In this document: positions 1-38,673 of the stretch, one piece after another | Layout: the number at the start of each line of letters is the position of its first letter | Numbering within the stretch: position 1 is the first letter of the stretch | Assembly (NCBI GenBank): GCA_036401615.1 | Contig: DASWUO010000059.1 | Coordinates: forward strand, 1 to 38,673 | DNA: 38,673 nucleotides | Reading direction: 5' to 3' | Source of the DNA: Bacilli bacterium | GTDB lineage: Bacteria > Bacillota > Bacilli > Paenibacillales > DASWUO01 | The notes under the pieces: model-generated | Databases searched by the model: none | What the model saw: only the letters and a program-made list of their open reading frames with translations | What the model was told of the DNA's origin: nothing | Program-made: the position numbers and the translations under genes

Positions 1-315
1 GGTTTCAGTAGATTTTCTGTGTGGAATGAAATGAAATAAGCTTATGATCCCCAGTATGACAATCATCAGTCCAACACCAAATTCCAGTGATAAACCGAGA
101 TGCGGCGATATCGTAAATTTCAAATAAATGATCCCAATTCCCACAATGAATATCGTAAAGGTATGGCCTAATCCCCAAACTATGCCGATCAAAGCTGCGA
201 AAGACAGTTTTTTTTGTTGGCTGACTATCGTAGTAACAGCAACTACATGGTCGGCGTCCGTAGAATGCCGCATCCCAAGAAAGAAACCAAGAAGAAGCAC
301 AGAAATCCACTCCAT
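1..315 (-). CDS. NiCoT (HoxN/NixA-type) nickel/cobalt transporter, N-terminal 105 codons; runs off the left edge
   Basis: Reverse frame absent from the ORF track because it has no stop in the window. ATG at 315 with GGGAGG 6 nt upstream. The translation MEWISVLLLGFFLGMRHSTDADHVVAVTTI...VWGLGHTFTIFIVG carries the H-x4-DH and GLGH motifs of NiCoT permeases, is TM-like throughout, and stays open to position 1. Confidence 0.6.
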   Translation of the reverse strand, partial: MEWISVLLLGFFLGMRHSTDADHVVAVTTIVSQQKKLSFAALIGIVWGLGHTFTIFIVGIGIIYLKFTISPHLGLSLEFGVGLMIVILGIISLFHFIPHRKSTET

Positions 316-354
316 AACAGTCCTCCCCATCTTGTTTAGTCATGCATAGGCATC

Positions 355-2403
<2,049 letters not shown>

Positions 2404-2415
2404 CTAACTTTCAAA

Positions 2416-2658
2416 CTATTTGCCGTTATCCTCTTTCTTCTTACCAGAAGGCACCGGATCAAATCCCCCGGCATGAAAGGGATGGCACTTGCAAATTCTT
2501 CGCACAGCATAATAAGAGCCTTTCAAAGCCCCATGCTGTTCAATGGATTCAAGTGCGTACTCTGAACACGTTGGATAAAATCTGCAGGTTGGCGGAAGCA
2601 AAGGGGAAATGATCTTGCGGTACATATGTATAGGCGCTTGAACCATTTGCTTTATCAT
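2416..2658 (-). CDS. yidD: Membrane protein insertion efficiency factor YidD
   Basis: 80 aa. [13 protein letters not shown]...[15 protein letters not shown] is the YidD signature. The start could instead be the in-frame ATG 12 nt downstream. Confidence 0.88.
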
Positions 2659-2671
2659 CCCTTAATAATGC

Positions 2672-2702
2672 AACAAAAAAATAACGGAGTCAATTCCGTT
2701 AT
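2672..2702 (-). terminator. Intrinsic terminator after the YheC/D-like gene
   Basis: Minus-strand RNA AUAACGGA-auugac-UCCGUUAU (8 bp) followed by UUUUUUGUUG. It lies only about 15 nt upstream of the yidD start. Confidence 0.6.
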
Positions 2703-2745
2703 CGGTTGCTGTTACACGCTACTGTAAAAAACTGTAAAAATCCCG

Positions 2746-3579
2746 TCATATATTTCTTTGTATTCTTGTGATATATTGTGTAGTCCTTTCTATTCGTTTA
2801 AATAACGCTTTATTATGGTGAATTTTAAATAAATTATACCCCGGATTTGTGTTGGCTTCCAACAGCCAAATTTTGCGGTTCGTATCAATGCCAAAATCCA
2901 AACCTAATTTTCTTGCATGACGGTAATGCTGACTAAATTTATTGGCGATCCGTAAACTAACAGAACTCAGTTTTTGCTCTGTTTGATTATACTGCAAAGG
3001 TGTAAAATGGCGGGTAGCCATCAAAGCCCTGTGAAGGGTAAGTCCTTTTCCGCCGCTATGAAAATTTGTGACTATCCTGTTTGCAGCGGCCACCTTGCCG
3101 ATGGTCCCCATGAGTCTCCATTCCTCTTTAGGCTTTAACAAAAGCACACGAAAATCGACAGGCCGGTTGTGGATCGTCAGTAAATGAATGCCCTGCTGCA
3201 CGATATAATTTCTATAATGCGTCACTTTCTGAATAAAATCAGACAGGTTCATCCTGTTATTAAACTTTCTTTTGCGAATGCCGGACTGTAAAATATAAGT
3301 ATTCCCGCTGCGGGTAATTTTCATAATGCCTGTTCCGCCTAATCCGAAAGTAGGTTTAATAAATATACTCGGATATTTACTTAAGTATCTCCACAGGTTA
3401 TTCTTGGTAAGTATACTGGTTTGCGGCAGATAGGGCTTGATAAAAGACTCTTTCGAAAGATCCGCGTGTTTCTTCCATTTGTTCGGAAAGTGCCATTTAC
3501 TCATTGAAGACATAGCGTATCCCAATCCACCCTTCCACATGTCAAATGCTGATTGAACTTTACGATTTAATTTATGCAC
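2746..3579 (-). CDS. YheC/YheD-family ATP-grasp protein
   Basis: 277 aa. The blocks FIKPTFGLGGTGI, DFRVLLLKP and WLLEANTNPG match the Bacillus YheC/YheD ATP-grasp-like pattern. Confidence 0.72.
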   Translation of the reverse strand: MHKLNRKVQSAFDMWKGGLGYAMSSMSKWHFPNKWKKHADLSKESFIKPYLPQTSILTKNNLWRYLSKYPSIFIKPTFGLGGTGIMKITRSGNTYILQSGIRKRKFNNRMNLSDFIQKVTHYRNYIVQQGIHLLTIHNRPVDFRVLLLKPKEEWRLMGTIGKVAAANRIVTNFHSGGKGLTLHRALMATRHFTPLQYNQTEQKLSSVSLRIANKFSQHYRHARKLGLDFGIDTNRKIWLLEANTNPGYNLFKIHHNKALFKRIERTTQYITRIQRNI

Positions 3580-3631
3580 TTTTCAATAGGATCGCTTGGA
3601 CTTTTGGCATCATAGAGAGGGAGAGAATTTG

Positions 3632-4318
3632 GTGATAAAAATTTTGTTAGTCGAAGATGAGAAGGTGATGGCTAAGAATATCGCTTTCTTCCTGGAGAAG
3701 GAATCCTATAGCGTTGAGATCGCTTATGACGGAGAAACAGCGCTGCAGCTTTTTCAAAAAAATACGCATGATTTGGTTTTACTGGACTGGACCTTACCTA
3801 AGAAGGATGGCTTGGAGGTTTGCAAGGAGATTCGGAAAAGTTCCTATGTCCCTATTATCATGATCACGGCAAAGGGCGAGATTTTCGATAAAGTCATCGG
3901 ATTGGAAATTGGTGCGGATGATTATCTGGTCAAGCCGTTTCACCAACGTGAGCTGCTGGCGCGAATCCATGCTTTATTAAGAAGACATCAACAGCCTCCG
4001 GCGGGTCAATTAGGGCAATTCATTCAACATGATGCCTTAACATTGGATAAGGATCGAATGATGCTGGGCTTTCAGAACCACTCCATATCTCTTACCGCAA
4101 CAGAATACAAGCTATTGGATATCATGATGAGCCACCCGCTCCATGTCTACAGCCGTGATTACTTATTCGATGAAATCTGGGGGGATCCCATGGGCTTTAA
4201 CGATCGTTCAGTGGATGTGAATATTAGCCGGCTGCGCAAGAAAATCCTGGATTTGACCGGAAAACGGTATCTTCAAGCTATAAGAGGTGCAGGTTACCGG
4301 TTTATGGGGGAACATTAA
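3632..4318 (+). CDS. OmpR-family response regulator
   Basis: Receiver domain (ILLVEDE, LVLLDWTLP, VKPF) plus a winged-helix output (RGAGYRF). I moved the start to GTG 3632 behind GGAGAG; the track ORF begins at 3596. Confidence 0.9.
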   Translation: MIKILLVEDEKVMAKNIAFFLEKESYSVEIAYDGETALQLFQKNTHDLVLLDWTLPKKDGLEVCKEIRKSSYVPIIMITAKGEIFDKVIGLEIGADDYLVKPFHQRELLARIHALLRRHQQPPAGQLGQFIQHDALTLDKDRMMLGFQNHSISLTATEYKLLDIMMSHPLHVYSRDYLFDEIWGDPMGFNDRSVDVNISRLRKKILDLTGKRYLQAIRGAGYRFMGEH

Positions 4319-5743
4319 ATGAAAATTCAATATAAGTTATGGCTGACTTTCACTTCTCTTTTTATCATCATGGGGTTGGCCTTATACCTCTTTATTGTCA
4401 ACGCTTATGAGAAGCGGGCCATTGCCGGACAAGCCGGAGTGATGGGCTCTCAGGGTGCGGCGGTTGTAGAGAAAATCAACGGAACTTACCCCAAATTTCC
4501 AGACAGGACCATGGGTTATTTGCAGTTTTACAGCAAGCAGCTGGATGCAAGGCTATTCCTTCTTGATGAAAAGAATGAAGTAGTTTTTGATACTTCCGGG
4601 CAGGTAAGTCAAGGAACATCTTTAAATTTATCGATTCTTGCCAAAGTAAAAGGACAACCGGTTTCGGAATTTATCAAAACGGGTCCCTTCGGATACGTTC
4701 AATATACTATGCTGCCTCTTCACCAAATTGTGAATGGTAAGATTCCGGACTCTAATAACAGCGCTCACGGGTATTTGTTAGTCGTAAAAGATATCAATGT
4801 GGTCTATGAAGATATTCATTCGTTTCAGCGTTGGATGTTAGGGTTGATGTTTGCTGCAGTTGTGTTATTCTTTATAGTTTGCTTTCCGGTCGCTTCATGG
4901 TTCACGAAACCCATTGCTGATTTGATTGACAATCTGCGGAAGATAAGTCCGCACAAGAGATCCTTTGCCATGAAGTACAAACGCAAGGATGAAATTAGAA
5001 AACTGGTTGATGCCATCACAGAGATGGTGGGCCAGTTGAATCACTATGAACAACGGCAGCGGCAATTCTTAAGCGCCTCCTCCCATGAATTAAAGACGCC
5101 TCTGGCTACCATTCAGTTAATTGTCGAAAACCTGAAGTTCGTCCAACATGATGATAGGTTGTTCAAGGAATTTACAGGTGATTTAAGCGGGCAGATTGAT
5201 AAAATGAAGCAGATGGTCGATCAGCTGCTCGACATCCACCGCGTATGGGATAAGCCTATTGAACGGGATTGGGTCTCCTTGGACGAAGCTGAGAAGCATA
5301 TCAAAGACCATTTTCTGCTGCTGGCAGAGCATAAGGAAATCCGGCTGGTTTTCCAAACCGATTCTGGCGCGGTATTCGTTGATCGTGATTTATTCTTTCG
5401 AGGTTTGGATAATCTGGTTTCCAACGCCGTACGTTACTCTCCCGAGGGCAGTGAGGTAATCATAAGCTTTAAAATGAAGGGCAAGGAACTGGTCCAATGT
5501 TCTGTGTGTGATCGAGGCATAGGAATAAGTAAAGAAGATCTGCTTAATGTGCTTGAACCTTTTTACAGGGCTAAAGATGCAACAGAGTGGAACCAGGAAG
5601 GGACGGGATTGGGTCTGACCATTGTTAAACAAATGGTGGATATTCACGGGGGTACGATGGAGATTAAATCACTTCCCGGTAAAGGAACTTGTGTGTTTCT
5701 TTACTTAAGTAACAAAAATGATACAAAAGGTTTATTGTCATGA
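4319..5743 (+). CDS. Sensor histidine kinase (2 TM, HAMP, HisKA, HATPase_c)
   Basis: H-box SASSHELKTPL, N box VSNAVRYSP, G boxes DRGIGI and GTGLGL. The ATG abuts the regulator stop (TAAATG). Confidence 0.9.
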   Translation: MKIQYKLWLTFTSLFIIMGLALYLFIVNAYEKRAIAGQAGVMGSQGAAVVEKINGTYPKFPDRTMGYLQFYSKQLDARLFLLDEKNEVVFDTSGQVSQGTSLNLSILAKVKGQPVSEFIKTGPFGYVQYTMLPLHQIVNGKIPDSNNSAHGYLLVVKDINVVYEDIHSFQRWMLGLMFAAVVLFFIVCFPVASWFTKPIADLIDNLRKISPHKRSFAMKYKRKDEIRKLVDAITEMVGQLNHYEQRQRQFLSASSHELKTPLATIQLIVENLKFVQHDDRLFKEFTGDLSGQIDKMKQMVDQLLDIHRVWDKPIERDWVSLDEAEKHIKDHFLLLAEHKEIRLVFQTDSGAVFVDRDLFFRGLDNLVSNAVRYSPEGSEVIISFKMKGKELVQCSVCDRGIGISKEDLLNVLEPFYRAKDATEWNQEGTGLGLTIVKQMVDIHGGTMEIKSLPGKGTCVFLYLSNKNDTKGLLS

Positions 5744-5799
5744 TACAAAGTCGGGGTAAGGTGTAAATATAAGAAAAACTATTACTTGGAGGAATCTAT

Positions 5800-6432
5800 A
5801 TGAAATCACGATTCAACTTATTATTCATGCTGACGTTAATTACACTTGCTTTTGTCTTGGTCATTACCGGTTGCGGACAGGGGCCGAAAACCCCTATAGC
5901 AGATCCTACGCCTATGCCTACACCGGTTCAAGGAGAAGCATTGGATGAATCTGACTTGTCTCCAAAAGAAACTCCGGCGCCCACGGTTACTGAAGCACCC
6001 AAAGAAACCATTTCACTTTATTTCTCAGACAAGGATTTAATGAAAATTTACCGTATCGAAAGGGTCATTGATGCAGTAGATAAAGAAGCCTTACCTAAAG
6101 CAGCCTTGGAGGAATGGATAAAGGGGCCAGGCGGCGAATATCCCAACCTAATAGGAATTATGCCGCCCGGGGTTATTGTAGAATATGTGAAAGATGTGGA
6201 TGGCGTAGCCCATGTTAGCTTCTCCAAGGAAATCAAAAGCGCCAATTTAGGTTCATCCGGGGAAATAGCTTTAATTGAACAGCTTGTGATGGTGCTCCAA
6301 CAATTCGGTTTTGAGCAGACCCAAATTCTAGTTGAGGGCAATGCAGAAGAATCCTTACTGGGACACATGGAAACCAATAAGCCTATTAAAGCCAATGATC
6401 CCAATGGGTATGAGTTTATAAAAAAGAACTAA
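5800..6432 (+). CDS. Lipoprotein with GerMN-like domain
   Basis: Signal peptide with lipobox LVITGC, a Pro/Thr-rich linker, then a domain resembling GerM N-terminal repeats (family pattern recalled from memory). GGAGG lies 7 nt upstream. Confidence 0.65.
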   Translation: MKSRFNLLFMLTLITLAFVLVITGCGQGPKTPIADPTPMPTPVQGEALDESDLSPKETPAPTVTEAPKETISLYFSDKDLMKIYRIERVIDAVDKEALPKAALEEWIKGPGGEYPNLIGIMPPGVIVEYVKDVDGVAHVSFSKEIKSANLGSSGEIALIEQLVMVLQQFGFEQTQILVEGNAEESLLGHMETNKPIKANDPNGYEFIKKN

Positions 6433-9400
6433 ACAGGCTCAATCTCCATCAACAAATCGCCGGATTCCACGGTGTTGTCTACTTTAACGTGAATCTCTTT
6501 GACGATGCCGTCAAATGGCGCCTGCATGGTCATTTCCATCTTCATCGCTTCATTGGCCAGAAGGTGATCGCCTCTCTTGATGTGATCGCCTTTTTTCACC
6601 ATGATCTTAAGCACCTTGCCTGGCATGGAGGCGCCGATGTGTCCCCGGTTATCCAGATCGGCCTTCAGCCTCTTTTCCATGGTGATTTTCGCCGAAGCGT
6701 CACGAATGACAATCTCACGGGGTTGGCCGTTCATCTCAAAATAAATCGTACGCATCCCATCCGGCTGGACTACTCCTACGGAAACGAGCTTGACCATCAG
6801 GGTCTTGCCCTGGGCAATTTCTATGGCAATTTCTTCCCCCAGCAGCATGCCATAGAAGAAGGTTGGTGTGTCCATCACGGATAAGTCGCCAAATTCCAAA
6901 GTTTTTATCAACATTTTCTTGTACACATCAGGGTACATGATATAGGACATCACATCATATTCCGTGAAGCTGCGTTCAAGCTCTTTCTCTAATTGGTTAC
7001 GAACTTCGTTTAAATCCACCGGCGTAAGCAGTTCTCCCGGCCTGCGGGTGAAGCTTTCGCCGCCTTTTAAGATAATCTGCTGCAATTTCTCCGGAAAGCC
7101 CCCGGGAGGCTGACCCAGGTATCCTTGAAACATCTGGATGACGGATTCCGGGAAATCCAAATTTTCTCCCCGGGCATACACGTCTTCTTCGGAGAGATTA
7201 TTTTGTACCATGAATAAAGCCATGTCCCCTACAACCTTAGAAGAAGGGGTTACTTTGACGATATCCCCAAACATCAGGTTTACCACCCGGTAAGTTTCCT
7301 TGACCTCTTCCCATCGATGGCCGAGCCCGACAGATTTGGCCTGCTGCTGTAAATTGCTGTACTGCCCGCCAGGCATTTCGTGAAGATAAATTTCCGGATT
7401 GCTCGATTTCATCCCTATTTCGAAGGAGGCATAATACGGTCGAATATCCTCCCAATAGTCGGATAACTTCTGGAATTGCCGGGGATCCAATCCTGAGGCA
7501 TACTCGTTATTTTCTAAAGCATAGATTAAGGAATTTAAATTCGGCTGGGATGTGAGCCCGGACATGGAACTCAACGCCGCATCAACAATATCCACGCCGG
7601 CTTCACAAGCTTTAATCAATAGAGCTCCGCCGTTTCCACTCGTATCATGGGTATGCAGATGGATGGGTATGCCGATTTCTTCCTTCAAAGCTTTGATCAA
7701 CACATAGCCGGCATAGGGTTTCAACAAGGAAGCCATATCCTTGATGGCCAGAATATGTGCGCCCGCTTTTTCCAGCTCCTTGGCTAGTTGTACGTAGTAT
7801 TTCAGATTATATTTGTCCCGCCCGGGATCAAGAATATCTCCTGTATAACAGATCGAGGCCTCCGCAATCTTGTCGGTTTCCCGCACGGCTTCAATGGCTA
7901 AGCGCATGCCGTCCATGCTGTTTAAGCTGTCAAATATACGGAATATATCCATACCCGCACCAGCTGACAATTGTACGAATTTTTTGATCACATTATCCGG
8001 ATAATTGCTGTAACCCACAGCGTTTGCACCGCGAAACAGCATTTGAAAGAGGATATTCGGGATCTTCTCGCGCAGCTTGATCAAACGCTCCCATGGATCT
8101 TCGTTCATAAACCGCATGGAGGTGTCGAAGGTTGCCCCACCCCACATTTCCAGTGAGAATAAATCGGCCCCAAGCTTGCCGGTTTCCTCGGCTATCTGAA
8201 GAAGGTCATAAGTGCGTACACGTGTGGCTAATAGAGATTGGTGCGCATCACGAAAAGTCGTATCGGTAATCAGCACTTTCTTCTGTTCTTTAATCCATTG
8301 AACAAGCCCTTCCGGCCCCCGTTGATCCAAGATTTGTTTCGTGCCCGAAGGATATGGCTGCGAAATCGAGGTTTTCGGAATACGTGTTTCCGTATAAGCC
8401 GGTTTCACTACATCCTGCAAAATGCCTGGGTGGCCGTTGATGATGGTTTGGCCGATGTATTTTAAAATTTTTGTGCCGCGGTCCTGCTTCTTGCTGAATT
8501 CAAATAATTCGTTTTTGGTATCTATAAAAGAGGTATCATAATTGCCGCTCAGAAAGTCCGGATGCTGCACTACATTTTCGAGGAAAGGGATGTTGGTTTT
8601 AACGCCGCGGATACGGAACTCCCGTAAGGTTCGCAGCATTTTGCTGGCAGCTTTGTCGAAGGAATGGGCATGTGTGGATACTTTAACAAGCAGGGAATCG
8701 TAGAAAGGGGTGATGGTCGCGCCCGGTGCGCCATTGCCCGCATCCAACCGCACTCCAAACCCTTCTGCTGTTCTGTAAGCCAGTAAACGGCCAATGTCCG
8801 GCAGGAAATTCTTTTCCGGATCCTCCGTAGTTACCCTGCATTGGATAGCAAAGCCTCTCATCTGCACGGATTCCTGAGATGGGATATTAATTTCATCATC
8901 TGCCAAGGCGTAACCTTCGGCGATACGAATTTGCGTTTGGACAATGTCGATACCGGTGACCAATTCAGTAATGGTATGTTCAACCTGGATACGGGGATTG
9001 ACTTCGATAAAATAAAACTGGCCGTCAGGCGTTACAAGAAACTCTATTGTACCTGCATTAATATAATTGGTGTTCTGAGCGAGCCTTAATGCTGCATTAC
9101 ATATCTCATTCCTCTGCTCTTCCGTTAAAGCAAGGCTTGGCGCAACTTCTACCACCTTCTGATGACGCCGCTGGATCGAGCAATCCCGTTCAAACAGATG
9201 CACGGCATTTCCGTGGCTGTCGGCTATGACTTGCACTTCAATATGTTTGGTGTTAATCAGGTATTTCTCTAAGTAAACTGCCGCGTTACCGAAGGAAGAC
9301 TTGGCCTCGGATCGAGCACTTTCAAGAGCTTGCTGAAGCTCATCCGCTTTATTAACAATCCTCATACCGCGCCCGCCGCCGCCGGATGCAGCCTTAATGA

Positions 9401-9881
9401 TGATGGGATAGCCGTTTTCTTTGGCAAAAAGCATGGCTTCCTGCAGCGATGCTATAGGCTCGGGAGTACCAGGAATAACAGGCAATTTGGCTTCTACGGC
9501 CATCTGCCTTGCTGTGACTTTGTCACCGAACATCTGAATCTGCTCCGATTTCGGTCCGATAAAGACGATATTCTCTTCTTCGCAGCGTTTGGCAAATTGT
9601 TCGTTCTCAGCCAAGAAGCCGTATCCCGGATGAATTGCATCCACAGAGTGCCGCTTAGCCACTTCAAGAATCGCTTCAATATCCAGATACGCTTCAATCG
9701 GCCCTTTCCCCTTGCCAATTACATAGGCTTCATCCGCTTTAAACCGATGCAGCGCGATCTTATCCTGCTCAGAATAAACCGCTACGGTTTGAATATTCAA
9801 CTCCGTACAAGCACGAAAAACGCGGATGGCGATCTCCCCGCGGTTCGCTACTAATATTTTTCGGAAATGTCTGATAGTCAT
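6429..9881 (-). CDS. pyc: Pyruvate carboxylase
   Basis: 1150 aa. Biotin carboxylase N-terminus (KILVANRGEIAIR), a carboxyltransferase core, and a C-terminal biotinylation motif EAMKME. Confidence 0.97.
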   Translation of the reverse strand: MTIRHFRKILVANRGEIAIRVFRACTELNIQTVAVYSEQDKIALHRFKADEAYVIGKGKGPIEAYLDIEAILEVAKRHSVDAIHPGYGFLAENEQFAKRCEEENIVFIGPKSEQIQMFGDKVTARQMAVEAKLPVIPGTPEPIASLQEAMLFAKENGYPIIIKAASGGGGRGMRIVNKADELQQALESARSEAKSSFGNAAVYLEKYLINTKHIEVQVIADSHGNAVHLFERDCSIQRRHQKVVEVAPSLALTEEQRNEICNAALRLAQNTNYINAGTIEFLVTPDGQFYFIEVNPRIQVEHTITELVTGIDIVQTQIRIAEGYALADDEINIPSQESVQMRGFAIQCRVTTEDPEKNFLPDIGRLLAYRTAEGFGVRLDAGNGAPGATITPFYDSLLVKVSTHAHSFDKAASKMLRTLREFRIRGVKTNIPFLENVVQHPDFLSGNYDTSFIDTKNELFEFSKKQDRGTKILKYIGQTIINGHPGILQDVVKPAYTETRIPKTSISQPYPSGTKQILDQRGPEGLVQWIKEQKKVLITDTTFRDAHQSLLATRVRTYDLLQIAEETGKLGADLFSLEMWGGATFDTSMRFMNEDPWERLIKLREKIPNILFQMLFRGANAVGYSNYPDNVIKKFVQLSAGAGMDIFRIFDSLNSMDGMRLAIEAVRETDKIAEASICYTGDILDPGRDKYNLKYYVQLAKELEKAGAHILAIKDMASLLKPYAGYVLIKALKEEIGIPIHLHTHDTSGNGGALLIKACEAGVDIVDAALSSMSGLTSQPNLNSLIYALENNEYASGLDPRQFQKLSDYWEDIRPYYASFEIGMKSSNPEIYLHEMPGGQYSNLQQQAKSVGLGHRWEEVKETYRVVNLMFGDIVKVTPSSKVVGDMALFMVQNNLSEEDVYARGENLDFPESVIQMFQGYLGQPPGGFPEKLQQIILKGGESFTRRPGELLTPVDLNEVRNQLEKELERSFTEYDVMSYIMYPDVYKKMLIKTLEFGDLSVMDTPTFFYGMLLGEEIAIEIAQGKTLMVKLVSVGVVQPDGMRTIYFEMNGQPREIVIRDASAKITMEKRLKADLDNRGHIGASMPGKVLKIMVKKGDHIKRGDHLLANEAMKMEMTMQAPFDGIVKEIHVKVDNTVESGDLLMEIEPV

Positions 9882-10003
9882 GGTTTGATCTCTCCAATAT
9901 ATAAAATACTATTATGATAGGATCCTCGTGATGATTCCCTATCATAGTTTATCATAAATATGGAGATAGAGAAGTAGAAATCCGCAAAAAAACTATCCTA
10001 TCA

Positions 10004-11044
10004 TCAACTAATTTCAAGATGCTGGGTTTGCACCGCCTCTAACCATTGTTCATATTTCTTCAAAGCCATTCCCTGCTCCAACGCATATTTGGCATGATAT
10101 ATCCCTTCTTCAACGGAGTCTACTTTTTCCGCAATCCATAGACGAAGGGCGCTGTTCAACAGCACCATATTGTGGTAATACATCTCGCTTTCACCTCTAA
10201 GCACCTTAAGCGCCGTTTGCGCCTGAAGAGCCGCTGTCCATTCCACCTCGGGCATTTCCGCTTGCAGTTCGAAAATTTCCGGATCTACGATGTAGAGTTC
10301 ACTTGCACCATCCCGTACAATGTAGGTTCTGGTTCTTTTATCAAGCGCCAGATCCTCAGACCCTTCTACCCCTTGTAAAATAATACCCCGCTTAATCCCG
10401 AGCTGTATGATGAGTTTAGACATCTTTTCGAACACGGTTCCATGAAATACGCCAACTGCCATATAAGGCGCTTCCGATAACCGCAGCAGCTTCTCAACGG
10501 TGTTAAACACGGTTCTGACCCCCAACTCCTGTCGAATTCCCCGAAGACCGCCTAATGGCGGACACCAATGTTCGGTTGATATGAATAATACACCGCCTTT
10601 TTCAGCTCCGGCAAGATGTGCATTTCTGGAATCGGCACCTGTGGAAACTCCAATTTCGTGTAACAAATCCGTTAAAGTAATCCCCATTTTTGGAGGAAGC
10701 GGAGCACTGCCATGCAGCGTTACAGGTAAACCGCAGGATGCCAGGACAAAAGCAGTCGGAAAAGTAGCGATGAATGAACGCTTGCGCCCGTCATAAGGGC
10801 CGGCACAATCAAATCCACCCTTTATAGGATGTACAGTACTTGTATTGCGGCAAACGTCAACAAAAGCTTGAATTTCTTCCGTAGATTCCATCTTGATTCT
10901 CTCAGCAATCAGGAACGCCCCGATCTGCGCCGGAGTAGCTTTGCCTGTGATAATCATCCCAGCTCCCATAACTGCTTCTTCATAAGTCAGGTCACGGGCG
11001 CCCTTCTTACCCCTTCCAACTTCCTTTAATAAGGAAAACATCAT
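10004..11044 (-). CDS. TrpD2 (YbiB-like) protein: AnPRT fold without the catalytic motifs
   Basis: 346 aa. The N-terminus LKEVGRGKKGARDLTYEEA resembles E. coli YbiB. The AnPRT motifs GTGGD and KHGNR are replaced by AGPYDG and LHGS. The ATG overlaps the upstream ANTAR stop (ATGA). Confidence 0.75.
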   Translation of the reverse strand: MMFSLLKEVGRGKKGARDLTYEEAVMGAGMIITGKATPAQIGAFLIAERIKMESTEEIQAFVDVCRNTSTVHPIKGGFDCAGPYDGRKRSFIATFPTAFVLASCGLPVTLHGSAPLPPKMGITLTDLLHEIGVSTGADSRNAHLAGAEKGGVLFISTEHWCPPLGGLRGIRQELGVRTVFNTVEKLLRLSEAPYMAVGVFHGTVFEKMSKLIIQLGIKRGIILQGVEGSEDLALDKRTRTYIVRDGASELYIVDPEIFELQAEMPEVEWTAALQAQTALKVLRGESEMYYHNMVLLNSALRLWIAEKVDSVEEGIYHAKYALEQGMALKKYEQWLEAVQTQHLEIS

Positions 11045-11661
11045 TTCTTTCGTCCCCCTCTTGTTTCTTCTTGAAGAAGTTGAAATACTTTCACAATCGA
11101 GGATGCTACATCGGACATTCTTTTTCTTTCATTCATAGCTTGTTTGCGCAAAAACTCATAGGCTTCCGCCTCAGAAATCTTCTTCATATCACATAGTATT
11201 TTCTTGGCTTGATCGATCCACTTGCGTTCTTCCAGTTTGGACAACAGCAGCTCTCTTTCCAGCTGCCACTGTGTGCGTTCCATATAGTGCTTGGAGCTTA
11301 GATGCAGCACCCAATTGATTTCTGCATCGTTCATTCCCATGCATAACATACCGTCCAAATCCAACTCAAGACTGCATTCACTGCTGCCTGAAGTAGATTC
11401 ATCAAACCACCACAGAAGAGGCAGGTTGCGCCAAGCCAGTATTTTTGTTCCCCACTTGATTAAATCAGGAATGGCCATTTGAAGAATAACGGCATCTATT
11501 GCCCGAAGGTTTTGTTTAACTTCTATTTCCGTATGCGCGTATATCACGCGGTAACCCATAAGCGCCAGTTTATGGGCAGGGCTTTTATGATCGGCTATGT
11601 TATTGTTTACAGGATCTTTTATAATTAAAAAAGATTGCAGCAATACTAACACTCCTTTCAT
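11041..11661 (-). CDS. ANTAR-domain RNA-binding antiterminator with pseudo-receiver N-terminal domain (AmiR/NasT-like)
   Basis: The C-terminus WIDQAKKILCDMKKISEAEAYEFLRKQAMNERKRMSDVASSIV is ANTAR. In the receiver-like half, Gln sits at the phospho-acceptor position (VILQMAIP). AAAGGAG lies just inside the track ORF, so TTG 11643 may be the true start. Confidence 0.85.
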   Translation of the reverse strand: MKGVLVLLQSFLIIKDPVNNNIADHKSPAHKLALMGYRVIYAHTEIEVKQNLRAIDAVILQMAIPDLIKWGTKILAWRNLPLLWWFDESTSGSSECSLELDLDGMLCMGMNDAEINWVLHLSSKHYMERTQWQLERELLLSKLEERKWIDQAKKILCDMKKISEAEAYEFLRKQAMNERKRMSDVASSIVKVFQLLQEETRGGRKK

Positions 11662-11792
11662 CTGTAAAGATCAACAGTTGTTCCACAAATATAACACAAT
11701 CATGAAAACTAATGTAACACATAAAACCATTAAAATTACTAATTACAGTTAAAAAAATTTATTATTGCTTTTTTTCATCTGGCACAACAAAG

Positions 11793-11844
11793 CCCGCATG
11801 CAATCCGACGTGCGCTTCTCTCGCAGACGTCGCTTGCATGCGGG
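11793..11844 (-). terminator. Long hairpin terminator after tatC
   Basis: CCCGCATGCAA...TTGCATGCGGG forms an 11-bp outer stem with an inner GACGT/ACGTC stem. On the minus strand it is followed by CUUUGUUGU. Confidence 0.55.
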
Positions 11845-11856
11845 AATTTACAATGA

Positions 11857-12600
11857 CTAGGTGATCCAGCTTTGCTCCTCCGCAAGCTGTTTGCGATACA
11901 CAATCCGAGACAATATGACACTCAACTCAAACAGCAGTATGAGCGGGATCGTCACCAGTAAGTCGGAGATGATGTCCGGAGGTGTCACCATCGTAGCGAT
12001 GACGATAAGCAGCATGTAGGCATAACGCCGCATTTTTTGCAGCCGCATCGGGTTTAACACACGAATCCGTGTCAGAAACATGACCAAGACCGGCAGCTCA
12101 AACAAGAGTGACAGAGGTATTATAATATTGAACATAAACGAAAAATACTGGGTGATCCCATACGTTTCTGTCAATCCCAGCCCATGCGTCACAGCCAAGG
12201 TGAACTGGAACGCCATCGGGAAAACAACCCGATACCCAAAGGCCAATCCGCCAAAAAATAACAGAATCGCCCAAGGGATGTATTTGAGTGCCGCTTTGCG
12301 CTCCGGCATGCGCAAGCCTGGCTTGACGAATGACCACATCTGAATAAGCGCAATGGGCATCGCTGCTGACAACGCGATAACGAACGCGATCTGCATATAC
12401 ACGCGAATGGCATCCCAAGGTGAAAATACATTCCATGAGACGTCCTTTGCCAGAGCCGCTTCCTTCAGAAACTCAAGAATCCGCTCAGCCGCAAACAATC
12501 CGCCAATCATTGCCGCCACCAAAACCACCAAAACCCAAACGATGCGGCTTCGCAGCTCGCTTAGATGATCGACAAGGGACATCTCCCGGTCTTCCCGCAT
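11857..12600 (-). CDS. tatC: Sec-independent translocase subunit TatC
   Basis: Polytopic TatC pattern with an MREDREMSLVDHLSELRSR N-terminus. I set the start to ATG 12600, just after the tatA stop; the track start 12681 would overlap tatA. Confidence 0.85.
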   Translation of the reverse strand: MREDREMSLVDHLSELRSRIVWVLVVLVAAMIGGLFAAERILEFLKEAALAKDVSWNVFSPWDAIRVYMQIAFVIALSAAMPIALIQMWSFVKPGLRMPERKAALKYIPWAILLFFGGLAFGYRVVFPMAFQFTLAVTHGLGLTETYGITQYFSFMFNIIIPLSLLFELPVLVMFLTRIRVLNPMRLQKMRRYAYMLLIVIATMVTPPDIISDLLVTIPLILLFELSVILSRIVYRKQLAEEQSWIT

Positions 12601-12625
12601 GATTTCACCAGCCTGCCCACTTTCG

Positions 12626-12868
12626 TTATTCCGGCAATCGCTTGTTATCCTTAAATTGGCCGTTTTCAACATATTGAGCATCAGATCCGCCTACTTCTTT
12701 ACGTGAAGCTTGCTGATCATCATCCGACAGCGCTTCACGCGTGCCTTTCTTAAATTCACTAAGCGTACGGCCGATCGCCCGGCCGAGCTCCGGCAGCTTG
12801 CTCGGTCCGAACAAGATAATCCCAACGAGCGCTATCAAAATCAAACCTGTGGCGCCAATACCACCCAT
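12626..12868 (-). CDS. tatA: Sec-independent translocase subunit TatA
   Basis: One TM plus an amphipathic helix, with the motif GIILFGPSKLPELGRAIG. ATG 12868 lies 8 nt after AAGGAG; the track GTG at 12877 sits inside the SD. Confidence 0.85.
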   Translation of the reverse strand: MGGIGATGLILIALVGIILFGPSKLPELGRAIGRTLSEFKKGTREALSDDDQQASRKEVGGSDAQYVENGQFKDNKRLPE

Positions 12869-12986
12869 ACGAAACACTCCTTAGGGGATGCACAAAAGGG
12901 TGCTCCCGCATTATTTTTATTTTCTGTAAAGCGGATTTCCGCCTTACAGAGCGCAATTCAGCTTCAAATGGTGTTGTAAAAGCATT

Positions 12987-13823
12987 TCACCTCATTTCAA
13001 CGGTCGGTCTGCCGTGAAGATATTCCAGCAATTCATCTTTCAGGTCGTTATAAACCGACTGGTGGATCACCTCGCGCCGCATACGGGGACGTTTGATCGG
13101 GACGGTGATGATCGTCTCTACTTTTGCCGCCGGACCGTTGGTCATCACCACGATACGATCAGATAAAAGAATCGCTTCGTCAATATCGTGGGTCACCATG
13201 ATGACAGTATCCGTACCACCCACCGGACCGCCATCGCCGTTTCCGTCTGCCGTGGGCTTCCACAGGCTGACAAGCTCATCTTGAAGTGTGGCTCGCGTGA
13301 GTGCATCTAGGGCGCCGAAGGGTTCATCGAGAAGGAGCACCTGGGGGCCAACCGCGAAAGCACGTGCAATGGCTGCGCGCTGCTTCATACCGCCTGAGAT
13401 TTCATCCGGCCGCTTATGTCTGTGCTTCCACAATCCGACCACGCTAAGATAATGCTCGACGATAGACTTCTTTTCGGCTTGTGAACGATTCGGGAAAACG
13501 GCGTCCACGACCTCATAGACATTTCCCCATACCGAGAGCCACGGCAAGAGAGAGTAATTCTGAAAGACAACGCCCCGGTCGGGGCCGGGACCGGTAACAG
13601 GCTCCCCGTCGAGGAACACTTTACCGGTCGTTGGCTTCTCCAGTCCGGCAACGATATTGAGAATCGTCGATTTGCCGCACCCGGAGTGTCCGATCAAGGA
13701 GACAAACTCGCCTCTTTCGATGTGCAAGTTAATATTTTGGAGGACTTGGAAATCGCCCTTCTTGGTTGGATACACCTTGCTGATGTTCTCAAGTTTCAGG
13801 TAGGACAATCCGTCACCCCCCAT
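12987..13823 (-). CDS. ABC transporter ATP-binding protein, nitrate/sulfonate/bicarbonate (NrtD/SsuB) type
   Basis: Walker A GHSGCGKST, signature SGGMKQR, Walker B LLLDEPF. It overlaps the permease gene end. Confidence 0.85.
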   Translation of the reverse strand: MGGDGLSYLKLENISKVYPTKKGDFQVLQNINLHIERGEFVSLIGHSGCGKSTILNIVAGLEKPTTGKVFLDGEPVTGPGPDRGVVFQNYSLLPWLSVWGNVYEVVDAVFPNRSQAEKKSIVEHYLSVVGLWKHRHKRPDEISGGMKQRAAIARAFAVGPQVLLLDEPFGALDALTRATLQDELVSLWKPTADGNGDGGPVGGTDTVIMVTHDIDEAILLSDRIVVMTNGPAAKVETIITVPIKRPRMRREVIHQSVYNDLKDELLEYLHGRPTVEMR

Positions 13824-14667
13824 AATGGAATCTTTTTTCGATATAATGAAAGCCCCTGTCCAAAACGAGACCGACTAAGCCGATGAGCACGATAGCAGAG
13901 ATGACCCGTTCCAAGCTGAGTGCGTTCCAGCTATCCCAGACGAAGAATCCGATACCGGTTCCGCCTGAAAGCATTTCTGCGGCAACGATCACCATCCAGG
14001 CGATTCCAAGGCTCAGCCGCAGGCCTGTAAGAATATAGGGCAACGAGTAGGGGAAAAGCACCTTCGTCAGATACTTCCATTTCGAAAAGCGGAAGACCGC
14101 AGCCACATTTCGGTGGTCCTTAGGAATCGACGAGACACCAAAGGCTGTGTTCACGACTGTCGGCCAGAGCGACGTAATGAAGATAATAAAGATCGTGGCC
14201 GGGCCGACCAAATGAAATACTGCCAGCCCAATAGGAAACCAGGCTAACGGGGACACTGGCCTCAGCACTTGGACAATCGGGTCGAAGAGCTGCCTGCAGA
14301 ACGGTGTCACACCCATGGCAATCCCAAGCGGCACCGCGATCAGCGCGCCCAATAGAAATCCGGCGAACACCCGCCCTAGCGAGGCTAATAGCTGCAGCCC
14401 AATTCCTTTATCGTTAGGGCCGTAGTTATAAAACGGGTTGGAGACAAGATCCCAGAAAATAGGCAGCGTACTCACGGGACCAGGAAGGGCTTTACCCGAG
14501 AGTTGGCTCGTTACTTCCCACAACAGGACGAGGAGCGTCATGCTCCCGATCAGGTAACCGGCCTTGCGCAGGCCGTTCATCAGGCCGTTCATCCAGTGGG
14601 AAGGCAGAGTGAGGCGTCTCACTGATAATACACTATGCGTGACACTCTGTTCTATTTGCTTACTCAT
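13813..14667 (-). CDS. ABC transporter permease, NrtB/SsuC type
   Basis: 284 aa polytopic binding-protein-dependent inner-membrane component, sitting between the SBP and ATPase genes. Confidence 0.85.
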   Translation of the reverse strand: MSKQIEQSVTHSVLSVRRLTLPSHWMNGLMNGLRKAGYLIGSMTLLVLLWEVTSQLSGKALPGPVSTLPIFWDLVSNPFYNYGPNDKGIGLQLLASLGRVFAGFLLGALIAVPLGIAMGVTPFCRQLFDPIVQVLRPVSPLAWFPIGLAVFHLVGPATIFIIFITSLWPTVVNTAFGVSSIPKDHRNVAAVFRFSKWKYLTKVLFPYSLPYILTGLRLSLGIAWMVIVAAEMLSGGTGIGFFVWDSWNALSLERVISAIVLIGLVGLVLDRGFHYIEKRFHYGG

Positions 14668-14672
14668 CTAGA

Positions 14673-15950
14673 TCAACCTCCGTATTGTTTTAACGATCCA
14701 GCCGGATCGCTCGGGTCAAACGTAGCGCCGTCCAGTTTGAGCTGGAAGGACTTCATGTCGTCATCGGGAATGGAGATCCCCATTTCGCCCGCGACCTCAC
14801 GGTACAGGTCCTTCATAATCAGCTTGTCGGCAATCTGCTCGTACTCCGGGTGTTTATCCAGATATCCGAAGCGGACGTACTGGCTCATAAAGAACATGGC
14901 ATGGGATTTGCGCGGTAAGTTCACGCTTCCGCCCTTGTGAAAGAGCATATAATCGTCAGTGTAGATGTGTTCGCCCAGATCGGCGCCCAAATCATATTTA
15001 CCCAGCAGGCGGTTCTCGATCGTTTCGGCCGGGGCGTTGACGTAGGCCTGGTGGCCGATCACCTTGGCGGCCTCTTTGCGGTTATCTAATTTATCGAGCC
15101 ACTGCGACGCTTCGAGGACGGCCTTCATGACGGCCTTCACCTCGTCGGTGCGGGCGCTCCAAACCTTGTTGAGGACAAGAGCCTTCTCGGTGTGGTCCTT
15201 CCAGATGTCCTGTGTGGAAATGTGGGTAAATCCTATTTTCTGCGCTACAGCTACTCCGCCCCAGGGCTCACCCACACAGTATCCGTCCATGTTGCCCACC
15301 TTCATATTGGCTACCATTTGTGGCGGCGGGATCGTGATGATCTTCAGCTTCTTCTGATCGACTCCGACCGCCCCCAACCAGTAGCGCAGCCACAGGTCGT
15401 GCGTTCCCCCGGGGAAGGTCATGGCAAAAGTCGTCTCGCGCTTTGCCATCATCTCTTCAATGGCGGTTTTGGCCGCCTTCAGGTCTCGAAAGCCGGCATT
15501 GCGGAACTCGTTGGAAAGAGTAATTGCCTGCCCGTTCGTATTGAGCACCATGGCGATCGGTAACTCACTGCCAGCCATGCCGCCAACCCCAGTGTAGACG
15601 GAGAACGGCATGCCGAAGAGGCAGTGAGAAGCATTCAGGTCGCCGGAGAGCAATTTGTCGCGTACCGCGGCCCACGAAGCTTCCTTGGTGACGTCCACGT
15701 CCACGCCGTACTTCTCAAAGAGGCCGAGTTCTTTGGCCATGACGACCGAAGCGCAGTCCGTCAACGGAATAAAGCCAATCTTGATCTTCCCTCCCTTCTT
15801 CGGGGTCGGGATCGGGCTGTTTGAGGCAACCGGAGTCTTCTCAGTATTCTTGACTCCGCATGCGGAAAGCAGGGCGCCGGGCAGCATCAATGCGGCACCC
15901 GCCACACCCGTCTTTTTCAAGAACTCTCGTCTTGTTATTTTATCTCTCAT
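14673..15950 (-). CDS. Tat-exported lipoprotein substrate-binding protein, NrtA/CmpA-like (nitrate/nitrite inferred from context)
   Basis: Twin-arginine motif TRREFLKK followed by lipobox LLSAC. The mature domain is of the NrtA/SsuA family type. GGGGAGGA lies 6 nt upstream of the ATG. Confidence 0.82.
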   Translation of the reverse strand: MRDKITRREFLKKTGVAGAALMLPGALLSACGVKNTEKTPVASNSPIPTPKKGGKIKIGFIPLTDCASVVMAKELGLFEKYGVDVDVTKEASWAAVRDKLLSGDLNASHCLFGMPFSVYTGVGGMAGSELPIAMVLNTNGQAITLSNEFRNAGFRDLKAAKTAIEEMMAKRETTFAMTFPGGTHDLWLRYWLGAVGVDQKKLKIITIPPPQMVANMKVGNMDGYCVGEPWGGVAVAQKIGFTHISTQDIWKDHTEKALVLNKVWSARTDEVKAVMKAVLEASQWLDKLDNRKEAAKVIGHQAYVNAPAETIENRLLGKYDLGADLGEHIYTDDYMLFHKGGSVNLPRKSHAMFFMSQYVRFGYLDKHPEYEQIADKLIMKDLYREVAGEMGISIPDDDMKSFQLKLDGATFDPSDPAGSLKQYGG

Positions 15951-16054
15951 AGGATTTCCTCCCCTATCATCGCAGCCGCAAGAGGAGCCATGATCGTCAA
16001 CTGCAATACTTTGATTTCTTCATTTATGAACTTAGAAAAATCAGCCACCTTCAT
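15947..16054 (-). CDS. Candidate 35-codon upstream small ORF coupled to the SBP gene
   Basis: AGGAGGGG, then 5 nt, then ATG 16054. Translation MKVADFSKFINEEIKVLQLTIMAPLAAAMIGEEIL. Its TGA overlaps the SBP ATG (ATGA at 15947-15950). Below the ORF-track size cutoff. Confidence 0.3.
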   Translation of the reverse strand: MKVADFSKFINEEIKVLQLTIMAPLAAAMIGEEIL

Positions 16055-16234
16055 ACTTACCCCTCCTGTAAATTATTTAGCCTCTCGGCATTCGTTGAGC
16101 CAATACGGGACGAAGAATTCCTTGTACTGCTAAAATCATGTTGCGCAATTTCACAACTTCCGCTGCATTTTAATGTAAGCGCGCTTTCTGTATCCCCTCC
16201 TTATCCCGAGTGTAACTAGGCATTTTCATGTTAA

Positions 16235-16286
16235 TAAAGATAACACAAAAGGCCTATCCCTCTACATCGCTGTAGGGAGGATAGGC
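16235..16286 (-). terminator. Leader intrinsic terminator of the nrt-tat operon
   Basis: Minus-strand RNA GCCUAUCCUCCCUACA-gcga-UGUAGAGGGAUAGGC (about 15 bp with one bulge) followed by CUUUUGUGUUAUCUUUAUU. It lies about 285 nt upstream of the SBP start. Confidence 0.7.
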
Positions 16287-16325
16287 TTCATTGCCCTTAA
16301 GGAGTGACACATCATTGTGCTCCTT
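16283..16325 (-). promoter_or_regulatory. ANTAR-type dual hexaloop element (nrt leader)
   Basis: P1 is AAGGAGCAC[AAUGAU]GUG(uca)CUCCUU. P2 is GGGC[AAUGAA]GCCU. Both loops have A at position 1 and G at position 4. The P2 3' arm is the first 4 nt of the terminator 5' arm. Confidence 0.7.
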
Positions 16326-16337
16326 GTTGATATTGTT

Positions 16338-16366
16338 ATTATAAATGGCATTTTCGCATATGTCAA
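16338..16366 (-). promoter_or_regulatory. Sigma-A promoter of the nrt-tat operon
   Basis: On the minus strand: TTGACA (16366-16361), a 17-nt spacer, then TATAAT (16343-16338). Both hexamers match consensus. Confidence 0.7.
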
Positions 16367-16377
16367 TAAACATAACA
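16361..16377 (-). promoter_or_regulatory. TnrA/GlnR-type box overlapping the -35 of the nrt promoter
   Basis: The minus strand reads TGTTATGTTTATTGACA, which equals TGTNA-N7-TNACA exactly. Confidence 0.5.
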
Positions 16378-16433
16378 TTAAAATTTAAAATTCATTAATT
16401 ATGCGACCTTACTCGTCTTTTTTTCTCTTTATA

Positions 16434-16450
16434 TGTCATGTTTTCTTACA
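16434..16450. promoter_or_regulatory. TnrA/GlnR-type box
   Basis: TGTCATGTTTTCTTACA matches TGTNA-N7-TNACA. It sits inside the longer palindrome TATATGTCA...TTACATATA. Confidence 0.5.
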
Positions 16451-16541
16451 TATAAAGACTTCTGATCACCATTGGCGATAAAAAGTTACGCATCTTCTTC
16501 AGTTTTTGTATTTTACTCCAATGTCATCGATCAAAAGATTG

Positions 16542-16558
16542 TGTCAATATTAATAACA
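16542..16558. promoter_or_regulatory. TnrA/GlnR-type box
   Basis: TGTCAATATTAATAACA matches TGTNA-N7-TNACA. Confidence 0.5.
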
Positions 16559-16583
16559 TGAAGAAGATATACGAGAATTTTTA

Positions 16584-16600
16584 CGTTATGTTTATTGACA
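16584..16600 (+). promoter_or_regulatory. TnrA/GlnR-type box (one mismatch) overlapping the -35 of the nas promoter
   Basis: CGTTATGTTTATTGACA. 16 of its 17 nt are identical to the box at 16361-16377 read on the other strand. Confidence 0.45.
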
Positions 16601-16624
16601 TGACATAGTGAATCGTCTTATAAT
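16595..16624 (+). promoter_or_regulatory. Sigma-A promoter of the nasA-nasD-nasE-nasC operon
   Basis: TTGACA (16595-16600), an 18-nt spacer, then TATAAT (16619-16624). Confidence 0.7.
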
Positions 16625-16666
16625 CAAGTTATCACAATAAAGGTGACTGCATATTGATTAATGAAT

Positions 16667-16703
16667 TTAAACACAACGTTGTGTTTAATTGGCAATGAGG
16701 CCA
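16667..16703 (+). promoter_or_regulatory. ANTAR-type dual hexaloop element (nas leader)
   Basis: P1 is UUAAACAC[AACGUU]GUGUUUAA (8 bp). P2 is UGGC[AAUGAG]GCCA. Both loops are A1/G4. The P2 3' arm GCCA lies within the terminator 5' arm AGGCCAU. Confidence 0.7.
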
Positions 16704-16754
16704 TTTCGGGATCCATAAGGATCTTCAGATGGCCTTTTTATGTGTTTTATTTTT
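16698..16754 (+). terminator. Leader intrinsic terminator of the nas operon
   Basis: AGGCCAUUUCGGGAUCC-auaa-GGAUCUUCAGAUGGCCU pairs 17 positions with one C-C mismatch and three G-U wobbles. It is followed by UUUUAUGUGUUUUAUUUUU. Confidence 0.75.
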
Positions 16755-16788
16755 AAAAAATAGAAAAAATTTCAAGGGAGAATCTACT

Positions 16789-18027
16789 ATGGAAGAAAAA
16801 AGTTTTTTAAAAAGCGGCCACAAGCCATCATTGTTCAGTTCTTTTCTTTATTTCGACATCAGTTTTATGGTTTGGGTGCTAATGGGTCCACTGGCAGTTG
16901 TGATTATGAGCGATTTTCAAATGGATGCAGCGCAAAAAGCTAATTTAGTTGCTCTTCCAATTTTAGGCGGTTCCATTCTTCGATTGGTGCTTGGTTGGAT
17001 GACGGATTATATCGGTCCCAAAAAGACTGGACAAATTGGTTTAATTGTTACCATGATCCCTTTAGTAATGGCTTGGCAATTTGTGGAGACTTTAAGCGGA
17101 TTGTATATCACTGCATTATTGCTGGGTGTTGCCGGAGCGAGTTTCGCGGCTGCCTTGCCGCTGGCAAGCCGTTGGTATCCGCCGCAGCATCAGGGTTTGG
17201 CGATGGGCATAGCCGGAGCGGGAAACAGCGGCACGATTATTACTACGCTGTTCGCTAATCGAATTGCCCAGCATTATGGGGATTGGCATATAGTCTTTGG
17301 ATTCGCCCTGATTCCTGTGGTTCTGACCTTTATAGCTTTTACCTTATTGGCTAAGGATAGCCCGGATCAGCCTGCACCCAAGAAGTTTGCCGACTATGCC
17401 GTCGTTCTAAAACAAAAGGATACTTGGTTATTCTGTATGCTCTATAGTGTCACCTTCGGCGGATTTGTGGGGATGGCAAGTTATTTAACGATATTTTTTA
17501 ATACTCAATATGGCTTGGCTCCAATTGCTGCTGCAAATTTTACAACAATCTGCGTCATTGCGGGCAGTTTCTTCCGCCCGGTAGGCGGGTGGCTTTCCGA
17601 TAAAGTTGGCGGCATTCGGATGTTGACAATTCTTTATCTAGGCATTGCCCTGATGCTTGCCGGAGTTTCCACTTTGCCTGCGCTTGGACTTACTACTGCG
17701 ATGCTTTTTGTCGGGATGATGTGTATGGGGATGGGGAATGGCGCAGTATTCCAACTAGTACCGCAGCGGTTTAAGCAGGAAATTGGGATTATGACAGGAA
17801 TTGTTGGAGCGGCTGGAGGCCTTGGGGGATATTTCTTGCCTAAGATATTAGGAAACTTAAAGCTGTCCTCCGGTTCTTTCACTCCTGGGTTTCTGGTACT
17901 TAGTGTCATTGCCGTCAGCTGCATTGGGATCCTCCTTATTGCGCAAGGCCAATGGAAGAAAACCTGGATCGGCCAAGGCGGAAAAGCCAAGAAAGATGTG
18001 GTTGGGGCGCAAGTACAAGCCAGTTAG
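16789..18027 (+). CDS. nasA: MFS nitrate/nitrite transporter (NarK/NasA type)
   Basis: 12-TM MFS with NarK-like Gly-rich motifs (GGSILRLVLGWMTDYIGPKK, GIAGAGNSG). I moved the start to ATG 16789 (AAGGGAG 8 nt upstream) because the track ATG 16729 lies inside the terminator stem. Confidence 0.9.
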   Translation: MEEKSFLKSGHKPSLFSSFLYFDISFMVWVLMGPLAVVIMSDFQMDAAQKANLVALPILGGSILRLVLGWMTDYIGPKKTGQIGLIVTMIPLVMAWQFVETLSGLYITALLLGVAGASFAAALPLASRWYPPQHQGLAMGIAGAGNSGTIITTLFANRIAQHYGDWHIVFGFALIPVVLTFIAFTLLAKDSPDQPAPKKFADYAVVLKQKDTWLFCMLYSVTFGGFVGMASYLTIFFNTQYGLAPIAAANFTTICVIAGSFFRPVGGWLSDKVGGIRMLTILYLGIALMLAGVSTLPALGLTTAMLFVGMMCMGMGNGAVFQLVPQRFKQEIGIMTGIVGAAGGLGGYFLPKILGNLKLSSGSFTPGFLVLSVIAVSCIGILLIAQGQWKKTWIGQGGKAKKDVVGAQVQAS

Positions 18028-18052
18028 TAAATTAAAAGGAGCTGAAATCACC

Positions 18053-20473
18053 ATGGTACAGATGAAGAAGTTAGTTCTCATAGGAAACGGAATGGCAGGG
18101 GTCAACACAGTTGAACATATCTTGAAATTAGCGCCGAATAAATTTGATATTACGATTTTCGGTACTGAACCTCACCCCAATTACAACCGCATCCTGCTTT
18201 CCTACGTGCTTTCAGGCGATTCCAGTGTTAATGATATTGTTATCAACAGCTATGAATGGTATGAATCCAATGGAATTACCCTCTATACGGACCACACTGT
18301 AACTGAAATTAACACTGAGCAACAAACCGTTACCAGCAATCAAGGAGTTTGTGTTGCTTATGATCAACTTATTATCGCAACCGGGTCCAATCCCTTTATG
18401 CTTCCCCTGCCTGGTGCAGATAAAGAAGGCGTCATGGCTTACCGTACAATACAGGATTGCGAGAAGATGATTGAAGCCTCTAAAACATTAAAAAAAGCCA
18501 TTGTTATCGGCGGCGGTTTACTTGGTCTGGAAGCGGCAAGAGGCTTTCTGAATTTAGGCATGAAAGTCGATGTCGTGCATATTTGCGGCTCTATTATGGA
18601 ACGCCAACTGGATCCAACAGCCTCCAGCATGTTGCGTGAAGCTTTAGAGGCACAAGGAATGAACTTTTTGCTGGAAAAACAATCTGCAGAAATCATCGGA
18701 AACGAGCATGTCACCGGGCTTAAATTTAAAGACGGCACTAAAGCCGACGGCGATTTAATCGTTATGGCTGTTGGGATCAGACCAAATGTAGAGTTGGCTA
18801 AAAGAGCCGGTATTGAAGTCAATCCTGGAATTGTTGTCGATGACTATCTTCGAACCAATATTCCCAATGTATACGCAGTAGGTGAATGCGCCCAGCACCG
18901 CGGGATCGCATACGGCTTGGTAGCCCCTCTGTATGAGCAAGGTGCGGTTCTCGCTAAACATATTACTGAAGTAGAAACGGCACCGTATGAAGGATCCATT
19001 CTCTATACCAAACTTAAAGTATCCGGTGTAGATGTTTTCTCGGGCGGTCAATTTATGGAAAGCCCCGGAACCAAAGCCATTCGCATCCATGACGAATTTG
19101 CCGGAATTTATAAAAAAGTGCTGATCAAGGAAAATAAAATCATCGGGGCTGTTTTATTCGGAGACACTTCCGATGGAACCAGACTGATGCAGATGATTCG
19201 TAATCAAACGGATATCAGCGGCTATGATAAAACAGCCCTTCTTATTGAAACAGGAGGCAACACCAACGACTCCTCGAACGTTGCGGAAATGACGGATGAT
19301 AGCATTATTTGCGGCTGCAACGGCGTAAGCAAAGGTACCATTTGTTCAGCGATCAAAACCCAAGGTTTATCTACTGTAGAAGAAGTAAAGAATTGCACTA
19401 CAGCTTCACGCTCGTGCGGGGGCTGCAAGCCGCTCGTCAGTGATTTATTAGCTTATACACTTGGTGATCAATATGATAAAACGGCAGTGAAAGAATCAAT
19501 GTGTGGATGCACCACATTGTCCCGTGATGAAATTCTTGAGCAAATCCGTGAAAAAGAATTATTACACATTCGCGAAGTCATGAACGTACTTGAATGGAAG
19601 ACCGCGGAAGGCTGTTCCAAATGCAGACCTGCCCTTAATTACTACCTTGCCATGATCAATCCGACAGAATATGTGGATGACAGCACTTCCCGTTTTGTCA
19701 ACGAACGGATGCACGCTAATATTCAAAAAGATGGCACCTACTCTGTTATCCCGCGCATTTATGGCGGAGTGACCAACCCTGCCGAGCTTAAACGCATTGC
19801 TGAGGTGGCCGAGAAATTTAACATCCCTACAGTAAAATTTACAGGAGGCCAGCGTCTTGATCTGCTGGGTGTGAAGAAAGAAGATTTGACCCAAGTTTGG
19901 GAAGCACTTGATATGCCTTCCGGTTATGCTTATGGCAAAGCTTTACGAACGGTCAAAACATGTGTAGGCCAGGATTATTGCCGCTTTGGCACCGCAGATT
20001 CCATGGGTATGGGAATACGGATGGAAAAACGCTTTGAACGTTTAAACACACCCGCTAAAGTGAAGATGGCCGTATCCGGTTGTCCGCGAAATTGTGCAGA
20101 GTCCGGAATTAAGGATTTAGGAGTTGTTGCCATTGATGGCGGCTGGGAGCTCTATGCCGGCGGTAATGGAGGAGTAAAGATACGTGCAGGCGATCTCCTT
20201 GCAACTGTAAAAACGGAAGACGAGGTCATCGAATATACCGAGGCTTATTTACAATATTATCGAGAGACTGCCATTTATTTAGAAAGAACCTCAGATTGGG
20301 TAAAACGTGTTGGCATTCAACCTATCCGGGATGTTATCCTGGATGCTGAAAAACGGATTGGACTTTGTGATAGAATGAATACTGTCTTATCTGTAACAAC
20401 GGATCCTTGGAAAGAGGCAATTGATAACGAAAAAATTCAAAAAGACTTATACGAGGTTATTGAAATAAAATAG
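18053..20473 (+). CDS. nasD: Assimilatory NAD(P)H nitrite reductase large subunit
   Basis: FAD/NAD fold (KLVLIGNGMAG), two BFD-like 2Fe-2S modules (CGCNGVSKG..CGGC and CGCTTLSRD..CSKC), and siroheme/4Fe-4S cysteines (CVGQDYCRFG, SGCPRNCAES). Start set to ATG 18053 after the nasA stop, behind AAAGGAG. Confidence 0.93.
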   Translation: MVQMKKLVLIGNGMAGVNTVEHILKLAPNKFDITIFGTEPHPNYNRILLSYVLSGDSSVNDIVINSYEWYESNGITLYTDHTVTEINTEQQTVTSNQGVCVAYDQLIIATGSNPFMLPLPGADKEGVMAYRTIQDCEKMIEASKTLKKAIVIGGGLLGLEAARGFLNLGMKVDVVHICGSIMERQLDPTASSMLREALEAQGMNFLLEKQSAEIIGNEHVTGLKFKDGTKADGDLIVMAVGIRPNVELAKRAGIEVNPGIVVDDYLRTNIPNVYAVGECAQHRGIAYGLVAPLYEQGAVLAKHITEVETAPYEGSILYTKLKVSGVDVFSGGQFMESPGTKAIRIHDEFAGIYKKVLIKENKIIGAVLFGDTSDGTRLMQMIRNQTDISGYDKTALLIETGGNTNDSSNVAEMTDDSIICGCNGVSKGTICSAIKTQGLSTVEEVKNCTTASRSCGGCKPLVSDLLAYTLGDQYDKTAVKESMCGCTTLSRDEILEQIREKELLHIREVMNVLEWKTAEGCSKCRPALNYYLAMINPTEYVDDSTSRFVNERMHANIQKDGTYSVIPRIYGGVTNPAELKRIAEVAEKFNIPTVKFTGGQRLDLLGVKKEDLTQVWEALDMPSGYAYGKALRTVKTCVGQDYCRFGTADSMGMGIRMEKRFERLNTPAKVKMAVSGCPRNCAESGIKDLGVVAIDGGWELYAGGNGGVKIRAGDLLATVKTEDEVIEYTEAYLQYYRETAIYLERTSDWVKRVGIQPIRDVILDAEKRIGLCDRMNTVLSVTTDPWKEAIDNEKIQKDLYEVIEIK

Positions 20474-20516
20474 GTTGACTCGAGAACATATAAGGTAACG
20501 AAGGGAATGATCAGCC

Positions 20517-20861
20517 ATGAGTTTACAGACAGCGACTGCAATATGGGTAGAAGTTGCCTCCTACGATGAACTTCCTGTGAACACAGGTAAGACCGTGCGT
20601 TATCAGGGGCAAGAGGTGGCGTTATTCAAACTAAGCAACGGCAATCTCAAGGCGATTGAAAATCGATGTCCCCATAAGAATGGCGTCCTTGCTGAGGGGA
20701 TCGTATGCGATGACCATGTATTCTGCCCCATGCATGACCGCAAAATCCAACTTTCGACAGGGCTGGTACAAGCGCCTGATACGGGATGTGTAAAAACTTA
20801 TAATGTGACTGTAAAAGAGGGTAAAGTGTATATTGAATTTACAAAGGCGACTTTTTCATAA
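20517..20861 (+). CDS. nasE: Nitrite reductase small subunit (Rieske-like)
   Basis: 114 aa with CPHKNG...CPMHD Rieske-type ligands, immediately downstream of nasD. Confidence 0.9.
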   Translation: MSLQTATAIWVEVASYDELPVNTGKTVRYQGQEVALFKLSNGNLKAIENRCPHKNGVLAEGIVCDDHVFCPMHDRKIQLSTGLVQAPDTGCVKTYNVTVKEGKVYIEFTKATFS

Positions 20862-20876
20862 CTGGGGTGATTTGAA

Positions 20877-23048
20877 ATGACTACTATAAATTCGACAGCG
20901 TCCTTATCCCAAACTTTACTTCCAGCCTTATCTTCTATTAAAACATCCCATTGTTGTTTTTGCAGCATGCAGTGCGAAATACAATTAGAGCCGAGCGATA
21001 AGGAACCCGGGCTAGTTGTTAAACCAAGCCCGGATTTCCCTGTTGCTACAGGGCGGCTCTGTCAAAAAGGATTTAATGTTCTGGATCATGTGCTGCATCC
21101 TTCTCGAATAACCGTCCCCCTAAAGAGGAGAAATACTGAAACTGGAAGTGTTCCCAATGAGTTCGCTGAAAAATATAACCCTGCCGTGTGGCAGCAAAAC
21201 GATTGGAATACAACACTAACAGAAATTGCCTCGAAAATAAAAGCAATTCAAGCTGATCATGGGCATAATTCAGTTGCTGTATACGGCGGCGGTTCCGTAA
21301 CCAATGAAGTTTGTTATTTGCTCGGCAAATTTACAAGAGTTGCCCTCCGATCCAAATATATAGATTATAACGGGCGATTTTGTATGTCTTCTGCTGCTGC
21401 AGCCGCGAATAAGGCATTTGGCGCCGATCGCGGTATGACAATGCCATTATCGGAAATACCAAAAGCCAAGTATATCCTGCTGGCTGGAACTAATATTGCC
21501 GAATGCCAACCTACCCTAATGCCTTACCTAATGGAAGCTAAGAAAAGCGGGGCAACCATCGTTACGATAGATCCCCGCCATACGATGACCTCCAAACTTG
21601 CCGATATTCACGTCCGCCTTCAACCCGGCTTTGACTCTGTCTTTGTTAACGGCTTACTCCATGTGATCATATCGGAGAAGTTGTATAACTCACCTTATGT
21701 TGAATTGCACACAAATGGATTAACCCAACTGATGGAAGCTGTAAAATCTTTCACACCGGCTCGGGTTGAGGCCCTTACTGGTGTACTAGAAGCCGTTATC
21801 CGGACTATCGCCCGCGGTTTCGCAAATGCTGAAACAGGAATGGTTCTAACTGCCCGCGGCCTTGAGCAGCAAGTGAATGGTGTAGAAAACACACTAAATT
21901 ATATCAATCTGAGCTTGCTTACGGGCAAGATGGGTAAGCCCGGCTGCGGTTTTGGCTCCATTACGGGTCAAGCCAATGGCCAAGGAGGGCGGGAGCACGG
22001 GCAGAAGGCCGACCAACTCCCGGGTTACAGGCTTATAGAGGACCCGGCCGCTCGGGAGCACGTGGCTAAAGTCTGGGGTATCCACCCTGATGAACTCCCC
22101 GGGAAAGGTGTCTCTGCCTATGAAATGATTCAAAAAATAGATCAAGGTGAAATAAAGGCGATGATTGTCCTCGGATCCAATCCCGTCGTTTCCTGTCCAA
22201 ACAGTCATTTTGTTGAGCAAGCTTTAAAAAAGTTAGAGCTGTTGGTTGTGGTTGACTTATTCGAAACCGAAACTGCCGCCTATGCCCACTGGCTTCTTCC
22301 CGGCTCCTCCTTTCTTGAAGGCGAAGGCACACTGACGAATCTCGAAGGACGTGTATTTCATCGGCCTCAAGCGCTGGACTTACCCGGCGAAACCAAGCTT
22401 GATTATAAATTGATTTGTGAATTGGCTGAATACTTGGGTCGGGGGGATTTCTTCCAGTATAACTCCATTGAAGATGTATTTAATGAACTTACGGCTGCTA
22501 CTGCCGGAGGCATTGCAGATTACAGCGGCATCACTTATCAGCGATTAATAGAAGAAAAGGGCGTATTCTGGCCCTGTCCTTCTGAAAACCACCCGGGTAC
22601 CCCTACCATGTTCATTCATGGTTTTTACCACCCCGATGGGAAAGCAAAGCTATTTGGTATAGAGCCCCAGATGCCCGCTGAACCGATTGACCGGGAATAT
22701 CCTTATATTCTTACTACTGGTCGGGTGGCTAATCATTATCTAAGCGGAGTCCAAACACGGCGTTCCCCGGGGTTAAATAAGAAAGCTCCGGTCCCTGTTG
22801 CCGAAATCCACCCATGGTTAGCCAAGAAGATTGGCCTCGGCATAGAAAGCAAGATTCGCATCACCAGCCGGCGCGGCTCTCTTATTGTTCAAGCAAAGAT
22901 TTCAGAATCCATCCAACCCCAAACCGTATTTGTCCCCTTTCACTGGGGAGGGGAATTGTCGATTAACCGCCTCACCAATGATGCCCTTGATCCCACCAGC
23001 CGGATGCCGGAATTTAAGATTTGTGCCGTACAGATCGAGTCCACTTAA
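20877..23048 (+). CDS. nasC: Assimilatory nitrate reductase catalytic subunit (molybdopterin oxidoreductase)
   Basis: N-terminal 4Fe-4S motif HCCFCSMQC...RLCQKG, a MopB core and a C-terminal molybdopterin dinucleotide-binding barrel. No signal or Tat motif, so it is cytoplasmic. Confidence 0.9.
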   Translation: MTTINSTASLSQTLLPALSSIKTSHCCFCSMQCEIQLEPSDKEPGLVVKPSPDFPVATGRLCQKGFNVLDHVLHPSRITVPLKRRNTETGSVPNEFAEKYNPAVWQQNDWNTTLTEIASKIKAIQADHGHNSVAVYGGGSVTNEVCYLLGKFTRVALRSKYIDYNGRFCMSSAAAAANKAFGADRGMTMPLSEIPKAKYILLAGTNIAECQPTLMPYLMEAKKSGATIVTIDPRHTMTSKLADIHVRLQPGFDSVFVNGLLHVIISEKLYNSPYVELHTNGLTQLMEAVKSFTPARVEALTGVLEAVIRTIARGFANAETGMVLTARGLEQQVNGVENTLNYINLSLLTGKMGKPGCGFGSITGQANGQGGREHGQKADQLPGYRLIEDPAAREHVAKVWGIHPDELPGKGVSAYEMIQKIDQGEIKAMIVLGSNPVVSCPNSHFVEQALKKLELLVVVDLFETETAAYAHWLLPGSSFLEGEGTLTNLEGRVFHRPQALDLPGETKLDYKLICELAEYLGRGDFFQYNSIEDVFNELTAATAGGIADYSGITYQRLIEEKGVFWPCPSENHPGTPTMFIHGFYHPDGKAKLFGIEPQMPAEPIDREYPYILTTGRVANHYLSGVQTRRSPGLNKKAPVPVAEIHPWLAKKIGLGIESKIRITSRRGSLIVQAKISESIQPQTVFVPFHWGGELSINRLTNDALDPTSRMPEFKICAVQIEST

Positions 23049-23143
23049 GGATCCTCTGACTCAAATTTATCTATATTAATTGATTAATTTCCGATATAAT
23101 AAATGGATACTGCATATCATTATATATGGGGAGGAAGTTAACA

Positions 23144-23704
23144 ATGGAGGGTATAGAGGATAGAAAAATATTTGTTTTTACCGGCCCGGATGGATCCGGC
23201 CGCAAAACCGTTGCCCATCACGCAGGAACTTCACACCAATTAAAAAGAGTTTTATCCTATACTACCCGACCAAGCAGGTCTTATGAGACAGACGGCATAG
23301 ATTACCATTTTATCACCCGGGAGCAATTTATCGAGGCTGACCAGAATGGGGAATTTATCGAAACCCTGGAGATTGAAGGGGTTTACTACGGAATCAAATC
23401 CAAAGAAATTGAAGATATGTTTCAGAAGCATCCTTACGTATACCTTATCTTAAACCGCCAGGGTTCGGATCTGGTGAAGGCGGTTTTTGGGGATCAAGTA
23501 GTACGTATCTTGATTTACGCCGATCGCAATAAGGTCATGAGCCGATTGTTGGAGCGGGGAGATACGACGGAGATTATTTATAAAAACATGGCTCGTTATG
23601 AAGAGGAAATGGCTTATTTGAAACAATGCGATTACAATGTTGAAAATTATGAGTTAGAAGAAACCGTTGAAGAAGTTACTGAGATTTTAAAAAAATATAT
23701 TTAA
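23144..23704 (+). CDS. Guanylate-kinase-family paralogue with atypical P-loop
   Basis: SYTTRPSRSYETDGIDYHFITREQF matches the GMP-binding block of Gmk. The P-loop reads GPDGSGRKT rather than GPSGxGK(G/S)T. Start set to ATG 23144, 6 nt after GGGGAGGAAG; the track start is 23126. Confidence 0.68.
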   Translation: MEGIEDRKIFVFTGPDGSGRKTVAHHAGTSHQLKRVLSYTTRPSRSYETDGIDYHFITREQFIEADQNGEFIETLEIEGVYYGIKSKEIEDMFQKHPYVYLILNRQGSDLVKAVFGDQVVRILIYADRNKVMSRLLERGDTTEIIYKNMARYEEEMAYLKQCDYNVENYELEETVEEVTEILKKYI

Positions 23705-23708
23705 CAAC

Positions 23709-23743
23709 AACCCTGTTATCCGCCAATAAGCGCTAACAGGGTT
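23709..23743. terminator. Hairpin between convergent genes (weak U-tracts on both sides)
   Basis: AACCCTGTTA-15 nt-TAACAGGGTT, a 10-bp perfect stem. Confidence 0.45.
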
Positions 23744-23762
23744 CCTTATGTTCCTCATGCAT

Positions 23763-24134
23763 TTAAATCAACCCGCCGGCTTCTTCCACAATCTGCTTGG
23801 CTTGATCAAACTTGTTCTCTTCCATTACTACTGTTAATAGAATATCTCTTGCCCCATTCTGTCCACCTTGGCCGCCATCACTCATTCCGCTTGCGTCTAC
23901 ATCAGCTGCGAGAAGGATGCCTTCACTTCTGGAGTCAACATTCGCCCCCAAAGTCAGTTTGCCAAGGCTGGATATGTTTCCGGTTGCCGGGTTCATCTGC
24001 CTCTCGATGCCTTCACCGGGGTTTTTGCTGAAGTGATCGATACTTATGTCTAGGACCTGAAGGTCTTTCAATTTAGCGGCTGCGCTTTCCGCCTCGGTTT
24101 CACTTTTGAAAAAAGCCAGGATGTTTTTTTCCAA
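23763..24134 (-). CDS. Hypothetical protein, 123 aa
   Basis: TTG start with AAAGGAG 8 nt upstream. Acidic and Gly-rich, with no motif I can name with confidence. Confidence 0.5.
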   Translation of the reverse strand: MEKNILAFFKSETEAESAAAKLKDLQVLDISIDHFSKNPGEGIERQMNPATGNISSLGKLTLGANVDSRSEGILLAADVDASGMSDGGQGGQNGARDILLTVVMEENKFDQAKQIVEEAGGLI

Positions 24135-24250
24135 GTGTTTATTCTCCTTTGTGAAATATGTACTTTATCTTAATTTATATATTGTTTTCCATAATTAGGT
24201 GCGTTATTCACTAATTTCGGACAAAGGCTAGAGTTCAATTTTAAGACAGC

Positions 24251-24277
24251 GTCTTTTTTAGACCTTAACTCTCAAAA
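24251..24277 (+). repeat. Direct repeat copy 1 (GTCTTTTTTAGACCT core)
   Basis: GTCTTTTTTAGACCTTAACTCTCAAAA. The second copy lies 113 bp downstream. Confidence 0.6.
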
Positions 24278-24363
24278 TAAATAAAATATGGAAGAAGCAA
24301 GGGTCAAAAAGGGACTTATACATTGTTGAGAACCCTTATACAAGGCCGTTTCTGAATCATAAA

Positions 24364-24390
24364 GTCTTTTTTAGACCTAATAACTCAAAC
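24364..24390 (+). repeat. Direct repeat copy 2
   Basis: GTCTTTTTTAGACCTAATAACTCAAAC. It shares an identical 15-nt core with copy 1. Confidence 0.6.
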
Positions 24391-24475
24391 CCGAGGTGTA
24401 ATTAAGTTACTAAGGTCCAAGTGGACACTTATACAGAGAAATTCCTCAAATTAAGTGGTCTCTGACAAAAAAATA

Positions 24476-25330
24476 TTACATCCGCATCGTGATCATATTG
24501 CCGGAACTGTATCGGCGCAAACCTTTGTAAAAGAACCAAATTCCTCCAACCGTTAAGGCGGCCGCGACTCCGCAAGCTCCAAGTATAAAATCCATCTGAA
24601 CACCGCGAAGCAGGCCAATCGGCAAATAGCTGATAAATCCCGCCGGGATCACCGTAAAAAGAACTACACGACCCCAACCATGGAAAATATCTGTAGGATA
24701 TGTGGAGAAAGCCAGCAGGCAATTAAATAACTGGTAGCTTATCCCCTCCGCATTGCCTATATAGAATGCAAGGGTATGGGCTATAAGGATGAAAAATAAA
24801 AAGATCAGCGCAGACACCAGCAGGGCCAGGATAAATTTTAAAATACCCATAAAGCTCGTATCTCCGAAAAAAACAAAAATGAGGATGGCAAACACAAAAT
24901 CACCAATAGCCGACAAAGACATTCGACTAACCAGGACATGCAGTAAAACTGGCTTGGGCTGTGCCAAATAGGTGTCGAGCTGTCCGGTTGCAATCAATCT
25001 GGCCATCATCATCGTGTTGCCGAACAAAACCGCCATTAATCCATAACCCCCGGCGCTCACAGCCCACATCATCATCACATCTTCCAGAACCCAACCATTC
25101 ACTACAGGAAACCGCGTGAAAAAAATGCTCCAGAAGAAGATCCAGACGAAGTTATTGATCATCATCATACCCGCCGTCAGAAAAAAGCTTAACCGAAACT
25201 CCAGCGCACCCGCCAGATTAAGCTTCCAACAGGTCCACACAAAAATAAAAAGTTTAAGCATTTTGTTCAACCTTCCTGTGAAAGGCCGGCCTTCTTGTTC
25301 AAAAATCCTATCCTCACCCCCCGTTGACAT
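24476..25330 (-). CDS. ABC-2 family transporter permease
   Basis: 284 aa polytopic membrane protein, overlapping the upstream permease gene. Third gene of the ATPase plus two-permease unit. Confidence 0.78.
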   Translation of the reverse strand: MSTGGEDRIFEQEGRPFTGRLNKMLKLFIFVWTCWKLNLAGALEFRLSFFLTAGMMMINNFVWIFFWSIFFTRFPVVNGWVLEDVMMMWAVSAGGYGLMAVLFGNTMMMARLIATGQLDTYLAQPKPVLLHVLVSRMSLSAIGDFVFAILIFVFFGDTSFMGILKFILALLVSALIFLFFILIAHTLAFYIGNAEGISYQLFNCLLAFSTYPTDIFHGWGRVVLFTVIPAGFISYLPIGLLRGVQMDFILGACGVAAALTVGGIWFFYKGLRRYSSGNMITMRM

Positions 25331-26120
25331 TTAGCTTATTCACTCCTTTCCTGAACATCATCATTAAGCAACCACCAAGAACCATGATCCAGATCAATTG
25401 AATTCCGAGCATTGTAAGCATCATGCCTCCGTCAAATTTCACGGCCGTTTTGGCCGGAAAGTACAGAATCGCTTGAAAGGGAAGCCATGAGCAAATTTGC
25501 TGCAACCATACGGGAAACACTTCCAAGGGCATAAGCATGCCGCCGATCGTAAACAAAAATTTGTGGTAAACAAACTCCAGCCCTCTCGTCTCTTCCACCC
25601 AGAAAGAGCAAAGAGCAACCATCATATTCATGATAAAATTTATACTTAATGCACCAATGGCCACTATTAAAAATCCCAACCAACCTAACCCAAATTCCGG
25701 CCAGCCTAGTACTAAAAAGCCTAATATTCCGCCAATCAATAGATTAATCATCAAGCGGAAAGCCACTTCTCCCAGATAACTGACAAAATGAAAACCAATA
25801 TAGCTCACAGGACGGATCAGTTTATAAGCGACATCACCGCTTTTGACCTCTTCTTCGATTTTTGCCGACATACTGGGACACGCCATGGTAATGGATTCAG
25901 CAAAAATCAAATACCAGATGATTTGTTCGAAGCTGTAACCGGCAATTTGCGGCAACCCTTCTCCATCAAAAGTTGTACTCCACAATTGGATAAAAATATA
26001 CAAAATGATCACCAGAAAAATCGAACGAACGAGAAAATCCGTGATATAAACCAATTGATTGTTTAGGGTTACCCTGCCCACCGAGACGTATTTTGCGGTT
26101 TTTAATAAGATGGTGTTCAA
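25314..26120 (-). CDS. ABC-2 family transporter permease
   Basis: 268 aa polytopic membrane protein. Its start overlaps the ATPase stop. Confidence 0.78.
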   Translation of the reverse strand: MNTILLKTAKYVSVGRVTLNNQLVYITDFLVRSIFLVIILYIFIQLWSTTFDGEGLPQIAGYSFEQIIWYLIFAESITMACPSMSAKIEEEVKSGDVAYKLIRPVSYIGFHFVSYLGEVAFRLMINLLIGGILGFLVLGWPEFGLGWLGFLIVAIGALSINFIMNMMVALCSFWVEETRGLEFVYHKFLFTIGGMLMPLEVFPVWLQQICSWLPFQAILYFPAKTAVKFDGGMMLTMLGIQLIWIMVLGGCLMMMFRKGVNKLNVNGG

Positions 26121-27115
26121 CTTACATCTCCCCCTTCAATGGAGCGGGCATAAATATGAGTTATGATCTCCTCCATAGGAGGATCTTCGATGGTTACATC
26201 AACAATGCGGTATTGCTTAATAATATAAGCTAACACCGCTTCAATTGTAGTTTGGGATGTGTTCACTGAGAGCTTTAGCCGGGTATCCTTTTGTTTTAAC
26301 ACTACCACCCCGGGTAATAAGAAATCCGCCGCTGCCTCTGACAATTCCAGTCTAATCGTCTTGTGGGTAAGAAAATCGCGTTTGATTGCCGTTACTTTAT
26401 CATCCAGAACCATTTGTCCATGGTTGATGACAATGGCTCGTTTACAGAGCTGTTCGATATCCCCGGGATCATGTGACGTAAGAAATATGGTGGTACCTTC
26501 TTCCCTGTTCATCTCACGGATCAATTCCCTTATCTTCTGTTTTACTACAACATCCAAACCTATGGTGGGTTCATCAAGAAATACAACTTGGGGGCGGTGC
26601 ATCAAGGCTGCAGCAATTTCACAGCGCATCCGCTCACCCAGTGAAAGCTTTCTTACAGGGGTATGCAGGTAAGGCTCCAATTCGAATCGCTGCACCAAAT
26701 CATCCCGCCGCAACAAATAATCTTGGCGTTTAATTTCATAAATCCGGCTAACCAACTCAAAGGTGTCTATCGGCGGGAGATGGTACCACATTTGTGATTT
26801 CTGGCCAAAGACCGAACCGATGTGGTAGGCTAACTTGTGGAGGTCAATCCAAGGGCAATATCCCAGGACTTCCGCATAGCCTCCTGAGGGATGAAGAATC
26901 CCTGTCAGCATCTTGATTGTAGTTGATTTACCCGCGCCGTTTGGCCCGAGAAAAGCAAGAATCTCCCCTTGGTCCACGGAGAAGTTAATCTCTTTGACAG
27001 CTTGTTTTTCTAAGTATTTGGGTTTAACGAAAGCTTGCAAACTTCCCCACAGGCCTTGCTGCTTCTGTTTTACTTGAAACGACTTGCTTAATCCTTCGAT
27101 GCGGATGGTCGACAT
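26117..27115 (-). CDS. ABC transporter ATP-binding protein
   Basis: Walker A GPNGAGKST, signature LSLGERMR, Walker B VVFLDEPT, H-loop SHD. AAGGGAG lies 8 nt upstream. Confidence 0.9.
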   Translation of the reverse strand: MSTIRIEGLSKSFQVKQKQQGLWGSLQAFVKPKYLEKQAVKEINFSVDQGEILAFLGPNGAGKSTTIKMLTGILHPSGGYAEVLGYCPWIDLHKLAYHIGSVFGQKSQMWYHLPPIDTFELVSRIYEIKRQDYLLRRDDLVQRFELEPYLHTPVRKLSLGERMRCEIAAALMHRPQVVFLDEPTIGLDVVVKQKIRELIREMNREEGTTIFLTSHDPGDIEQLCKRAIVINHGQMVLDDKVTAIKRDFLTHKTIRLELSEAAADFLLPGVVVLKQKDTRLKLSVNTSQTTIEAVLAYIIKQYRIVDVTIEDPPMEEIITHIYARSIEGGDVS

Positions 27116-27139
27116 AAAAGCAGCTCCCTTTCTTTAACC

Positions 27140-27290
27140 TGTTAAAGCAACAAAGACCCCCGGCAGGTTCGCCTTGTGGGCGGAACTTGCCAGAGGTCTT
27201 TTACTCCCTTGGTGTAACGCATAAATTATGCGTTCTGCTTCGCTTGGTTCGATCCGGTTACCCGTCGGCTCCCTAGAAGCACTTCCATCT
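27140..27290 (-). promoter_or_regulatory. Structured 5' leader with terminator-like hairpin upstream of the ABC-2 transporter (class unknown)
   Basis: The minus-strand RNA has a closing helix UGCUUC...GAAGCA, an 8-bp hairpin AACGCAUA/UAUGCGUU, and a roughly 22-bp hairpin AAAGACCUCUGGCAAGUUCCGCC-cacaa-GGCGAACCUGCCGGGGGUCUUU followed by GUUGCUUU. Confidence 0.35.
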
Positions 27291-27447
27291 AATTGCTATA
27301 TAGTAGCACGGATGCAGGCCGGAAAACAACAACTATTTTCAATATTTGAGGCGAATTTGTTTAGAAATTCTGTGATGCGTGTAAGACTTAAAAGAAGGCA
27401 TACATACGAATATTATTATAGGCTCTAAGAAAAAAAGGGGAAATAGA

Positions 27448-29514
27448 ATGAGCAAGCTAGTTTTCATGAAAAACTTATCAACCAAAATATCATCCGATTT
27501 ATCTAATCTATGGAGAAGGCCGGGAACAAAACGAAAGCTGTTAGTGAACTTATTGGTTGGCATTGTTGTTTGTTTAGCCTTATTGGCTTTGATGGTTTCC
27601 CTTTGGATCAGTACTTTAAACATTTCCAAGCTGAACAACCCTATGTCCTCTCCCACTTTTATCATGGATAAAAACGGAAAAAAAGTGTCACAATTGTCCT
27701 CCACCAAGAGTGAACCTGTACCCATCGCCAAAATCCCAAAACAGCTGCAGCATGCCATTGTTGCGGTTGAAGATCAACGATTTTTCGAACACGCCGGTGT
27801 AGACTTAAGGTCGATTGGCCGGGCTTTAGTGACCAATGCCAAATCAGGTTCTTCCCAGGGAGCAAGTACCATTACCCAACAGCTGGCCAAAAATTTGTTC
27901 CTTTCCTCCGAGCAAACGTTAAGCCGGAAACTTAAGGAGGCAGCCTACGCTCTAAAAATCGATTTAAGACATAACAAGGAAGAAATTCTTGAACTTTATT
28001 TAAATAATATTTATATGGGAGAAGGGCAATGGGGTGTTCAGGCGGCATCCAAAGTATATTTTGGCAAGAATGTGGAGGAACTTAATTTGGAAGAATCGGC
28101 CATGCTGGCGGCACTCCCGAAGGCTCCTTCCCATTATTCCCCTCTTAGGCATATGGAGGCTGCGCTGGAACGGCGAAATCTTGTTCTTTCCTTAATGATG
28201 GATCAGAAATATATTACTGTGGAGGAGTTTAAGCAAGCCGAGGCCAAGCCGATAGCCTTAAAAAAGGATGAAGGCGAACAGTTAAAAGGCCAATATGCCT
28301 CTTATGTTGACCACGTGCTGGAAGAAGCTGAGGATCTTTATGGATACACGGAAGATGAACTTCTCTCAAGCGGTCTGCTTATCTATACGGAGCTTGATCC
28401 GATAGTTCAAGAAGCCGCTGAGAAAGTATACAGCAATCCTGAGTTTTTCCCCGTTAGTAAAGATGATCAACTAATCCAAAGCGGGACCGTGATATTGGAT
28501 CATAAAAACGGCGGGATTCGTGCACTAATTGGTTATCGGGGAAAAGGTGTTTTTCGCGGATTCAATCATGCCACTCAATTAAAACGCCAGCCCGGTTCAT
28601 CCTTCAAGCCACTGATCGTGTATGGTCCGGCTTTGGAAAAAGGATATACGCCCAATTCCAAATTATATGACGGCGATCTGGACATCAATGGTTATCGTCC
28701 GGTAGATTGGGATCACCAAACCCGGGGTGAGGTCACTATGAGCGAAGCTATAAGCCAATCATGGAACATTCCCGCAGTGTGGCTGCTTAACGAGATTGGG
28801 ATTGATACCGGCATGAATTTTGCCCGAAAAGCAGGTATTCCTCTTACCAAAGAAGATCGAACTTTAGGGATTGCTCTGGGAGGACTATCCACCGGAGTTT
28901 CTCCTTTACAGATGGCTCAGGGATTCCAGACCTTCTCCAACTTAGGCGTTATGTTTAAAGCCCATGCCATTATCAAGATCACAACGCGGGACGGTAAAGT
29001 TTTAAATCAAGCAAAGCCTGTCCCGGTTCAAGTGACAAGTCCCAAGAATGCCTACACTATGACGCTGCTCTTGGAGAAAGTGGTAACCGTTGGTGTTGGA
29101 ACGAATGCTAAACTTGACCGCCCTACTGCCGGCAAAACAGGAACCACCGAACTTCCCGATACCAAAGAATTTGCCAATATCGACAGCAAAGGGGTCAAAG
29201 ATGCTTGGTTCGTGGGGTATACCCCTGAATTAACTGCAGCGGTTTGGGTAGGTTATGACGTAACAGACAGTAATCATTATTTGACAACCTCCGGGGGAAA
29301 AGTGCCTTCGGTTATATTCCGTGAAATCCTTACCCTCGCTTTGCAAAATGTGCCTCCTACGCCTTTCATCATTCCTAAAGGAATGAAGGAGGAGAAAAAG
29401 AAAGAGCGCAAGGAAGACAAAGGACGCAAAGAAGACCGTGACGACAATAACAATGAGGATGAAGGCGGTGGTGGTGATCGTAAAGGAAGAGGAAAAGGAA
29501 AGAGCGATAATTAA
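27448..29514 (+). CDS. Class A penicillin-binding protein (transglycosylase/transpeptidase)
   Basis: N-terminal TM, GT51 motif EDQRFFEHAGVD, transpeptidase motifs SSFKP, SWN and KTGTT. The C-terminus is a Lys/Glu/Asp/Gly low-complexity tail. Confidence 0.93.
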   Translation: MSKLVFMKNLSTKISSDLSNLWRRPGTKRKLLVNLLVGIVVCLALLALMVSLWISTLNISKLNNPMSSPTFIMDKNGKKVSQLSSTKSEPVPIAKIPKQLQHAIVAVEDQRFFEHAGVDLRSIGRALVTNAKSGSSQGASTITQQLAKNLFLSSEQTLSRKLKEAAYALKIDLRHNKEEILELYLNNIYMGEGQWGVQAASKVYFGKNVEELNLEESAMLAALPKAPSHYSPLRHMEAALERRNLVLSLMMDQKYITVEEFKQAEAKPIALKKDEGEQLKGQYASYVDHVLEEAEDLYGYTEDELLSSGLLIYTELDPIVQEAAEKVYSNPEFFPVSKDDQLIQSGTVILDHKNGGIRALIGYRGKGVFRGFNHATQLKRQPGSSFKPLIVYGPALEKGYTPNSKLYDGDLDINGYRPVDWDHQTRGEVTMSEAISQSWNIPAVWLLNEIGIDTGMNFARKAGIPLTKEDRTLGIALGGLSTGVSPLQMAQGFQTFSNLGVMFKAHAIIKITTRDGKVLNQAKPVPVQVTSPKNAYTMTLLLEKVVTVGVGTNAKLDRPTAGKTGTTELPDTKEFANIDSKGVKDAWFVGYTPELTAAVWVGYDVTDSNHYLTTSGGKVPSVIFREILTLALQNVPPTPFIIPKGMKEEKKKERKEDKGRKEDRDDNNNEDEGGGGDRKGRGKGKSDN

Positions 29515-29522
29515 AAAGAATA

Positions 29523-29550
29523 CCGTTAACATTAGAAATAATGTTAACGG
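29523..29550. terminator. Bidirectional hairpin between convergent PBP and MoaD-like genes
   Basis: CCGTTAACATT-agaaat-AATGTTAACGG, an 11-bp perfect stem with A/T-rich flanks. Confidence 0.65.
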
Positions 29551-29561
29551 CATTGAATATT

Positions 29562-29837
29562 TTATCCTCCTGAGACGGCTTGCAGCACATGTATCCGGTC
29601 TCCCGGTTGGAGTGTTATATCCAACCGTTCCATCTGGACGATGTTTTCGCTGTTATAATAGATTAATACGTGTTGGCGTAGATCCCCCTCCTCATTATAA
29701 AGGTGCTTACGCAACAACGGATAAGTTTCCAGCATTTTACTCAGGGCATCTTTCAGCTTTTCCGCTTCTACTGAAAATTTTACTTGTCCATTTGTACAAT
29801 CACTCAACAGGGATGGAACACTTATTTCAATATGCAT
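29562..29837 (-). CDS. MoaD/ThiS/CysO-like ubiquitin-fold sulfur-carrier protein (C-terminal GG)
   Basis: 91 aa ending VLQAVSGG. The overall pattern resembles CysO-type carriers. The ATG lies 1 nt after the upstream stop, with GGAGGA inside the upstream gene's last codons. Confidence 0.8.
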   Translation of the reverse strand: MHIEISVPSLLSDCTNGQVKFSVEAEKLKDALSKMLETYPLLRKHLYNEEGDLRQHVLIYYNSENIVQMERLDITLQPGDRIHVLQAVSGG

Positions 29838-29838
29838 T

Positions 29839-30936
29839 TCAGTCCTCCAAAATCCACATTTTCACAGAGAGAATGCGGGATAGTTGACCCGGCAAACGAC
29901 CCCAATTCTTACCTCTATCAAGGGAGTAGAACACTTCACCTGATGTGGTTCCAAAGTATAAGCCGTAGGGATCCAAGGTATCCACCGTCGCCGCATCACG
30001 TAATACATTCACATGCTGCTGTTCATTAGGAACTACATCTCCAATAGGTTCCCAGCGGTCACTGCCTTTAAGCATACCGTAAACCAATAGTTTTCCGTCA
30101 CGCATCGTGCGTTTCTCACTACTCTCAAGCGGGATTAGAAATGAATCTCCCGTATTTGAAGTACAGATGGGAAAACCAAAAGGATCATTATTAGAAACAT
30201 TCAACCCGTCTTCAATAGGAAACCAAGAATCTGCCCCATCGGTTGATTTAAAGACACCTCCATGTTCCTGCATGTAAAGAGTATTTGAATCATTCGGATC
30301 CAAGGTCATTTTGTGAATGCAATAACCTACTTCATCATAGGGTTGACCGGTTGGCACCCTCCCTAACCCTTTATTACAAGTGATCCATGTCTCCCCGCCA
30401 TCATCAGTGCGGAAAACTCCTACCGCAGACATGGCTACCCATATCCGATGCGGATTACTTGGATGAATAAGGATAGTGTGTAAACACATCCCCCCTGCCC
30501 CCGGAAACCAATTCGGACGACTGGAATGTTTCGTAAGACCCTCTAATTCCCGCCAAGTGGCTCCACGGTCTCTACTAACAAACAAACCAGCCTCTTCTAC
30601 TCCGGCATAGAGGGTATCCGGCTCGGATGAATGCCCTTTAATGATCTGCCAAATTCGGTTGAGTGAAAACCCGCTTTCTTTTGAGTAACTTGGGCCATCT
30701 TCGATTTGGGTCCAACTGCTTCCAAAGTCATCGCTTACCCGAATGGTTGGACCATAAGCAGCATGGGAAGTTCCGGCAAAAATTCTGTTTCCATGTCTGC
30801 TATCTCCTAGAACACTGTACACTTCCCAACCAGATAAATATGGACCGCTTAAATTCCAGTTTTGCCGTTCATGGTCCGAAGTATAGAAGAAAAGCCCTTT
30901 ATTTGTACCAACCAGCAACATCACACGTTTACCCAT
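29839..30936 (-). CDS. Cytoplasmic BNR/Asp-box repeat beta-propeller protein
   Basis: 365 aa with five Asp-boxes (SDDFGSSW, SRDRGATW, TDDGGETW, STDGADSW, SLDRGKNW) and no signal peptide. Confidence 0.75.
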   Translation of the reverse strand: MGKRVMLLVGTNKGLFFYTSDHERQNWNLSGPYLSGWEVYSVLGDSRHGNRIFAGTSHAAYGPTIRVSDDFGSSWTQIEDGPSYSKESGFSLNRIWQIIKGHSSEPDTLYAGVEEAGLFVSRDRGATWRELEGLTKHSSRPNWFPGAGGMCLHTILIHPSNPHRIWVAMSAVGVFRTDDGGETWITCNKGLGRVPTGQPYDEVGYCIHKMTLDPNDSNTLYMQEHGGVFKSTDGADSWFPIEDGLNVSNNDPFGFPICTSNTGDSFLIPLESSEKRTMRDGKLLVYGMLKGSDRWEPIGDVVPNEQQHVNVLRDAATVDTLDPYGLYFGTTSGEVFYSLDRGKNWGRLPGQLSRILSVKMWILED

Positions 30937-31489
30937 CTTTTTCCTCCATTAATAAAAATCTTTCAGCGTTGTATTCTAAACAGTAATTCGCCGTTCCCTA
31001 TTGTTATCCTCTTCTTACAAAAAAGAATAGTTCGACATACCATGGGGCTTAATTTTTAATTATAACATCAACTATGGCACAATGATGCCAACCTTAGGAA
31101 TTAAATTACATAATATTTGTATTTTCTCCGTGATTCGGGTAGTTATTGCAATGTTATGCTCTAATGGGGACTGATCGTTCCGCACTAATGCATGACTTGC
31201 CTTATCTCCATTATTTTTGAATAAATGAGTCAACAATATTGCATAACCAATCGTGATTATCGCAATGCTTCACCATATCTCCCCCGACCAACACTCACTG
31301 TTGTATTTTTTAAGACAAACCTCCATTTTGTTTGCTTTTAATATAAATAATATATATTAATGTTTGTGTATAGGCAATTTCGAGATCCTACTAGTCTGCA
31401 TATATTAAGTTATTGTATAGATTTTATTGAACTATCCCTTTATAATAGAGCGTGTTCATATGATTCTATGAATTATGGAAGGACTTCCA

Positions 31490-33403
31490 ATGTTCAATAA
31501 AACAAACATCTACCGTCATCTTTCTTATGCCAGTTATACCCTCTTTTTAATTTTATATTTATGGAAAATCTATCTTTTTAACCAATACACGAATGTTATT
31601 TTTATTAACACCCCCTGGTACCAGGGAACGTATGTAATCAGCTTGGGCTGCTTGATATTACTTTCCTTCTGGGTGTTTCTTCTTTCGGGAACGTTCCGGT
31701 TTCTCTCCTTAATCGGCATTAATTTGGCCGTTAGCTTTGTGATCTTTGCGGATTTATTATATTTCCGTTATTTCAAGGATTTTATCACCATTCCTGTAAT
31801 TTTACAGTCCGGACAAGTCAGTTCACTTGGGGACAGTGTTACTAACTTAATTGAAAACACGGATATATACTTTGTGGCAGATTTTGTTTTCTGGCTTCCA
31901 ATAGGAATTTTTTTATTAATCAGGTTAGGAATGAACAAACTATCTTCCTCTAATGTTCCTTCAAGAGCCAGCAGATTAAGAACAACCGCAGTGGTCTTCT
32001 GTATCGGTCTTCTTCTCACCGCCTACCCGCTGCACGTAGCTTCAACCACTTGGGCCAAGGAATTACTGCAAAGAAATTGGTGGAACATGTCAGTTTACAA
32101 TGCTACAGGGCTATTGGGTTTTCACGGTTATGATGCTTATAAATATACGGGAGAGCATTTGGTAAATAAGAATATTTCCGATGAGGATGCCGAAGAAGCT
32201 AAGATGTGGTTTGAGGAACATAGGGCAAAGCAGGTAAAGGACTTGACCTTGTTTGGGGCCGCCCAAGGGAGCAATGTCATTGTTGTACAGGCAGAGGCCT
32301 TCCAGAACTTTGCCATCGGCCGGAAGATCAATGGCGAAGAAATTACCCCTAATTTAAATGTTTTACTTAAGGAATCGATGTATTTTAATCACTTTTATCA
32401 CCAGACAGGACAAGGCCGAACCTCGGATGCCGATTTTCTAACCCATTGCTCATTGCACCCGCTGCCTACCGGTTCTGTTTTTATACGTTATCCGGATAAC
32501 ACCTATGATTGTCTCCCGCAAACCTTGAAGGACAATGGTTATCAAACCGCTGCTTTTCATGCTTATGAACCAAGCTTCTGGAATCGTTATCATGTCTATC
32601 CCAACATCGGAATAGACCGTTTCTACAGTGTCAAAGATTACAGTATTAATGAAATTATCGGTTGGTCGCTAAGCGATGAATCTTTCTTTAAACAATCCAT
32701 TGATAAAATGAACACTTTGCAGACGCCCTATTATTCTTACCTGATTACCTTGTCCAGTCATCATCCTTATAGTATTCAAGAGTATTATAAAAAATTAAAC
32801 GTGGGCAGCCTTAAAGACAAAATGCTCGGAAACTATATCCAATCTCTTCATTATGTTGACAAAGCTTTAGGAAATTTAGTAGAAAGATTAAAGGCTGACG
32901 GTCTCTGGGATACTTCCATTTTCGTATTTTACGGGGATCATGACAATGCGATTGTGGATTATAAGGGCATGGACTATTTTTACGGCAAAGAACAATCTTC
33001 ACTGGAGCGGGAGCAAGCCCGTAATCAAGTGCCGCTAATCATTCACCTGCCCCATGGTCAGGGTGCCGGCTTGTACGAGCAAGCAGCGGGGCAAATGGAT
33101 CTATCTCCTGCAATTATGCATTTATTAGGGATTCCGGCAAAAGACAAATACATCATGGGCAGCAATTTATTGCAAAATGACGGGCACAACGTGGTACTTC
33201 GTAACGGCAGCTTTACAGACAGCACGGTGTATTATATCGCTTCCCTAGACCATGTATTTGAACACGGGGAGTGTTACGACTTGAGCGATCAACAGAAAAC
33301 GAACCTGAATGCTTGCAGAAACCAATTTAATAGCGCTAACAAAGAGTTGGAGATTTCGGATCGGGTGATCCTATATAATTTAATCAAAGAGTGGAAGCCC
33401 TAA
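31490..33403 (+). CDS. ltaS: LTA synthase family protein (polyglycerolphosphate transferase, sulfatase fold)
   Basis: Five N-terminal TM helices plus an extracellular sulfatase-like domain with GQGRTSDADF (LtaS catalytic Thr block). Start set to ATG 31490 behind GGAAGGA; the track start is 31475. Confidence 0.85.
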   Translation: MFNKTNIYRHLSYASYTLFLILYLWKIYLFNQYTNVIFINTPWYQGTYVISLGCLILLSFWVFLLSGTFRFLSLIGINLAVSFVIFADLLYFRYFKDFITIPVILQSGQVSSLGDSVTNLIENTDIYFVADFVFWLPIGIFLLIRLGMNKLSSSNVPSRASRLRTTAVVFCIGLLLTAYPLHVASTTWAKELLQRNWWNMSVYNATGLLGFHGYDAYKYTGEHLVNKNISDEDAEEAKMWFEEHRAKQVKDLTLFGAAQGSNVIVVQAEAFQNFAIGRKINGEEITPNLNVLLKESMYFNHFYHQTGQGRTSDADFLTHCSLHPLPTGSVFIRYPDNTYDCLPQTLKDNGYQTAAFHAYEPSFWNRYHVYPNIGIDRFYSVKDYSINEIIGWSLSDESFFKQSIDKMNTLQTPYYSYLITLSSHHPYSIQEYYKKLNVGSLKDKMLGNYIQSLHYVDKALGNLVERLKADGLWDTSIFVFYGDHDNAIVDYKGMDYFYGKEQSSLEREQARNQVPLIIHLPHGQGAGLYEQAAGQMDLSPAIMHLLGIPAKDKYIMGSNLLQNDGHNVVLRNGSFTDSTVYYIASLDHVFEHGECYDLSDQQKTNLNACRNQFNSANKELEISDRVILYNLIKEWKP

Positions 33404-33426
33404 TTAATAAGGGGCCTCCACTCTTT
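33386..33426 (+). terminator. Hairpin overlapping the ltaS stop (weak U-tract)
   Basis: AAAGAGTGGAAGCCC-11 nt-GGGCCTCCACTCTTT (15 bp, one mismatch), followed by ATTATT. Confidence 0.45.
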
Positions 33427-33471
33427 ATTATTACCAAGTTTGATAACAGTGCGCTAACTATATGAAATAAA

Positions 33472-33801
33472 CTACTTTATATCATCGATAGAAATCTTAT
33501 ATTTCTCTGCCATTTGCCGCAAATAATATTCGACTTGGTCAAAATCACTAATCTTGGCACTAGAAATCATATAGGGTTCTTCTTTTCCTTTAACATGCAC
33601 TTCGATCGTTCTAATTATTACGACACGAAACAACTTTTTTACGGGCTCTTTGAAAAAGGCCAAACGGTCAATTTTAGTGTATTCTATCTTTTGATCTACA
33701 ACCGAATGATCAATTTTTAACACCATTTCGCCAATGTCCAGATTTACGTCCACCGCATCAGGCACAAGCAAAACCTCCTTTTCATTGGGTTTTCTCAACA
33801 T
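33472..33801 (-). CDS. Hypothetical protein, 109 aa
   Basis: Intact ORF in a gene-sized gap, soluble, with no recognisable motif. Confidence 0.45.
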   Translation of the reverse strand: MLRKPNEKEVLLVPDAVDVNLDIGEMVLKIDHSVVDQKIEYTKIDRLAFFKEPVKKLFRVVIIRTIEVHVKGKEEPYMISSAKISDFDQVEYYLRQMAEKYKISIDDIK

Positions 33802-33910
33802 AATCAGCGTCTAATATTAAATATATGGGTTGTAGGTTGTTTTAATGTCGTCTATTATTGAGATTGAGGAATACACATGAAATAATATCGTTTGATATAT
33901 AGAAAGGTGT

Positions 33911-34270
33911 GTGTGTCTGGTGGTAAATGATAAGGGAAAGTCATCAACTGGCTTAGATGGGAATGTTGCTGGTCTGCTAAGTTATGCTTTGGGTTTGTTT
34001 ACAGGAATATTATTTTTGGTATTGGAGAAAAACAGCCGGTTCGTTAAATTTCACGCGATGCAATCCATCCTGATTTCTGCAGTTTTAATAATAATCAACA
34101 TGATACTTGGGTTTATTCCTATCATTGGCTGGATACTGGGTGTTTTCATTACACCGGTTATTTTTATTCTATGGCTGTTTTTAATGTATCAGGCCTATCA
34201 GGGCAAATGGTTTAAACTGCCGATCATTGGGGATGTAGCGGAGAAGCAGGCGGGGATTATGTTCAAATAG
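33911..34270 (+). CDS. DUF4870-like small membrane protein
   Basis: GNVAGLLSYALGLFTGILFLVLEKNSRFVKFHAMQS plus further TM helices fits the DUF4870 pattern. GTG start; GTG 33920 is an alternative. Confidence 0.6.
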   Translation: MCLVVNDKGKSSTGLDGNVAGLLSYALGLFTGILFLVLEKNSRFVKFHAMQSILISAVLIIINMILGFIPIIGWILGVFITPVIFILWLFLMYQAYQGKWFKLPIIGDVAEKQAGIMFK

Positions 34271-34295
34271 GCAGCCATCCTAATGAAGCAATCTA

Positions 34296-34331
34296 AAGAT
34301 GCTCTTTCCTGTATTCGGCAAAGAGCATCTT
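34296..34331. terminator. Hairpin between convergent DUF4870 gene and corA remnant
   Basis: AAGATGCTCTTT-12 nt-AAAGAGCATCTT, a 12-bp perfect stem. Confidence 0.55.
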
Positions 34332-34349
34332 ATTCTCATGATTCACATT

Positions 34350-34535
34350 TCATTTCTTACCCTTCAGCAAGTCTTCAGTCCAGCCTTTTTTCCGTAGATA
34401 TAAATAAATAATTAACATGGATAGACCTATCCATCCAAGGGCTAATCCATACCCCCACAGCCATTCAATTTCAGGCATATGTTTGAAATTCATCCCCCAT
34501 ATTAGATTACCCAAGCGGGGGAAGGTTTGAAACAT
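34350..34535 (-). pseudogene. corA: 3' remnant of a CorA-family Mg/Co transporter gene (last ~60 codons only)
   Basis: LIWGMNFKHMPEIEWLWGYGLALGWIGLSMLIIYLYLRKKGW is the GMN motif plus TM2 of CorA. The roughly 250-aa cytoplasmic domain and most of TM1 are absent, and the upstream gene stops 33 nt away. Confidence 0.6.
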
Positions 34536-34568
34536 GCTTGATTTTTAACCGGCTATTGAAATCCCTCT

Positions 34569-35393
34569 TTACAATAAGCCTTGGCCTTTCATCGCTCTTT
34601 CGAGCACTTCATATCCAAGGAATCCTGCCCCTTCAGCACTAACCCATTCATTTAAGCCTTCCATCTCCATCATGTGACGAATGACGGATTGTGTTGGATC
34701 CATAGCAAACAAGAGCTCCGTAAACCGTTGGCCCACGGCATCGTCAAACTCAGGCAGCACCGTAAAGTTGCAATGCGAATACCCCGGGGAGGTCCAAATT
34801 CCGTGAATCTCGTTCGTGTTCGCCAACCCTTGCTCCAGCATACGTATCCAAGTGGATTCACCAATAGCTCCGGCATCGGCTTCTCCCTGCTTCAGGGCTC
34901 GCAATACTTCATATTCACTCGTTCCGGTATCGCCATGTTTTCCCACATCCATATTAAAACGCAGCAGTTCTATATCTTTTTCAGGATCAATACCGTTTTC
35001 CTTCAGAAAATAGTAAGGTAGTATAGCCGCTTGAGCAGAATCTGCACTCCCTAATGCGACTTTCTTGCCTTTTAAATCCTGCAAAGCCTGAATACCTTTA
35101 TCCGCACGGGCAATGATTTTGGTAGTATAGTCGATGTCGGTATCCCTCATGCCCAATACTTTTGCCCGGCCCCCCAGCTTTCCTTGCAATTGAATGTAGG
35201 CCACATTCGTATTCCATCCAATATCAATAAACCCCTTCAATAAGGCGTCTACCTGCGCTTCATAGTTGGAAAACAAGACGTAATCCAAAGGCAACCCGTT
35301 TTCTTGATAGTAGGCGCGAATAATATCCCAAATGGCGATGACTTTAGGATCATAAGCAACTGAGCCCAGCAATAATGTGTTCTTCTTAGTCAT
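34569..35393 (-). CDS. PhnD/SsuA-fold substrate-binding-like protein without signal peptide
   Basis: From MTKKNTLLLGSVAYDPK the sequence runs straight into the type-II binding-protein fold. There is no signal peptide or lipobox, and no permease or ATPase partners. ATG 35393 lies behind AAGGGG; the track start is 35459. Confidence 0.72.
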   Translation of the reverse strand: MTKKNTLLLGSVAYDPKVIAIWDIIRAYYQENGLPLDYVLFSNYEAQVDALLKGFIDIGWNTNVAYIQLQGKLGGRAKVLGMRDTDIDYTTKIIARADKGIQALQDLKGKKVALGSADSAQAAILPYYFLKENGIDPEKDIELLRFNMDVGKHGDTGTSEYEVLRALKQGEADAGAIGESTWIRMLEQGLANTNEIHGIWTSPGYSHCNFTVLPEFDDAVGQRFTELLFAMDPTQSVIRHMMEMEGLNEWVSAEGAGFLGYEVLERAMKGQGLL

Positions 35394-35419
35394 GGATATA
35401 CCCCTTGTCCGTATTTTTT

Positions 35420-36547
35420 TTAAAATAAAGGAAGCCCGGCAACGGATTTTCCAACCCATTCCTTCAGCACCTCGGTAGTCGGGCCCATCACAGAGCCAGC
35501 GCGGGCATCGCGTAAATACCGCTCAACAGGCATGCTGCGCAAATAACCTTGTCCACCGCAAACCTGCATGGCCAGATTGGTTACCTTATTTACACTTTCT
35601 GATGCGAGTATCTTGGACTGCATTACATTCAAGATAGCACCCTCTTGTCCTTGAACAGCCCCTGCCGCAGCGCTGCGCGTGAAGAGCGAGGAAGCTTCAA
35701 CCAACCCGTACATCTCCGATAAATAAAACTGGATCGCTTGAATTTCCGCAAGGGCGCGTCCATCGGCATGCTTTCTTGTTTTTGCATGTTCTAGCGCGGC
35801 CGTATAAGCCCCTTTGGCTAAACCGTTGTTTACCCCAGCCACTCCTAGAATAAAAGTAGGCGCCACCACTTGGAAGATAAGGCCCAGACCGTCACCTTCA
35901 GCACCCACAAGTTGATCCGCCCTTATATGGGCATGATTTAATTCCATAGCAATGCTGTTATTTCCTGATAATCCAATACCCTCCCAAGTTCCTTCGAAGG
36001 TTAATCCTTTTGCATCTCGATCTACTATAAACATATCCAAGCCTAAACCCGGTGTGGAAGCATTCGTTAATACAACTAGAAAATCAGCCTTATCCCCGTT
36101 AGTAACGAAGCATTTGCGGCCATTAAGCACATAATGGTTATCTTCTTTCTTGGCTTTAATTTCAGGCATGTAGAAATGTGCACCTGTACCCGTCTCACTA
36201 AAAGCCAAGGTGCCGATTTTCTGTCCCTCAGCAATAGGCCGTAAATATCGCTCCTGCTGATCTGCAGTTGCTTTCGAAGCTATTACGGCAGTACCGCAGC
36301 AGTGCATCAAATAACACATGGCTGTAGAACCGCAAGCTTGAGCGATTAACTCGGTTACAGCGGTTAAATCCTCTAATGTCCCACCTAATCCGCCATGCTC
36401 CTTAGAAACCAATAAACCTAATAATCCGGCCTCTCCGAGTTTTTGAAAGGCTTCTTGGGGAAACCTGCGTTGTGCGTCAATTTCTGCGGCTAATGGAGCA
36501 ATTACTTCTCTGGTAACTTTTGCTGCAGATTGTAGGATCATCGTCAT
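35420..36547 (-). CDS. Acyl-CoA dehydrogenase-fold flavoprotein (MCAD-type catalytic Glu absent)
   Basis: 375 aa with the typical ACAD three-domain pattern. The C-terminal RDA...YEGT block reads RDARAGSVMGPTTEV, so Gly replaces the Glu376-equivalent. Confidence 0.82.
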   Translation of the reverse strand: MTMILQSAAKVTREVIAPLAAEIDAQRRFPQEAFQKLGEAGLLGLLVSKEHGGLGGTLEDLTAVTELIAQACGSTAMCYLMHCCGTAVIASKATADQQERYLRPIAEGQKIGTLAFSETGTGAHFYMPEIKAKKEDNHYVLNGRKCFVTNGDKADFLVVLTNASTPGLGLDMFIVDRDAKGLTFEGTWEGIGLSGNNSIAMELNHAHIRADQLVGAEGDGLGLIFQVVAPTFILGVAGVNNGLAKGAYTAALEHAKTRKHADGRALAEIQAIQFYLSEMYGLVEASSLFTRSAAAGAVQGQEGAILNVMQSKILASESVNKVTNLAMQVCGGQGYLRSMPVERYLRDARAGSVMGPTTEVLKEWVGKSVAGLPLF

Positions 36548-36582
36548 TTGGGGTTTTCTCCTTATATAAGTTAAATTAAGAA

Positions 36583-37869
36583 TTACATAAAATTCGGGGT
36601 ATGCGCTAAAGAAATTTTCTCAGCTGTTTCCAAGTCAAGTCCAATATGAAGCAATCGCTGAATCCGGTGCTCGTTCATCGTTTCCTTCAACCTGCCCAAC
36701 CGTTCAAATCCAACCTGCAGCTTTTCGGGACTGCGCCCTCCGCCAGCTATGATCGCCAGAGCTTCCATAAGATGGGTATTCTCACTGCTGCCTACATCGG
36801 ATAAATAAGTGTTGCGTTCCTCCGAGGCTTGAATAAGTGCATGAATCATATTGGGGTTCTTGCTTAACATATAACGCACATGACCGATTCCATAAGCAAC
36901 ATGGCGGCTTTCATCGATCTTCGCCAGATAAACAATTTTGCGGGTTACCGGATCCGGCGCATATTCTTCAATGTAGCTCAGCAGATCCAAGAAAGTCCCT
37001 TCCCCCAGCACATGAAGCAGGAAGGAAGACTTGAAATAATCCTCTTGGATAAACAGGCTGTTAAGGGAACGCTCTGTCAGGACGGAGGAGTATTGCAGCC
37101 CGCCGCCGCCAGCCATGGCACGCTTGATAAAAGCTTCAATATGCCTCGCTTCATCCTGAATTAAAGTGGATAGATACATACACACTTCAATATAATGCGG
37201 ATTAATGCGGGCTATAAACTTGGCCGGAATATAGAGCGCAGAATATTCGTTCTCTGCCAGAAAGGTCATGATCTGGCAGACGGCCCATTCCAATTCTTCC
37301 GGCAGATCCGGCAGTTGATCCCATGGAATATCGGTCGTTGCATTCCATTGGCCTTCTTTGGACTGCTCATATAAATCGAGTAAGTTGTCAGCCCAAACTT
37401 CATCCTTCCTGTTCAGGGTAAACCCGAAATCAGGCACACCAGATTCTGCTACAGCACCCCGCGGCACAAATCCGATGTACTTTGGCGCTTCATCCAACAG
37501 GTGGCCCAGACGCCCTTGAAACCAATCACGAATATCCAGCTTGGCTCCTTTCCGCAACGGAATCCGATGACCCCAATCCGGTTGACCGTTCACGGCAATC
37601 TGCTGCTTCTGCAGCAAGAGCCGAAAGTGGTCTCCTCCATCCATAGCATTGAGGAAAGTGGCTTTATGCAGCTTACACCACCCTCTCAAATCATCCTTTA
37701 CATGAGGGTTTGTGCTGACTACTTCCAGAACCTCCCCTTTATCCAGATGCTCCATGGCATTCTTCACAAGAAGAAACAGCTCGGATCCGCTTGGCATATT
37801 GCCTAATTCCAGCCTTCTGTCAGGCGTTATTCCCCGAATATCTACCTGATCGTTGGACACTTGCAACAC
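36583..37869 (-). CDS. Fusion of a Cys-less TusA/SirA-like domain with a ferritin-like diiron-carboxylate domain
   Basis: The N-terminus (~90 aa) resembles TusA (GEVLEVVSTNPHVKDDLRGWCKLHKATFL), but the CPxP cysteine site reads MPSG. The C-terminal half carries E(AENE)-x31-DEARH and E(GEG)-x29-DESRH diiron ligand spacing. Confidence 0.68.
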   Translation of the reverse strand: MLQVSNDQVDIRGITPDRRLELGNMPSGSELFLLVKNAMEHLDKGEVLEVVSTNPHVKDDLRGWCKLHKATFLNAMDGGDHFRLLLQKQQIAVNGQPDWGHRIPLRKGAKLDIRDWFQGRLGHLLDEAPKYIGFVPRGAVAESGVPDFGFTLNRKDEVWADNLLDLYEQSKEGQWNATTDIPWDQLPDLPEELEWAVCQIMTFLAENEYSALYIPAKFIARINPHYIEVCMYLSTLIQDEARHIEAFIKRAMAGGGGLQYSSVLTERSLNSLFIQEDYFKSSFLLHVLGEGTFLDLLSYIEEYAPDPVTRKIVYLAKIDESRHVAYGIGHVRYMLSKNPNMIHALIQASEERNTYLSDVGSSENTHLMEALAIIAGGGRSPEKLQVGFERLGRLKETMNEHRIQRLLHIGLDLETAEKISLAHTPNFM

Positions 37870-37878
37870 ATCGCTTCC

Positions 37879-38673
37879 TCAAAGAATATTTGATAGTTCT
37901 GCTATTTGGTTAATCATCATTTCCGTCGCTTCGTCTATGTTGTTGCAGCGGAAAGTAATCCGTTCCCCGGTAAAGTTCTCAATTGCATTCTTGTACCGGG
38001 GGTCATAGTGGTGCTCTAACAATAAATATACGGCTTCAGCAAAACGATCCGCATACAGGTGTTTTTCAATCTCTGCAGCGATTGGGGTATGAATTCGTTT
38101 TTTGATATATTGAAAGGCCTGGATACACGCCTCTTTCTGTTCTTGAGGCCGGTAATCTTCGAGTATATGTTTCACCCGTTCCTCCATCGGCAATTCAATA
38201 AACAACTGGATACCATTTTCCTTGGCATGAAACAAAAATTCGGGCATAACGGTTTTACCTATTCTTTTACTTTCGGCTTCCATCAGCAGATAAGGCGATT
38301 CGCTCCATTTCAACAGATCTTGCAATAGCAACGACTCAAACGTTTTCTGGTTATGAGCCTTAAGCCCAATGTGGCCAAATATGGATCCCCGATGAGCCGC
38401 CAGACCCTCCAGATCCAAAACAGGATACCTAAGCTCTTTAAGCCGAAGCAGCAAAGCGGTTTTCCCGGATCCGGTATTTCCGTTAATTACATAGACTTTA
38501 GGACGCAGGACATACGTCTCCAAAGTATCAACAACCCATTTGCGGTAAGCCCGAATCCCCCCGTTTAACCGATACACATGAATGTCCATAAGCGAAAGAA
38601 CAGTCGCTGTCGTCTTACTGCGCATGCCTCCACGCCAACAATACACTACCTTGCGTGATTCAATTCGCCCGAA
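37879..38673 (-). CDS. selU: tRNA 2-selenouridine synthase, C-terminal ~264 codons (N-terminus off the right edge)
   Basis: Rhodanese active-site loop YCWRGGMRS and P-loop GNTGSGKT with the RGSIFG block. The frame stays open to position 38673. Confidence 0.85.
   Translation of the reverse strand, partial: FGRIESRKVVYCWRGGMRSKTTATVLSLMDIHVYRLNGGIRAYRKWVVDTLETYVLRPKVYVINGNTGSGKTALLLRLKELRYPVLDLEGLAAHRGSIFGHIGLKAHNQKTFESLLLQDLLKWSESPYLLMEAESKRIGKTVMPEFLFHAKENGIQLFIELPMEERVKHILEDYRPQEQKEACIQAFQYIKKRIHTPIAAEIEKHLYADRFAEAVYLLLEHHYDPRYKNAIENFTGERITFRCNNIDEATEMMINQIAELSNIL

Follow-up and report, generated by a model that had tools for sequence, protein, structure and literature searches.

The closest described analogues are the ANTAR regulators controlled by a partner protein, AmiC-AmiR of Pseudomonas aeruginosa (PDB 1qo0) and NasS-NasT of Paracoccus, Azotobacter and Pseudomonas (PMC3795266). 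In these systems the ANTAR protein is receiver-like and works without a cognate kinase, its gene adjoins that of a second protein, which shows a periplasmic-binding-protein fold, and is co-transcribed with it, and dual-hairpin attenuators are located in the leaders of nitrogen-assimilation operons. EutV and Rv1626 (PdtaR) are ANTAR regulators of the phosphorylated type, with an acceptor Asp and the kinases EutW and PdtaS, respectively, and the hexaloops of their RNA targets carry A in position 1 and G in position 4. Two groups of TrpD-related proteins are also relevant. CnaT (all0601) of Anabaena/Nostoc PCC 7120, of about 350 aa, is encoded next to ntcB, the gene of a pathway-specific nitrate regulator, and PMC9430850, citing Frias et al. 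2003, presents it as a positive regulatory element needed for expression of the nirA operon. TrpD2/YbiB of E. coli is a TrpD paralogue without the GTGGD motif, which binds DNA and RNA non-specifically and uses R92 and R123 to bind an acidic partner (PMC10123104).

The window, by which we mean the whole stretch of 38,673 nucleotides analysed here, contains an ANTAR gene followed on the same strand by a gene encoding a TrpD-like protein (TrpDL). As in the Nas and Ami systems, a receiver-like ANTAR protein is encoded beside, and apparently co-transcribed with, a second protein, and the order of regulator and partner is that of nasT-nasS. Unlike NasS and AmiC, the partner shows a TrpD (phosphoribosyltransferase III) fold, and unlike those systems, the pair is known from genes and models, its complex and ligand being proposed below. 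The region of the pair shows the following features:

10004-11044, minus strand: TrpDL gene, an ORF of 346 aa with PF02885 and PF00591, encoding a nas-associated, GTGGD-less TrpD paralogue
11039-11044, minus strand: stop/start overlap ATGATG, in which the ANTAR TGA overlaps the TrpDL ATG
11041-11661, minus strand: ANTAR antiterminator gene, an ORF of 206 aa with Pfam ANTAR (PF03861)
11662-11856, minus strand: intergenic region with the tatC terminator hairpin (about 11793-11848) and the A/T-rich promoter region of the ANTAR-TrpDL operon

The Pfam ANTAR match spans residues 141-190 and is above the gathering score (62.5 bits against a cutoff of 27.3). The true start of the protein is probably the TTG at 11643, giving 200 aa, because AAAGGAG is located 7 nt upstream of it and the closest homologues have 200 aa. 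According to Pfam and the AlphaFold model (pLDDT 89.5), a pseudo-receiver N-domain is followed by a coiled-coil helix and the ANTAR three-helix domain, an architecture shared with EutV and Rv1626, which together with AmiR are the top fold matches in the PDB; the KdpE and FixJ receivers are matched too. The model shows a (beta-alpha)5-like fold, with beta1-beta5 and the helices of a receiver but a loop in place of alpha-4, and a helix at 112-160. Pfam Response_reg (PF00072) gives no match in the window protein or its family, and the N-domain constitutes a distinct Trp- and Cys-rich subfamily, unlike that of NasT and AmiR. Beta-3 comprises residues 57-61 and ends at Q61, and the segment AIDAVILQMAIPD is found in the protein. 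Across 78 family members the phospho-acceptor position is always S, H, C or Q, without a single D, and the beta-5 Lys is missing, its position being occupied by G, T or S followed by Pro. Judging by sequence and model, phosphorylation of this domain on Asp is impossible. The sole histidine kinase of the window (4319-5743) comes after an OmpR-type regulator, and only two of the 160 loci described below show a histidine kinase within 4 kb, so there is no conserved kinase nearby. The idea of a [4Fe-4S] or metal site common to the ANTAR protein and TrpDL was rejected as a general feature, because the near-invariant C86 is replaced by F86 in the window ANTAR protein.

The overlap between both genes is of 4 nt (tcat on the plus strand, ATGA at 11041-11044 on the minus strand), or of 1 nt if the second TrpDL ATG, at 11041-11039, is used. 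The overlap of stop and start indicates translational coupling, and a strong Shine-Dalgarno sequence, AGAGGGGGA, is located about 9 nt upstream of the TrpDL start. The ATGA overlap is found in 44 of 77 genome loci; in the rest, 6-41 nt separate the genes and a Shine-Dalgarno sequence is located at the stop codon. A stringent scan for the ANTAR RNA motif found none in 11662-11856, and no attenuator precedes the pair in this promoter region of its own. Regulator genes usually have such an unattenuated promoter region of their own.

TrpDL contains the Pfam domains Glycos_trans_3N (PF02885) and Glycos_transf_3 (PF00591), and its AlphaFold model (pLDDT 94.2) gives TM values of 0.82-0.86 to TrpD structures. 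The best PDB sequence match is TrpD 9ucw (138 bits), and YbiB 4muo reaches 61 bits. TrpDL has the same two-domain fold as TrpD, and the alignment with 9ucw shows that the R..LG.RT.FN segment, with the Arg of RT.FN, and the Mg-site acidic pair (ED) are retained. Where TrpD has GTGGD, KHGN and SSKSGSAD, TrpDL has GPYDG, LHGS and PPKMGITLTD, respectively, and the family motifs GPYDGR, LHGS and LPPK stand in the places of GTGGD, KHGN and the SS.SGSAD loop; by this alignment, the PRPP site is lost. In 103 sequences 39 columns are invariant, including Y84, R87, H111, K119, R168, R171, R177, E184, K185, H201, Q224, E227 and D231. The anthranilate-carboxylate Arg and the acidic pair are kept, as is an invariant set of Arg, Lys, His and Tyr residues at the domain hinge. 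All NCBIfam scores are below their cutoffs: 183 of 287 bits for PRK07394, which is the best match, 146 of 199 for TrpD and 103 of 185 for YbiB (NF006005).

TrpDL and E. coli YbiB show 29% identity over 266 aa (E = 9e-19; hhalign probability 99%). The N-terminus LLKEVGRGKKGARDL matches IIKEIGRGKNHARDL of YbiB, the motifs KE[IV]GRGK..ARDL, P.Y[DN]G and CPPL are common to both, and in hhalign TrpDL R87/K88 and K119 align with YbiB R92 and R123. TrpDL differs from YbiB in the additional invariants LPPK, EGSED and NT.EKL, in its more acidic character, and in its gene context, which in the 160 loci is ANTAR or nas and never dinG, in place of the LexA/dinG context of DNA repair. The family shows a median pI of 5.4 and a net charge of -8, against a net charge of -2.6 in YbiB; as a discriminator between them overall charge was set aside as weak, because YbiB, which had been expected to be basic, has a pI of 6.4. 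An earlier note, made from the sequence alone, had described the ANTAR ORF and the 346-aa ORF with their ATGA overlap, a Gln at the acceptor position, the only kinase having an OmpR partner of its own, an anthranilate phosphoribosyltransferase fold pattern with GTGGD and KHGN replaced, a YbiB-like N-terminus and a lack of other trp genes nearby, and these readings agree with the present data. Its name for the second protein, TrpD2 (YbiB-like), holds at the level of motifs, but not at that of family assignment, given the sub-cutoff YbiB score and the best match to PRK07394.

The window also contains two operons of nitrate assimilation and a divergent promoter region between them, with these features:

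11857-15950, minus strand: target operon 1, with nrtA, nrtB, nrtD, tatA and tatC (ORFs, Pfam)
16229-16558, no strand assigned: four TGTNAN7TNACA boxes (at 16229, 16361, 16434 and 16542) in the divergent nrtA/narK promoter region
16246-16325, minus strand: ANTAR target of the nrtA leader, P1 at 16299-16325 (AAUGAU) and P2 at 16283-16296 (AAUGAA)
16667-16741, plus strand: ANTAR target of the narK leader, P1 at 16667-16688 (AACGUU) and P2 at 16690-16703 (AAUGAG)
16789-23048, plus strand: target operon 2, with narK (MFS), nirB, nirD and nasC (molybdopterin nitrate reductase) (Pfam, ORFs)

An ANTAR target was defined as a pair of short hairpins whose hexaloops have A in position 1 and G in position 4 and of which the second overlaps an intrinsic terminator. 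It is of the same kind as the targets of EutV and Rv1626; dual-hairpin attenuators in such leaders are likewise a feature of the NasS-NasT and AmiC-AmiR systems. Both leaders of the window show this pattern and are putative antitermination sites. In the narK leader, the terminator comprises 16697-16736 followed by a U-run, and its stem includes the 3' half of P2. The full-length leader folds into the terminator (-33 kcal/mol, z = -5.6), and the truncated leader folds into the P1 and P2 hexaloops. The terminator of the nrtA leader comprises 16252-16286 and a U-run, with a folding z of -3.8. An Rfam scan of 9.8-17 kb gave no ANTAR-target family and one chance snoRNA match only; the ANTAR motif counts given here come from our own pattern scans and not from Rfam. 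The start of narK is probably the ATG at 16789 rather than 16729. TGTNAN7TNACA occurs six times in the window, where 0.44 matches would be expected, and four of these are between nrtA and narK; from the Bacillus consensus we take these boxes to be of TnrA/GlnR type. The nrtA product, the sole NrtA-like protein of the window, is an NMT1_2 binding protein with a twin-arginine (Tat) signal and a lipobox, and is therefore a transport protein; most loci have no NrtA-like gene. The nrtABD-tatAC block adjoins the pair also in two Halalkalibacter loci (L064 and L066).

A total of 160 loci were collected via homologues of TrpDL, and those with an ANTAR gene immediately upstream were considered linked. 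The ANTAR gene is directly upstream and on the same strand in 118 loci (77 of 80 from genomes and 41 of 80 from metagenomes), with a gap ranging from -8 to +41 nt, and in the reverse direction the TrpD-like gene is next in both of two independently chosen ANTAR homologues. Linked pairs belong to Paenibacillus, Cohnella, Chengkuizengella, Brevibacillus, Melghirimyces, Paludifilum, Evansella, Alkalihalobacillus, Aquibacillus and Halalkalibacter, with identities down to about 53% for TrpDL and 43% for the ANTAR protein. In 109 linked loci there is enough flanking sequence to judge the nas context, and in 104 of them a nirB, narK or nrtA gene is found within 1 kb of the pair and in divergent orientation. 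An ANTAR RNA target with two hexaloops that overlaps a terminator is present in 96 of the 118 linked loci versus one of the 42 unlinked loci, and across loci the motif lies mostly within 400 nt 5' of the ANTAR gene. ANTAR and TrpDL form a conserved, putatively regulatory pair located beside nitrate-assimilation genes in many soil Bacilli, and both the adjacency beyond close relatives and the co-occurrence with nas genes and dual-hexaloop leaders, by which the earlier note had proposed to judge the pair, are borne out by these loci. ANTAR-TrpDL fusions are absent from 240 listed homologues and 150 representatives; the long ORFs of L140 and L157, considered as candidates, are start-codon artefacts.

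We propose, with roughly balanced confidence, a switch for nitrate/nitrite assimilation that is independent of kinases and consists of the two encoded proteins, with TrpDL supplying the input to the ANTAR protein. The ANTAR protein would bind the paired hexaloop hairpins of the narK and nrtA leaders and so block the overlapping terminators. Since phosphorylation of its N-domain is not possible, another input would be needed, and TrpDL, made in a fixed ratio with ANTAR through translational coupling, would provide it. The hinge pocket of TrpDL would bind an anionic signal of the pathway; our guess is nitrate or nitrite as the most likely ligand, with a siroheme-type tetrapyrrole as the alternative. 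Ligand binding would alter the hold of the TrpD-fold dimer on the pseudo-receiver, and this contact, either activating or sequestering, would determine if ANTAR dimers can form on RNA. Separately from this, the TnrA/GlnR-type boxes at the promoters would mediate general nitrogen control. The proposal is supported by the frequency of the pairing, its nas context and the near-restriction of the RNA motif to linked loci; by the absence of acceptor Asp, beta-5 Lys and conserved kinase; by the alternative P1/P2 and terminator folds of the leaders together with the unattenuated promoter of the pair; and by the invariant columns of TrpDL with the parallel to the basic residues of YbiB. AmiC-AmiR and NasS-NasT support it by analogy and CnaT by precedent.

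Other data weaken the two-protein switch. In a mirror-tree analysis, the partial correlation given NirB is 0.27 between the ANTAR N-domain and TrpDL, no higher than between the ANTAR N-domain and NirD (0.27). Eleven loci, among them L040 of Brevibacillus thermoruber, show no ANTAR gene upstream though their TrpDL groups with ANTAR-linked proteins (48-64% identity to the window protein); for one of the eleven, L105, the sequence is too short to judge this. No more than 11 TrpDL positions are specific to the linked clade, mostly buried-type hydrophobics, and they form no obvious interface patch. In addition, the same 48 residues are conserved in relatives with 35-44% identity to the window protein, and these relatives have neither an ANTAR gene nor an ANTAR RNA motif, which means that the core function of TrpDL cannot be the binding of ANTAR. 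The partner-switch model of the earlier note is partly supported, by the conserved adjacency and the lack of kinase and Asp, and is qualified by these relatives.

The ANTAR-less relatives are inside nas and siroheme operons of the types nirBD-cobA(-sirB), nirBD-x-nasC and narK-x-nasC, where x is TrpDL, and hence TrpDL has an ANTAR-independent role. This raises the possibility, which we consider real though rather unlikely, that TrpDL is an accessory factor of siroheme-dependent nitrite and sulfite reductases that carries, inserts or monitors siroheme or its precursors, being co-transcribed with a regulator only in the present clade; ANTAR would then be controlled otherwise, for instance by a small ligand of its N-domain or by an unlinked partner. 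The arrangement nirB-nirD-cobA-TrpDL is found in Neobacillus niacini L169 and in L123, where the gene overlaps cobA by 17 nt, and nirB-nirD-(nirC)-cobA-sirB-TrpDL in L109 and L143. In Nitrospirae L164 the TrpDL gene is between those of a NIR_SIR sulfite reductase and an ATP sulfurylase, in Myxococcota L166 it adjoins hemE and a hemY-like gene, and the only real fusion partner found is SirC (NAD_binding_7 and Sirohm_synth_M), joined to a GTGGD-less TrpD-like protein in P0332 and P0511. From the contexts of these distant relatives, the link to nitrite/sulfite assimilation is older than that to ANTAR. Pocket residues are identical between the linked and unlinked clades, and the abundance of conserved Arg and Lys would be in keeping with an octacarboxylate tetrapyrrole. 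However, siroheme genes flank just four of the 42 unlinked loci, and in the linked clade the TrpDL gene is never inside a structural operon, but is coupled to the regulator and without the attenuator of the structural genes. Operons of the B. subtilis nasDEF type also function without such a gene. Furthermore, the CnaT phenotype, so far as it is cited in PMC9430850, is a loss of nir expression and not of enzyme activity alone.

That TrpDL is an active transferase or phosphorylase seems unlikely. Such an enzyme would make or destroy a small effector, or modify the regulator, and its product would control ANTAR here and NtcB in cyanobacteria. Conservation of Y84, D85, R87, H111, K119, R177, N181, E184 and K185 is typical of enzymes, H201, Q224, E227, S229, E230 and D231 are likewise active-site-like, the Mg-binding pair and the RT.FN Arg of TrpD are retained, and CnaT is reportedly similar to glycosyl transferases. 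Against this, other residues occupy the places of the GTGGD 5-phosphate loop, of KHGN and of the Ser loop that binds pyrophosphate, the gene context yields no candidate substrate, and TrpD2/YbiB is without TrpD or nucleoside phosphorylase activity (PMC10123104, PMC9835598). It is still less probable that TrpDL acts with ANTAR as a YbiB-like nucleic-acid binder and co-antiterminator on the leader RNA. Besides the non-specific binding of DNA and RNA by YbiB, this would agree with the common motifs KE[VI]GRGK, P.Y[DN]G, CPPL and G[VL]R..(F/H).T..KL and with the basic residues at the R92 and R123 positions, but TrpDL scores below the YbiB cutoff and its family is acidic, its ANTAR-less homologues occur where the ANTAR RNA motif is absent, and EutV ANTAR dimers alone are enough for RNA binding (PMC3369931). 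A genuine anthranilate phosphoribosyltransferase (trpD) with an incidental position, as the automatic names of NCBI and JGI and the TrpD fold would have it, is scarcely tenable in view of the missing GTGGD and KHGN, the 146 bits against the TIGR01245 cutoff of 199, the absence of trp genes from the window and the surroundings of the 160 loci, and the ANTAR and nas linkage in 118 of them.

The two-protein switch has its likely precedent in CnaT, to which TrpDL is likened by annotation and role and not by sequence. Like CnaT, TrpDL is encoded beside a regulator and in nas clusters, but the partner of CnaT, NtcB, is a LysR-type DNA-binding protein and not an RNA-binding ANTAR protein. PRK07394 possibly represents the CnaT family; its cutoff of 287 is reached by none of 38 diverse TrpDL relatives, and no cyanobacterial sequence was found among TrpDL relatives by homology search, NCBIfam scans or in plasmids. 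As the earlier note had supposed, no ANTAR partner of TrpD fold appears in the literature searched, but its claim to novelty is weakened because a TrpD-related protein needed for nir expression was already known.

Nitrate assimilation in B. subtilis is under general nitrogen control by TnrA only, and for Gram-positive bacteria that assimilate nitrate, Paenibacillus and Brevibacillus among them, we know of no mechanism of nitrate/nitrite sensing; the ANTAR and TrpDL pair is a concrete and genetically tractable candidate for their pathway-specific switch. The name 'anthranilate phosphoribosyltransferase', which this large protein group bears in every database, is a mis-annotation in hundreds of genomes, and the proposed switch, if true, would give the group its first physiological role. 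Tentatively, the ANTAR-coupled clade, the clade of nirBD, nasC and siroheme operons, the Nitrospirae proteins linked to sulfite reductase, the SirC fusion and probably CnaT might form one family of GTGGD-less TrpD paralogues that sense signals or cofactors of siroheme-dependent nitrogen and sulfur assimilation. The old anthranilate/PRPP pocket would then bind nitrite, nitrate or a siroheme-type tetrapyrrole, and the signal would be passed to the regulator of each lineage, ANTAR in Bacilli and the LysR-type NtcB in cyanobacteria, a PII-like role for oxidised nitrogen. YbiB-like proteins would be tied to the binding of anionic ligands or partners instead of catalysis, and the pair may explain the 20-year-old CnaT requirement in cyanobacteria. 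The nitrate cluster region of Synechococcus WH7803 contains a gene annotated as 'anthranilate phosphoribosyltransferase related protein'.

The coupled genes and the RNA and promoter elements around them are located in the window, which is a Bacilli MAG contig, as follows:

11041-11661, minus strand: ANTAR gene, a 206-aa ORF whose TGA overlaps the ATG of the TrpD-like (TrpDL) ORF
10004-11044, minus strand: TrpDL gene, a 346-aa ORF
16667-16741, plus strand: putative ANTAR target in the narK leader, with P1 and P2 hairpins and terminator
16246-16325, minus strand: putative ANTAR target in the nrtA leader, with P1 and P2 hairpins and terminator
16229-16558, nrtA/narK divergent promoter region: four TGTNAN7TNACA boxes found by pattern scan

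The gene junction reads ATGATG on the minus strand, which confirms the stop-start overlap described in the earlier note, and a strong Shine-Dalgarno sequence is located within the 3' end of the ANTAR gene. Since AAAGGAG lies 7 nt upstream of TTG 11643 and the closest homologues have 200 aa, this TTG is probably the true ANTAR start, giving a 200-aa protein; narK probably starts at ATG 16789. Upstream of the pair, the same strand contains nrtA-nrtB-nrtD-tatA-tatC, and narK-nirB-nirD-nasC is divergent from this block. As the earlier note had it, the window shows no trp genes, and its sole histidine kinase comes after its own OmpR-type regulator. The nrtABD operon (11857-15950) ends in tatA-tatC, NrtA shows a twin-arginine signal and a lipobox (MRDKITRREFLKK...LSAC), and the nrtABD-tatAC block is also found in Halalkalibacter (L064, L066, 4917-8924); it seems that the Tat-exported nitrate-binding lipoprotein is accompanied by its own dedicated Tat pair. 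Directly 3' of nasC, on the same strand, is a guanylate-kinase-family gene (PF00625, 23126-23704), odd cargo for a nas operon.

In both leaders, a P1 hairpin is accompanied by a P2 hairpin of the form GGC[AAYGNN]GCC, whose 3' half falls within an intrinsic terminator stem. The terminator is the predicted fold of the full leaders (z = -5.6 for narK and -3.8 for nrtA), and shortened leaders fold into the two hexaloop hairpins. This agrees with the recognition element of ANTAR proteins established for EutV, NasR and AmiR (PMC3369931), and from pattern and folding the predicted RNA targets are taken to be real in both leaders. In a stringent pattern scan, the element is present in 96 of the 118 loci with the pair vs one of the 42 loci without an ANTAR gene, the co-occurrence for which the earlier note had called, and matches cluster within 400 nt upstream of the ANTAR gene, which is the divergent nas leader. 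Many Paenibacillus narK leaders show two P2 elements (GGCAAYGNNGCC) about 100 nt apart (L001, L003, L004, L007, L010 and others, about 8960-9130, minus strand), a pattern that suggests tandem attenuators. A third dual-hairpin match in the window (9050-9102, minus strand), inside the pyruvate carboxylase gene, is most likely due to chance. TGTNAN7TNACA, which we take to be of TnrA/GlnR type through the known Bacillus consensus, shows six matches in the whole window against 0.44 expected. The box cluster points to a separate, TnrA/GlnR-type general nitrogen control and suggests two tiers, in which nitrogen limitation would act at initiation and ANTAR at elongation.

In 77 of the 80 best genome loci, the ANTAR gene immediately precedes the TrpDL gene on its strand, with gaps of -8 to +41 nt and the ATGA overlap in 44 of the 77. 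The pair occurs in Paenibacillus, Cohnella, Chengkuizengella, Brevibacillus, Melghirimyces, Paludifilum, Evansella, Alkalihalobacillus, Aquibacillus and Halalkalibacter, and a metagenome scan seeded with distant relatives gave 41 further pairs. Among the 109 linked loci with sufficient upstream sequence, 104 face a divergently oriented nas gene at most 1 kb away (nirB in 52, narK in 50, nrtA in two), again a co-occurrence sought by the earlier note. The adjacency is therefore not limited to close relatives. When ANTAR homologues were chosen without reference to TrpDL, a TrpD-like gene adjoined in two of two. Two loci labelled Candidatus Bathyarchaeia (L046) and Candidatus Udaeobacter (L072) show Brevibacillus- or Paenibacillus-type ANTAR-TrpDL-nas organization, almost syntenic with L045 and L069, and are probably mis-binned MAG contigs.

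The ANTAR protein, a predicted pseudo-receiver antiterminator, matches Pfam ANTAR over residues 141-190 (62.5 bits) and gives no Pfam Response_reg match. Its AlphaFold model (pLDDT 89.5) has, besides five beta strands and their helices, one long helix (112-160) and a three-helix ANTAR domain; the top fold matches in the PDB are EutV, Rv1626 and AmiR. Beta-3 (57-61) ends in Q61, the glutamine first read at the phospho-acceptor site; across 78 family members this position is S, H, C or Q, never D, and the beta-5 Lys is likewise replaced. Only two of 160 loci have an HK-like ORF at 4 kb or less from the pair, which bears out the lack of an adjacent kinase. The family has its own conserved residues, P81, W84, W85, C86, C96, D103 and H116. 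The Trp/Cys-rich conserved stretch (81-116, in the family alignment A2) occupies the expected alpha-4 site with lower model confidence (pLDDT about 72), and may be a loop for binding a partner or a metal; the window protein has F86 instead of C86.

TrpDL contains Glycos_trans_3N and Glycos_transf_3 (the TrpD fold), and its structure model (pLDDT 94.2) superposes on TrpD structures with TM 0.82-0.86. Alignment with a true TrpD (9ucw) verifies the motif replacements, GTGGD by GPYDG and KHGN by LHGS, and adds those of the Ser-rich pyrophosphate loop by LPPKMGITL and of DE by ED. The likeness to YbiB stands in the shared YbiB-specific motifs KE[VI]GRGK..ARDL, P.Y[DN]G and CPPL, and in R87/K88 and K119, which align with YbiB R92 and R123, residues that bind an acidic partner (PMC10123104). 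Membership does not: TrpDL scores under all NCBIfam cutoffs (PRK07394 183/287, TrpD 146/199, YbiB 103/185). Because 39 columns are invariant in 103 sequences, the family would appear to keep a specific pocket and not to be a decaying enzyme. TrpDL belongs to a large GTGGD-less radiation, found among 1.84 billion representatives, which outscores true TrpDs against the family profile.

In the most likely mechanism, to which we give an even chance, ANTAR antiterminates both nas leaders (narK, nrtA), and TrpDL, made in stoichiometric amounts from the coupled gene, uses its remodelled hinge pocket to sense an anionic pathway signal and acts on the pseudo-receiver to control ANTAR. Nitrate or nitrite would be the most economical ligand, because both resemble a carboxylate in shape and TrpDL retains the Arg of the conserved R..LG.RT.FN segment, the residue that holds the carboxylate of anthranilate in TrpD. 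The alternative would be a siroheme-type tetrapyrrole. Control could be by sequestration, as for NasS and AmiC, or by activation, as the CnaT phenotype suggests. Among partner-controlled ANTAR systems, this one would have a partner with a new fold (TrpD), and the literature search found no description of an ANTAR and TrpD-like pairing. CnaT is reportedly a constitutively expressed, 'glycosyl-transferase-like' protein of about 356 aa whose gene lies immediately 3' of ntcB. PMC9430850 describes cnaT (all0601) of Nostoc PCC 7120 as a positive regulatory element for expression of the nirA operon (citing Frias, Herrero and Flores, 2003) and places cnaT near cynS in the genomic region with the Synechococcus WH7803 nitrate cluster; the supplement lists SynWH7803_2497, beside cynH, as 'anthranilate phosphoribosyltransferase related protein'. 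We infer that SynWH7803_2497 is cnaT. If CnaT and TrpDL are homologous, there is a precedent, from 2003, for pairing a TrpD-like protein with a pathway-specific regulator, there a DNA-binding one.

The metagenome scan also gave TrpDL relatives without an upstream ANTAR gene, 35-44% identical to the window protein, which retain the signature motifs; 48 positions are conserved across both clades. Their contexts are:

nirB-nirD-TrpDL-nasC (L130, L139)
narK-TrpDL-nasC or narK-nasC-TrpDL (L151, L152, L154)
nirB-nirD-cobA-TrpDL, TrpDL overlapping cobA by 17 nt (L123; Neobacillus niacini L169)
nirB-nirD-(nirC)-cobA-sirB-TrpDL (L109, L143)
TrpDL next to urease genes, with a ureA-like sequence recognized by eye (L097, 5965-11347)
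TrpDL in the puc region of the Bacillus licheniformis group (L162)

None of these nas, siroheme, urease and puc loci shows the ANTAR RNA motif. A Nitrospirae homologue (L164, MAG GCA_016194305.1, 5468-10229) is between NIR_SIR/TusA sulfite reductase and ATP sulfurylase genes, and a Myxococcota homologue adjoins hemE. In two Logan-assembly proteins, P0332 (666 aa) and P0511 (668 aa), a GTGGD-less TrpD-like protein is naturally fused to SirC (NAD_binding_7 and Sirohm_synth_M), the precorrin-2 dehydrogenase of siroheme synthesis. On domain content they are a Rosetta-stone link between the TrpD-like superfamily and siroheme synthesis; the literature search found no paper on such a fusion and no description of a link between TrpD-like proteins and siroheme. 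Judging from the ANTAR-less nas, siroheme and sulfite contexts and the fusions, the tie of the family to siroheme-dependent nitrite and sulfite reduction is older and wider than that to ANTAR, and "binding ANTAR" cannot be what the family does at its biochemical core. The sequence observations of the earlier note are confirmed; its partner switch is partly supported, by the conserved pairing, nas context and RNA targets, and is complicated by the ANTAR-less relatives that keep the conserved positions. The main rival, that TrpDL is a siroheme or reductase accessory whose co-transcription with the regulator is incidental, is rather unlikely: in the linked clade the TrpDL gene always accompanies the regulator gene and stands apart from the structural operons under attenuator control. 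The ANTAR-TrpDL pair corrects a widespread mis-annotation of TrpD-like proteins and suggests that an entire family of TrpD paralogues serves the assimilation of nitrite and sulfite.

The TrpD-like gene of L164 is downstream of AprA-like flavoprotein and ferredoxin genes. The purine-catabolism region of L162/L163 (3273-11249; PucR, M20, XDH) shows TrpDL beside an endonuclease I gene, and the urease and purine-catabolism contexts, which belong to other TrpDL subclades, are all TnrA-regulon-type nitrogen loci. In L151 (3156-9164) and L155 (4326-9231), obg and pheB-hom flank an inserted narK-TrpDL-nasC block. The E. coli relative YbiB binds ObgE (PMC10123104); the adjacency to obg is striking and may be a coincidence.

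Follow-up and report, generated by a model that had tools for sequence, protein, structure and literature searches.

The stretch of DNA analysed here (the window) is a whole contig of 38,673 bp from a MAG named 'Bacilli bacterium', whose closest relatives are Paenibacillus and alkaliphilic Bacillaceae. Two operons diverge from one promoter region in this contig. The plus-strand operon encodes a NarK-type transporter, nirB, nirD and nasC, and the minus-strand operon comprises nrtA, nrtB, nrtC/D, tatA and tatC. The leader element considered here sits between a fully consensus sigma-A promoter and this nrtA-nrtB-nrtC/D-tatA-tatC operon. A single ANTAR gene is found on the contig, on the minus strand past tatC. 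The genes and signals are as follows.

16366-16338, minus strand: sigma-A promoter of the nrt-tat operon (TTGACA, 17 nt, TATAAT; 12/12 consensus)
15947..16054, minus strand: 35-codon small ORF with the Shine-Dalgarno sequence AGGAGGGG, its stop overlapping the nrtA start (ATGA)
14673..15950, minus strand: NrtA/CmpA-family substrate-binding protein with a twin-arginine signal
13813..14667, minus strand: nitrate ABC transporter permease, nrtB (TIGR01183, above cut-off)
12987..13823, minus strand: nitrate ABC transporter ATPase, nrtC/D (TIGR01184, above cut-off)
12626..12877, minus strand: tatA-like small protein, named by its position and by TatA_B_E genes at the equivalent place in related loci
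11857..12681, minus strand: tatC, followed by a terminator-like hairpin at ~11843-11790
11661-11041, minus strand: ANTAR regulator gene, 196 nt (AT-rich) past tatC and its own transcription unit
11044-10004, minus strand: TrpD-like (glycosyl transferase family 3) gene, its start overlapping the ANTAR stop by 4 nt
16595..16624, plus strand: sigma-A promoter of the narK-nirBD-nasC operon (TTGACA, 18 nt, TATAAT; 12/12)
16667..16753, plus strand: mirrored ANTAR element, with P1 at 16667-16688 (loop AACGUU), P2 at 16690-16703 (loop AAUGAG), a terminator at 16697-16736 and a U tract

The Tat machinery encoded together with the importer would serve as the exporter of the importer's own binding protein.

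Anatomy of the nrt leader and its promoter

The leader of the nrt-tat operon contains two small hairpins, an intrinsic terminator and a U-rich tail.

16325-16299, minus strand: P1 hairpin, AAGGAGCAC[AAUGAU]GUG(uca)CUCCUU; present in every predicted fold, -8.2 kcal/mol alone, with covarying stems in its homologues
16296-16283, minus strand: P2 hairpin, GGGC[AAUGAA]GCCU; weak (-4.4 kcal/mol), with a G-U outer pair
16286-16252, minus strand: intrinsic terminator hairpin, GCCUAUCCUCCCUACA-gcga-UGUAGAGGGAUAGGC; -19.4 kcal/mol
16251-16233, minus strand: U-rich tail of the terminator, CUUUUGUGUUAUCUUUAUU

The two stem-loops are adjacent, separated by a 2-nt linker, and both hexaloops (AAUGAU and AAUGAA) carry A1 and G4. 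The 3' arm of P2, GCCU (16286-16283), is at the same time the first four bases of the terminator 5' arm. The first-pass annotation had given these sequences for P1, P2, the terminator and the tail, and all are found exactly, on the minus strand, at the positions listed. Its further statements, that both loops of this leader are of the A1/G4 kind, that P2 and the terminator share an arm and that all four loops of the region read AAYGNN (AACGUU and AAUGAG on the plus strand, AAUGAU and AAUGAA on the minus strand), hold on direct reading. The tail has 13 U in 19 nt, and its U tract is broken by a G after 4 U. A simple terminator scanner gave no flag at the hairpin at 16286-16252, because the stem has two irregularities.

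In the ANTAR paradigm, whose mechanism and A1/G4 rule are known from work on EutV and NasR (Ramesh et al. 2012, PMC3369931; Walshe et al. 2022, PMC8934654), two A1/G4 hexaloop hairpins precede a terminator, and the second hairpin, mutually exclusive with the terminator, is stabilised by a dimeric ANTAR protein. The nrt leader has this same anatomy, which is why we interpret it as a transcription attenuator that depends on an ANTAR protein. Indeed, every ANTAR-target feature that can be tested on sequence was found in the RNA element. This, together with the homologous leaders and the covariance model described below, supports the ANTAR reading given to it at first pass.

The 106-nt leader is predicted to fold at -32.9 kcal/mol (z = -3.25 relative to 200 shuffled sequences). 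In the unconstrained fold, both MFE and centroid, P1 and the terminator are formed and P2 is open. The state with P1 and P2 has an energy of -14.4 kcal/mol, compared with -29.4 kcal/mol for the state with P1 and the terminator; the latter is far more stable, and termination is therefore the default, with P2 in need of outside help. One result of the folding counts against the ANTAR reading: RNAfold can pair A1 with U6 in loop 1, which converts the hexaloop into a tetraloop.

The 12/12 promoter lies directly upstream of the element, and the predicted transcription start is therefore at ~16331, ~6 nt before P1. The distances to the ribosome-binding sites are long (~180 nt for the small ORF and ~280 nt for nrtA), which argues against a translational mode of action. 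The ~180 nt and the small ORF that separate the terminator from nrtA leave room for further control.

Both promoters also carry boxes of the GlnR type. With the GlnR/TnrA operator consensus TGTNAN7TNACA, we found six exact sites in the window compared with 0.44 expected, and 4/6 of them fall within 16229-16558. The boxes that concern the two leaders are these.

16360..16377, minus strand: GlnR/TnrA-type box, (A)TGTTATGTTTATTGACAT, overlapping the nrt -35 hexamer
16585-16601, plus strand: GlnR-type box at the narK promoter
about 16228-16245, minus strand: third copy of the GlnR-type box, on the distal part of the nrt terminator U tract

Each of the two -35 hexamers is overlapped by a 17-mer, GTTATNTTTATTRACAT, of which another copy lies on the distal U tract of the nrt terminator. 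Two more GlnR-type boxes are located at 16434-16450 and 16542-16558. ChIP- and EMSA-validated GlnR sites, GTGTTATGTATATTGACAT, are present in the divergent nasA/nasD1 promoters of P. polymyxa (PMC9948412), and the window boxes closely resemble them. It is very likely that GlnR, acting at these predicted sites, provides a second layer of control at both promoters. This layer was absent from the first-pass annotation, whose description of the two operons as a compact regulon is otherwise fair. A GlnR-like box at 31595, inside a sulfatase-family gene, is probably due to chance.

Specificity and conservation of the element

How specific the dual-hexaloop pattern is depends on how it is defined. 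A loose motif, which accepts any two A..G.. hexaloops with stems of 3 bp or more, is unspecific, with 20 matches in the window compared with 10.5 +/- 3.4 in dinucleotide shuffles. A strict motif, which requires AAYGNN in both loops, stems of 4 bp or more and a linker no longer than 12 nt, has three matches compared with 0.023 expected, and matched in 0/300 shuffles. The three are the nrt leader element, its plus-strand mirror (16667-16703) and a site in the pyruvate carboxylase gene (9133-9089, minus strand). The last we attribute to chance, as neither covariance model supports it.

We built a covariance model, R2, from seven leader elements of other genomes, with no window sequence among them, and ran it on both strands with filters off. 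Its seeds are Bacillales relatives and not the original eut/nas/ami seed set. The top score in the window belongs to the nrt leader (16326-16281, minus strand; 38.4 bits, E ~1e-7), and the mirrored narK leader (16665-16705, plus strand) is found with 26.7 bits and E ~8e-5, in agreement with the earlier claim that the leader of the narK-nirBD-nasC operon carries an element of the same type. These are exactly the two significant matches in 38.7 kb; the next score is 8.4 bits. A sister covariance model, R1, applied to 50 loci (704 kb), gave seven matches of at least 36 bits, every one a leader of nitrate/nitrite-assimilation genes from its own seed, and four weak matches in other Bacillales loci (17.6-20.8 bits, E 0.095-0.47), one of which is inside an mreB-like gene. 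It found no match in 41 loci from other phyla. Model R1 is narrow, having been trained on AAUG loops; it gave low scores to the clear elements L084 and L087 (loops AACGAA and AAAGUC) and matched no leader of the NasT/NasR type in proteobacterial loci. A comparison with Rfam returned nothing at gathering thresholds and noise alone at E values up to 10.

Related loci were fetched by exact-protein look-ups that started from homologues of NrtA and of the ANTAR protein; a scan of genome contigs with an NrtA alignment gave, among the matches listed, Bacteroidota, Proteobacteria and other phyla and no Bacillales. The arrangement of P1, P2 and terminator is also seen in leaders of nrtA, narK and nirB from Paenibacillus, Cohnella, Halalkalibacter and Aquibacillus, and is kept in seven other genomes or metagenome contigs with compensatory changes in the stems.

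L081, nrtA leader, from an 86% NrtA relative: P1 loop AAUGAG, P2 loop AAUGGA
L094, nrtA leader, from a close NrtA relative: P1 loop AAUUAG, P2 loop AAUGGG
L086, nrtA leader: P1 loop AAUGAA, P2 loop AAUGAA
L083, nrtA leader, P. alkaliterrae: two tandem units
L084, nrtA leader, Halalkalibacter flavus: P1 loop AACGAA, P2 loop AACGAA
L087, nrtA leader, from a high-GC relative: P1 loop AAAGUC, P2 loop AAAGUC, 25-nt linker
L089, narK leader, P. validus: two tandem units
L091, MFS-transporter leader, Aquibacillus albus: one unit, P2 loop AAUAGA
L092, nirB leader, a Cohnella: one unit

In each of the six nrtA leaders in this list both hairpins are present and the terminator starts within P2, and the narK leader of L081 also carries the full arrangement. 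Non-canonical loops occur among the relatives, in the second unit of L086, in P2 of L091 (AAUAGA) and in P1 of L094 (AAUUAG). No such element was found in the related nrtA leader L085, and a weak match in L095, upstream of an MFS-tatA-nrtA operon, was rejected as it has no terminator.

Covariation was counted on ungapped hairpin segments anchored at the loops. MAFFT had misaligned P1 of L084 and L087, and both were left out of the models. In the P1 stem, 90% of cells are paired, compared with 30-48% in controls with slid partners, and double-sided changes number 31, compared with 10 +/- 2.6 in shuffles. As the hairpins were part of what identified the elements, these counts carry an upward bias. 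Neither the leave-window-out model nor the fixed position in the leader shares this bias. In P2 the inner pairs GGC/GCC are invariant and the outer pair covaries, with six standard forms.

The ANTAR regulator and its proposed TrpD-like partner

The regulator gene encodes a 206-aa ORF with an ANTAR domain (PF03861, E = 3.2e-17) at residues 141-190. Its true start is probably a TTG near 11643, because homologues align from residue 6 onward. In an AF2 model (pLDDT 87.8), a receiver fold of five strands is followed by a helix of 49 residues and an ANTAR bundle. The top Foldseek matches of this model are EutV (6WW6/6WSH), AmiR (1QO0, the second-best fold) and Rv1626 (1S8N), and the closest solved structure by sequence is also EutV (6WSH, E = 2e-10). 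The protein has no Pfam match outside ANTAR and hence no NIT domain; NasR (4AKK) matches over the ANTAR domain alone. Databases name the family 'response regulator NasT'.

EutV has the stretch LMDIQMP, in which we take the D to be the phospho-acceptor, and this D aligns to a hydrophobic I/L in the window protein. The inferred acceptor column, in the family motif DAVxLx, reads Q, S, S, S, C, Q, R, D, C and D in ten members. This column is mostly not Asp, so most members of the family cannot be phosphorylated. Judged by its sequence, the regulator is an AmiR-like pseudo-receiver without a conserved phospho-acceptor Asp.

All loci reached through the ANTAR protein have a TrpD-like gene that lies next to the ANTAR gene and overlaps it. 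The pairing is seen in L084, L089, L091 and L092, always beside nitrate or nitrite genes, and at least 25 members of the ANTAR and TrpD-like match lists come from contigs of matching length, some of which are only 2.0 kb long. The partner family is well conserved (54-68% identity), and genome pipelines label it anthranilate phosphoribosyltransferase across Paenibacillus, Cohnella, Brevibacillus and alkaliphilic Bacillaceae. The sequence does not support that identity. The GTGGD (the PRPP-binding loop) and KHGN of true TrpD are absent, replaced family-wide by the invariant DCAGPYDGR and LHGS...LPPK, and the protein scores 146 bits against TIGR01245, where the cut-off is 199. It matches the fold family only (PF00591, PF02885).

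By analogy with AmiC-AmiR and NasS-NasT, in which the sensor fold is unrelated, we propose a sensor role for the TrpD-like protein. We regard it as a real possibility, held tentatively, that the pair forms a two-protein ANTAR system of a new kind, in which a phosphorylation-incompetent receiver-ANTAR protein would be controlled by a translationally coupled, catalytically dead TrpD-like sensor of nitrate/nitrite or another nitrogen signal. A search of a limited library of literature found no paper that connects ANTAR proteins to a TrpD-like one. The region upstream of the ANTAR gene, for its part, showed no ANTAR element.

Mechanism, competing readings and known systems

We consider it highly probable that the nrt-tat leader element is an ANTAR-type, protein-dependent attenuator of transcription. 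Transcription would start ~6 nt before P1 from the consensus sigma-A promoter, where the overlapping GlnR-type box would give control by nitrogen status. By default P1 would form, the weak P2 would cede its 3' arm to the stronger terminator and RNA polymerase would halt in the U-rich tract at ~16250-16235; we infer that termination takes place here in vivo. The active ANTAR dimer (11661-11041) would grip the AAUGAU and AAUGAA hexaloops via A1 and G4 and hold P2 closed as an antiterminator. The terminator could then not nucleate, and RNA polymerase would read through into the transporter and Tat genes. At the mirrored narK-nirBD-nasC leader the same ANTAR protein would act alike, so the genes for uptake and for reduction would, as proposed, be induced together. 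That this protein binds both leaders we infer from a contig that holds only 38.7 kb of the genome, and other ANTAR genes may lie off it. The signal is probably nitrate or nitrite.

A different assignment of the regulator is unlikely, though the most probable of the alternatives. The attenuator would then be a genuine one of the ANTAR type, and would answer to another ANTAR protein from a different part of the genome, or each of the two leaders would have its own regulator or signal. Consistent with this are the 38.7 kb of genome in view, the slightly different loops of the two window leaders (AACGUU compared with AAUGAU) and the nrtA leaders of L081, L083, L086 and L087, which have the element but no ANTAR gene closer than 6 kb. 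However, the ANTAR/TrpD-like pair adjoins nitrate/nitrite-assimilation genes in every locus fetched through the pair (the window, L084, L089/90, L091 and L092/93), and both window leaders fit one model built from leaders beside such pairs.

The two remaining accounts are less likely still. If the terminator were constitutive or otherwise regulated, its small hairpins would resemble ANTAR targets by chance, as the loose dual-hexaloop motif can (20 matches compared with 10.5 in shuffles) and as the strict match inside the pyruvate carboxylase gene evidently does; that no Rfam family was matched also points this way. Yet the strict motif is expected 0.023 times per window, the leave-window-out model gives E ~1e-7, the design is conserved and covaries across genera, and the element is placed exactly between promoter and operon and has a mirrored twin, all of which makes chance resemblance very improbable. 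Least probable of all, and barely credible, is that the element is a decaying relic of a leader/promoter duplication with no regulation left, GlnR at the promoter being the sole control. The stretch after the terminator does align with the promoter and retains a GlnR-type box, and relatives bear tandem units and, in some cases, the non-canonical loops seen in the second unit of L086, in L091 and in L094. The window element, however, is fully canonical, with A1/G4 in both loops, intact stems and a strong terminator, and has the top model score.

Read as an ANTAR-type attenuator, the element is a further well-supported case of ANTAR antitermination in the nitrate assimilation of Firmicutes, and it illustrates how a single divergent promoter region can place an ABC nitrate importer, its Tat genes and a reductase operon under one RNA-binding regulator, on top of GlnR-type control at the promoters. 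Its use lies in annotation and regulon reconstruction, and it leaves the understanding of the mechanism unchanged. The regulator module is the more consequential lead. If the TrpD-like protein is indeed a sensor, a paralogue widely mis-annotated as 'anthranilate phosphoribosyltransferase' would become a signalling protein, and pseudo-receiver ANTAR proteins would have a third, structurally unrelated way to sense their signal.

The nrt leader element belongs to a kind already described. Divergent ANTAR RNA matches predicted in Paenibacillus polymyxa, at a nitrate/nitrite transporter and a nitrite reductase, stand in Table S2 of Ramesh et al. (2012, PLoS Genet; PMC3369931). These come from the same clade and the same genes, and were found with the same criterion of a dual hexaloop and an overlapping terminator. 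That table is a computational list without analysis and says nothing of the regulator, of the gene paired with it or of the GlnR boxes; moreover, the second target is a nitrite reductase in the P. polymyxa list, whereas in the window it is the nrtABC-tatAC operon of an ABC transporter.

Among characterised systems, the nasF leader of Klebsiella oxytoca combines nitrogen control at initiation with pathway-specific antitermination by NasR through two A1/G4 hexaloop hairpins. The GlnR-type boxes and the ANTAR leader of the window would thus form a two-level logic that parallels that of Klebsiella. The components differ, in that NasR is a one-protein NIT-ANTAR sensor and the nasF promoter depends on sigma-54/NtrC, whereas the window regulator has a receiver fold in place of NIT and the promoter is of the sigma-A type with GlnR-type boxes. 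The defining dual-hexaloop/terminator mechanism is that of EutV at the eut leaders of Enterococcus faecalis, and EutV is closest to the window ANTAR protein by both sequence and fold. EutV is phosphorylated by the kinase EutW; in the window there is no adjacent kinase gene, and the family has no conserved phospho-acceptor Asp.

The proposed two-protein arrangement has its nearest counterparts in NasS-NasT and AmiC-AmiR. In Paracoccus denitrificans and Pseudomonas, a receiver-ANTAR protein antiterminates the nas genes, and a co-transcribed partner inhibits it until nitrate/nitrite is present (PMC3795266). That partner, NasS, is an NrtA-like binding protein, whereas the partner in the window is a TrpD-like member of glycosyl transferase family 3. 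In Pseudomonas aeruginosa, AmiR is a pseudo-receiver ANTAR protein and is sterically sequestered by its ligand-binding partner AmiC. AmiC has a fold like that of periplasmic binding proteins and serves an amidase operon, and the TrpD-like partner thus differs from it in both fold and pathway.

Tandem and further ANTAR-type units

Single leaders in related loci carry two tandem ANTAR/terminator units, as follows.

Tandem ANTAR/terminator units
9592-9796 (-), L089, Paenibacillus validus narK leader
12220-12410 (-), L081, leader of the 86% NrtA relative
5651-5890, L083, P. alkaliterrae nrtA leader
5645-5890, L086, nrtA leader of a further relative

The nrt terminator of the window (GCCUAUCC...) has homologues in unit A of the narK leader of P. 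validus and, in the nrtA leaders of L083 and L086, in the second unit; this homology suggests that ANTAR/terminator units have been shuffled between leaders. P. alkaliterrae may possess an additional regulon member at L083 9953-10070, where an ANTAR-like P2, GGGC[AAUGGG]GCCU, and an overlapping terminator, with a poor P1, follow tatC and precede a methyl-accepting chemotaxis protein gene. In the window, the strict motif of two AAYGNN hexaloops is also matched at 9089-9133 (-), on the sense strand of the pyruvate carboxylase coding region. This match is supported by neither of the two covariance models; it was rejected as an ANTAR element and is probably a chance match.

P1 of the narK leader (16667-16688), TTAAACACAACGTTGTGTTTAA, is a perfect palindrome of 22 nt, loop included, and the identical hairpin therefore forms on either strand. 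This accounts for a spurious minus-strand covariance-model match of 16.7 bits at this position. The palindrome could also be used as a DNA operator.

Genes beside the regulator and at the operon ends

The ANTAR gene (11041-11661, -) overlaps by 4 nt the gene (10004-11044, -) for a TrpD-like protein of glycosyl transferase family 3, a pairing that is kept in the loci of Halalkalibacter, Paenibacillus validus, Aquibacillus and Cohnella. The GTGGD and KHGN motifs are missing from this TrpD-like family despite its annotation as anthranilate phosphoribosyltransferase, and the family member here is a candidate sensor partner of the pseudo-receiver ANTAR protein.

Directly before nrtA lies a small ORF whose TGA overlaps the nrtA ATG:

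15947-16054 (-), small ORF of 35 codons preceded by a strong Shine-Dalgarno sequence, AGGAGGGG

A similar peptide (KVA..KFINEEIK.LQLT) is encoded in L094, a close NrtA relative, with synonymous third-position differences and the canonical start absent. Upstream ORFs also end at the nrtA start in L083, L084 (Halalkalibacter flavus) and L086, and are unrelated to that of the window.

The last gene of the nrt-tat operon is a cyanase gene in L094 (10084-10527) and a chlorite-dismutase-like gene in L081 (10222-10788), so that the NrtA/CmpA-family transporter may take up nitrate, nitrite or cyanate. In the window, nasC is followed directly by a guanylate-kinase-family gene (23126-23704, +) of the same orientation, which is unusual as the final gene of a nitrate-assimilation operon.

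GlnR/TnrA-type boxes between the divergent operons

Six exact TGTNAN7TNACA sites are found in the whole window versus 0.44 expected, and four of the six cluster within 330 bp.

GlnR/TnrA-type boxes (TGTNAN7TNACA type)
16229-16245
16361-16377
16434-16450
16542-16558
16585-16601

At each of the divergent promoters a box overlaps the -35 hexamer, and another box sits on the distal U tract that follows the terminator of the nrt leader. Just 3' of this terminator, 16190-16255 (-) can be aligned to the nrt promoter region (16325-16395, -) in the box GTTATCTTTATTAACAT, GAAAATGCC, a 14-nt spacer and TACACT. By this alignment the stretch looks like a decayed copy of the nrt promoter that arose by duplication; alternatively, it is possibly a GlnR roadblock site. 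The boxes of the window are similar to the validated GlnR sites of P. polymyxa nasA/nasD1.

Follow-up and report, generated by a model that had tools for sequence, protein, structure and literature searches.

What controls two nitrate-assimilation operons that diverge from a single spacer, when the DNA between them carries the same promoter sequence twice, in inverted orientation? Here, we describe an 838-bp spacer that separates two such operons in a MAG contig labelled 'Bacilli bacterium', the whole of which (38,673 bp) was analysed and is referred to below as the window. One operon, narK-nirB-nirD-nasC, is read from the plus strand, and the other, a small ORF followed by nrtABC-tatAC, from the minus strand, with a terminator-like hairpin at its 3' side (coordinates in Table 1). 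Since the host MetRS is 72-75% identical to that of many Paenibacillus spp. and the host NarK is about 80% identical to Paenibacillus NarK, the host is placed in a Paenibacillaceae-like lineage. The locus also encodes a regulator with a REC-like N-terminus and an ANTAR domain (domain match, E = 3e-17) and a TrpD-like partner whose gene overlaps that of the regulator, the pair having an AT-rich promoter region of its own (11662-11800). None of glnR, glnA or tnrA is encoded within the 38.7-kb window. The spacer contains GlnR-type boxes, linked to nitrogen metabolism by narK-nirBD-nasC and nrtABC on either side, and below we ask what these boxes are, how they are likely to act on the two promoters, and how the mirrored arrangement arose.

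Promoters, operators and leaders in the spacer

A promoter scan of positions 15900-16850 returned just two promoter-like sites, one for each operon and each a 12/12 match to the sigma-A hexamers, with predicted transcription starts at 16631 (+) and 16331 (-). Both sites lie exactly where a preliminary description of this DNA had placed perfect divergent TTGACA/TATAAT pairs with spacers of 17 and 18 nt. The inverted 17-mer duplication that it reported at the -35 regions is likewise borne out, with GTTATGTTTATTGACAT present exactly twice, at 16585-16601 (+) and 16360-16376 (-), where 0 copies are expected. The inverted repeat is longer than these 17 nt, extending over 26 nt with 24/26 matches (16360-16385 / 16576-16601), and the two promoters mirror each other as complete composites at a distance of 229 bp.

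Scanning the spacer for the motif TGTNAN7TNACA yielded five boxes, four of them exact (starting at 16229, 16361, 16434 and 16542) and one with a single mismatch (16584). Four boxes had been listed in the preliminary description, of which the three exact ones and the 1-mismatch box at 16584 are confirmed, but the count is five, an exact box at 16229-16245 having been overlooked. One half-site of box 1 is the -35 element of the minus promoter, which puts the centre of the box at about -38 from the predicted start, and the right half-site of box 4 is the -35 element of the narK promoter, with the box centre at about -39; the mismatch in box 4 is a C in place of T at position 1. Box 2 does lie inside a palindrome, as had been described, but the arms of the palindrome measure 11 nt (16426-16436 / 16448-16458) instead of 9 nt. 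Box 0 starts 2 nt past the U-tract of the minus leader terminator, at about +87 to +103. Flanking A and T residues (A-TGT...ACA-T), which are typical of GlnR rather than TnrA motifs (PMC3412718), are both present in boxes 1 and 2; box 4 has both but begins with CGT, and boxes 0 and 3 have one each.

Several weaker sites were also seen. Box 3 bears a minus-strand TTGACA without a -10 element after it, and was ruled out as a third promoter, no -10 being found at 16-19 nt on either strand. At 16334-16350, a further box with 1 mismatch overlaps the -10 element of the minus promoter; it carries little weight, since chance alone would give about 0.5 sites of this kind. A motif scan of the spacer for Fnr/Crp (N6 spacing), Rex, CodY and ResD sites found none, and a cre-like site with 1 mismatch (16522-16535) is the only trace of an alternative regulator there.

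The box/promoter pattern is real and lies far beyond chance. Over the whole window, 6 exact boxes are found where 0.44 are expected, and the local region 16200-16640 (441 bp, GC 0.32) contains 4 exact boxes where chance predicts 0.02, a count of 4 being reached in 0/5000 dinucleotide shuffles of that region. The exact boxes at 18298 (inside nirB) and 31594 (in an LtaS-like coding region) are treated as chance matches.

Each promoter is followed by a leader, predicted to form a hairpin and a strong terminator, that contains an ANTAR-type attenuator. In both leaders, the hexaloops of P1 and P2 obey the rule for ANTAR substrates, A at position 1 and G at position 4 of the loop (PMC3369931), and in both leaders P2 overlaps the terminator stem. 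An Rfam scan of the whole window matched no family; ANTAR targets, and these leaders, have no Rfam entry. Because both promoters precede ANTAR-type attenuators in a locus that also has a gene for an ANTAR protein, the layered control at initiation and elongation put forward in the preliminary description is a sound reading.

Table 1. Coordinates of genes, promoters, leaders and GlnR-type boxes in the window
Feature	Coordinates	Strand	Remarks
narK-nirB-nirD-nasC operon	16789..23048	+	regulated
narK	16789-18027	+	
nirB	ends 20473	+	
nirD	20517-20861	+	
nasC	20877-23048	+	
small-ORF-nrtABC-tatAC operon	11857..16054	-	regulated
35-aa ORF	16054-15947	-	first of minus operon
nrtA-like gene	15950-14673	-	binding protein with TAT signal
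nrtB	14667-13813	-	
nrtC/D	13823-12987	-	
tatA	about 12877-12626	-	
tatC	12681-11857	-	
ANTAR regulator gene	11041-11661	-	206 aa; REC-like N-terminus and ANTAR domain
TrpD-like partner gene	10004-11044	-	overlaps ANTAR gene
narK promoter (sigma-A)	16595..16624	+	TTGACA 16595-16600, 18 nt, TATAAT 16619-16624; for narK-nirB-nirD-nasC
minus promoter (sigma-A)	16338..16366	-	TTGACA 16366-16361, 17 nt, TATAAT 16343-16338; for small-ORF-nrtABC-tatAC
narK leader	16631..16739	+	ANTAR-type attenuator; fold z = -4.9
narK leader P1 hairpin	16667-16688	+	hexaloop AACGUU
narK leader P2 hairpin	16691-16702	+	hexaloop AAUGAG; overlaps terminator stem
narK leader terminator stem	16698-16735	+	T-run 16735-16739
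nrtA leader	16247..16331	-	ANTAR-type attenuator; fold z = -3.4
nrtA leader P1 hairpin	16325-16299	-	hexaloop AAUGAU
nrtA leader P2 hairpin	16295-16284	-	hexaloop AAUGAA; overlaps terminator
nrtA leader terminator	16286-16251	-	U-tract 16250-16247
Box 0	16229..16245	no strand	exact; TGTTAATAAAGATAACA; motif scan
Box 1	16361..16377	no strand	exact; minus-strand TGTTATGTTTATTGACA; motif scan
Box 2	16434-16450 in 16426..16458	no strand	exact; TGTCATGTTTTCTTACA; within palindrome; motif scan
Box 3	16542..16558	no strand	exact; putative auxiliary; TGTCAATATTAATAACA; motif scan
Box 4	16584..16600	no strand	1 mismatch; CGTTATGTTTATTGACA; motif scan and orthologous composite box

Conservation of the composite promoter

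The spacer was compared with 80 narK loci from reference genomes, 52 of which are Paenibacillaceae-type. In 50/52 of the latter, a promoter of the form TTGAC(A/G), 17/18 nt, TATAAT (no more than 1 mismatch) is found 190-410 bp upstream of narK, and it has a composite form in which the right half-site of a GlnR-type box is the -35 element, followed by the -10 element and then by an ANTAR-type attenuator. The preliminary description had called a box over the -35 unusual; because 50/52 related narK loci share the composite form, it is instead the rule in Paenibacillaceae narK promoters, and its presence here is the family norm and no oddity. Bacillaceae loci of the comparison set have classical TnrA-like boxes (such as TGTTAnATTTCCTAACA) further upstream of narK, without the composite. 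The exact 17-mer TGTTATGTTTATTGACA occurs in six species (loci L007, L014, L016, L022, L023 and L047). When the 50 loci are aligned on their promoters, the distal half-site, which is not part of the anchor, reads T42/G49/T49/n/A48, a conservation that covers sites of both the box 4 and the box 1 type. Across 639 kb of related loci, 61/76 exact boxes fall within 450 bp upstream of narK, and the expectation that the boxes are denser than their background held on this sequence (2.7 per kb upstream of narK vs 0.024 per kb elsewhere, a more than 100-fold difference).

The number of boxes varies more than the composite itself. Most relatives have one or two boxes only, and no orthologs of boxes 0, 2 and 3 could be demonstrated among the relatives, box 0 not being conserved; the contig of the closest NarK relative (L001, 95% identical) reaches 119 bp upstream. 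The family as a whole shares this design, which is of an ordinary kind, and this copy of it is unusually site-rich.

These comparisons bear on whether the boxes are protein sites at all. Boxes could be by-products of a duplicated promoter in AT-rich DNA, or belong to an unrelated palindrome-recognising regulator: both promoter-overlapping boxes lie within the 26-nt inverted duplication, any TTGACA automatically satisfies the half-site TNACA, and the spacer is 65% A+T. However, the distal TGTnA is kept at the exact N7 spacing in 42-49 of the 50 promoter-anchored orthologs, boxes 0, 2 and 3 are exact although they lie away from the promoters, and shuffles of local composition never reached 4 exact boxes. 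Other AT-rich DNA of the related loci has 1 box in about 14 kb (about 0.07 per kb), GlnR gives a ChIP signal at the orthologous region (PMC9948412), and alternative motifs were not found in the spacer. We therefore consider such an origin highly improbable, and the assignment of the boxes to GlnR/TnrA-family operators, first made from the motif, is upheld by the conserved left half-site, by the more than 100-fold density and by an orthologous region that is a GlnR target in vivo.

Regulator and sign of regulation

The experimental data closest to this locus come from P. polymyxa WLY78, in which GTGTTATGTATATTGACAT is listed as a GlnR site common to nasA and nasD1 in the spacer between these genes (PMC9948412). 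Box 4 is identical to this nasA site at 15/17 positions, and a 19-mer identical to GTGTTATGTATATTGACAT is present in composite geometry in one related locus (L049). P. polymyxa has glnR and lacks tnrA (PMC6191146, PMC9249791); a TnrA-like gene is given for two Paenibacillus genomes in an older comparative table.

Repression by GlnR through promoter occlusion is the most likely meaning of boxes 1 and 4. Occlusion is favoured because overlap with the -35 is a known repression geometry, the classical one for the GlnR site of B. subtilis glnRA (PMC3412718; Wang et al. 2018), and because consensus promoters need no activator: both promoters match at 12/12 positions, and TTGACA and TATAAT are near-universal in the relatives. 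Under either nitrogen regime, wild-type P. polymyxa expresses nasA at a lower level than a glnR deletion mutant does (PMC9948412), so that repression, a fallback reading in the preliminary description, is now the better supported one.

In the model that we propose, GlnR, probably the sole GlnR/TnrA-family regulator in this lineage, would bind boxes 1 and 4 and block the -35 elements, shutting off both of these sigma-A promoters, which are strong in themselves. When nitrogen is plentiful, GlnR binding would, by analogy with Bacillus and P. polymyxa, be stabilised by glutamine-feedback-inhibited glutamine synthetase, and boxes 2, 3 and 0 may serve as auxiliary operators that raise local occupancy. 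Once GlnR is released, transcripts would still end at the leader terminators unless antitermination takes place; the REC-ANTAR protein, presumably activated by nitrate or nitrite, would bind the hexaloop hairpins and permit read-through. The net logic would be that of an AND gate, with expression when nitrogen status is low and nitrate is present. Taken as a whole, this combination of GlnR occlusion, auxiliary operators and ANTAR control is our best explanation of the locus and a probable one.

The opposite sign has been weighed against it. A GlnR/TnrA-family protein could activate under nitrogen limitation from boxes that overlap the -35, in a class-II-like manner, with GlnR in the role of TnrA. 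Several observations in P. polymyxa point this way: ChIP-qPCR enrichment of GlnR at the nasA region, as well as at nasD1 and nasD2EF, is significant only under nitrogen limitation; a glnR deletion mutant grows more poorly on nitrate and nitrite; and GlnR is said by the authors to have assumed TnrA roles (PMC9948412). The nasA site in that study rests on ChIP-qPCR without EMSA (PMC9948412), and the poorer growth of the mutant is hard to square with simple repression when nitrogen is in excess. GlnR also activates nif from an upstream site (Wang et al. 2018), and the TnrA-like Paenibacillus gene of the older table would fit an activator as well. Against activation, the activating nif site does not overlap the -35 but lies 58 bp further upstream (Wang et al. 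2018), loss of glnR raises nasA expression in P. polymyxa in both conditions (PMC9948412), and the two promoters described here, with their near-universal perfect hexamers, require no activator. TnrA-style activation, with which the preliminary description had compared the geometry, is a poor fit in this respect too, the box centres lying at about -39 and -38 on 12/12 promoters. Sites for activation by TnrA reportedly lie upstream of the promoter and its -35, centred near -50. On balance, we regard activation as unlikely and retain GlnR occlusion. Because of the caveats on the ChIP signal, on mutant growth and on the TnrA table, and with neither glnR nor tnrA in the window, we infer rather than demonstrate the sign and the nitrogen signal; which regulator the host uses, and how boxes 0, 2 and 3 act, are proposed in the same sense. 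What the analysis does demonstrate are the features in the sequence, how far they are conserved, and their homology to a GlnR site confirmed by ChIP.

Spacing of the boxes

Two pairs of neighbouring boxes are separated by close to whole numbers of helical turns, box 3 and box 4 by 42 bp (4.0 turns) and box 1 and box 2 by 73 bp (6.95 turns); boxes 2-3 (108 bp, 10.3 turns) and boxes 0-1 (132 bp, 12.6 turns) are out of phase. Spacings in the window and in relatives cluster at 41-42, 52-54, 62-64, 73, 82-84, 94-95 and 116 bp, and a Rayleigh test on unique distances with a 10.5-bp period gives p ~0.002 (mean phase offset, about -0.3 bp), for species that are phylogenetically non-independent and after several periods were tried. 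Spacings near multiples of 10.5 bp are only suggestive of cooperative binding on the same face of the helix or of looping. Box 0, we speculate, may act as a roadblock just beyond the leader terminator.

The occlusion model may be extended along these lines, and beyond the looped four-site complex mooted in the preliminary description, with GlnR at all five boxes forming a looped complex, possibly bridged by glutamine synthetase, that silences both promoters while a roadblock at box 0 reinforces the terminator. The clustering of spacings (p ~0.002, subject to the same non-independence and choice of periods), the 42-bp and 73-bp distances, a looping model proposed for P. riograndensis nif (as cited in Wang et al. 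2018) and the presence of two GlnR tails per FBI-GS pore (PMC9249791) are consistent with this extension. It is possible but doubtful, however, since two spacings in the window (108 bp and 132 bp) do not fit the helical repeat, the species behind the clustering are not independent, looping was experimentally rejected for P. polymyxa nif (Wang et al. 2018), most relatives do with one or two boxes, and box 0 is not conserved. In its fullest form, the five boxes would be one helically phased GlnR array in an FBI-GS-bridged loop of about 360 bp that turns both promoters off as a unit, with the box 0 roadblock making the ANTAR terminator nitrogen-dependent. This we think quite improbable; if true, it would couple a transcription-factor operator directly to a riboregulated terminator.

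Comparison with known systems

The locus belongs to a known kind, that of nas promoters controlled by GlnR and followed by an ANTAR attenuator, and what is distinctive here is local, namely the mirrored module and the high box count. The nearest counterpart is the nasA/nasD1 region of P. polymyxa WLY78 (Wang et al. 2023, PMC9948412), which has an orthologous narK/nasA gene, divergent nas genes with common GlnR sites, and a near-identical box (TGTTATGTATATTGACA there vs CGTTATGTTTATTGACA here) that lies, by homology with loci L042, L046 and L049, over a TTGACA-17-TATAAT promoter. Regulation of nasA by GlnR is negative in P. polymyxa (PMC9948412), and the same sign is proposed here. The two regions differ in the divergent partner (nrtABC-tatAC here vs nasD1/nasBC) and in box count (five vs two), and the window has mirror composites 229 bp apart, each with an ANTAR attenuator, whereas neither the -35 overlap nor attenuators are described in the account of P. 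polymyxa nasA (PMC9948412).

The operators of B. subtilis glnRA (glnRAo1/o2) are alike in having the 17-bp TGTNAN7TNACA motif with A...T flanks and in placing one operator over the -35. There, several operators cooperate and feedback-inhibited GS aids repression (PMC9948412, PMC3412718; Wang et al. 2018). The B. subtilis operators are adjacent, whereas the predicted ones of the spacer are spread over about 360 bp, and the target genes are others, the nas genes of B. subtilis being subject to activation by TnrA rather than repression by GlnR. The TnrA-activated nasA and nasB of B. subtilis and other Bacillaceae resemble the present locus in genes, motif family and divergent arrangement, but their boxes are upstream of the promoter rather than over a consensus -35, and no ANTAR leader is recognised in them; TnrA is probably absent here.

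Two-tier control of nas genes has been described for NtrBC with NasT/NasS in Paracoccus and Azotobacter and for NtrC with NasR in Klebsiella (PMC5424462, PMC3369931). The proteobacterial systems likewise combine general nitrogen control at initiation with nitrate/nitrite-dependent ANTAR antitermination at a leader terminator. Their first tier is sigma-54/NtrC activation, in contrast to a GlnR-type operator on a sigma-A promoter that probably represses here, and their ANTAR partner is NasS or a NIT domain, in contrast to a TrpD-like protein here.

The general understanding of GlnR or ANTAR systems is unchanged by this locus. What it adds is a promoter rule for Paenibacillaceae nitrate assimilation, in which a GlnR half-site is the -35 element and is followed by a consensus -10 and an ANTAR attenuator, a rule that is tied to the only experimental data, those from P. 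polymyxa. Such a rule may be useful for regulon annotation and, in biofertiliser strains of Paenibacillus, for the design of promoters gated by nitrogen and nitrate.

Origin of the mirrored module

In relatives, the usual layout has the antar gene, followed by the trpD-like gene, diverging from narK, nirBD and nasC, with no box at the antar promoter; the ANTAR/TrpD-like gene pair is kept in 13 relatives. The minus promoter and leader of the window (about 150 nt) align over their full length with the narK promoter and attenuator 1 of a Paenibacillus clade (z = 19-33), an alignment that takes in the box/-35, the -10, P1, P2 and the terminator. The plus module aligns with the same clade over the promoter only, and with one further locus (L003) over 126 nt. 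Since the minus module is homologous to narK promoters and attenuators, one module is used twice, in inverted orientation, and the minus copy is a re-used narK promoter and attenuator that now drives nrtABC-tatAC.

The genes downstream of the minus copy are rarer than the module. The nrtABC-tatAC cassette is absent from 80/80 of the genome narK loci. A metagenome scan with NrtA was aimed at near orthologs of the minus promoter; the closest relative with nrtABC-tatC that it gave (L082, 83-94% amino acid identity) has an ANTAR leader with no box and no divergent narK, and the remaining matches are distant nrtABC operons without boxes. Particular to this window are the presence of the module twice in mirror orientation, the second copy driving nrtABC-tatAC, and the three extra boxes. 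Through mirror re-use of the module, the two-tier control of narK-nirB-nirD-nasC would be extended to a newly acquired nitrate ABC transporter.

Upstream boxes of the polymyxa type were also considered as mirrored promoters and were ruled out at most loci. True mirrored composite promoters are present only in loci L009, L010, L015, L018, L019 and L048, where a distance of 700-800 bp, which includes the antar gene, separates the two composites.

The minus-strand operon of the window, which runs divergently from narK-nirB-nirD-nasC, encodes an NrtA-like nitrate-binding protein that carries a twin-arginine signal, together with tatA (about 12626-12877) and tatC (11857-12681) within the same operon (coordinates of features in the table below). 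Linkage of nrtABC to tatC is likewise present in the nearest nrtABC relative, L082, from the metagenome scan, and the nrtABC-tatAC cassette was found in none of the 80 narK loci fetched from reference genomes. The start of nrtA overlaps the stop of a 35-aa ORF (ATGA), a candidate for either a leader peptide or a small subunit in the membrane. L082 has a small ORF in a similar position, and an APLA motif is common to both.

Two tandem ANTAR attenuators, at about -330 to -60 relative to narK, are found in the narK leaders of several Paenibacillus (L007, L014, L016, L017, L020, L022, L023, L047 and L055). In the window each of the two operons has a single attenuator, and the minus leader corresponds to attenuator 1 of the tandem leaders. 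The N-terminus of the ANTAR regulator is REC-like, with a REC-ANTAR response regulator (6wsh) as top PDB match; residues 1-140 gave no Pfam match. A TrpD/YbiB-like glycosyltransferase-family-3 gene always directly follows the ANTAR gene with overlapping stop and start (window and 13 loci), and the pair is kept beside nas genes in the window, L002, L003, L005, L007, L008, L011, L014, L016, L017, L020, L023, L047 and L055. The regulator may rely on the TrpD-like protein as its signal sensor, much as AmiR has AmiC and NasT has NasS; we know of no earlier description of this.

Features of the window by position
Feature	Position	Strand	Remarks
ANTAR regulator and TrpD-like gene pair	10004-11661	-	
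NrtA-like protein operon with tatA, tatC	11857-15950	-	
35-aa ORF	15947-16054	-	upstream of nrtA; AGGAGG ribosome-binding site
GlnR-type box, 1 mismatch	16334-16350		on -10 of minus promoter
cre-like site, 1 mismatch (TGTCATCGATCAAA)	16522-16535		between boxes 2 and 3
Exact TGTNAN7TNACA match	18298-18314		inside nirB coding sequence
Exact TGTNAN7TNACA match	31594-31610		coding sequence, N-terminal membrane segment of LtaS-like sulfatase

Both exact matches inside coding sequence are probably due to chance, and chance could also account for either the one-mismatch GlnR-type box, 27 bp from box 1 (16361-16377), or the cre-like site. A 15-nt inverted repeat (93%; TTAAAATTCATTAAT at 16385-16399 and ATTAATGAATTTAAA at 16657-16671), with one arm just upstream of the minus promoter and the other in the narK leader, may be an AT-rich coincidence.

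Follow-up and report, generated by a model that had tools for sequence, protein, structure and literature searches.

A predicted ANTAR-dependent transcription attenuator in the nasA leader of an uncultured Bacilli genome

Introduction

The dual-hairpin RNA targets of ANTAR proteins have been defined and their mechanism described (PMC3369931, PMC8934654). In the eut leaders of Enterococcus faecalis the linker measures 5-12 nt, induction suffered when it was 3 nt or 14 nt long, and the loops of eutP are spaced 24 nt apart; in the nasF leader of Klebsiella oxytoca, A at loop position 1 (A1) and G at position 4 (G4) are required (PMC3369931). Predicted ANTAR substrates at the nitrate/nitrite transporter and nitrite reductase genes of Paenibacillus polymyxa are listed in Table S2 of Ramesh et al. 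2012 (PMC3369931). Among the regulators, the NasS-NasT systems of Paracoccus, Pseudomonas and Azotobacter are outlined in PMC3795266 as having a sensor that frees the ANTAR protein when bound to nitrate or nitrite.

Here we analysed a stretch of 38,673 nucleotides (38.7 kb; the window) from an uncultured Bacilli MAG. Like the P. polymyxa locus, whose matches are computational only, the window has a terminator-overlapping dual hairpin before a nitrate/nitrite MFS transporter gene, two divergently facing elements from one intergenic region and GlnR boxes at the same promoters, and it too belongs to the order Bacillales. It differs in its host and in its divergent operon, which encodes an NrtA-like ABC transporter with tatC, whereas that of P. 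polymyxa encodes nitrite reductase. A literature search for ANTAR control of nasA in Paenibacillus returned GlnR studies only.

Results

The nasA leader

The operon order is nasA-nirB-nirD-nasC, with nasA as the first gene, and the following features lie at its 5' end, each given with the evidence behind it.

16584-16600, plus strand: GlnR/TnrA-type box CGTTATGTTTATTGACA, overlapping the nasA -35 hexamer (sequence)
16595-16624, plus strand: sigma-A type promoter of nasA, TTGACA at 16595, 18 nt, TATAAT at 16619-16624 (12/12 match)
16632-16646, plus strand: P0, 5'-terminal weak hairpin of the transcript, TCAC[AAUAAAG]GUGA (sequence)
16667-16688, plus strand: P1, 8-bp stem with hexaloop AACGUU, A1 and G4 (sequence, folding, covariation, covariance model)
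16690-16703, plus strand: P2, putative antiterminator hairpin, UGGC[AAUGAG]GCCA, -5.1 kcal/mol (sequence, folding, covariance model)
16697-16736, plus strand: intrinsic terminator stem-loop, 17 pairs, about -25 kcal/mol (folding)
16737-16754, plus strand: U-rich tract 3' of the terminator (sequence)
16789-18027, plus strand: nasA, NarK-family nitrate/nitrite MFS transporter, 412 aa, with RBS AAGGGAG at 16774-16780

P1 consists of TTAAACAC (16667-16674), the loop AACGTT (16675-16680) and GTGTTTAA (16681-16688); U16689 is the sole linker base, and P2 follows as TGGC (16690-16693), the loop AATGAG (16694-16699) and GCCA (16700-16703). An earlier sequence-only reading of this DNA had given the same stems and loops, base for base, and had pointed out A1 and G4 in both hexaloops, which the sequence bears out. 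With 8 bp in P1 and 4 bp in P2, both tandem stem-loops have the at least 3 bp of the Ramesh et al. 2012 definition. The two hairpins are 1 nt apart, with an A1-to-A1 loop spacing of 19 nt, and P2 alone is weak. The same reading had cautioned that the self-complementary P1 loop could close further, and RNAfold indeed pairs A16675 with U16680, extending the stem to 9 bp and leaving a tetraloop; tetraloops have been proposed to be excluded by EutV (PMC8934654). As DNA, P1 with its loop is a perfect 22-bp palindrome, TTAAACACAACGTTGTGTTTAA.

The terminator stem consists of the pairings 16697-16706/16727-16736 and 16708-16714/16719-16725 (z = -5.1; 0/200 shuffles fold as well) and is directly followed by UUUU-A-UGUGUUUUAUUUUU. 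Since G16697-A16703, comprising loop positions 4-6 and the entire 3' arm of P2, lie in the terminator 5' arm, P2 and the terminator are mutually exclusive. Folding thereby upholds two further points of the sequence-only reading, namely that the P2 3' arm belongs to the 5' arm of a 17-position terminator stem with a U-run and that the two folds compete. Its description of the leader as a textbook ANTAR substrate stands for the dual A1/G4 hexaloops and the terminator overlap and is overstated for the 1-nt linker and the tetraloop-capable P1.

The ATG at 16729, where the ORF list begins nasA, falls inside the terminator 3' arm. Its replacement by ATG 16789, also suggested earlier, is supported by the RBS, by the alignment of 17/17 NasA homologues from residue 1-4 of the protein starting there, and by the public annotation of the contig, in which NasA has the same length of 412 aa.

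The consensus promoter claimed upstream of the leader was found with all 12 hexamer positions matching, and transcription would start near 16631. The overlapping box CGTTATGTTTATTGACA has one mismatch to TGTNAN7TNACA and is nearly identical to the GlnR site of P. polymyxa nasA, GTGTTATGTATATTGACAT, for which ChIP-qPCR gives support (PMC9948412).

The loop of P0 is a heptaloop without G at position 4, and P0 is absent from the MFE and centroid folds of the leader. In five related loci (L003, L005, L006, L011 and L015) a hairpin (G)UCAC-AAnGnn-GUGA(C) stands immediately 3' of the -10 box, with partial covariance-model matches in L005 and L015. Judged from sequence and position, P0 appears to be the degenerate counterpart of this canonical hexaloop hairpin.

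Leader-peptide attenuation was considered and rejected. A 31-codon ORF (ATG 16662 to TAA at about 16755) spans the hairpins and lacks a Shine-Dalgarno sequence, and inspection of the relatives' leaders, short of a comparison of reading frames, gave no sign of it.

A second element on the minus strand

A copy of the element, absent from the sequence-only reading, lies on the opposite strand of the same intergenic region.

16299-16325, minus strand: P1 of the second element, AAGGAG-CAC[AAUGAU]GUG-(uca bulge)-CUCCUU (sequence, covariance model)
16283-16296, minus strand: P2 of the second element, GGGC[AAUGAA]GCCU (sequence, covariance model)
16233-16286, minus strand: terminator and U-rich tract of the second element (folding)
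16338-16366, minus strand: divergent sigma-A type promoter (12/12)
16361-16377: perfect GlnR/TnrA box overlapping the -35 hexamer of the divergent minus-strand promoter

Both loops of this element (AAUGAU and AAUGAA) have A1 and G4, with an A1-to-A1 spacing of 24 nt. Its terminator at 16286-16252 (folded segment about -27 kcal/mol) uses the P2 3' arm as its own 5' arm. An automated terminator scan missed both leader terminators because both contain internal mismatches, so that folding was needed to find them. The element precedes the divergent NrtA-like (NMT1_2) ABC-transporter/tatC operon (15950-11857, minus strand). The sole NrtA-like (NMT1_2) protein of the window, a transporter subunit with a Tat signal, is encoded in this operon.

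Perfect GlnR/TnrA boxes number six in the 38.7-kb window against 0.44 expected, and four of the six lie within 16229-16558. GlnR-type boxes at both promoters would add nitrogen-status control.

Conservation across relatives

A loose regular-expression search for two A..G.. hexaloop hairpins was unspecific, with many matches in coding regions, and covariance models took its place. The model R2, built from 19 leaders of other genomes with the window sequences left out, matched the nasA leader at 16668-16704 (38.3 bits, E 1.7e-7) and the minus-strand copy at 16323-16282 (31.2 bits, E 7.6e-6). In the remaining 38.7-kb window it gave 17.4 bits for the palindromic P1 on the opposite strand, and the next unrelated match reached 8.4 bits. 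Because a model made from other genomes scores the site at 38.3 bits, the nasA-leader element is, by its sequence, not a chance occurrence. Locus L001, at only 16.3 bits with R2, is a less secure member.

The first MAFFT alignment (A1) misaligned two Effusibacillus elements and stretched the element L007a, and all of these were dropped for alignments A2 and A3. Across 21 aligned elements, 85% of cells are paired against 74% in shuffled alignments, and the covariation score of 0.329 (0.130 shuffled) was reached by 0/500 shuffles. Sliding the partners by 1-3 columns left only 29-43% pairing. In the alignment of related elements, P1 pair 4-17 takes six pair types with zero mispairs. The P2 stem GGC/GCC is invariant in the 21 elements, and the top of P1, CAC/GUG, likewise never varies; both therefore give no covariation support. 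A stable hairpin beginning in or at the P2 3' arm is present in 26/26 related elements, followed by a U-run in nearly all.

The resulting lineage consensus is CAC-AAyGnn-GUG + GGC-AAnGnn-GCC + terminator. P1 loops of the relatives are mostly non-palindromic (AAUGAU, AACGUC, AAUGGG, AAGGAU). The A1-to-A1 spacing in the Bacillales group is 19-24 nt in most elements, L011 having 19 nt as in the nasA leader; the excluded outlier L007a has a 17-nt linker and a spacing of about 33 nt. Of 17 related loci, 15 have the dual hairpin upstream of nasA, with P1 covarying; in the other two, L004 and L012, the motif is absent and the fetched stretch shows no ANTAR gene either. In the distant Bacillaceae Aquibacillus (L018) and Halalkalibacter (L019), an ANTAR gene, a dual hairpin and a nitrate-type transporter are found together again.

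The sequence-only reading had proposed a cmsearch with the Rfam ANTAR model. Scans of Rfam 15, over the whole window at the gathering score and over 16500-16900 up to E = 10, returned no family, the only matches at 16500-16900 being noise (snoRNA and lncRNA models, E 2.7-7); Rfam 15 may hold no ANTAR-target model.

An ANTAR regulator with a TrpD-fold neighbour

The window encodes an ANTAR protein about 5 kb from the nasA leader, probably in its own transcription unit, with a second gene overlapping it.

11041-11643, minus strand: ANTAR regulator, 200 aa from TTG 11643 (ATG 11661 in the ORF list)
10004-11044, minus strand: TrpD-fold (Glycos_transf_3) paralogue, 4-nt overlap with the ANTAR gene

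The regulator is laid out as an N-terminal pseudo-receiver, a coiled coil and an ANTAR domain (PF03861, E 3.2e-17, residues 141-190); in Pfam, ANTAR was the only domain found, with no Response_reg match and no NIT domain. Like EutV (PDB 6wsh), to which it aligns at E 2e-10 with its N-terminal part on the receiver domain, it has the Tyr and Met by which EutV contacts RNA (PMC8934654). At the position of the EutV phospho-acceptor Asp, the window protein and 13 orthologues have Q/H/C/S/A, as read by eye from the alignment, so that, in contrast to EutV, the regulator would not be switchable by a kinase such as EutW. The ANTAR domain also aligns with that of NasR (PDB 4akk; E 2e-5), a NIT-ANTAR protein; the window regulator is without the NIT domain, and its sensing must therefore differ from that of NasR.

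An orthologue is encoded directly beside the nasA leader in 13/17 related loci, and relatives of the protein bear the annotation 'response regulator NasT'. Identity to Paenibacillus and the other relatives fetched is 68-82% for NasA and 42-50% for the ANTAR protein. In the TrpD-fold paralogue the PRPP/metal motifs are altered (GTGGD to GPYDG, KHGN to LHGS, GMDE to GSED). The ANTAR/TrpD-fold pair recurs in 16/16 cases (the window, 13/17 fetched loci from Paenibacillus spp., Aquibacillus and Halalkalibacter), always beside nitrate transport or assimilation genes with a dual-hairpin leader. The paralogue is a candidate signal-sensing partner.

Discussion

The nasA leader and its minus-strand copy are members of the known ANTAR antiterminator type already predicted in P. 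polymyxa. They share with the E. faecalis eutP, eutG, eutS and eutA leaders two A1/G4 hexaloop hairpins and a P2 3' arm common to an intrinsic terminator. The nasA leader differs from eut in its linker (1 nt against 5-12 nt), its loop spacing (19 nt against 24 nt in eutP), its P1, which is an 8-bp stem and not a mini-hairpin, and its pathway. As in K. oxytoca nasF/NasR, the target is a nitrate assimilation operon, with ANTAR antitermination at the leader terminator, here predicted. We estimate a probability of roughly 85% that the nasA leader acts as an ANTAR-dependent transcription attenuator, the ANTAR reading of the earlier note being backed by the ANTAR gene in the window, the second element and P1 covariation in relatives. 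Counted against it were the 1-nt linker, the tetraloop-capable P1, the invariance of the P2 stem and of the top of P1, the distance of 5 kb to the ANTAR gene and the lack of an Rfam match.

In the proposed mechanism, transcription would begin at about 16631 from the consensus promoter, with the GlnR-type box over the -35 hexamer imposing nitrogen-status control. By default the nascent RNA would form the strong terminator at 16697-16736, and transcripts would stop at about 16737-16745, before nasA. A dimer of the active ANTAR regulator (11643-11041) would first bind the emerging P1 hexaloop and next that of P2; the otherwise weak P2 (16690-16703) would stay closed, G16697-A16703 could not nucleate the terminator, and RNA polymerase would read through into nasA-nirBD-nasC. 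The second element (16325-16233, minus strand) would gate the divergent NrtA-like ABC-transporter/tatC operon likewise, and the shared design of the elements at both operons therefore points to one small regulon. The inducing signal is probably nitrate or nitrite, possibly sensed via the TrpD-fold partner, given that the regulator lacks the phospho-acceptor Asp.

The terminator might instead be constitutive, leaky or under another factor, with P1 and P2 incidental and unread by any ANTAR protein. P2 is indeed weak (-5.1 kcal/mol, with 16/200 shuffles as good), the loose A..G.. dual-hairpin pattern is frequent by chance and the linker is unusually short compared with eut; however, CAC-AAnGnn-GUG + GGC-AAnGnn-GCC with an overlapping terminator occurs in 26 related leaders with P1 covarying, the specific motif occurs twice in the window and nowhere else there, and its distribution follows that of the ANTAR gene, which makes an incidental origin very improbable. 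Neither does the palindrome TTAAACACAACGTTGTGTTTAA fare well as an operator at which a dimeric DNA-binding repressor would form a roadblock downstream of the promoter, independently of the terminator. P1 with its loop is perfectly palindromic at the DNA level, R2 matches the opposite strand too (17.4 bits) and the intergenic region is rich in protein-binding boxes, but in relatives the loop is usually non-palindromic and the stem varies by compensatory substitutions, so that the half-site sequence is not kept, whereas strand-specific traits are conserved (A1/G4 on the transcribed strand, P2 and the terminator directly 3'). On covariation and the non-palindromic loops of relatives we rejected the DNA-operator reading of P1, and we give the roadblock scarcely any weight.

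An ANTAR protein could also bind the hexaloops and mainly affect RNA stability, processing or a Rho-dependent event, with the intrinsic terminator not its target. In its revised form the minimal ANTAR target comprises a single hexaloop, roles other than termination are known (actinobacterial translation control, sequestration by EutX), and relatives have a hexaloop-like P0 hairpin at the extreme 5' end; yet every related element examined keeps the overlap of P2 with the terminator, which is the hallmark of attenuation, and with the RBS 70 nt 3' of P2 translation control is unlikely. We consider such a role for the protein quite unlikely, and attenuation by an ANTAR protein is the reading that we prefer.

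As in NasS-NasT and in AmiC-AmiR, where the ANTAR protein is likewise released by its sensor, a receiver-like domain is joined to ANTAR and a second protein is encoded alongside. NasS and AmiC have a periplasmic-binding-protein fold, whereas in the window the protein encoded alongside has the TrpD fold and changed active-site motifs. The pair might form an undescribed ANTAR partner switch, in which an Asp-less pseudo-receiver-ANTAR protein is set by a TrpD-fold cytoplasmic sensor of nitrate, nitrite or a nitrogen metabolite replacing NasS/AmiC, a tentative idea that we hold to be possible and rather doubtful. A literature search for a pair of ANTAR and anthranilate-phosphoribosyltransferase-like proteins found no relevant paper, which does not prove absence.

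The RNA element is conceptually nothing new, ANTAR matches at Paenibacillus nitrate genes having been listed since 2012. The analysis places the nasA start firmly at 16789, delimits a predicted ANTAR regulon of two operons in an uncultured Bacilli genome, and yields from the comparative set a clean lineage-specific consensus of the element. Nitrate assimilation in this organism is likely two-layered, with control of initiation by GlnR and of elongation by ANTAR. More unusual than the RNA is the regulator: a pseudo-receiver ANTAR protein combined with a diverged TrpD-fold partner is an unstudied architecture and could be a new way to sense nitrogen oxyanions or nitrogen status in Firmicutes.

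Two proposed hexaloop attenuators in the nasA/nrt intergenic region

The sequence-only reading had placed two tandem hexaloop hairpins of ANTAR type, P1 and P2, with an overlapping intrinsic terminator at 16667-16754 upstream of nasA, and this layout was confirmed exactly by reading the sequence, with A at loop position 1 and G at loop position 4 (A1 and G4) in both loops as it had claimed. A second element of the same design, absent from that reading, heads the ABC-transporter/tatC operon on the minus strand, where again both loops carry A1 and G4 and the terminator takes in the P2 3′ arm.

Elements of the two leaders
TTGACA 16595, 18 nt, TATAAT 16619-16624, plus: nasA promoter, 12/12 consensus
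16667-16688, plus: P1, TTAAACAC / loop AACGTT / GTGTTTAA, from sequence
16689, plus: P1-P2 linker, single base T16689
16690-16703, plus: P2, TGGC / loop AATGAG / GCCA, from sequence
16697-16736, plus: terminator hairpin, 10 + 7 pairs with one 1x1 mismatch between, AUAA loop (RNAfold)
16366-16338, minus: divergent promoter in the same intergenic region, 12/12 consensus
16325-16299, minus: second-element P1, AAGGAG-CAC[AAUGAU]GUG-uca-CUCCUU
16296-16283, minus: second-element P2, GGGC[AAUGAA]GCCU
16286-16252, minus: second-element terminator, GCCUAUCC...GGAUAGGC, then UUUUGUGUU; whole element 16325-16233

RNAfold analysis of the inferred nasA leader (16631-16790) returned a centroid of two elements only, P1 and the long hairpin 16697-16736, directly 3′ of which lies UUUU-A-UGUGUUUUAUUUUU. 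As proposed from the sequence, the P2 3′ arm lies within the terminator 5′ arm, which takes up G16697-A16703 (P2 loop positions 4-6 and the entire 3′ arm), so that P2 and the terminator are mutually exclusive. The terminator segment alone folds at -25.1 kcal/mol (z = -5.1, 0/200 shuffles as stable) and P2 alone at -5.1 kcal/mol; the terminator is predicted to prevail over P2 unless P2 is held by something. An earlier caveat that P1 could close further was borne out, the fold pairing A16675-U16680 to give a 9-bp P1 with a tetraloop. The mechanical ORF start, ATG 16729, falls within the terminator 3′ arm, while AAGGGAG at 16774-16780 precedes ATG 16789. The latter, favored as the nasA start in the sequence-only reading, holds: 17/17 homologues elsewhere align from residue 1-4 of that protein, and the 412-aa NasA of the public contig annotation matches it.

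At the extreme 5′ end of the leader, a weak hairpin (P0, 16632-16646) has a 7-nt loop without G4, and its counterpart in L003, L005, L006, L011 and L015 (nasA loci of other genomes) is a canonical UCAC-AAnGnn-GUGA hexaloop hairpin just after the -10 box. P0 may be what is left of the first member of a tandem attenuator pair, or a 5′ stabilizer or recruitment hairpin; P0 and the tandem-unit history are reported as observations only.

The window contains six perfect matches to the GlnR/TnrA consensus TGTNAN7TNACA (0.44 expected), four of them in the nasA/nrt intergenic region (16229-16245, 16361-16377, 16434-16450 and 16542-16558). At the minus-strand promoter, box 16361-16377 overlaps the -35 hexamer, as does a one-mismatch box (16584-16600) at the nasA promoter; one box also overlaps the minus-strand terminator U-tract. 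The two boxes at the -35 hexamers are nearly identical to the P. polymyxa nasA/nasD1 site GTGTTATGTATATTGACAT, to which the cluster as a whole is also very similar; in that species the nasA/nasD1 promoter region is bound by GlnR in ChIP-qPCR, and loss of glnR de-represses nasA (PMC9948412). A probable reading is that nitrogen status controls initiation, with the ANTAR switch controlling elongation.

Conservation and covariation of the element

Rfam 15 gave no family match over the window at gathering score and only noise around the site with E up to 10, so models were built from relatives. A NasA scan taking one genome per species yielded 17 loci (68-82% identity), mostly from Paenibacillus but also from Effusibacillus, an Anoxybacillus MAG and Pyrinomonas, and an element of the same kind lies upstream of nasA in 15 of them; for the two loci without it, L004 and L012, an adjacent ANTAR gene was not found within the fetched stretch. 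Paenibacillus loci L007, L008, L009, L013, L014, L016 and L017 carry two complete ANTAR attenuators in tandem before nasA (~6725-6900). Each unit has a separate terminator, and the first is similar to the minus-strand (nrt) element of the window. A stable hairpin starts in or at the P2 3′ arm in 26/26 elements, the window's two included, and a U-run follows it in nearly all.

In this lineage the consensus reads xCAC-AAyGnn-GUGx followed by a linker of 1-9 nt (17 nt in one element) and GGC-AAnGnn-GCC. A1 of P1 is not strictly invariant, being replaced in some second units (GAUGAU; L016, L017), and one P1 loop of L010 reads AAUUGG.

Covariation was counted on the P1/P2 structure of a 21-sequence alignment (A2). 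Pairing held in 85.3% of cells vs 74.0 ± 1.7% after shuffling and the covariation score was 0.329 vs 0.130, neither value being reached in 500 shuffles, a control that overstates significance through the kinship of the sequences. Free of that effect are the leave-out search and the slide control, in which moving the 3′ partners by 1-3 columns reduced pairing to 29-43%. P1 pair 4-17 occurs as AU, UA, GC, UG, CG and GU with no mispairs, and pair 5-16 as CG, UA and UG. No variation is seen in the top two P1 pairs (A-U, C-G) or the three P2 pairs (GGC/GCC), which give no covariation evidence either way; sequence-specific recognition or common descent may lie behind them. The fourth P2 pair varies in a compensatory manner but is unpaired in 6/21 sequences.

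The leave-out covariance model R2, built from 19 elements of other genomes only, was searched unfiltered over the whole window.

Matches of R2 in the window (E-values of R2, as of model R1, are rough owing to shortened calibration)
16668-16704, plus: 38.3 bits, E 1.7e-7
16323-16282, minus: 31.2 bits, E 7.6e-6
Palindromic P1, opposite strand (minus): 17.4 bits, E 0.013
Best unrelated match: 8.4 bits, E 1.6

Within the window the element is specific to the two leaders. Scores are weak (16-17 bits) for the elements from Effusibacillus and Halalkalibacter.

Gene context and the ANTAR regulator

Genes on both sides of the intergenic region
16789-18027, plus: NarK-family MFS transporter (nasA)
17903-20473, plus: NirB-type nitrite reductase (mechanical ORF)
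20517-20861, plus: NirD
20877-23048, plus: molybdopterin assimilatory nitrate reductase
23126-23704, plus: guanylate-kinase-like gene
15950-14673, minus: NMT1_2 (NrtA-like) binding protein with Tat signal
Minus, between the NMT1_2 gene and TatC in the divergent series: permease and ATPase genes
12681-11857, minus: TatC
11661-11041, minus: ANTAR-domain protein (PF03861, E 3.2e-17)
11044-10004, minus: Glycos_transf_3 (TrpD-fold) gene, 4-nt overlap with the ANTAR gene

As called mechanically, the NirB ORF begins at GTG 17903, giving a 125-nt overlap with nasA (17903-18027); since alignments to homologues begin only at about residue 45-49, the true start probably lies near 18040. The NrtA-like protein bears the twin-arginine signal RREFLK with tatC in the same operon, an arrangement in which Tat export is dedicated to a subunit of a nitrate-type ABC transporter; the Halalkalibacter operon (L019 3529-7534) has tatA and tatC. 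The 290-nt stretch from the minus-strand terminator to the NrtA-like gene includes a 35-codon ORF (MKVADFSKFINEEIKVLQLTIMAPLAAAMIGEEIL, 16054-15947, minus) with a good RBS, whose stop overlaps the NrtA-like start (ATGA).

Since the window contains an ANTAR gene, the genome encodes a candidate reader of the proposed RNA, 5 kb away. Its true start is likely TTG 11643 after AAAGGAG rather than ATG 11661, giving 200 aa in agreement with the public annotation. A hairpin and U-run after tatC, read from the sequence, suggest that the ANTAR/TrpD-fold pair forms its own transcription unit. Residues 57-190 align to EutV (PDB 6wsh, E 1.9e-10), and the protein also aligns to NasR (4akk, E 1.9e-5) and Rv1626 (1s8n). 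The counterparts of EutV Tyr164 and Met172, the residues by which the hexaloop is positioned (PMC8934654), are conserved in this alignment. Pfam gave no Response_reg match in the protein, and both it and 13 orthologues carry a non-acidic residue where EutV has its phospho-acceptor Asp; its N-terminal domain, which aligns to the EutV receiver, is therefore a pseudo-receiver.

By tblastn, adjacent ANTAR and TrpD-fold genes lie directly divergent from nasA in 13/17 loci (42-50% and 57-67% identity, respectively). Two more distant Bacillaceae, reached via ANTAR homologues, also have the pair in divergent orientation to a transporter: an MFS gene in Aquibacillus albus (L018) and an NMT1_2-permease-ATPase-TatA-TatC operon, as in the window, in Halalkalibacter alkaliphilus (L019). 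The model identifies dual hairpins in both intergenic regions, scoring 32.0 bits (E 4e-6) for L018 and 16.8 bits (E 0.014) for L019. The TrpD-fold gene comes immediately after the ANTAR gene in 16/16 cases (the window; among L002-L017; L018 8606-9643; L019 8612-9667). This paralogue scores under TrpD cut-offs, and its active-site motifs are changed (GTGGD to GPYDG, KHGN to LHGS and GMDE to GSED), the changed forms being invariant in 14 orthologues.

Proposed mechanism and relation to known systems

In known systems an active ANTAR dimer recognizes A1/G4 hexaloops, binding P1 and then P2 on their emergence, and with P2 held the overlapping terminator cannot form (PMC3369931; PMC8934654). ANTAR-dependent antitermination at the nasA leader is strongly favored (probability roughly 0.85), because all its sequence-level requirements are present twice in the window and conserved. 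Structures, mutual exclusion, conservation, covariation and co-occurrence with the regulator are directly supported; ANTAR binding, read-through and the signal are inferred.

The RNA type is already known and was correctly recognized in the sequence-only reading, as Ramesh et al. 2012 (Table S2) list divergently oriented covariance matches before P. polymyxa genes for the nitrate/nitrite transporter and for nitrite reductase (PMC3369931). The description as textbook is too strong: the element fits the published definition of ANTAR substrates except for its 1-nt linker; loop spacing is 24 nt in eutP (PMC3369931) and in the minus-strand copy, whereas it is 19 nt in the nasA leader. The regulator differs from the NasR system in having no NIT domain and from EutV-type two-component systems in having no phospho-acceptor Asp, and its neighbor differs in fold from the partner in NasS-NasT in the strict sense.

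Since the regulator is not phosphorylatable at the canonical Asp, a partner switch as in AmiC-AmiR or NasS-NasT would be the most natural, if speculative, analogy, for which the conserved, translationally coupled TrpD-fold protein would be the obvious candidate. No description of an ANTAR/TrpD-fold pairing was found in a literature search of a limited collection. The TrpD-fold protein may serve the pseudo-receiver ANTAR protein as its sensor partner, and any novelty lies in this pairing.

Follow-up and report, generated by a model that had tools for sequence, protein, structure and literature searches.

The DNA studied here, a window of 38,673 nucleotides from a Bacilli bacterium (Paenibacillales; contig DASWUO010000059.1), carries a gene for an Asp-box beta-propeller that runs almost directly into a gene for a small sulfur carrier ending in Gly-Gly. 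This arrangement raises the question of whether the two proteins work together and, if so, what a propeller could do for such a carrier. The features concerned are:

29839-30936, minus strand: propeller gene, 365 aa, an open reading frame that holds at these coordinates
29562-29837, minus strand: carrier gene, 91 aa, an open reading frame with the C-terminus LQAVSGG before its stop codon
29841-29839, minus strand: propeller stop codon TGA, separated by a single base, A (29838), from the carrier ATG (29837-29835)
29843-29848, minus strand: GGAGGA Shine-Dalgarno sequence of the carrier, within the final codons of the propeller, 5 nt before the ATG
29519-29554, strand not assigned: hairpin with a 16-bp stem and then a T-run, found by the terminator scan directly 3' of the carrier stop
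31059-31090, minus strand: candidate promoter of the pair, with an extended -10 TGTTATAAT (31067-31059) and an upstream palindrome

Direct reading of the junction, TTG GAG GAC TGA A ATG CAT on the sense strand, bears out the preliminary description of this DNA, which had noted a one-nucleotide gap between TGA and ATG and a Shine-Dalgarno sequence formed by the last propeller codons. One bicistronic mRNA encodes both proteins, and their translation is coupled. The hairpin, which sits between the pair and a convergent PBP1-type gene (27448-29514), is likely the terminator that closes this operon. At the other end, a palindrome read by eye, TGGCA-N6-TGCCA (31090-31075), precedes the candidate extended -10, roughly 120 nt ahead of the propeller start codon; judged from its sequence alone, and with low confidence, this region may drive the pair, and it was not listed by the promoter scan because it has no good -35. 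The Rfam scan of the whole window gave zero matches at gathering thresholds, with noise only in the 5' region and leader, so that no known RNA element there reveals a pathway. A relative with 94% identity (L100) has a junction, TTGGAGGACTGAAATG, identical to that of the window, and dN/dS values between the two loci (propeller 0.059, carrier 0.122) indicate strong purifying selection on both genes in this E1-less configuration.

The pairing extends far beyond these two loci. The carrier lies immediately downstream of the propeller in 77 of 80 homologous loci from many bacterial phyla; the two genes are a median of 5 nt apart, and 22 of 73 show an ATGA overlap. A remote proteobacterial clade (Ralstonia, Burkholderia, Pseudomonas) and Thermoplasmatota-like archaea keep the genes adjacent in inverted order, and an archaeal clade contains four distinct natural fusions of the form carrier-GG-linker-propeller, one of which yields an AF2 model with pLDDT 92.5 and pTM 0.81. 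The divergence of the two proteins is correlated (r 0.95 overall, 0.48 within the main clade), and the observed value was reached in none of 2000 permutations. The adjacency of propeller and carrier is beyond chance. The functional link proposed at the outset is thereby upheld by adjacency across phyla, by its survival of order inversion and by natural fusions, and the suggested tally over Firmicutes and Actinobacteria shows a pairing that reaches well past both groups. Propeller relatives in Streptomyces (L087) and Rhodobacter (L088) have no adjacent carrier, suggesting that the propeller fold can work without one beside it. No third conserved gene emerged from all-against-all clustering of the ORFs of the 80 loci or from a Pfam census of nearest and second-nearest neighbours. 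That the pairing is conserved across bacterial phyla and some archaea suggests that sulfur carriers of this kind have a partner enzyme not yet described. The openly accessible literature that we searched, which included papers on the beta-grasp and Asp-box families, contained no mention of the association and no characterization of the function of the pair, and likewise nothing on the function of the presumed Pseudomonas locus.

To which class does the carrier belong? Residues 22-91 score 36.3 bits with the Pfam family ThiS (PF02597), well over its cut-off of 22.5, which places the protein in this superfamily. Its best NCBIfam model is SAMP1 (NF041918), with 53 bits against a cut-off of 60; it also scores below the cut-offs of the archaeal MoaD model TIGR01687 moaD_arch (38.6 against 49.5 bits) and of thiS (22.8 against 37.45 bits), and the NCBIfam scan returned zero matches to bacterial MoaD models. 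The best solved relative is Mycobacterium tuberculosis CysO (3dwg_C, E 6e-6), and a SAMP1 homolog (2l52) matches with E 4.5e-5. On these scores the carrier is closest to the CysO/SAMP1 type, yet lies under every NCBIfam equivalog cut-off, and its earlier description as CysO-like rather than as a short MoaD agrees with both the NCBIfam scores and the PDB matches. It does not qualify for CysO-type cysteine biosynthesis, a class that calls for CysM and the JAMM protease Mec+ as partners. The terminal GG, which ends the sequence AVSGG in the window, is retained in nearly all of 77 related carriers, and about 8% of the related carriers have 2-5 additional residues beyond it.

The propeller contains five canonical Asp-boxes, at residues 68, 121, 177, 231 and 338. 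Its AF2 model (pLDDT 91.8) begins the first beta-strand at residue 3 and its homologs start at the same position without an N-terminal extension, so that a signal peptide is absent; motif positions, model and homolog starts together sustain the early view that a secreted sialidase is unlikely, and the propeller is not one. Pfam returned only BNR and Sortilin-Vps10 repeat matches. PDB entry 3b7f (Reut_B4987 / YP_299179.1, from Cupriavidus/Ralstonia eutropha JMP134) matches over residues 5-358 (phmmer E 1.6e-55, about 33% identity) and in fold (Foldseek TM 0.90/0.89, rmsd 2.7 Å), with the same seven blades and five Asp-boxes. The propeller is a seven-bladed, single-domain, cytoplasmic member of the uncharacterized 3b7f / YP_299179.1 family, to which it belongs by full-length sequence and fold match. 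A paper on Asp-box proteins (PMC2716378) describes an "uncharacterized family defined by YP_299179.1" with function unassigned and an open tunnel of 9 x 11 Å in 3b7f, and assigns the function of Asp-box propellers to their top face. Within the family, propeller identity is 60-79% among Paenibacillaceae, Chloroflexota and Rhodothermales. Homologs often carry the source label Ycf48/HCF136; the propeller falls well below the corresponding models (NF010237, 15.5 bits against 326; PF14870, 14.7 against 27). Nor does it belong to GH33, since the model has seven blades where six are expected, there is no match to PF13088 (BNR_2) and a signal peptide is lacking, or to GH74, which requires two tandem seven-bladed propellers where this protein has a single one of 365 aa.

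Across 77 orthologs, C151, H153, C206, H208, Q223, H225, R313 and D319 are invariant and H137 nearly so. H153, H208, H225, Q223 and R313 are shared with 3b7f, whereas C151 and C206 are absent from it. Both cysteines are also absent from the Ralstonia/Pseudomonas clade, which keeps the carrier, and the Cys pair is therefore dispensable for linkage to the carrier. The sequence positions and AF2 topology place the invariant polar residues at inner-strand starts and in B-C loops, that is, on the top face, where by topology they would ring the central channel.

A carrier of this kind is expected to be activated by an E1. Pfam and NCBIfam scans of the 30 ORFs of the window found no ThiF/MoeB, MoaE, JAMM or cysteine synthase, so the reported lack of such partners holds for the window; it does not hold for some relatives, where an E1 does occur beside the pair. 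Paenibacillus silvisoli, Cohnella candidum and one metagenome relative with 73% identity have propeller-carrier-ThiF operons, with the E1 directly downstream. The loci with a ThiF-family gene directly beside the pair are L008, L055, L063, L077, L097, L098 and L101; in L146 such a gene, encoded on the opposite strand, is separated from the pair by about 0.7 kb and two small genes. Among the 80 genome loci we find an adjacent E1 in four (L008, L055, L063, L077), compared to about 0.1 estimated by chance. The cis E1 of the close relatives best matches the MoeB/ThiF family model. ThiF-rhodanese E1s adjoin the pair in L077, L063 and L008, and in the last, from Nitrospiraceae, propeller and carrier are immediately preceded by one ORF that combines MoaE, ThiF and rhodanese domains. 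Given the cis E1s in relatives, this seems to be a conventional carrier activated by an E1, the gene for which mostly lies elsewhere. A rhodanese domain is a hallmark of thiocarboxylate-forming E1s, and the rhodanese-fused E1s tilt the balance towards sulfur transfer over conjugation, as far as domain content can tell. No CysM-type PLP sulfhydrylase or JAMM protein was present among the nearest or second-nearest neighbours of the 80 loci, and a motif regex, a crude test, found no JAMM motif in any ORF of any locus.

Other neighbours do not name a substrate: no conserved candidate gene for a substrate pathway was found near the pair. The most recurrent families are HxlR (10 of 80 loci) and ECF sigma factors (8 of 80); YCII proteins account for 4 of 149 nearest and 4 of 138 second-nearest neighbours, and ECF sigma occurs together with YCII and VOC proteins near the pair at low frequency. 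Carbohydrate-utilisation genes are not among the recurrent neighbour families, glycoside hydrolases being near the pair in single loci. In the window, genes of Mo-dependent nitrate assimilation are found at a distance of 6.5 kb; in L001 and L103 such genes flank the pair, and in Thiobacillus (L031) they are 3 kb off; the flanks of L100 are wholly different from those of the window. PADLOC found nothing that would indicate anti-phage defence. A link to CysRS was dismissed as chance, the gene being adjacent in one archaeal lineage (L094/L095), near in Burkholderia (L091) and absent in three other archaeal loci. A carrier-less propeller paralog in Rhodobacter lies divergent to egtB-egtD (ergothioneine), a single case.

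Based on these results, we propose, at what we judge to be about an even chance, that an E1 encoded elsewhere thiocarboxylates the carrier, which then delivers its sulfur at the propeller pocket to an acceptor. A MoeB/MoeZ-type E1, located elsewhere in the genome of the window and in cis in some relatives, would adenylate the Gly-Gly end of the carrier and convert it to a thiocarboxylate by means of a rhodanese persulfide. The flexible AVSGG tail would then dock at the top face or central channel of the propeller. The invariant residues H153, H208 and H225 would line this region and may bind a metal, joined in the clade of the window by C151 and C206, with Q223 and R313 as candidate clamp for the (thio)carboxylate. 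At this pocket the sulfur would pass to a substrate encoded away from the pair, and the propeller would do for this carrier what MoaE, ThiG, CysM or TtuA do for theirs. Thiocarboxylation in the source organism, docking of the tail, metal binding and sulfur transfer are steps that we infer. The extended carriers (about 8%), the GG buried in the fusions and the lack of a JAMM motif in the loci speak against this proposal, and they imply that another protease processes these forms or that a free C-terminus is not always needed. Also against it count the carrier-linked clade without C151 and C206, the propeller relatives that have no carrier beside them, and the lack of a conserved substrate-pathway gene nearby.

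Known systems offer parallels for most of these steps. In the CysO-MoeZ-CysM-Mec+ system of M. tuberculosis, a GG-terminated carrier of similar length (93 aa for CysO, 91 aa here), the best solved match of ours, is served by an E1 of the MoeZ type, to which the ThiF-rhodanese E1s next to our pair (L077, L063, L008) also belong; unlike that system, the pair has neither CysM in the window nor a JAMM motif in the screened loci, and its conserved partner is a beta-propeller. The MoaD-MoaE/MoeB system likewise has a GG carrier translationally coupled to its partner enzyme, an E1 that is often elsewhere and occasional carrier-partner fusions, and L008 alone ties the pair to MoaE, MoeB and rhodanese; here, on the contrary, the partner has a propeller fold, the carrier scores below the MoaD cut-offs and Moco genes are not conserved neighbours. 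With archaeal SAMP1/UbaA and eukaryotic Urm1/Uba4, which are dual carrier and modifier systems, the pair shares the logic of an E1, often with rhodanese, that leads to a thiocarboxylate, as well as an occurrence in Thermoplasmatota-like archaea and SAMP1 as best NCBIfam model; it differs in the score of 53 under 60 and in having no conserved adjacent PP-loop enzyme for tRNA thiolation. The sortilin Vps10 domain and Ycf48 are also Asp-box propellers, and the PDB matches include sortilin-neurotensin and Ycf48-D1 peptide complexes, which set a precedent for a propeller that grips a flexible tail. Their similarity to our propeller is at the repeat level only (E 0.003-0.1), both lack enzymatic activity and a link to ubiquitin-fold carriers, and sortilin is moreover ten-bladed and extracellular.

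The same observations allow other readings. The E1-activated carrier could be attached to proteins, as in urmylation, sampylation or TtuB-like modification, with the propeller as main target, as an E2/E3-like factor or as a deconjugating factor, and conjugation may couple to persulfidation of C151/C206; Urm1 conjugation is reportedly coupled to persulfidation of the peroxiredoxin Ahp1. Such a role would suit SAMP1 as best NCBIfam match (53 bits), the paired invariant cysteines that adjoin invariant histidines, the carriers extended beyond GG and the GG-linker fusions, which recall ubiquitin precursors, and the rare recurrence of redox- or electrophile-type neighbours (HxlR in 10 of 80; ECF sigma with YCII and VOC). 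Conjugation through a thiocarboxylate without E2 or E3 has a reported precedent (PMC9574740). However, E2, E3 and JAMM/DUB components are neither conserved nor seen in any locus, rhodanese-fused E1s are just as compatible with plain sulfur transfer as with conjugation, both cysteines are missing from the carrier-linked Ralstonia/Pseudomonas clade, and the very high conservation of the entire top face resembles a catalytic site more than a modification target. We consider modification unlikely. Somewhat less probable again is a link to Moco, in which the carrier would be a paralog of the MoaD subunit of molybdopterin synthase and the propeller an accessory in Moco synthesis, sulfuration or insertion, for example for assimilatory nitrate reductase. 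The MoaE-ThiF-rhodanese ORF upstream of the pair in L008, the fit of the cis E1s of close relatives to the MoeB/ThiF model and the nitrate assimilation genes near the pair in the window, L001, L103 and L031 would all suit it. Yet MoaE is adjacent in only one of about 100 loci, no further Moco gene recurs beside the pair, the carrier is under the cut-offs of both MoaD models, the 94%-identical L100 has flanks entirely unlike those of the window, and Pseudomonas and Ralstonia presumably have complete, separate moa operons.

The carrier could also be a non-covalent structural or regulatory subunit or a chaperone of the propeller, TmoB-like and with no C-terminal chemistry, which would agree with fusions that hide GG within a linker, carriers extended past GG, the absence of a nearby E1 from most loci and the confident overall model of a fusion (pLDDT 92.5, pTM 0.81). 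We find this improbable: GG is kept in nearly all 77 carriers and even in the fusions, a retention that makes little sense unless the C-terminus takes part in chemistry, and E1 genes, some with rhodanese, are enriched beside the pair. The fused MoaD-MoaE of M. tuberculosis, MoaX, is moreover said to be cleaved at GG before it functions. As for the database reading, in which the propeller is an exo-alpha-sialidase or another glycoside hydrolase and its place beside a MoaD/ThiS protein is meaningless, we give it almost no credence. Source annotations do read "exo-alpha-sialidase", "sialidase family protein" or "glycosyl hydrolase", and the Asp-box repeats weakly match GH74 and GH33 structures; the juxtaposition of "exo-alpha-sialidase" and MoaD/ThiS annotations that had been suggested at the outset proved real in records of Ralstonia, Burkholderia and Pseudomonas, which are Gram-negatives and not the Gram-positives in which it had been placed. 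But the signal peptide is absent, PDB sialidases match only in Asp-box segments (E 5e-4 to 0.6), a GH74 enzyme depends on a pair of propellers and GH74 targets reach a target-normalised TM of only about 0.3 at 14-17% identity, there is no BNR_2 match, carbohydrate-utilisation genes are not recurrent neighbours, and the carrier is adjacent in 77 of 80 loci and fused in others.

Ubiquitin has its prokaryotic roots in carriers of the ThiS/MoaD type, and to our knowledge every known carrier has a dedicated acceptor enzyme, for example ThiG, MoaE, CysM, TtuA or NcsA. If sulfur delivery at the propeller pocket is the true reading, the pair would contribute an acceptor of wholly different fold. More tentatively, with the balance somewhat against it, the propeller may be the first of a new class of carrier-partner enzymes, with a His3(+Cys2)/Arg pocket and possibly metal-dependent, that takes sulfur from or processes a glycyl-thiocarboxylate to yield a sulfur-containing metabolite, cofactor or protein persulfide, a class widespread and overlooked under the "sialidase" label. 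The propeller family is highly conserved and large: at 50% identity, about 3,900 clusters reach E ≤ 1e-30, although long multi-repeat Asp-box proteins that are unrelated to the family are counted among them. The crystal structure of one member dates from 2007, with its function unassigned, and the name "exo-alpha-sialidase" is almost certainly wrong for thousands of annotated proteins. Cultured hosts exist for the pair of the window type (Paenibacillus silvisoli, Cohnella candidum), and versions of the remote clade occur in Pseudomonas aeruginosa, Ralstonia solanacearum and Cupriavidus metallidurans. Carrier and propeller, with or without the E1, would make a set of two or three proteins with which new sulfur chemistry, or a Urm1-like modification in bacteria, could be sought by reconstitution in vitro.

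The two genes of the pair overlap in their translation signals and are laid out in the window as follows:

29839-30936, minus strand: propeller ORF, 365 aa
29562-29837, minus strand: carrier ORF, 91 aa, C-terminus ...LQAVSGG
29848-29843, minus strand: GGAGGA within the propeller's final codons, 5 nt upstream of the carrier ATG
29554-29519, 3' of the carrier stop: hairpin with a 16-bp stem and T-run, from a terminator scan

The sense-strand junction reads TTG GAG GAC TGA A ATG, with a single base between stop and start and the ribosome-binding motif inside the propeller codons, as the preliminary description had claimed. A convergent PBP1-type gene ends just beyond the hairpin, and 5' of the propeller a 538-bp intergenic region precedes a divergent LtaS-type sulfatase-family gene. 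With these borders the two genes make up a bicistronic unit of their own. A perfect palindrome, TGGCA-N6-TGCCA (31075-31090, minus strand), stands ahead of the propeller gene, just 5' of an extended -10 TGTTATAAT (31067-31059), and is a candidate operator of some regulator.

We found at least 8,000 propeller relatives in the database, with 60-79% identity among Paenibacillaceae, Chloroflexota and Rhodothermales. A one-genome-per-species scan gave 581 confirmed loci, and the best 80 of these, from many bacterial phyla, were used to detect adjacent carriers with an iterated HMM seeded with the window carrier. A ThiS-like ORF adjoins the propeller in 77 of these best 80 loci and ends in GG in nearly all; the median gap from propeller stop to carrier start is 5 nt, with an ATGA overlap in 22 of 73. 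Clustering of all ORFs showed only the propeller and the carrier to be conserved across the 80 loci, followed by an HxlR regulator (10/80) and an ECF sigma factor (8/80), and Pfam censuses of the 149 nearest and 138 second-nearest neighbours revealed no third recurrent gene, no family exceeding four members.

The order is reversed in a clade of Proteobacteria at 26% identity (Ralstonia solanacearum, Burkholderia stagnalis and a Pseudomonas aeruginosa record), where a 'MoaD/ThiS family protein' lies directly upstream of an 'exo-alpha-sialidase', and the carrier likewise comes first in a Thermoplasmatota-like archaeal clade. Single-ORF fusions of 434-467 aa, in which ...VSGG or ...VAGG is followed by a short linker, were found in the homologs P0155, P0198, P0271, P0272 and P0273 (L093:602-1966). 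Four distinct fusions from separate assemblies (P0155 and P0271-P0273), built as carrier-...(S/A)V(S/A)GG, a linker of 6-12 residues and propeller, group with the archaeal propellers; P0198 is a further fusion, outside that grouping analysis. If functional, the fusions imply either cleavage after GG by some protease or action without a free C-terminus. The proposed functional link is thus upheld by adjacency in 77 of 80 loci, reversed orders and natural fusions; the pairing is conserved, but the Firmicutes and Actinobacteria to which a neighbourhood tally was to be directed proved too narrow a scope for a pair found in many bacterial phyla and in archaea.

Propeller and carrier distances correlate with r = 0.95 overall and 0.48 inside the main clade, the observed values being reached in 0 of 2000 permutations, which shows co-inheritance, not necessarily contact. 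The window pair and a 94%-identical relative (L100) share the junction sequence exactly and differ entirely in their flanks, and dN/dS between them is 0.059 (propeller) and 0.122 (carrier); the pair behaves like a mobile cassette of two genes on which purifying selection is strong. At about 10% of loci, in unrelated phyla, an ECF sigma factor with a DUF6596-type C-terminal region adjoins the pair together with YCII and VOC/PhnB-like proteins (L090 on P. aeruginosa pZYPA1927, L024, L038, L047, L048, L058, L060, L073 and L078), and the pair could belong to the sigma factor's regulon in those organisms.

The AF2 model of the propeller (pLDDT 91.8, pTM 0.91) has a sole close structural relative, the structural-genomics entry 3b7f (TM 0.90; sequence E 1.6e-55). 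The one paper that discusses this protein describes it as 'functionally uncharacterized' and as the type of its own family; it has seven blades with five Asp-boxes, closes in an unusual way and contains an open tunnel of 9 x 11 Å (PMC2716378). By sequence and fold, the window propeller is a member of this uncharacterized family. Its five canonical Asp-boxes (residues 68, 121, 177, 231 and 338) agree with the earlier count, as does the lack of a signal peptide: in the model strand 1 starts at residue 3, and homologs begin at the same position. Sialidase matches are confined to Asp-box segments, GH74 glycosyl hydrolases require two propellers and scores against the Ycf48 models lie far under the cut-offs; the labels 'sialidase', 'glycosyl hydrolase' and 'PSII assembly factor' are repeat-level artefacts.

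C151, H153, C206, H208, Q223, R313 and D319 are invariant in 77 orthologs, and H137 and H225 are kept in 76 of the 77; remote paralogs retain H153, H208, Q223, H225, R313 and D319, while both cysteines vary. We placed these residues by mapping the model strands onto the Asp-box blade pattern, that is, by topology without coordinates. In blades 4, 5 and 7 they fall at the N-terminal end of the innermost strand, and in blade 5 also in the loop that joins strands 2 and 3. The Asp-box occupies the strand 3-4 loop on the bottom face, and the top face is the functional one (PMC2716378). From these positions the conserved residues are predicted, on topological grounds, to ring the central channel where it opens on the top face. 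Among carrier-less paralogs, one on a Streptomyces sp. NBC_00184 plasmid (L087:5992-7080) itself ends in ...AATIGG, maybe by coincidence, and one on a Rhodobacter sp. CZR27 plasmid (L088:3613-7140) is divergent to the ergothioneine genes egtB-egtD, another sulfur-metabolite context in a single case that is possibly due to chance.

The carrier scores above the Pfam ThiS cut-off and possesses both tested features that define the ThiS/MoaD superfamily, and falls under every NCBIfam equivalog cut-off (SAMP1 53/60, archaeal MoaD 38.6/49.5, ThiS 22.8/37.45). Among solved structures it is closest to M. tuberculosis CysO (6e-6), followed by a SAMP1 homolog (4.5e-5) and an Amycolatopsis ThiS/MoaD protein (6e-4). 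The carrier thus represents a separate subfamily on the CysO/SAMP1 side, and CysO as best solved match bears out its suggested CysO-like character; strict membership of the CysO, MoaD, ThiS or SAMP1 families is ruled out by context or cut-offs. Carrier subtypes ...AVSGG and ...GA(M/I)AGG follow two propeller clades.

Pfam and NCBIfam scans detected no ThiF/MoeB, MoaE, JAMM or cysteine-synthase gene among the 30 window ORFs, as first reported. The lack of an E1 is true of the window but is a local feature, and the pair is less odd than was thought because close relatives carry E1s in cis. A ThiF-family gene lies about 10-70 nt 3' of the carrier, on the same strand, in Paenibacillus silvisoli (75% identity), Cohnella candidum (72%) and a metagenome contig (73%), and P. 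castaneae keeps a 160-aa ThiF remnant at the same site. These E1s give full-length alignments with the MoeB/ThiF model NF009123, as does one encoded upstream of the pair in a Woeseiaceae genome. At an archaeal locus (L146) a ThiF gene lies about 0.7 kb off on the opposite strand, beyond two small genes. In total, cis E1s occur in 4 of 80 genome loci and 3 of about 12 window-clade loci; chance would give about 0.1 per 80 loci by a rough estimate (about 3 ThiF in about 4,000 genes, two neighbour slots). ThiF-rhodanese proteins directly adjoin the pair in L077, L063 and L008, a Nitrospiraceae MAG in which one ORF (L008:4428-5990), directly upstream of propeller-carrier, holds MoaE, ThiF and rhodanese domains. 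This arrangement is unusual, the propeller gene standing between a MoaE-E1 fusion and a MoaD-like carrier. Rhodanese fused to E1 is the signature of enzymes converting acyl-adenylate to thiocarboxylate (MoeZ, Uba4, MOCS3), and the rhodanese-fused cis E1s are the strongest pointer to carrier chemistry.

We propose that the carrier GG would be activated by a MoeB/MoeZ-type E1, encoded in this genome outside the 38.7-kb contig, and converted to a thiocarboxylate. The tail would enter the top-face pocket, where Q223, R313 and three histidines (possibly metal-holding) would contact its (thio)carboxylate, and sulfur would pass to some acceptor. In this scheme the propeller would take the place that MoaE, ThiG, CysM or TtuA have in other carrier systems. 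That both proteins act together we regard as nearly certain. Activation by an E1 is likely and a thiocarboxylate intermediate fairly probable, while the propeller has an even chance of being a sulfur-acceptor enzyme. Peptidyl-alpha-hydroxyglycine lyase is a propeller with a three-histidine zinc site and an arginine, acting on a peptide's C-terminal glycine derivative; this parallel may add appeal to the pocket idea, as a lead only.

In three independent lineages the pair has nitrate-assimilation genes in its vicinity. The distance is 6.5 kb in the window and 3 kb in Thiobacillus L031, and in L001 and L103 such genes flank the pair. The window block is complete (10004-23048) and further holds TatC, an MFS transporter, NasD and NasE:

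10004-11044: TrpD-like glycosyltransferase-family-3 gene, adjoining the ANTAR regulator
11041-11661: ANTAR regulator
12987-15950: nitrate-type ABC transporter
20877-23048: NasC, Mo-bisMGD enzyme

The recurring association of Nas genes with the pair is weak. Together with the MoaE-ThiF-rhodanese ORF and the MoeB-like cis E1s it would fit a molybdenum-cofactor role, which is nonetheless doubtful, as L100 and about 95% of loci lack a nitrate or cofactor link and the carrier fails MoaD models. Slightly better placed, though still unlikely, is protein conjugation of the Urm1/SAMP kind, or persulfidation, in which the propeller would serve as target or helper. The paired cysteines and the SAMP1-like score are consistent with it, as are GG extensions resembling those of precursors and the redox-type neighbours of some loci, but E2, E3 and DUB never occur at the loci and the carrier-linked Ralstonia clade lacks the cysteines. 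Fusions and GG extensions could also indicate a purely non-covalent subunit; near-universal retention of GG and the enrichment of E1s beside the pair make this improbable. A real glycosidase with meaningless adjacency is scarcely credible.

A separate, unusual four-gene run occupies 34569-38646 (minus strand) and is not conserved beside the pair in other loci:

34569-35459, minus strand: Rv1680-family SBP-like protein
35420-36547, minus strand: Rv1679/FadE16-family acyl-CoA dehydrogenase
36583-37869, minus strand: 428-aa protein, N-terminal TusA sulfurtransferase domain and R2-like ligand-binding-oxidase-like region
37879-38646, minus strand: 255-aa protein matching only about 92-337 of 346 of the MnmH model, without the rhodanese part

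MnmH is tRNA 2-selenouridine synthase, and the run has the look of an uncharacterized cluster that handles sulfur or selenium.

Every element of the original observation holds, and its interpretation is partly supported. The proposed sulfur hand-over would follow the working scheme of the known E1-carrier-acceptor relays, with an acceptor of new fold. Broad surveys of prokaryotic ubiquitin-like neighbourhoods and beta-grasp diversity do not mention a propeller partner (PMC1779556, PMC1949818), and our full-text search found no literature on the pair, subscription-only work lying outside it, so that a prior description is possible. The pair has a wider reach than first thought: it is found across many bacterial phyla and in archaea, it occurs as natural fusions, and a homolog has a solved structure. 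We tentatively consider that it may represent a new enzyme class. The propeller and its carrier form a functional module that is real, widespread and, it appears, not yet described.

Follow-up and report, generated by a model that had tools for sequence, protein, structure and literature searches.

A catalogued sister system of the locus described here is the actinobacterial cassette Rv1678-Rv1681, uncharacterised in Mycobacterium tuberculosis (Rv1679-Rv1681). In Streptomyces, Saccharomonospora, and Arthrobacter, its genes run in the order DoxD-like, Rv1678-like, acyl-CoA dehydrogenase (ACAD)-fold protein, binder-like protein, and Rv1681-family radical SAM protein; DoxD is the family of a thiosulfate:quinone oxidoreductase subunit. 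Among solved structures, the R2-like ligand-binding oxidases (R2lox) are the nearest relatives of the di-metal domain that stands in place of the radical SAM protein here. Literature searches returned nothing on the function of the present cassette or of homologous clusters, in line with an earlier sequence-only reading, which could name no characterised homologous cluster.

The window, that is the whole stretch of 38,673 nucleotides analyzed, is an entire contig. The minus strand carries selU, a TusA-like/di-metal fusion, an ACAD, and a binder-like gene, and the gene coordinates bear out the co-oriented arrangement first read by eye, with gaps of 9, 35, and 26 nt (Table 1). The NCBI call of the fusion (P0001, 425 aa) begins three codons later, which widens the first gap to 18 nt. 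The binder start was taken as an internal ATG, which is served by an AAGGGG ribosome-binding site. Promoter-like and terminator-like matches were found within the genes, but their numbers were within the range of region shuffles (5 versus a mean of 9.2 and 7 versus a mean of 5.0, respectively) and are therefore no argument against a single transcription unit.

Table 1. Features of the cassette locus in the window
Feature	Position	Strand	Evidence
selU/mnmH (tRNA 2-selenouridine synthase), 3' part, 264 codons	37879..38673	-	NCBIfam
Fusion protein, cassette gene 1: TusA-like + conserved linker + ferritin-like di-metal-carboxylate, 428 aa	36583..37869	-	
TusA-like domain, about aa 14-90, without CPxP cysteine	37600..37830	-	Pfam, Foldseek
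Highly conserved linker, about aa 91-160	37390..37599	-	Invariant columns
Ferritin-like four-helix-bundle di-metal domain, about aa 161-428	36586..37389	-	Profile search, Foldseek
ACAD-fold flavoprotein, cassette gene 2, relative of Rv1679/FadE16 family	35420..36547	-	
PhnD-fold binder-like protein, predicted cytoplasmic, cassette gene 3, relative of Rv1680 family	34569..35393	-	
Promoter-like matches	37218..37189, 37064..37036	-	Consensus scan
Terminator-like matches	37257, 36052, 34738	-	Consensus scan

The fusion family comprised 1177 homologues at E <= 0.001 and was present in at least 582 species genomes from about nine phyla. Of the 55 loci that had 3.5 kb or more of flanking sequence on each side, 48 carried the fusion, ACAD, and binder genes next to one another, again across about nine phyla, which supports the proposal that the three proteins form a functional unit. 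Two orders were seen, fusion-ACAD-binder (45 loci) and ACAD-binder-fusion (21 loci), with the ACAD gene always directly ahead of the binder gene. No fourth conserved gene was found, the next largest neighbour cluster occurring at 9 of 80 loci; same-strand immediate neighbours were almost all singletons, and synteny past the three genes was absent even among relatives at 79-82% identity. At 34569..37869, the window contains one copy of this three-gene cassette, which is widespread, self-contained, and horizontally shuffled.

The upstream gene matched the NCBIfam MnmH model NF008750 with 248.3 bits (cutoff 241) over profile positions 89-337 of 346, and TIGR03167 with 230 bits. It had been noted as truncated, and since the window is the entire contig, selU is truly cut by the contig end, its N-terminus lying beyond. 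No selU was detected within 10 kb of the cassette at the 80 loci from other species, and none stands beside the cassette of the closest known relative (P0002, 82% identity). The adjacency is a local arrangement of this contig, and selU falls outside the conserved cassette. The idea of a selU-linked selenium operon thus fails as a general statement, because the three genes mostly occur away from selU and selD, and a role in tRNA modification, also raised at first, is without support. Selenium genes adjoin the cassette in two lineages only; in three Sulfuricurvum species, a true selD (TIGR00476, 357 bits) is its immediate co-oriented upstream gene. The link of the cassette to selenium genes is occasional, not general.

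In the fusion protein, Pfam TusA was assigned to residues 32-88 (35.4 bits), and in Foldseek the N-domain of the AF2 model reached a target-normalised TM-score (TMt) of 0.83 to Escherichia coli TusA (3lvj_C). The position of the CPxP motif is occupied by M25-P26-S-G, as previously read, and the W64-C65 motif is retained. The domain is probably not a sulfur carrier, since the CPxP-position cysteine is missing in 65 of 66 cassette-linked fusions and the entire CPxP strand and loop are absent from the N-domain of the Rv1681-family radical SAM proteins. The linker carries the motifs PDWG, RDWF.GR, and GFVPRGAV.E.G.P, and its residues 129-146 were modelled with low confidence (pLDDT < 50); it is a candidate partner-binding segment. 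The C-terminal HTPNFM is also invariant.

The C-terminal domain contains two half-sites with DExRH motifs (D239-H243 and D319-H323) and E-to-D spacings of 31 and 29, just as first described by eye. Residues E208, E240-x-x-H243, E290, and E320-x-x-H323 were invariant in 83 homologues, as was D319, with D239 kept in at least 90%; E208 (or E206), E240, H243, E290, E320, and H323 may serve as metal ligands. F247 occupies the position of the radical tyrosine in ribonucleotide reductase (RNR) R2. R2lox structures were matched in profile searches against the PDB (6f6c/4hr0, E about 1e-8) and by Foldseek (E about 3e-6), followed in the latter by VlmB 8wvr, aldehyde-deformylating oxygenase (ADO), and class Ic NrdB; the NCBIfam R2lox model gave 47 bits, short of its cutoff (194). 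By these profile and fold matches, the domain is identified as an R2lox-like di-metal-carboxylate oxidase domain.

The ACAD contains all three Pfam ACAD domains (N, M, and C), with NF049984 as the best NCBIfam match (304 bits, cutoff 600). In alignment to Bcd (5ol2), the YEGT block reads MGPT. Neither type of catalytic base noted as missing from the window's protein was seen in 51 cassette ACADs: where medium-chain acyl-CoA dehydrogenase (MCAD) has Glu376, 50 of them have Ala and one has Gly, and the residue at the site of the isovaleryl-CoA dehydrogenase (IVD) glutamate was F, T, W, or Y and never acidic. Further family-wide differences from MCAD are Tyr375 to Met, Gly377 to Pro, and Arg256 to Phe, and FAD-type motifs are retained. 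Residue 359, a conserved Asp/Glu, might be an unconventional base, and the flavoprotein could also be an electron-transfer partner and not an enzyme acting on the substrate. In the reading followed below, it would perform flavin-dependent redox or elimination chemistry, not alpha,beta-dehydrogenation of acyl-CoA.

The binder matched Pfam Phosphonate-bd with 130 bits and NCBIfam NF049985 best (296 bits, cutoff 400), and its AF2 model (pLDDT 91.7) matched PhnD, PtxB, HtxB, and ArrX in Foldseek. The first beta-strand begins 3-13 residues past the start codon in the window's protein and in nearly all homologues, too early for a signal peptide or lipobox to fit, and no permease or ATPase gene adjoins the cassette, all as anticipated from the window. 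A hydrophobic signal-like N-terminus was present in 1 of 58 binder sequences (L044_875_1774), which lies outside the cassette there and is not a cassette binder. About 45 invariant residues are concentrated in loops lining the PhnD cleft, with the motifs GxVAYD, SNY, WNTN, GSxDS, D.GKHGDTG.SE, and HCNF. The protein might also act in sensing or regulation, or have enzymatic activity of its own; His207-Cys208 and Lys152-His153 are invariant.

Several hints to the substrate recur. Among them are selU upstream here, selD upstream in Sulfuricurvum, and the DoxD-family protein of the sister cassette. The second-best NCBIfam match of the binder was TIGR04553, a "putative selenate" binder family (104 bits), and it also matched the TtrS sensor family. 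LysR regulators adjoining the cassette matched best a selenium-associated LysR family, mostly below cutoff, and the NCBIfam matches of the ACAD include 3-sulfinopropanoyl-CoA desulfinase and SfnB. Thiol-disulfide or TrxB-like genes lie near the locus in Arcobacter, Streptomyces, and Paenibacillaceae. These hints are individually weak, with scores under the family cutoffs; their repetition faintly suggests an oxyanion or organic acid that contains sulfur or selenium. Of the proposed selenium or sulfur tie, the hints from selD, TIGR04553, and LysR remain and the general linkage to selU is lost.

Our best guess is that the cassette serves to oxidise a small anionic substrate, possibly sulfur- or selenium-bearing, in the cytoplasm, and the original suggestion that small molecules are oxidised with the help of a cytoplasmic binder appears the most reasonable reading. 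By analogy with their families, the three proteins would act jointly in the cytoplasm: the invariant polar cleft of the binder-like protein may capture or present the substrate, the TusA-like domain, judged by its conservation, may be an adaptor through which the oxidant module docks onto its partners, and the di-metal domain would use O2 to activate a C-H bond or heteroatom, the hard oxidation step. None of the three genes specifies a reductase that could serve the di-metal site, a TrxB-like gene being upstream in some Paenibacillaceae only. Taken as a whole, this explanation is tentative, and we give it somewhat less than an even chance.

In every phylum, the best NCBIfam matches of ACAD and binder were the Rv1679 and Rv1680 families, and sequence comparison places the cassette as the sister of Rv1678-Rv1681, a relation that the sequence-only reading had missed together with the exchange of diiron and radical SAM modules. 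On the same ACAD-binder background, the third gene encodes a radical SAM protein (Rv1681) in the sister cassette, whereas it encodes the di-metal fusion here. Binders of the radical SAM type were 68% identical to actinobacterial diiron-type binders and 46% to the window's binder, and branched sister to the former, inside the diiron-type radiation. Because both types also share the ACAD-binder-X order, the third gene appears to have been exchanged in situ between di-metal and radical SAM modules. The three radical-SAM-type ACADs checked carried the same substitutions relative to MCAD as the diiron-type ACADs. The radical SAM N-domain HMM matched 57 real fusion N-termini versus 1 shuffled control (best E 4.9e-9), profile-profile alignment with the TusA-like domain (hhalign, E = 4e-4) brought the WC motifs into register, and 7 of the 30 radical SAM members gave a Pfam TusA match (best E 2.7e-7). 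These matches identify the Rv1681-family N-domain as a homologue of the fusion's TusA-like domain, likewise Cys-less, so that a TusA-like adaptor would carry a swappable oxidant module, di-metal/O2 or radical SAM. The radical-SAM-type hosts (Streptomyces, Arthrobacter, and Mycobacterium) are aerobes, so the swap cannot be read simply as one between aerobic and anaerobic chemistry. The two types are not strictly equivalent, as the sister cassette has two extra membrane proteins, DoxD-like and Rv1678-like, with homologues at 0 of 80 diiron-type loci, and the two oxidant modules may differ in the step that they catalyse. In the sister cassette, the hard oxidation step would proceed by 5'-deoxyadenosyl radical chemistry, with electrons possibly passing to quinone via the DoxD-like protein.

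The end of the window carries four minus-strand genes, selU, the fusion gene, the ACAD-like gene and the binder-like gene, separated by gaps of 9, 35, and 26 nt. The ORF coordinates bear out this arrangement as first described in a sequence-only reading of the contig. With the NCBI start of the fusion, which lies three codons later (P0001, 425 aa), the first gap is 18 nt. Inside the unit, 5 promoter-like and 7 terminator-like consensus matches were found on the minus strand, compared to shuffle means of 9.2 and 5.0, respectively; since both counts lie within the shuffle range, these sites are no argument against one transcription unit. The window selU encodes a true tRNA 2-selenouridine synthase (NF008750, 248 bits versus a cutoff of 241), and its truncation is real, since the window comprises a whole contig from a Bacilli metagenome-assembled genome (MAG).

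An ORF of 61 codons that encodes a single hydrophobic segment follows the binder-like gene after 33 nt; it has no ribosome-binding site and no homolog across the fetched loci, and it is probably not a gene and outside the cassette. Within the window, PADLOC gave no match for anti-phage defense and Rfam gave none for structured RNAs. The same contig carries a nitrate-assimilation cluster. Between 13 and 16 kb of the window, the GC content is 0.53 to 0.57 (contig, about 0.44), and it then drops to 0.35; this shift may reflect horizontal acquisition.

Features of the window and of the loci fetched for comparison (L numbers), with positions on the respective sequence
Feature	Sequence	Position	Strand	Remarks
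selU	window	37879..38673	minus	runs off contig end
Fusion gene	window	36583..37869	minus	428 codons, GTG start
Codons of fusion tail HTPNFM-COOH	window	36583-36600		
ACAD-like gene	window	35420..36547	minus	375 codons; ribosome-binding site AAGGAG
Binder-like gene	window	34569..35393	minus	internal ATG start used; ribosome-binding site AAGGGG
61-codon ORF	window	34350..34535	minus	
Nitrate-assimilation cluster	window	12987-23048		
Two ORFs adjoining NrtA-like binder	window	12987-14667		nitrate cluster; first resembles ABC-type ORFs of other loci
NrtA-like binder	window	14673-15950		nitrate cluster
MFS transporter	window	within 12987-23048		nitrate cluster
NirB-type nitrite reductase	window	17903-20473		nitrate cluster
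Molybdopterin nitrate reductase	window	20877-23048		nitrate cluster
selD	L071	8760-9809		co-oriented, directly upstream of cassette
selD	L073	8760-9809		co-oriented, directly upstream of cassette
selD	L072	6873-7919		co-oriented, directly upstream of cassette
Fusion of DCGSG subgroup	L012, L013, L016, L022, L023	~10001-11270 each		
Split ACAD-like and binder-like genes	L043	8065-9953		two tblastn segments each
Rrf2-family regulator and TrxB-like flavoprotein	L087	4511-5919		same strand, directly upstream of cassette
307-aa ORF	L006	8967-9890		upstream; homologous to L087 TrxB-like protein
DsbG/DsbC-like gene	L032, L036, L042, L044	~9070-9810		directly upstream of cassette
DoxD/DoxX-family and Rv1678-family membrane pair	L081	5922-6845		upstream of ACAD-like gene
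DoxD/DoxX-family and Rv1678-family membrane pair	L082	5117-6003		upstream of ACAD-like gene
DoxD/DoxX-family and Rv1678-family membrane pair	L085	5096-6063		upstream of ACAD-like gene

Altogether, 1177 homologs of the fusion were detectable, and relatives occur in at least 582 species-level genomes. They are spread over Bacillota, Armatimonadota, Chloroflexota, Actinomycetota, Campylobacterota (Arcobacter, Sulfuricurvum, Helicobacter, and Campylobacter), Acidobacteriota, Planctomycetota, Brachyspira, and Sericytochromatia, and hosts of the cassette include soil Bacilli and Actinomycetota as well as Arcobacter, Helicobacter, and Campylobacter. Neighborhoods were counted in the best 80 loci and in a full-flank subset of 55 with at least 3.5 kb on both sides. 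ACAD-like and binder-like genes adjoin the fusion gene in 66 of the 80 loci, in the order fusion-ACAD-binder (n = 45) or ACAD-binder-fusion (n = 21), with the ACAD-like gene always directly before the binder-like gene. Both partners are adjacent in 48 of the 55 full-flank loci, and one more locus (L043) carries degraded copies. Clustering of all flanking ORFs of the 80 loci yielded no fourth conserved gene, the next cluster being a LysR family present in 9 loci. The immediate same-strand neighbors of the cassette are singletons almost throughout, and relatives at 79% and 82% identity have nothing in common with the window beyond the three genes. The three genes are a self-contained cassette moving as a unit, and the recurrent adjacency supports the earlier proposal that they form a functional unit. 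In the literature, no functional study of any cassette member was found and no characterized system combines these three proteins, each of which is without the hallmark of its superfamily, namely, the TusA cysteine, the ACAD base, and the export signal of binding proteins.

Some lineages carry additional genes beside the cassette. In L087, a Bacillota MAG locus on a contig shared with L003, an Rrf2-family regulator and a TrxB-like flavoprotein (309 aa) precede it, and Paenibacillus cymbidii (L006) has a homolog of the latter; the TrxB-like protein could be the missing reductase in these lineages. In four Arcobacter-group loci, a gene for a DsbG/DsbC-like periplasmic thiol:disulfide interchange protein lies directly upstream, and a pair of genes for a putative membrane protein, which we take to be YeiH-like by analogy with E. 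coli yeiE-yeiH, and a YeiE-like LysR regulator lies downstream. In the actinobacterial locus L043, the split ACAD-like and binder-like genes point to frameshifts caused by cassette decay or assembly error. Long ORFs suggesting ACAD-binder fusion proteins in high-GC loci were rejected as ORF-calling artifacts from frame read-through.

The oxidative chemistry first proposed for the unit remains plausible from sequence. On the reading we favor, the three proteins would oxidize a small anionic substrate in the cytoplasm, and the binder-like protein may capture or present it. The adaptor-tethered di-metal domain of the fusion would perform an O2-dependent step, and the base-less ACAD-like flavoprotein a flavin-dependent redox or elimination step. 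In the sister cassette, the Rv1678-Rv1681 genes of Mycobacterium tuberculosis and other Actinomycetota, an equivalent step would be performed by radical SAM chemistry with quinone-linked membrane proteins.

The N-terminal domain of the fusion passed Pfam TusA (PF01206) with 35.4 bits versus a cutoff of 28.6 and matched E. coli TusA (3lvj_C) in Foldseek with TMt 0.83 and rmsd 1.9. At the TusA C-P-x-P position the window fusion reads M25-P-S-G, in agreement with the sequence-only reading, and the cysteine is missing in 65 of the 66 cassette-linked fusions; thus, the TusA-like domain inside the cassette is not a persulfide carrier. Its conservation pattern is consistent with a putative docking or adaptor module. 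The second cysteine (W-C) is substituted in the Arcobacter and Sulfuricurvum fusions. The 70-residue linker that follows the domain is highly conserved and poorly modeled.

A cysteine in the motif DCGSG is retained by five orphan fusions (L012, L013, L016, L022, and L023) and one cassette locus, L025, which together make up the DCGSG subgroup; five of these six have no ACAD-like or binder-like gene nearby. The orphan fusions may represent a functionally distinct, possibly ancestral form whose TusA domain still carries sulfur. L013 (orphan) and L028 (cassette) are two copies from a single Armatimonadota genome. The orphan loci were discarded as a functional clue, the neighbors in L011, L012, L013, L016, L023, and L030 being uninformative (an MBL-fold protein, SNF2 helicase, AIM24, EamA, or none with a Pfam match).

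In the C-terminal part of the fusion, E208, E240-x-x-H243, E290, and E320-x-x-H323 are invariant across 83 homologs, inside two DExRH motifs, with D319 also invariant and D239 nearly so. This ligand set and the ferritin-like bundle confirmed the two diiron-carboxylate half-sites seen earlier, as a predicted metal site. The best solved relatives by profile and Foldseek were R2lox proteins (17 to 19% identity), followed by the azoxy synthase VlmB, aldehyde-deformylating oxygenase (ADO), and class Ic and class I ribonucleotide reductase R2. The fusion is not a curated NCBIfam member of the R2lox, VlmB, ADO, or R2 families; the R2lox scores were 47.3 bits versus 194 for NF006200 and 26.1 versus 274 for NF006198.

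The VlmB relationship would also suit N-oxygenation or N-N bond formation in secondary metabolism, on the model of valanimycin VlmH (an ACAD-fold N-hydroxylase) with VlmB (a diiron azoxy synthase), or of AurF. VlmB (8wvr) and a homolog (6d9f) were matched by Foldseek and profile searches at E values of about 1e-4 and 1e-3, the Pfam AurF match to the fusion was weak (E = 0.021), and ACAD-fold flavin N-hydroxylases without the catalytic Glu exist. We nevertheless regard this parallel as extremely improbable: nothing around the cassette suggests a biosynthetic gene cluster, neither a flavin reductase nor a tRNA-synthetase-like protein accompanies it, it occurs in small host-associated genomes (Helicobacter, Campylobacter, and Brachyspira), and its ACAD-like protein is nearer in sequence to true ACADs than to group D monooxygenases.

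The ACAD-like protein retains the Pfam ACAD domains (N, 86 bits; M, 61; C, 84) and the motifs FVTNG, ERxxRD, and GGxGY, with the YEGT block reading MGPT. At the position of MCAD Glu376 the window has Gly, and its 51 cassette relatives have Ala (50) or Gly (1). Tyr375 to Met, Gly377 to Pro, and Arg256 to Phe are invariant changes relative to MCAD in the 51 relatives, in which the helix-G position of the IVD/LCAD-type catalytic glutamate is F, T, W, or Y and never acidic. In the MCAD sequence used for numbering, E376 fell inside YEGT as it should. The loss of the catalytic Glu noted for the window thus held for both the MCAD-type and the IVD-type residue and extended to all 51 relatives. An Asp or Glu is conserved at residue 359. 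His82 was rejected as a special residue, since ordinary ACADs such as Bcd have it too.

The best family match of the window ACAD-like protein was NF049984 (Rv1679/FadE16 family), with 304 bits versus a cutoff of 600; actinobacterial diiron-type ACADs, from cassettes whose third gene is a fusion, scored 446 to 456, and a true member 608.7. Features of the Rv1679 type are nevertheless present, namely, the motif VM[A/G]PT and an Rv1680-like binder gene directly after. Scores for 3-sulfinopropanoyl-CoA desulfinase (182 bits), SfnB (108), and DszC (72) were all far below the family cutoffs, and by score the protein is nearer to butyryl-CoA dehydrogenases and acryloyl-CoA reductase.

The latter proximity to short-chain enzymes would also fit a modification of lipids, in which a fatty acyl thioester or the head group of a lipid would be hydroxylated, desaturated, or deformylated by the di-metal enzyme and the ACAD-like protein, while the binder-like protein holds the polar end. 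Soluble acyl-ACP desaturases have motifs similar to the twin DExRH motifs, and long-chain fatty acids or aldehydes are the ligands of R2lox and ADO, the best structural relatives. Such a route appears rather improbable, as there is no base for alpha-proton abstraction, MCAD Arg256 is replaced by Phe, the binder family binds small oxyanions and not lipids, no other beta-oxidation or lipid genes are conserved nearby, and the cassette occurs in Campylobacterota, which generally lack beta-oxidation. In its favor, FadE16 rises together with other lipid-catabolic proteins in starvation (PMC11250799).

The binder-like protein matched Pfam Phosphonate-bd with 130 bits and has a predicted PhnD/PtxB/HtxB/ArrX fold (pLDDT 91.7), with Foldseek matches to 7s6g and 5lq5 at E values of about 1e-24. 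The first strand of the window protein begins at residue 6, and in the cassette binders among 58 family members the N-terminus is too short to hold a signal peptide; the one homolog with a signal-like N-terminus stands outside a cassette in its own locus. The absence of a signal peptide and lipobox, read from the window alone, is therefore family-wide in cassette binders, and the absence of transporter partners likewise recurred, with no transporter genes conserved beside the cassette. About 45 invariant residues cluster in loops lining the PhnD cleft, the PhnD anion cap S-T-S-G is changed to D-S-A-Q, and an invariant D.GKHGDTG.SE loop and an H-C-N-F motif are present.

The best match was NF049985 (Rv1680 family), with 296.4 bits versus a cutoff of 400, and the family features, i.e., no signal peptide, KHGDTG, and HCNF, are all found in the window protein. 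Second came TIGR04553, a family of "putative selenate" binders (104 bits, cutoff 250), ahead of PhnD (64 bits). A DszB-like desulfinase was rejected as a homolog and kept as a loose analogy only; the binder-family profile searched against PDB at E ≤ 10 returned PhnD, PtxB, HtxB, AioX, and ArrX only, and no DszB.

The closest solved relatives, PhnD, PtxB, and HtxB with phosphate, phosphite, methylphosphonate, or hypophosphite, raise the idea that the binder-like protein holds a phosphonate or phosphite in the cytoplasm, where the di-metal or radical SAM enzyme would cleave or oxidize C-P or P-H bonds by analogy with the diiron PhnZ and the radical SAM PhnJ. C-P cleavage is known by both O2/diiron and radical SAM routes. 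This is very unlikely given the altered helix cap and the fact that no phn, ptx, or htx genes or Pho-type context occur among the annotated neighbors; in addition, the di-metal domain is ferritin-like whereas PhnZ is of the HD type, and we know of no phosphonate pathway in which an ACAD-fold partner has a role.

The sequence-only reading had presented the unit as a selU-linked operon tied to selenium or sulfur handling and possibly to tRNA modification. Such linkage is not a general feature: selU was not found within 10 kb of the cassette in any of the 80 loci, even at E = 1e-3, nor beside the closest relative (82% identity), and selD was within 10 kb in 3 of the 80, all Sulfuricurvum. The genes thus lie mostly away from selU and selD. 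A role in tRNA modification was not upheld in general, and what is left of the selenium and sulfur tie is a connection of low probability. In the three Sulfuricurvum species, selD (TIGR00476, 357 bits versus a cutoff of 125) directly precedes the cassette on the same strand, and the outer neighbors differ: two species have type II secretion pseudopilins there and one has AmmeMemoRadiSam genes. Two independent selenium-gene adjacencies in about 55 distinct contexts would arise by chance with a probability of about 1%, a rough estimate and not a computed statistic.

On this basis the cassette might mobilize or deliver selenium, e.g., selenide from a seleno-oxyanion or organoselenium compound for SelD, and thereby feed SelU and selenoprotein synthesis, with a sulfur analog as the substrate where selenium is not used. 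Besides the co-oriented selU 9 nt upstream in the window and the selD loci, the co-occurrence of TusA/YedF-like proteins with selenium genes speaks for this function. So do the nearer relationship of the binder-like protein to TIGR04553 than to PhnD and the best match of the LysR proteins of L019 and L021, two loci with a LysR gene divergent from and adjacent to the cassette, to NF040786, the "selenium metabolism-associated LysR" (230 and 238 bits versus a cutoff of 250), every such supporting family match lying below its curated cutoff. We consider the function unlikely, as neither selD nor selU occurs within 10 kb in 62 of the 66 cassette loci or beside the closest relative, the sulfur- or selenium-carrying TusA cysteine is almost always missing, and the sister cassette occurs in Mycobacterium and Streptomyces with no selenium genes at the loci examined. 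LysR neighbors were treated as weak selenium evidence, their resemblance to the selenium-associated family being mostly below the cutoff; in Arcobacter the LysR gene pairs with the putative YeiH-like membrane protein gene and not with the cassette.

For the cytoplasmic oxidation of a small anion, sulfur- or selenium-bearing oxyanions or acids would collect most of the substrate hints, each weak alone. Among relatives these are TIGR04553 and TtrS for the binder-like protein and 3-sulfinopropanoyl-CoA desulfinase and SfnB for the ACAD-like protein; among neighbors they are selU, selD, the DoxD-family protein of the sister cassette, and, in some lineages, DsbG-like, redoxin/DsbD, and Rrf2-TrxB-like proteins. 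The occasional selD or selU adjacency points to a specific class of substrates as the first to be tried.

In every phylum, the best NCBIfam match was the Rv1679 family acyl-CoA dehydrogenase for the ACAD-like protein and the Rv1680 family SBP-like protein for the binder-like protein, two of the four sister families NF049986, NF049984, NF049985, and NF049973. In Streptomyces, Saccharomonospora, and Arthrobacter, the gene order is DoxD-like, Rv1678-family membrane protein, ACAD, binder, and Rv1681 family radical SAM, which matches M. tuberculosis Rv1678-Rv1681. The ACADs of this radical-SAM type read VMAPT, and their binders retain KHGDTG and HCNF. The radical SAM and both membrane-protein genes are present in L081, L082, L083, and L085, and no Rv1681-family radical SAM, Rv1678-like, or DoxD-like gene was found in the window or the 80 diiron-type loci. 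The membrane pair accompanies every radical-SAM-type cassette examined and no diiron-type one, which suggests that it is needed only where O2 is not the oxidant.

The third partner in both types carries a cassette-specific, Cys-less TusA-like N-terminal domain. In the radical SAM proteins this domain spans about 60 residues, is homologous to that of the fusion, and is without the whole CPxP strand and loop. Pfam TusA was found in 7 of 30 radical SAM members (best E = 2.7e-7), profile-profile comparison of the two N-domains gave E = 4e-4 with the W-C motif aligned, and an HMM of the radical SAM N-domain retrieved 57 fusion N-termini versus 1 shuffled control (best E = 4.9e-9). Radical-SAM-type binders share 68% identity with actinobacterial diiron-type binders and 46% with the window binder, and they form a sister branch of the former within the diiron-type radiation. 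The simplest reading of these sequences is that the catalytic part of the third gene was displaced in situ, with di-metal/O2 and radical SAM modules exchanged on a shared adaptor. Among catalogued systems, the functionally uncharacterized Rv1678-Rv1681 cassette is the nearest, and the window carries a diiron-for-radical-SAM variant of it. The swap amounts to a natural experiment in which both modules serve the same partner pair, and it leaves enzymologists a defined three-protein system open to reconstitution.

Both third partners end in invariant tails, HTPNFM-COOH in the fusion and FPCA-COOH in the Rv1681-family radical SAM; one possibility is partner docking, by analogy with the R2 tail of ribonucleotide reductase, which binds R1. 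Following the analogy with ribonucleotide reductase classes I and III further, the third partner would not act on the small substrate at all, and a TusA-tethered R2-like di-metal or NrdG/PflA-like radical SAM protein would install or regenerate a radical or modification on an ACAD-like or binder-like catalyst. The nearest di-metal folds, R2lox and class Ic and class I R2, agree with this, as do Phe247 at the position of the R2 radical tyrosine, as in Mn/Fe class Ic R2 and R2lox, and the Pfam Fer4_12 domain in 30 of 30 aligned radical SAM members, many of which are called PFL-activating enzyme in their sources. The invariant His-Cys and Lys-His-Gly-Asp-Thr-Gly loops of the binder-like protein would be candidate modification sites, and the ACAD active site has no base of its own. 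Such an activation remains quite improbable: neither the ACAD-like nor the binder-like partner has an identified glycyl-radical motif or known modification site, R2lox is to our knowledge not known as an activase, the analogy is structural only, and the DoxD-like and Rv1678-like membrane proteins are left unexplained.

Carried to its full extent, the same analogy would make the TusA-like adaptor the mark of a new class of partner-tethered oxidant generators, in which R2-like Mn/Fe or diiron and radical SAM proteins are interchangeable activases for a radical or protein-derived cofactor on the ACAD-fold/binder-fold pair, mirroring class I versus class III ribonucleotide reductases; this is distinctly unlikely. 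If true, the transformation by the pair might be sulfur or selenium release or transfer, and M. tuberculosis Rv1679-Rv1681 would be included.

The kinship with the cassette puts Rv1679-Rv1681 into one functional unit. Published work mentions FadE16 solely as a "beta-oxidation" protein, named by homology and induced by starvation or hypoxia, and Rv1680 solely as a "phosphonate transporter component" predicted from structure. Both names are called into question by the absence of the catalytic base and export signal throughout the family. Together with the cassette-specific nature of the radical SAM protein, this absence suggests that all three homology names in M. tuberculosis, FadE16 "acyl-CoA dehydrogenase," "phosphonate transporter component," and MoeX "molybdopterin biosynthesis protein," are misleading.

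The fusion N-domain has the same two-layer alpha/beta fold as TusA/SirA proteins and often retains the second, non-catalytic cysteine (WC), but TusA/SirA carriers use the persulfide Cys of CPxP that 65 of the 66 cassette-linked fusions lack. R2lox from Geobacillus kaustophilus (4hr0) and M. tuberculosis (Rv0233, 4ac8) shares with the fusion the ferritin-like four-helix bundle, a six-ligand site of two E/E-x-x-H sets in DE[A/G][K/R]H motifs, and Phe at the position of the R2 tyrosyl radical; unlike R2lox, the fusion additionally carries a TusA-like domain, a conserved linker of 70 residues, and a C-terminal tail that is invariant. The 3-sulfinopropanoyl-CoA desulfinase AcdDPN7 (5af7) and SfnB, MsuC, and DszC have, like the window protein, the ACAD fold and FAD-type motifs and no Glu376-type base, whereas the flavin reductase partner of SfnB/DszC-type monooxygenases is absent from the cassette.

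The binder-like protein shares the type II periplasmic-binding-protein fold with PhnD, PtxB, HtxB, AioX, and ArrX (TM-scores of 0.7 to 0.78), together with a cleft lined by the same loops and the Gly-Ser helix cap. It differs from PhnD-type and TIGR04553 proteins in its predicted cytoplasmic location without lipobox or transporter partners, and from PhnD-type proteins in D-S-A-Q for S-T-S-G and in the added D.GKHGDTG.SE loop and HCNF motif. Rv1678-Rv1681 resembles the window cassette in the Glu-less ACAD (VM[A/G]PT) directly before a signal-less PhnD-fold protein and in a third gene with a Cys-less TusA-like N-domain and WC motif, and its order ACAD-binder-X equals that of the actinobacterial diiron-type loci. 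The difference lies in the catalytic part of the third gene, a radical SAM protein with a CNLACDYCC motif and a C-terminal FPCA in the former and a di-metal-carboxylate oxidase, as predicted, in the window.
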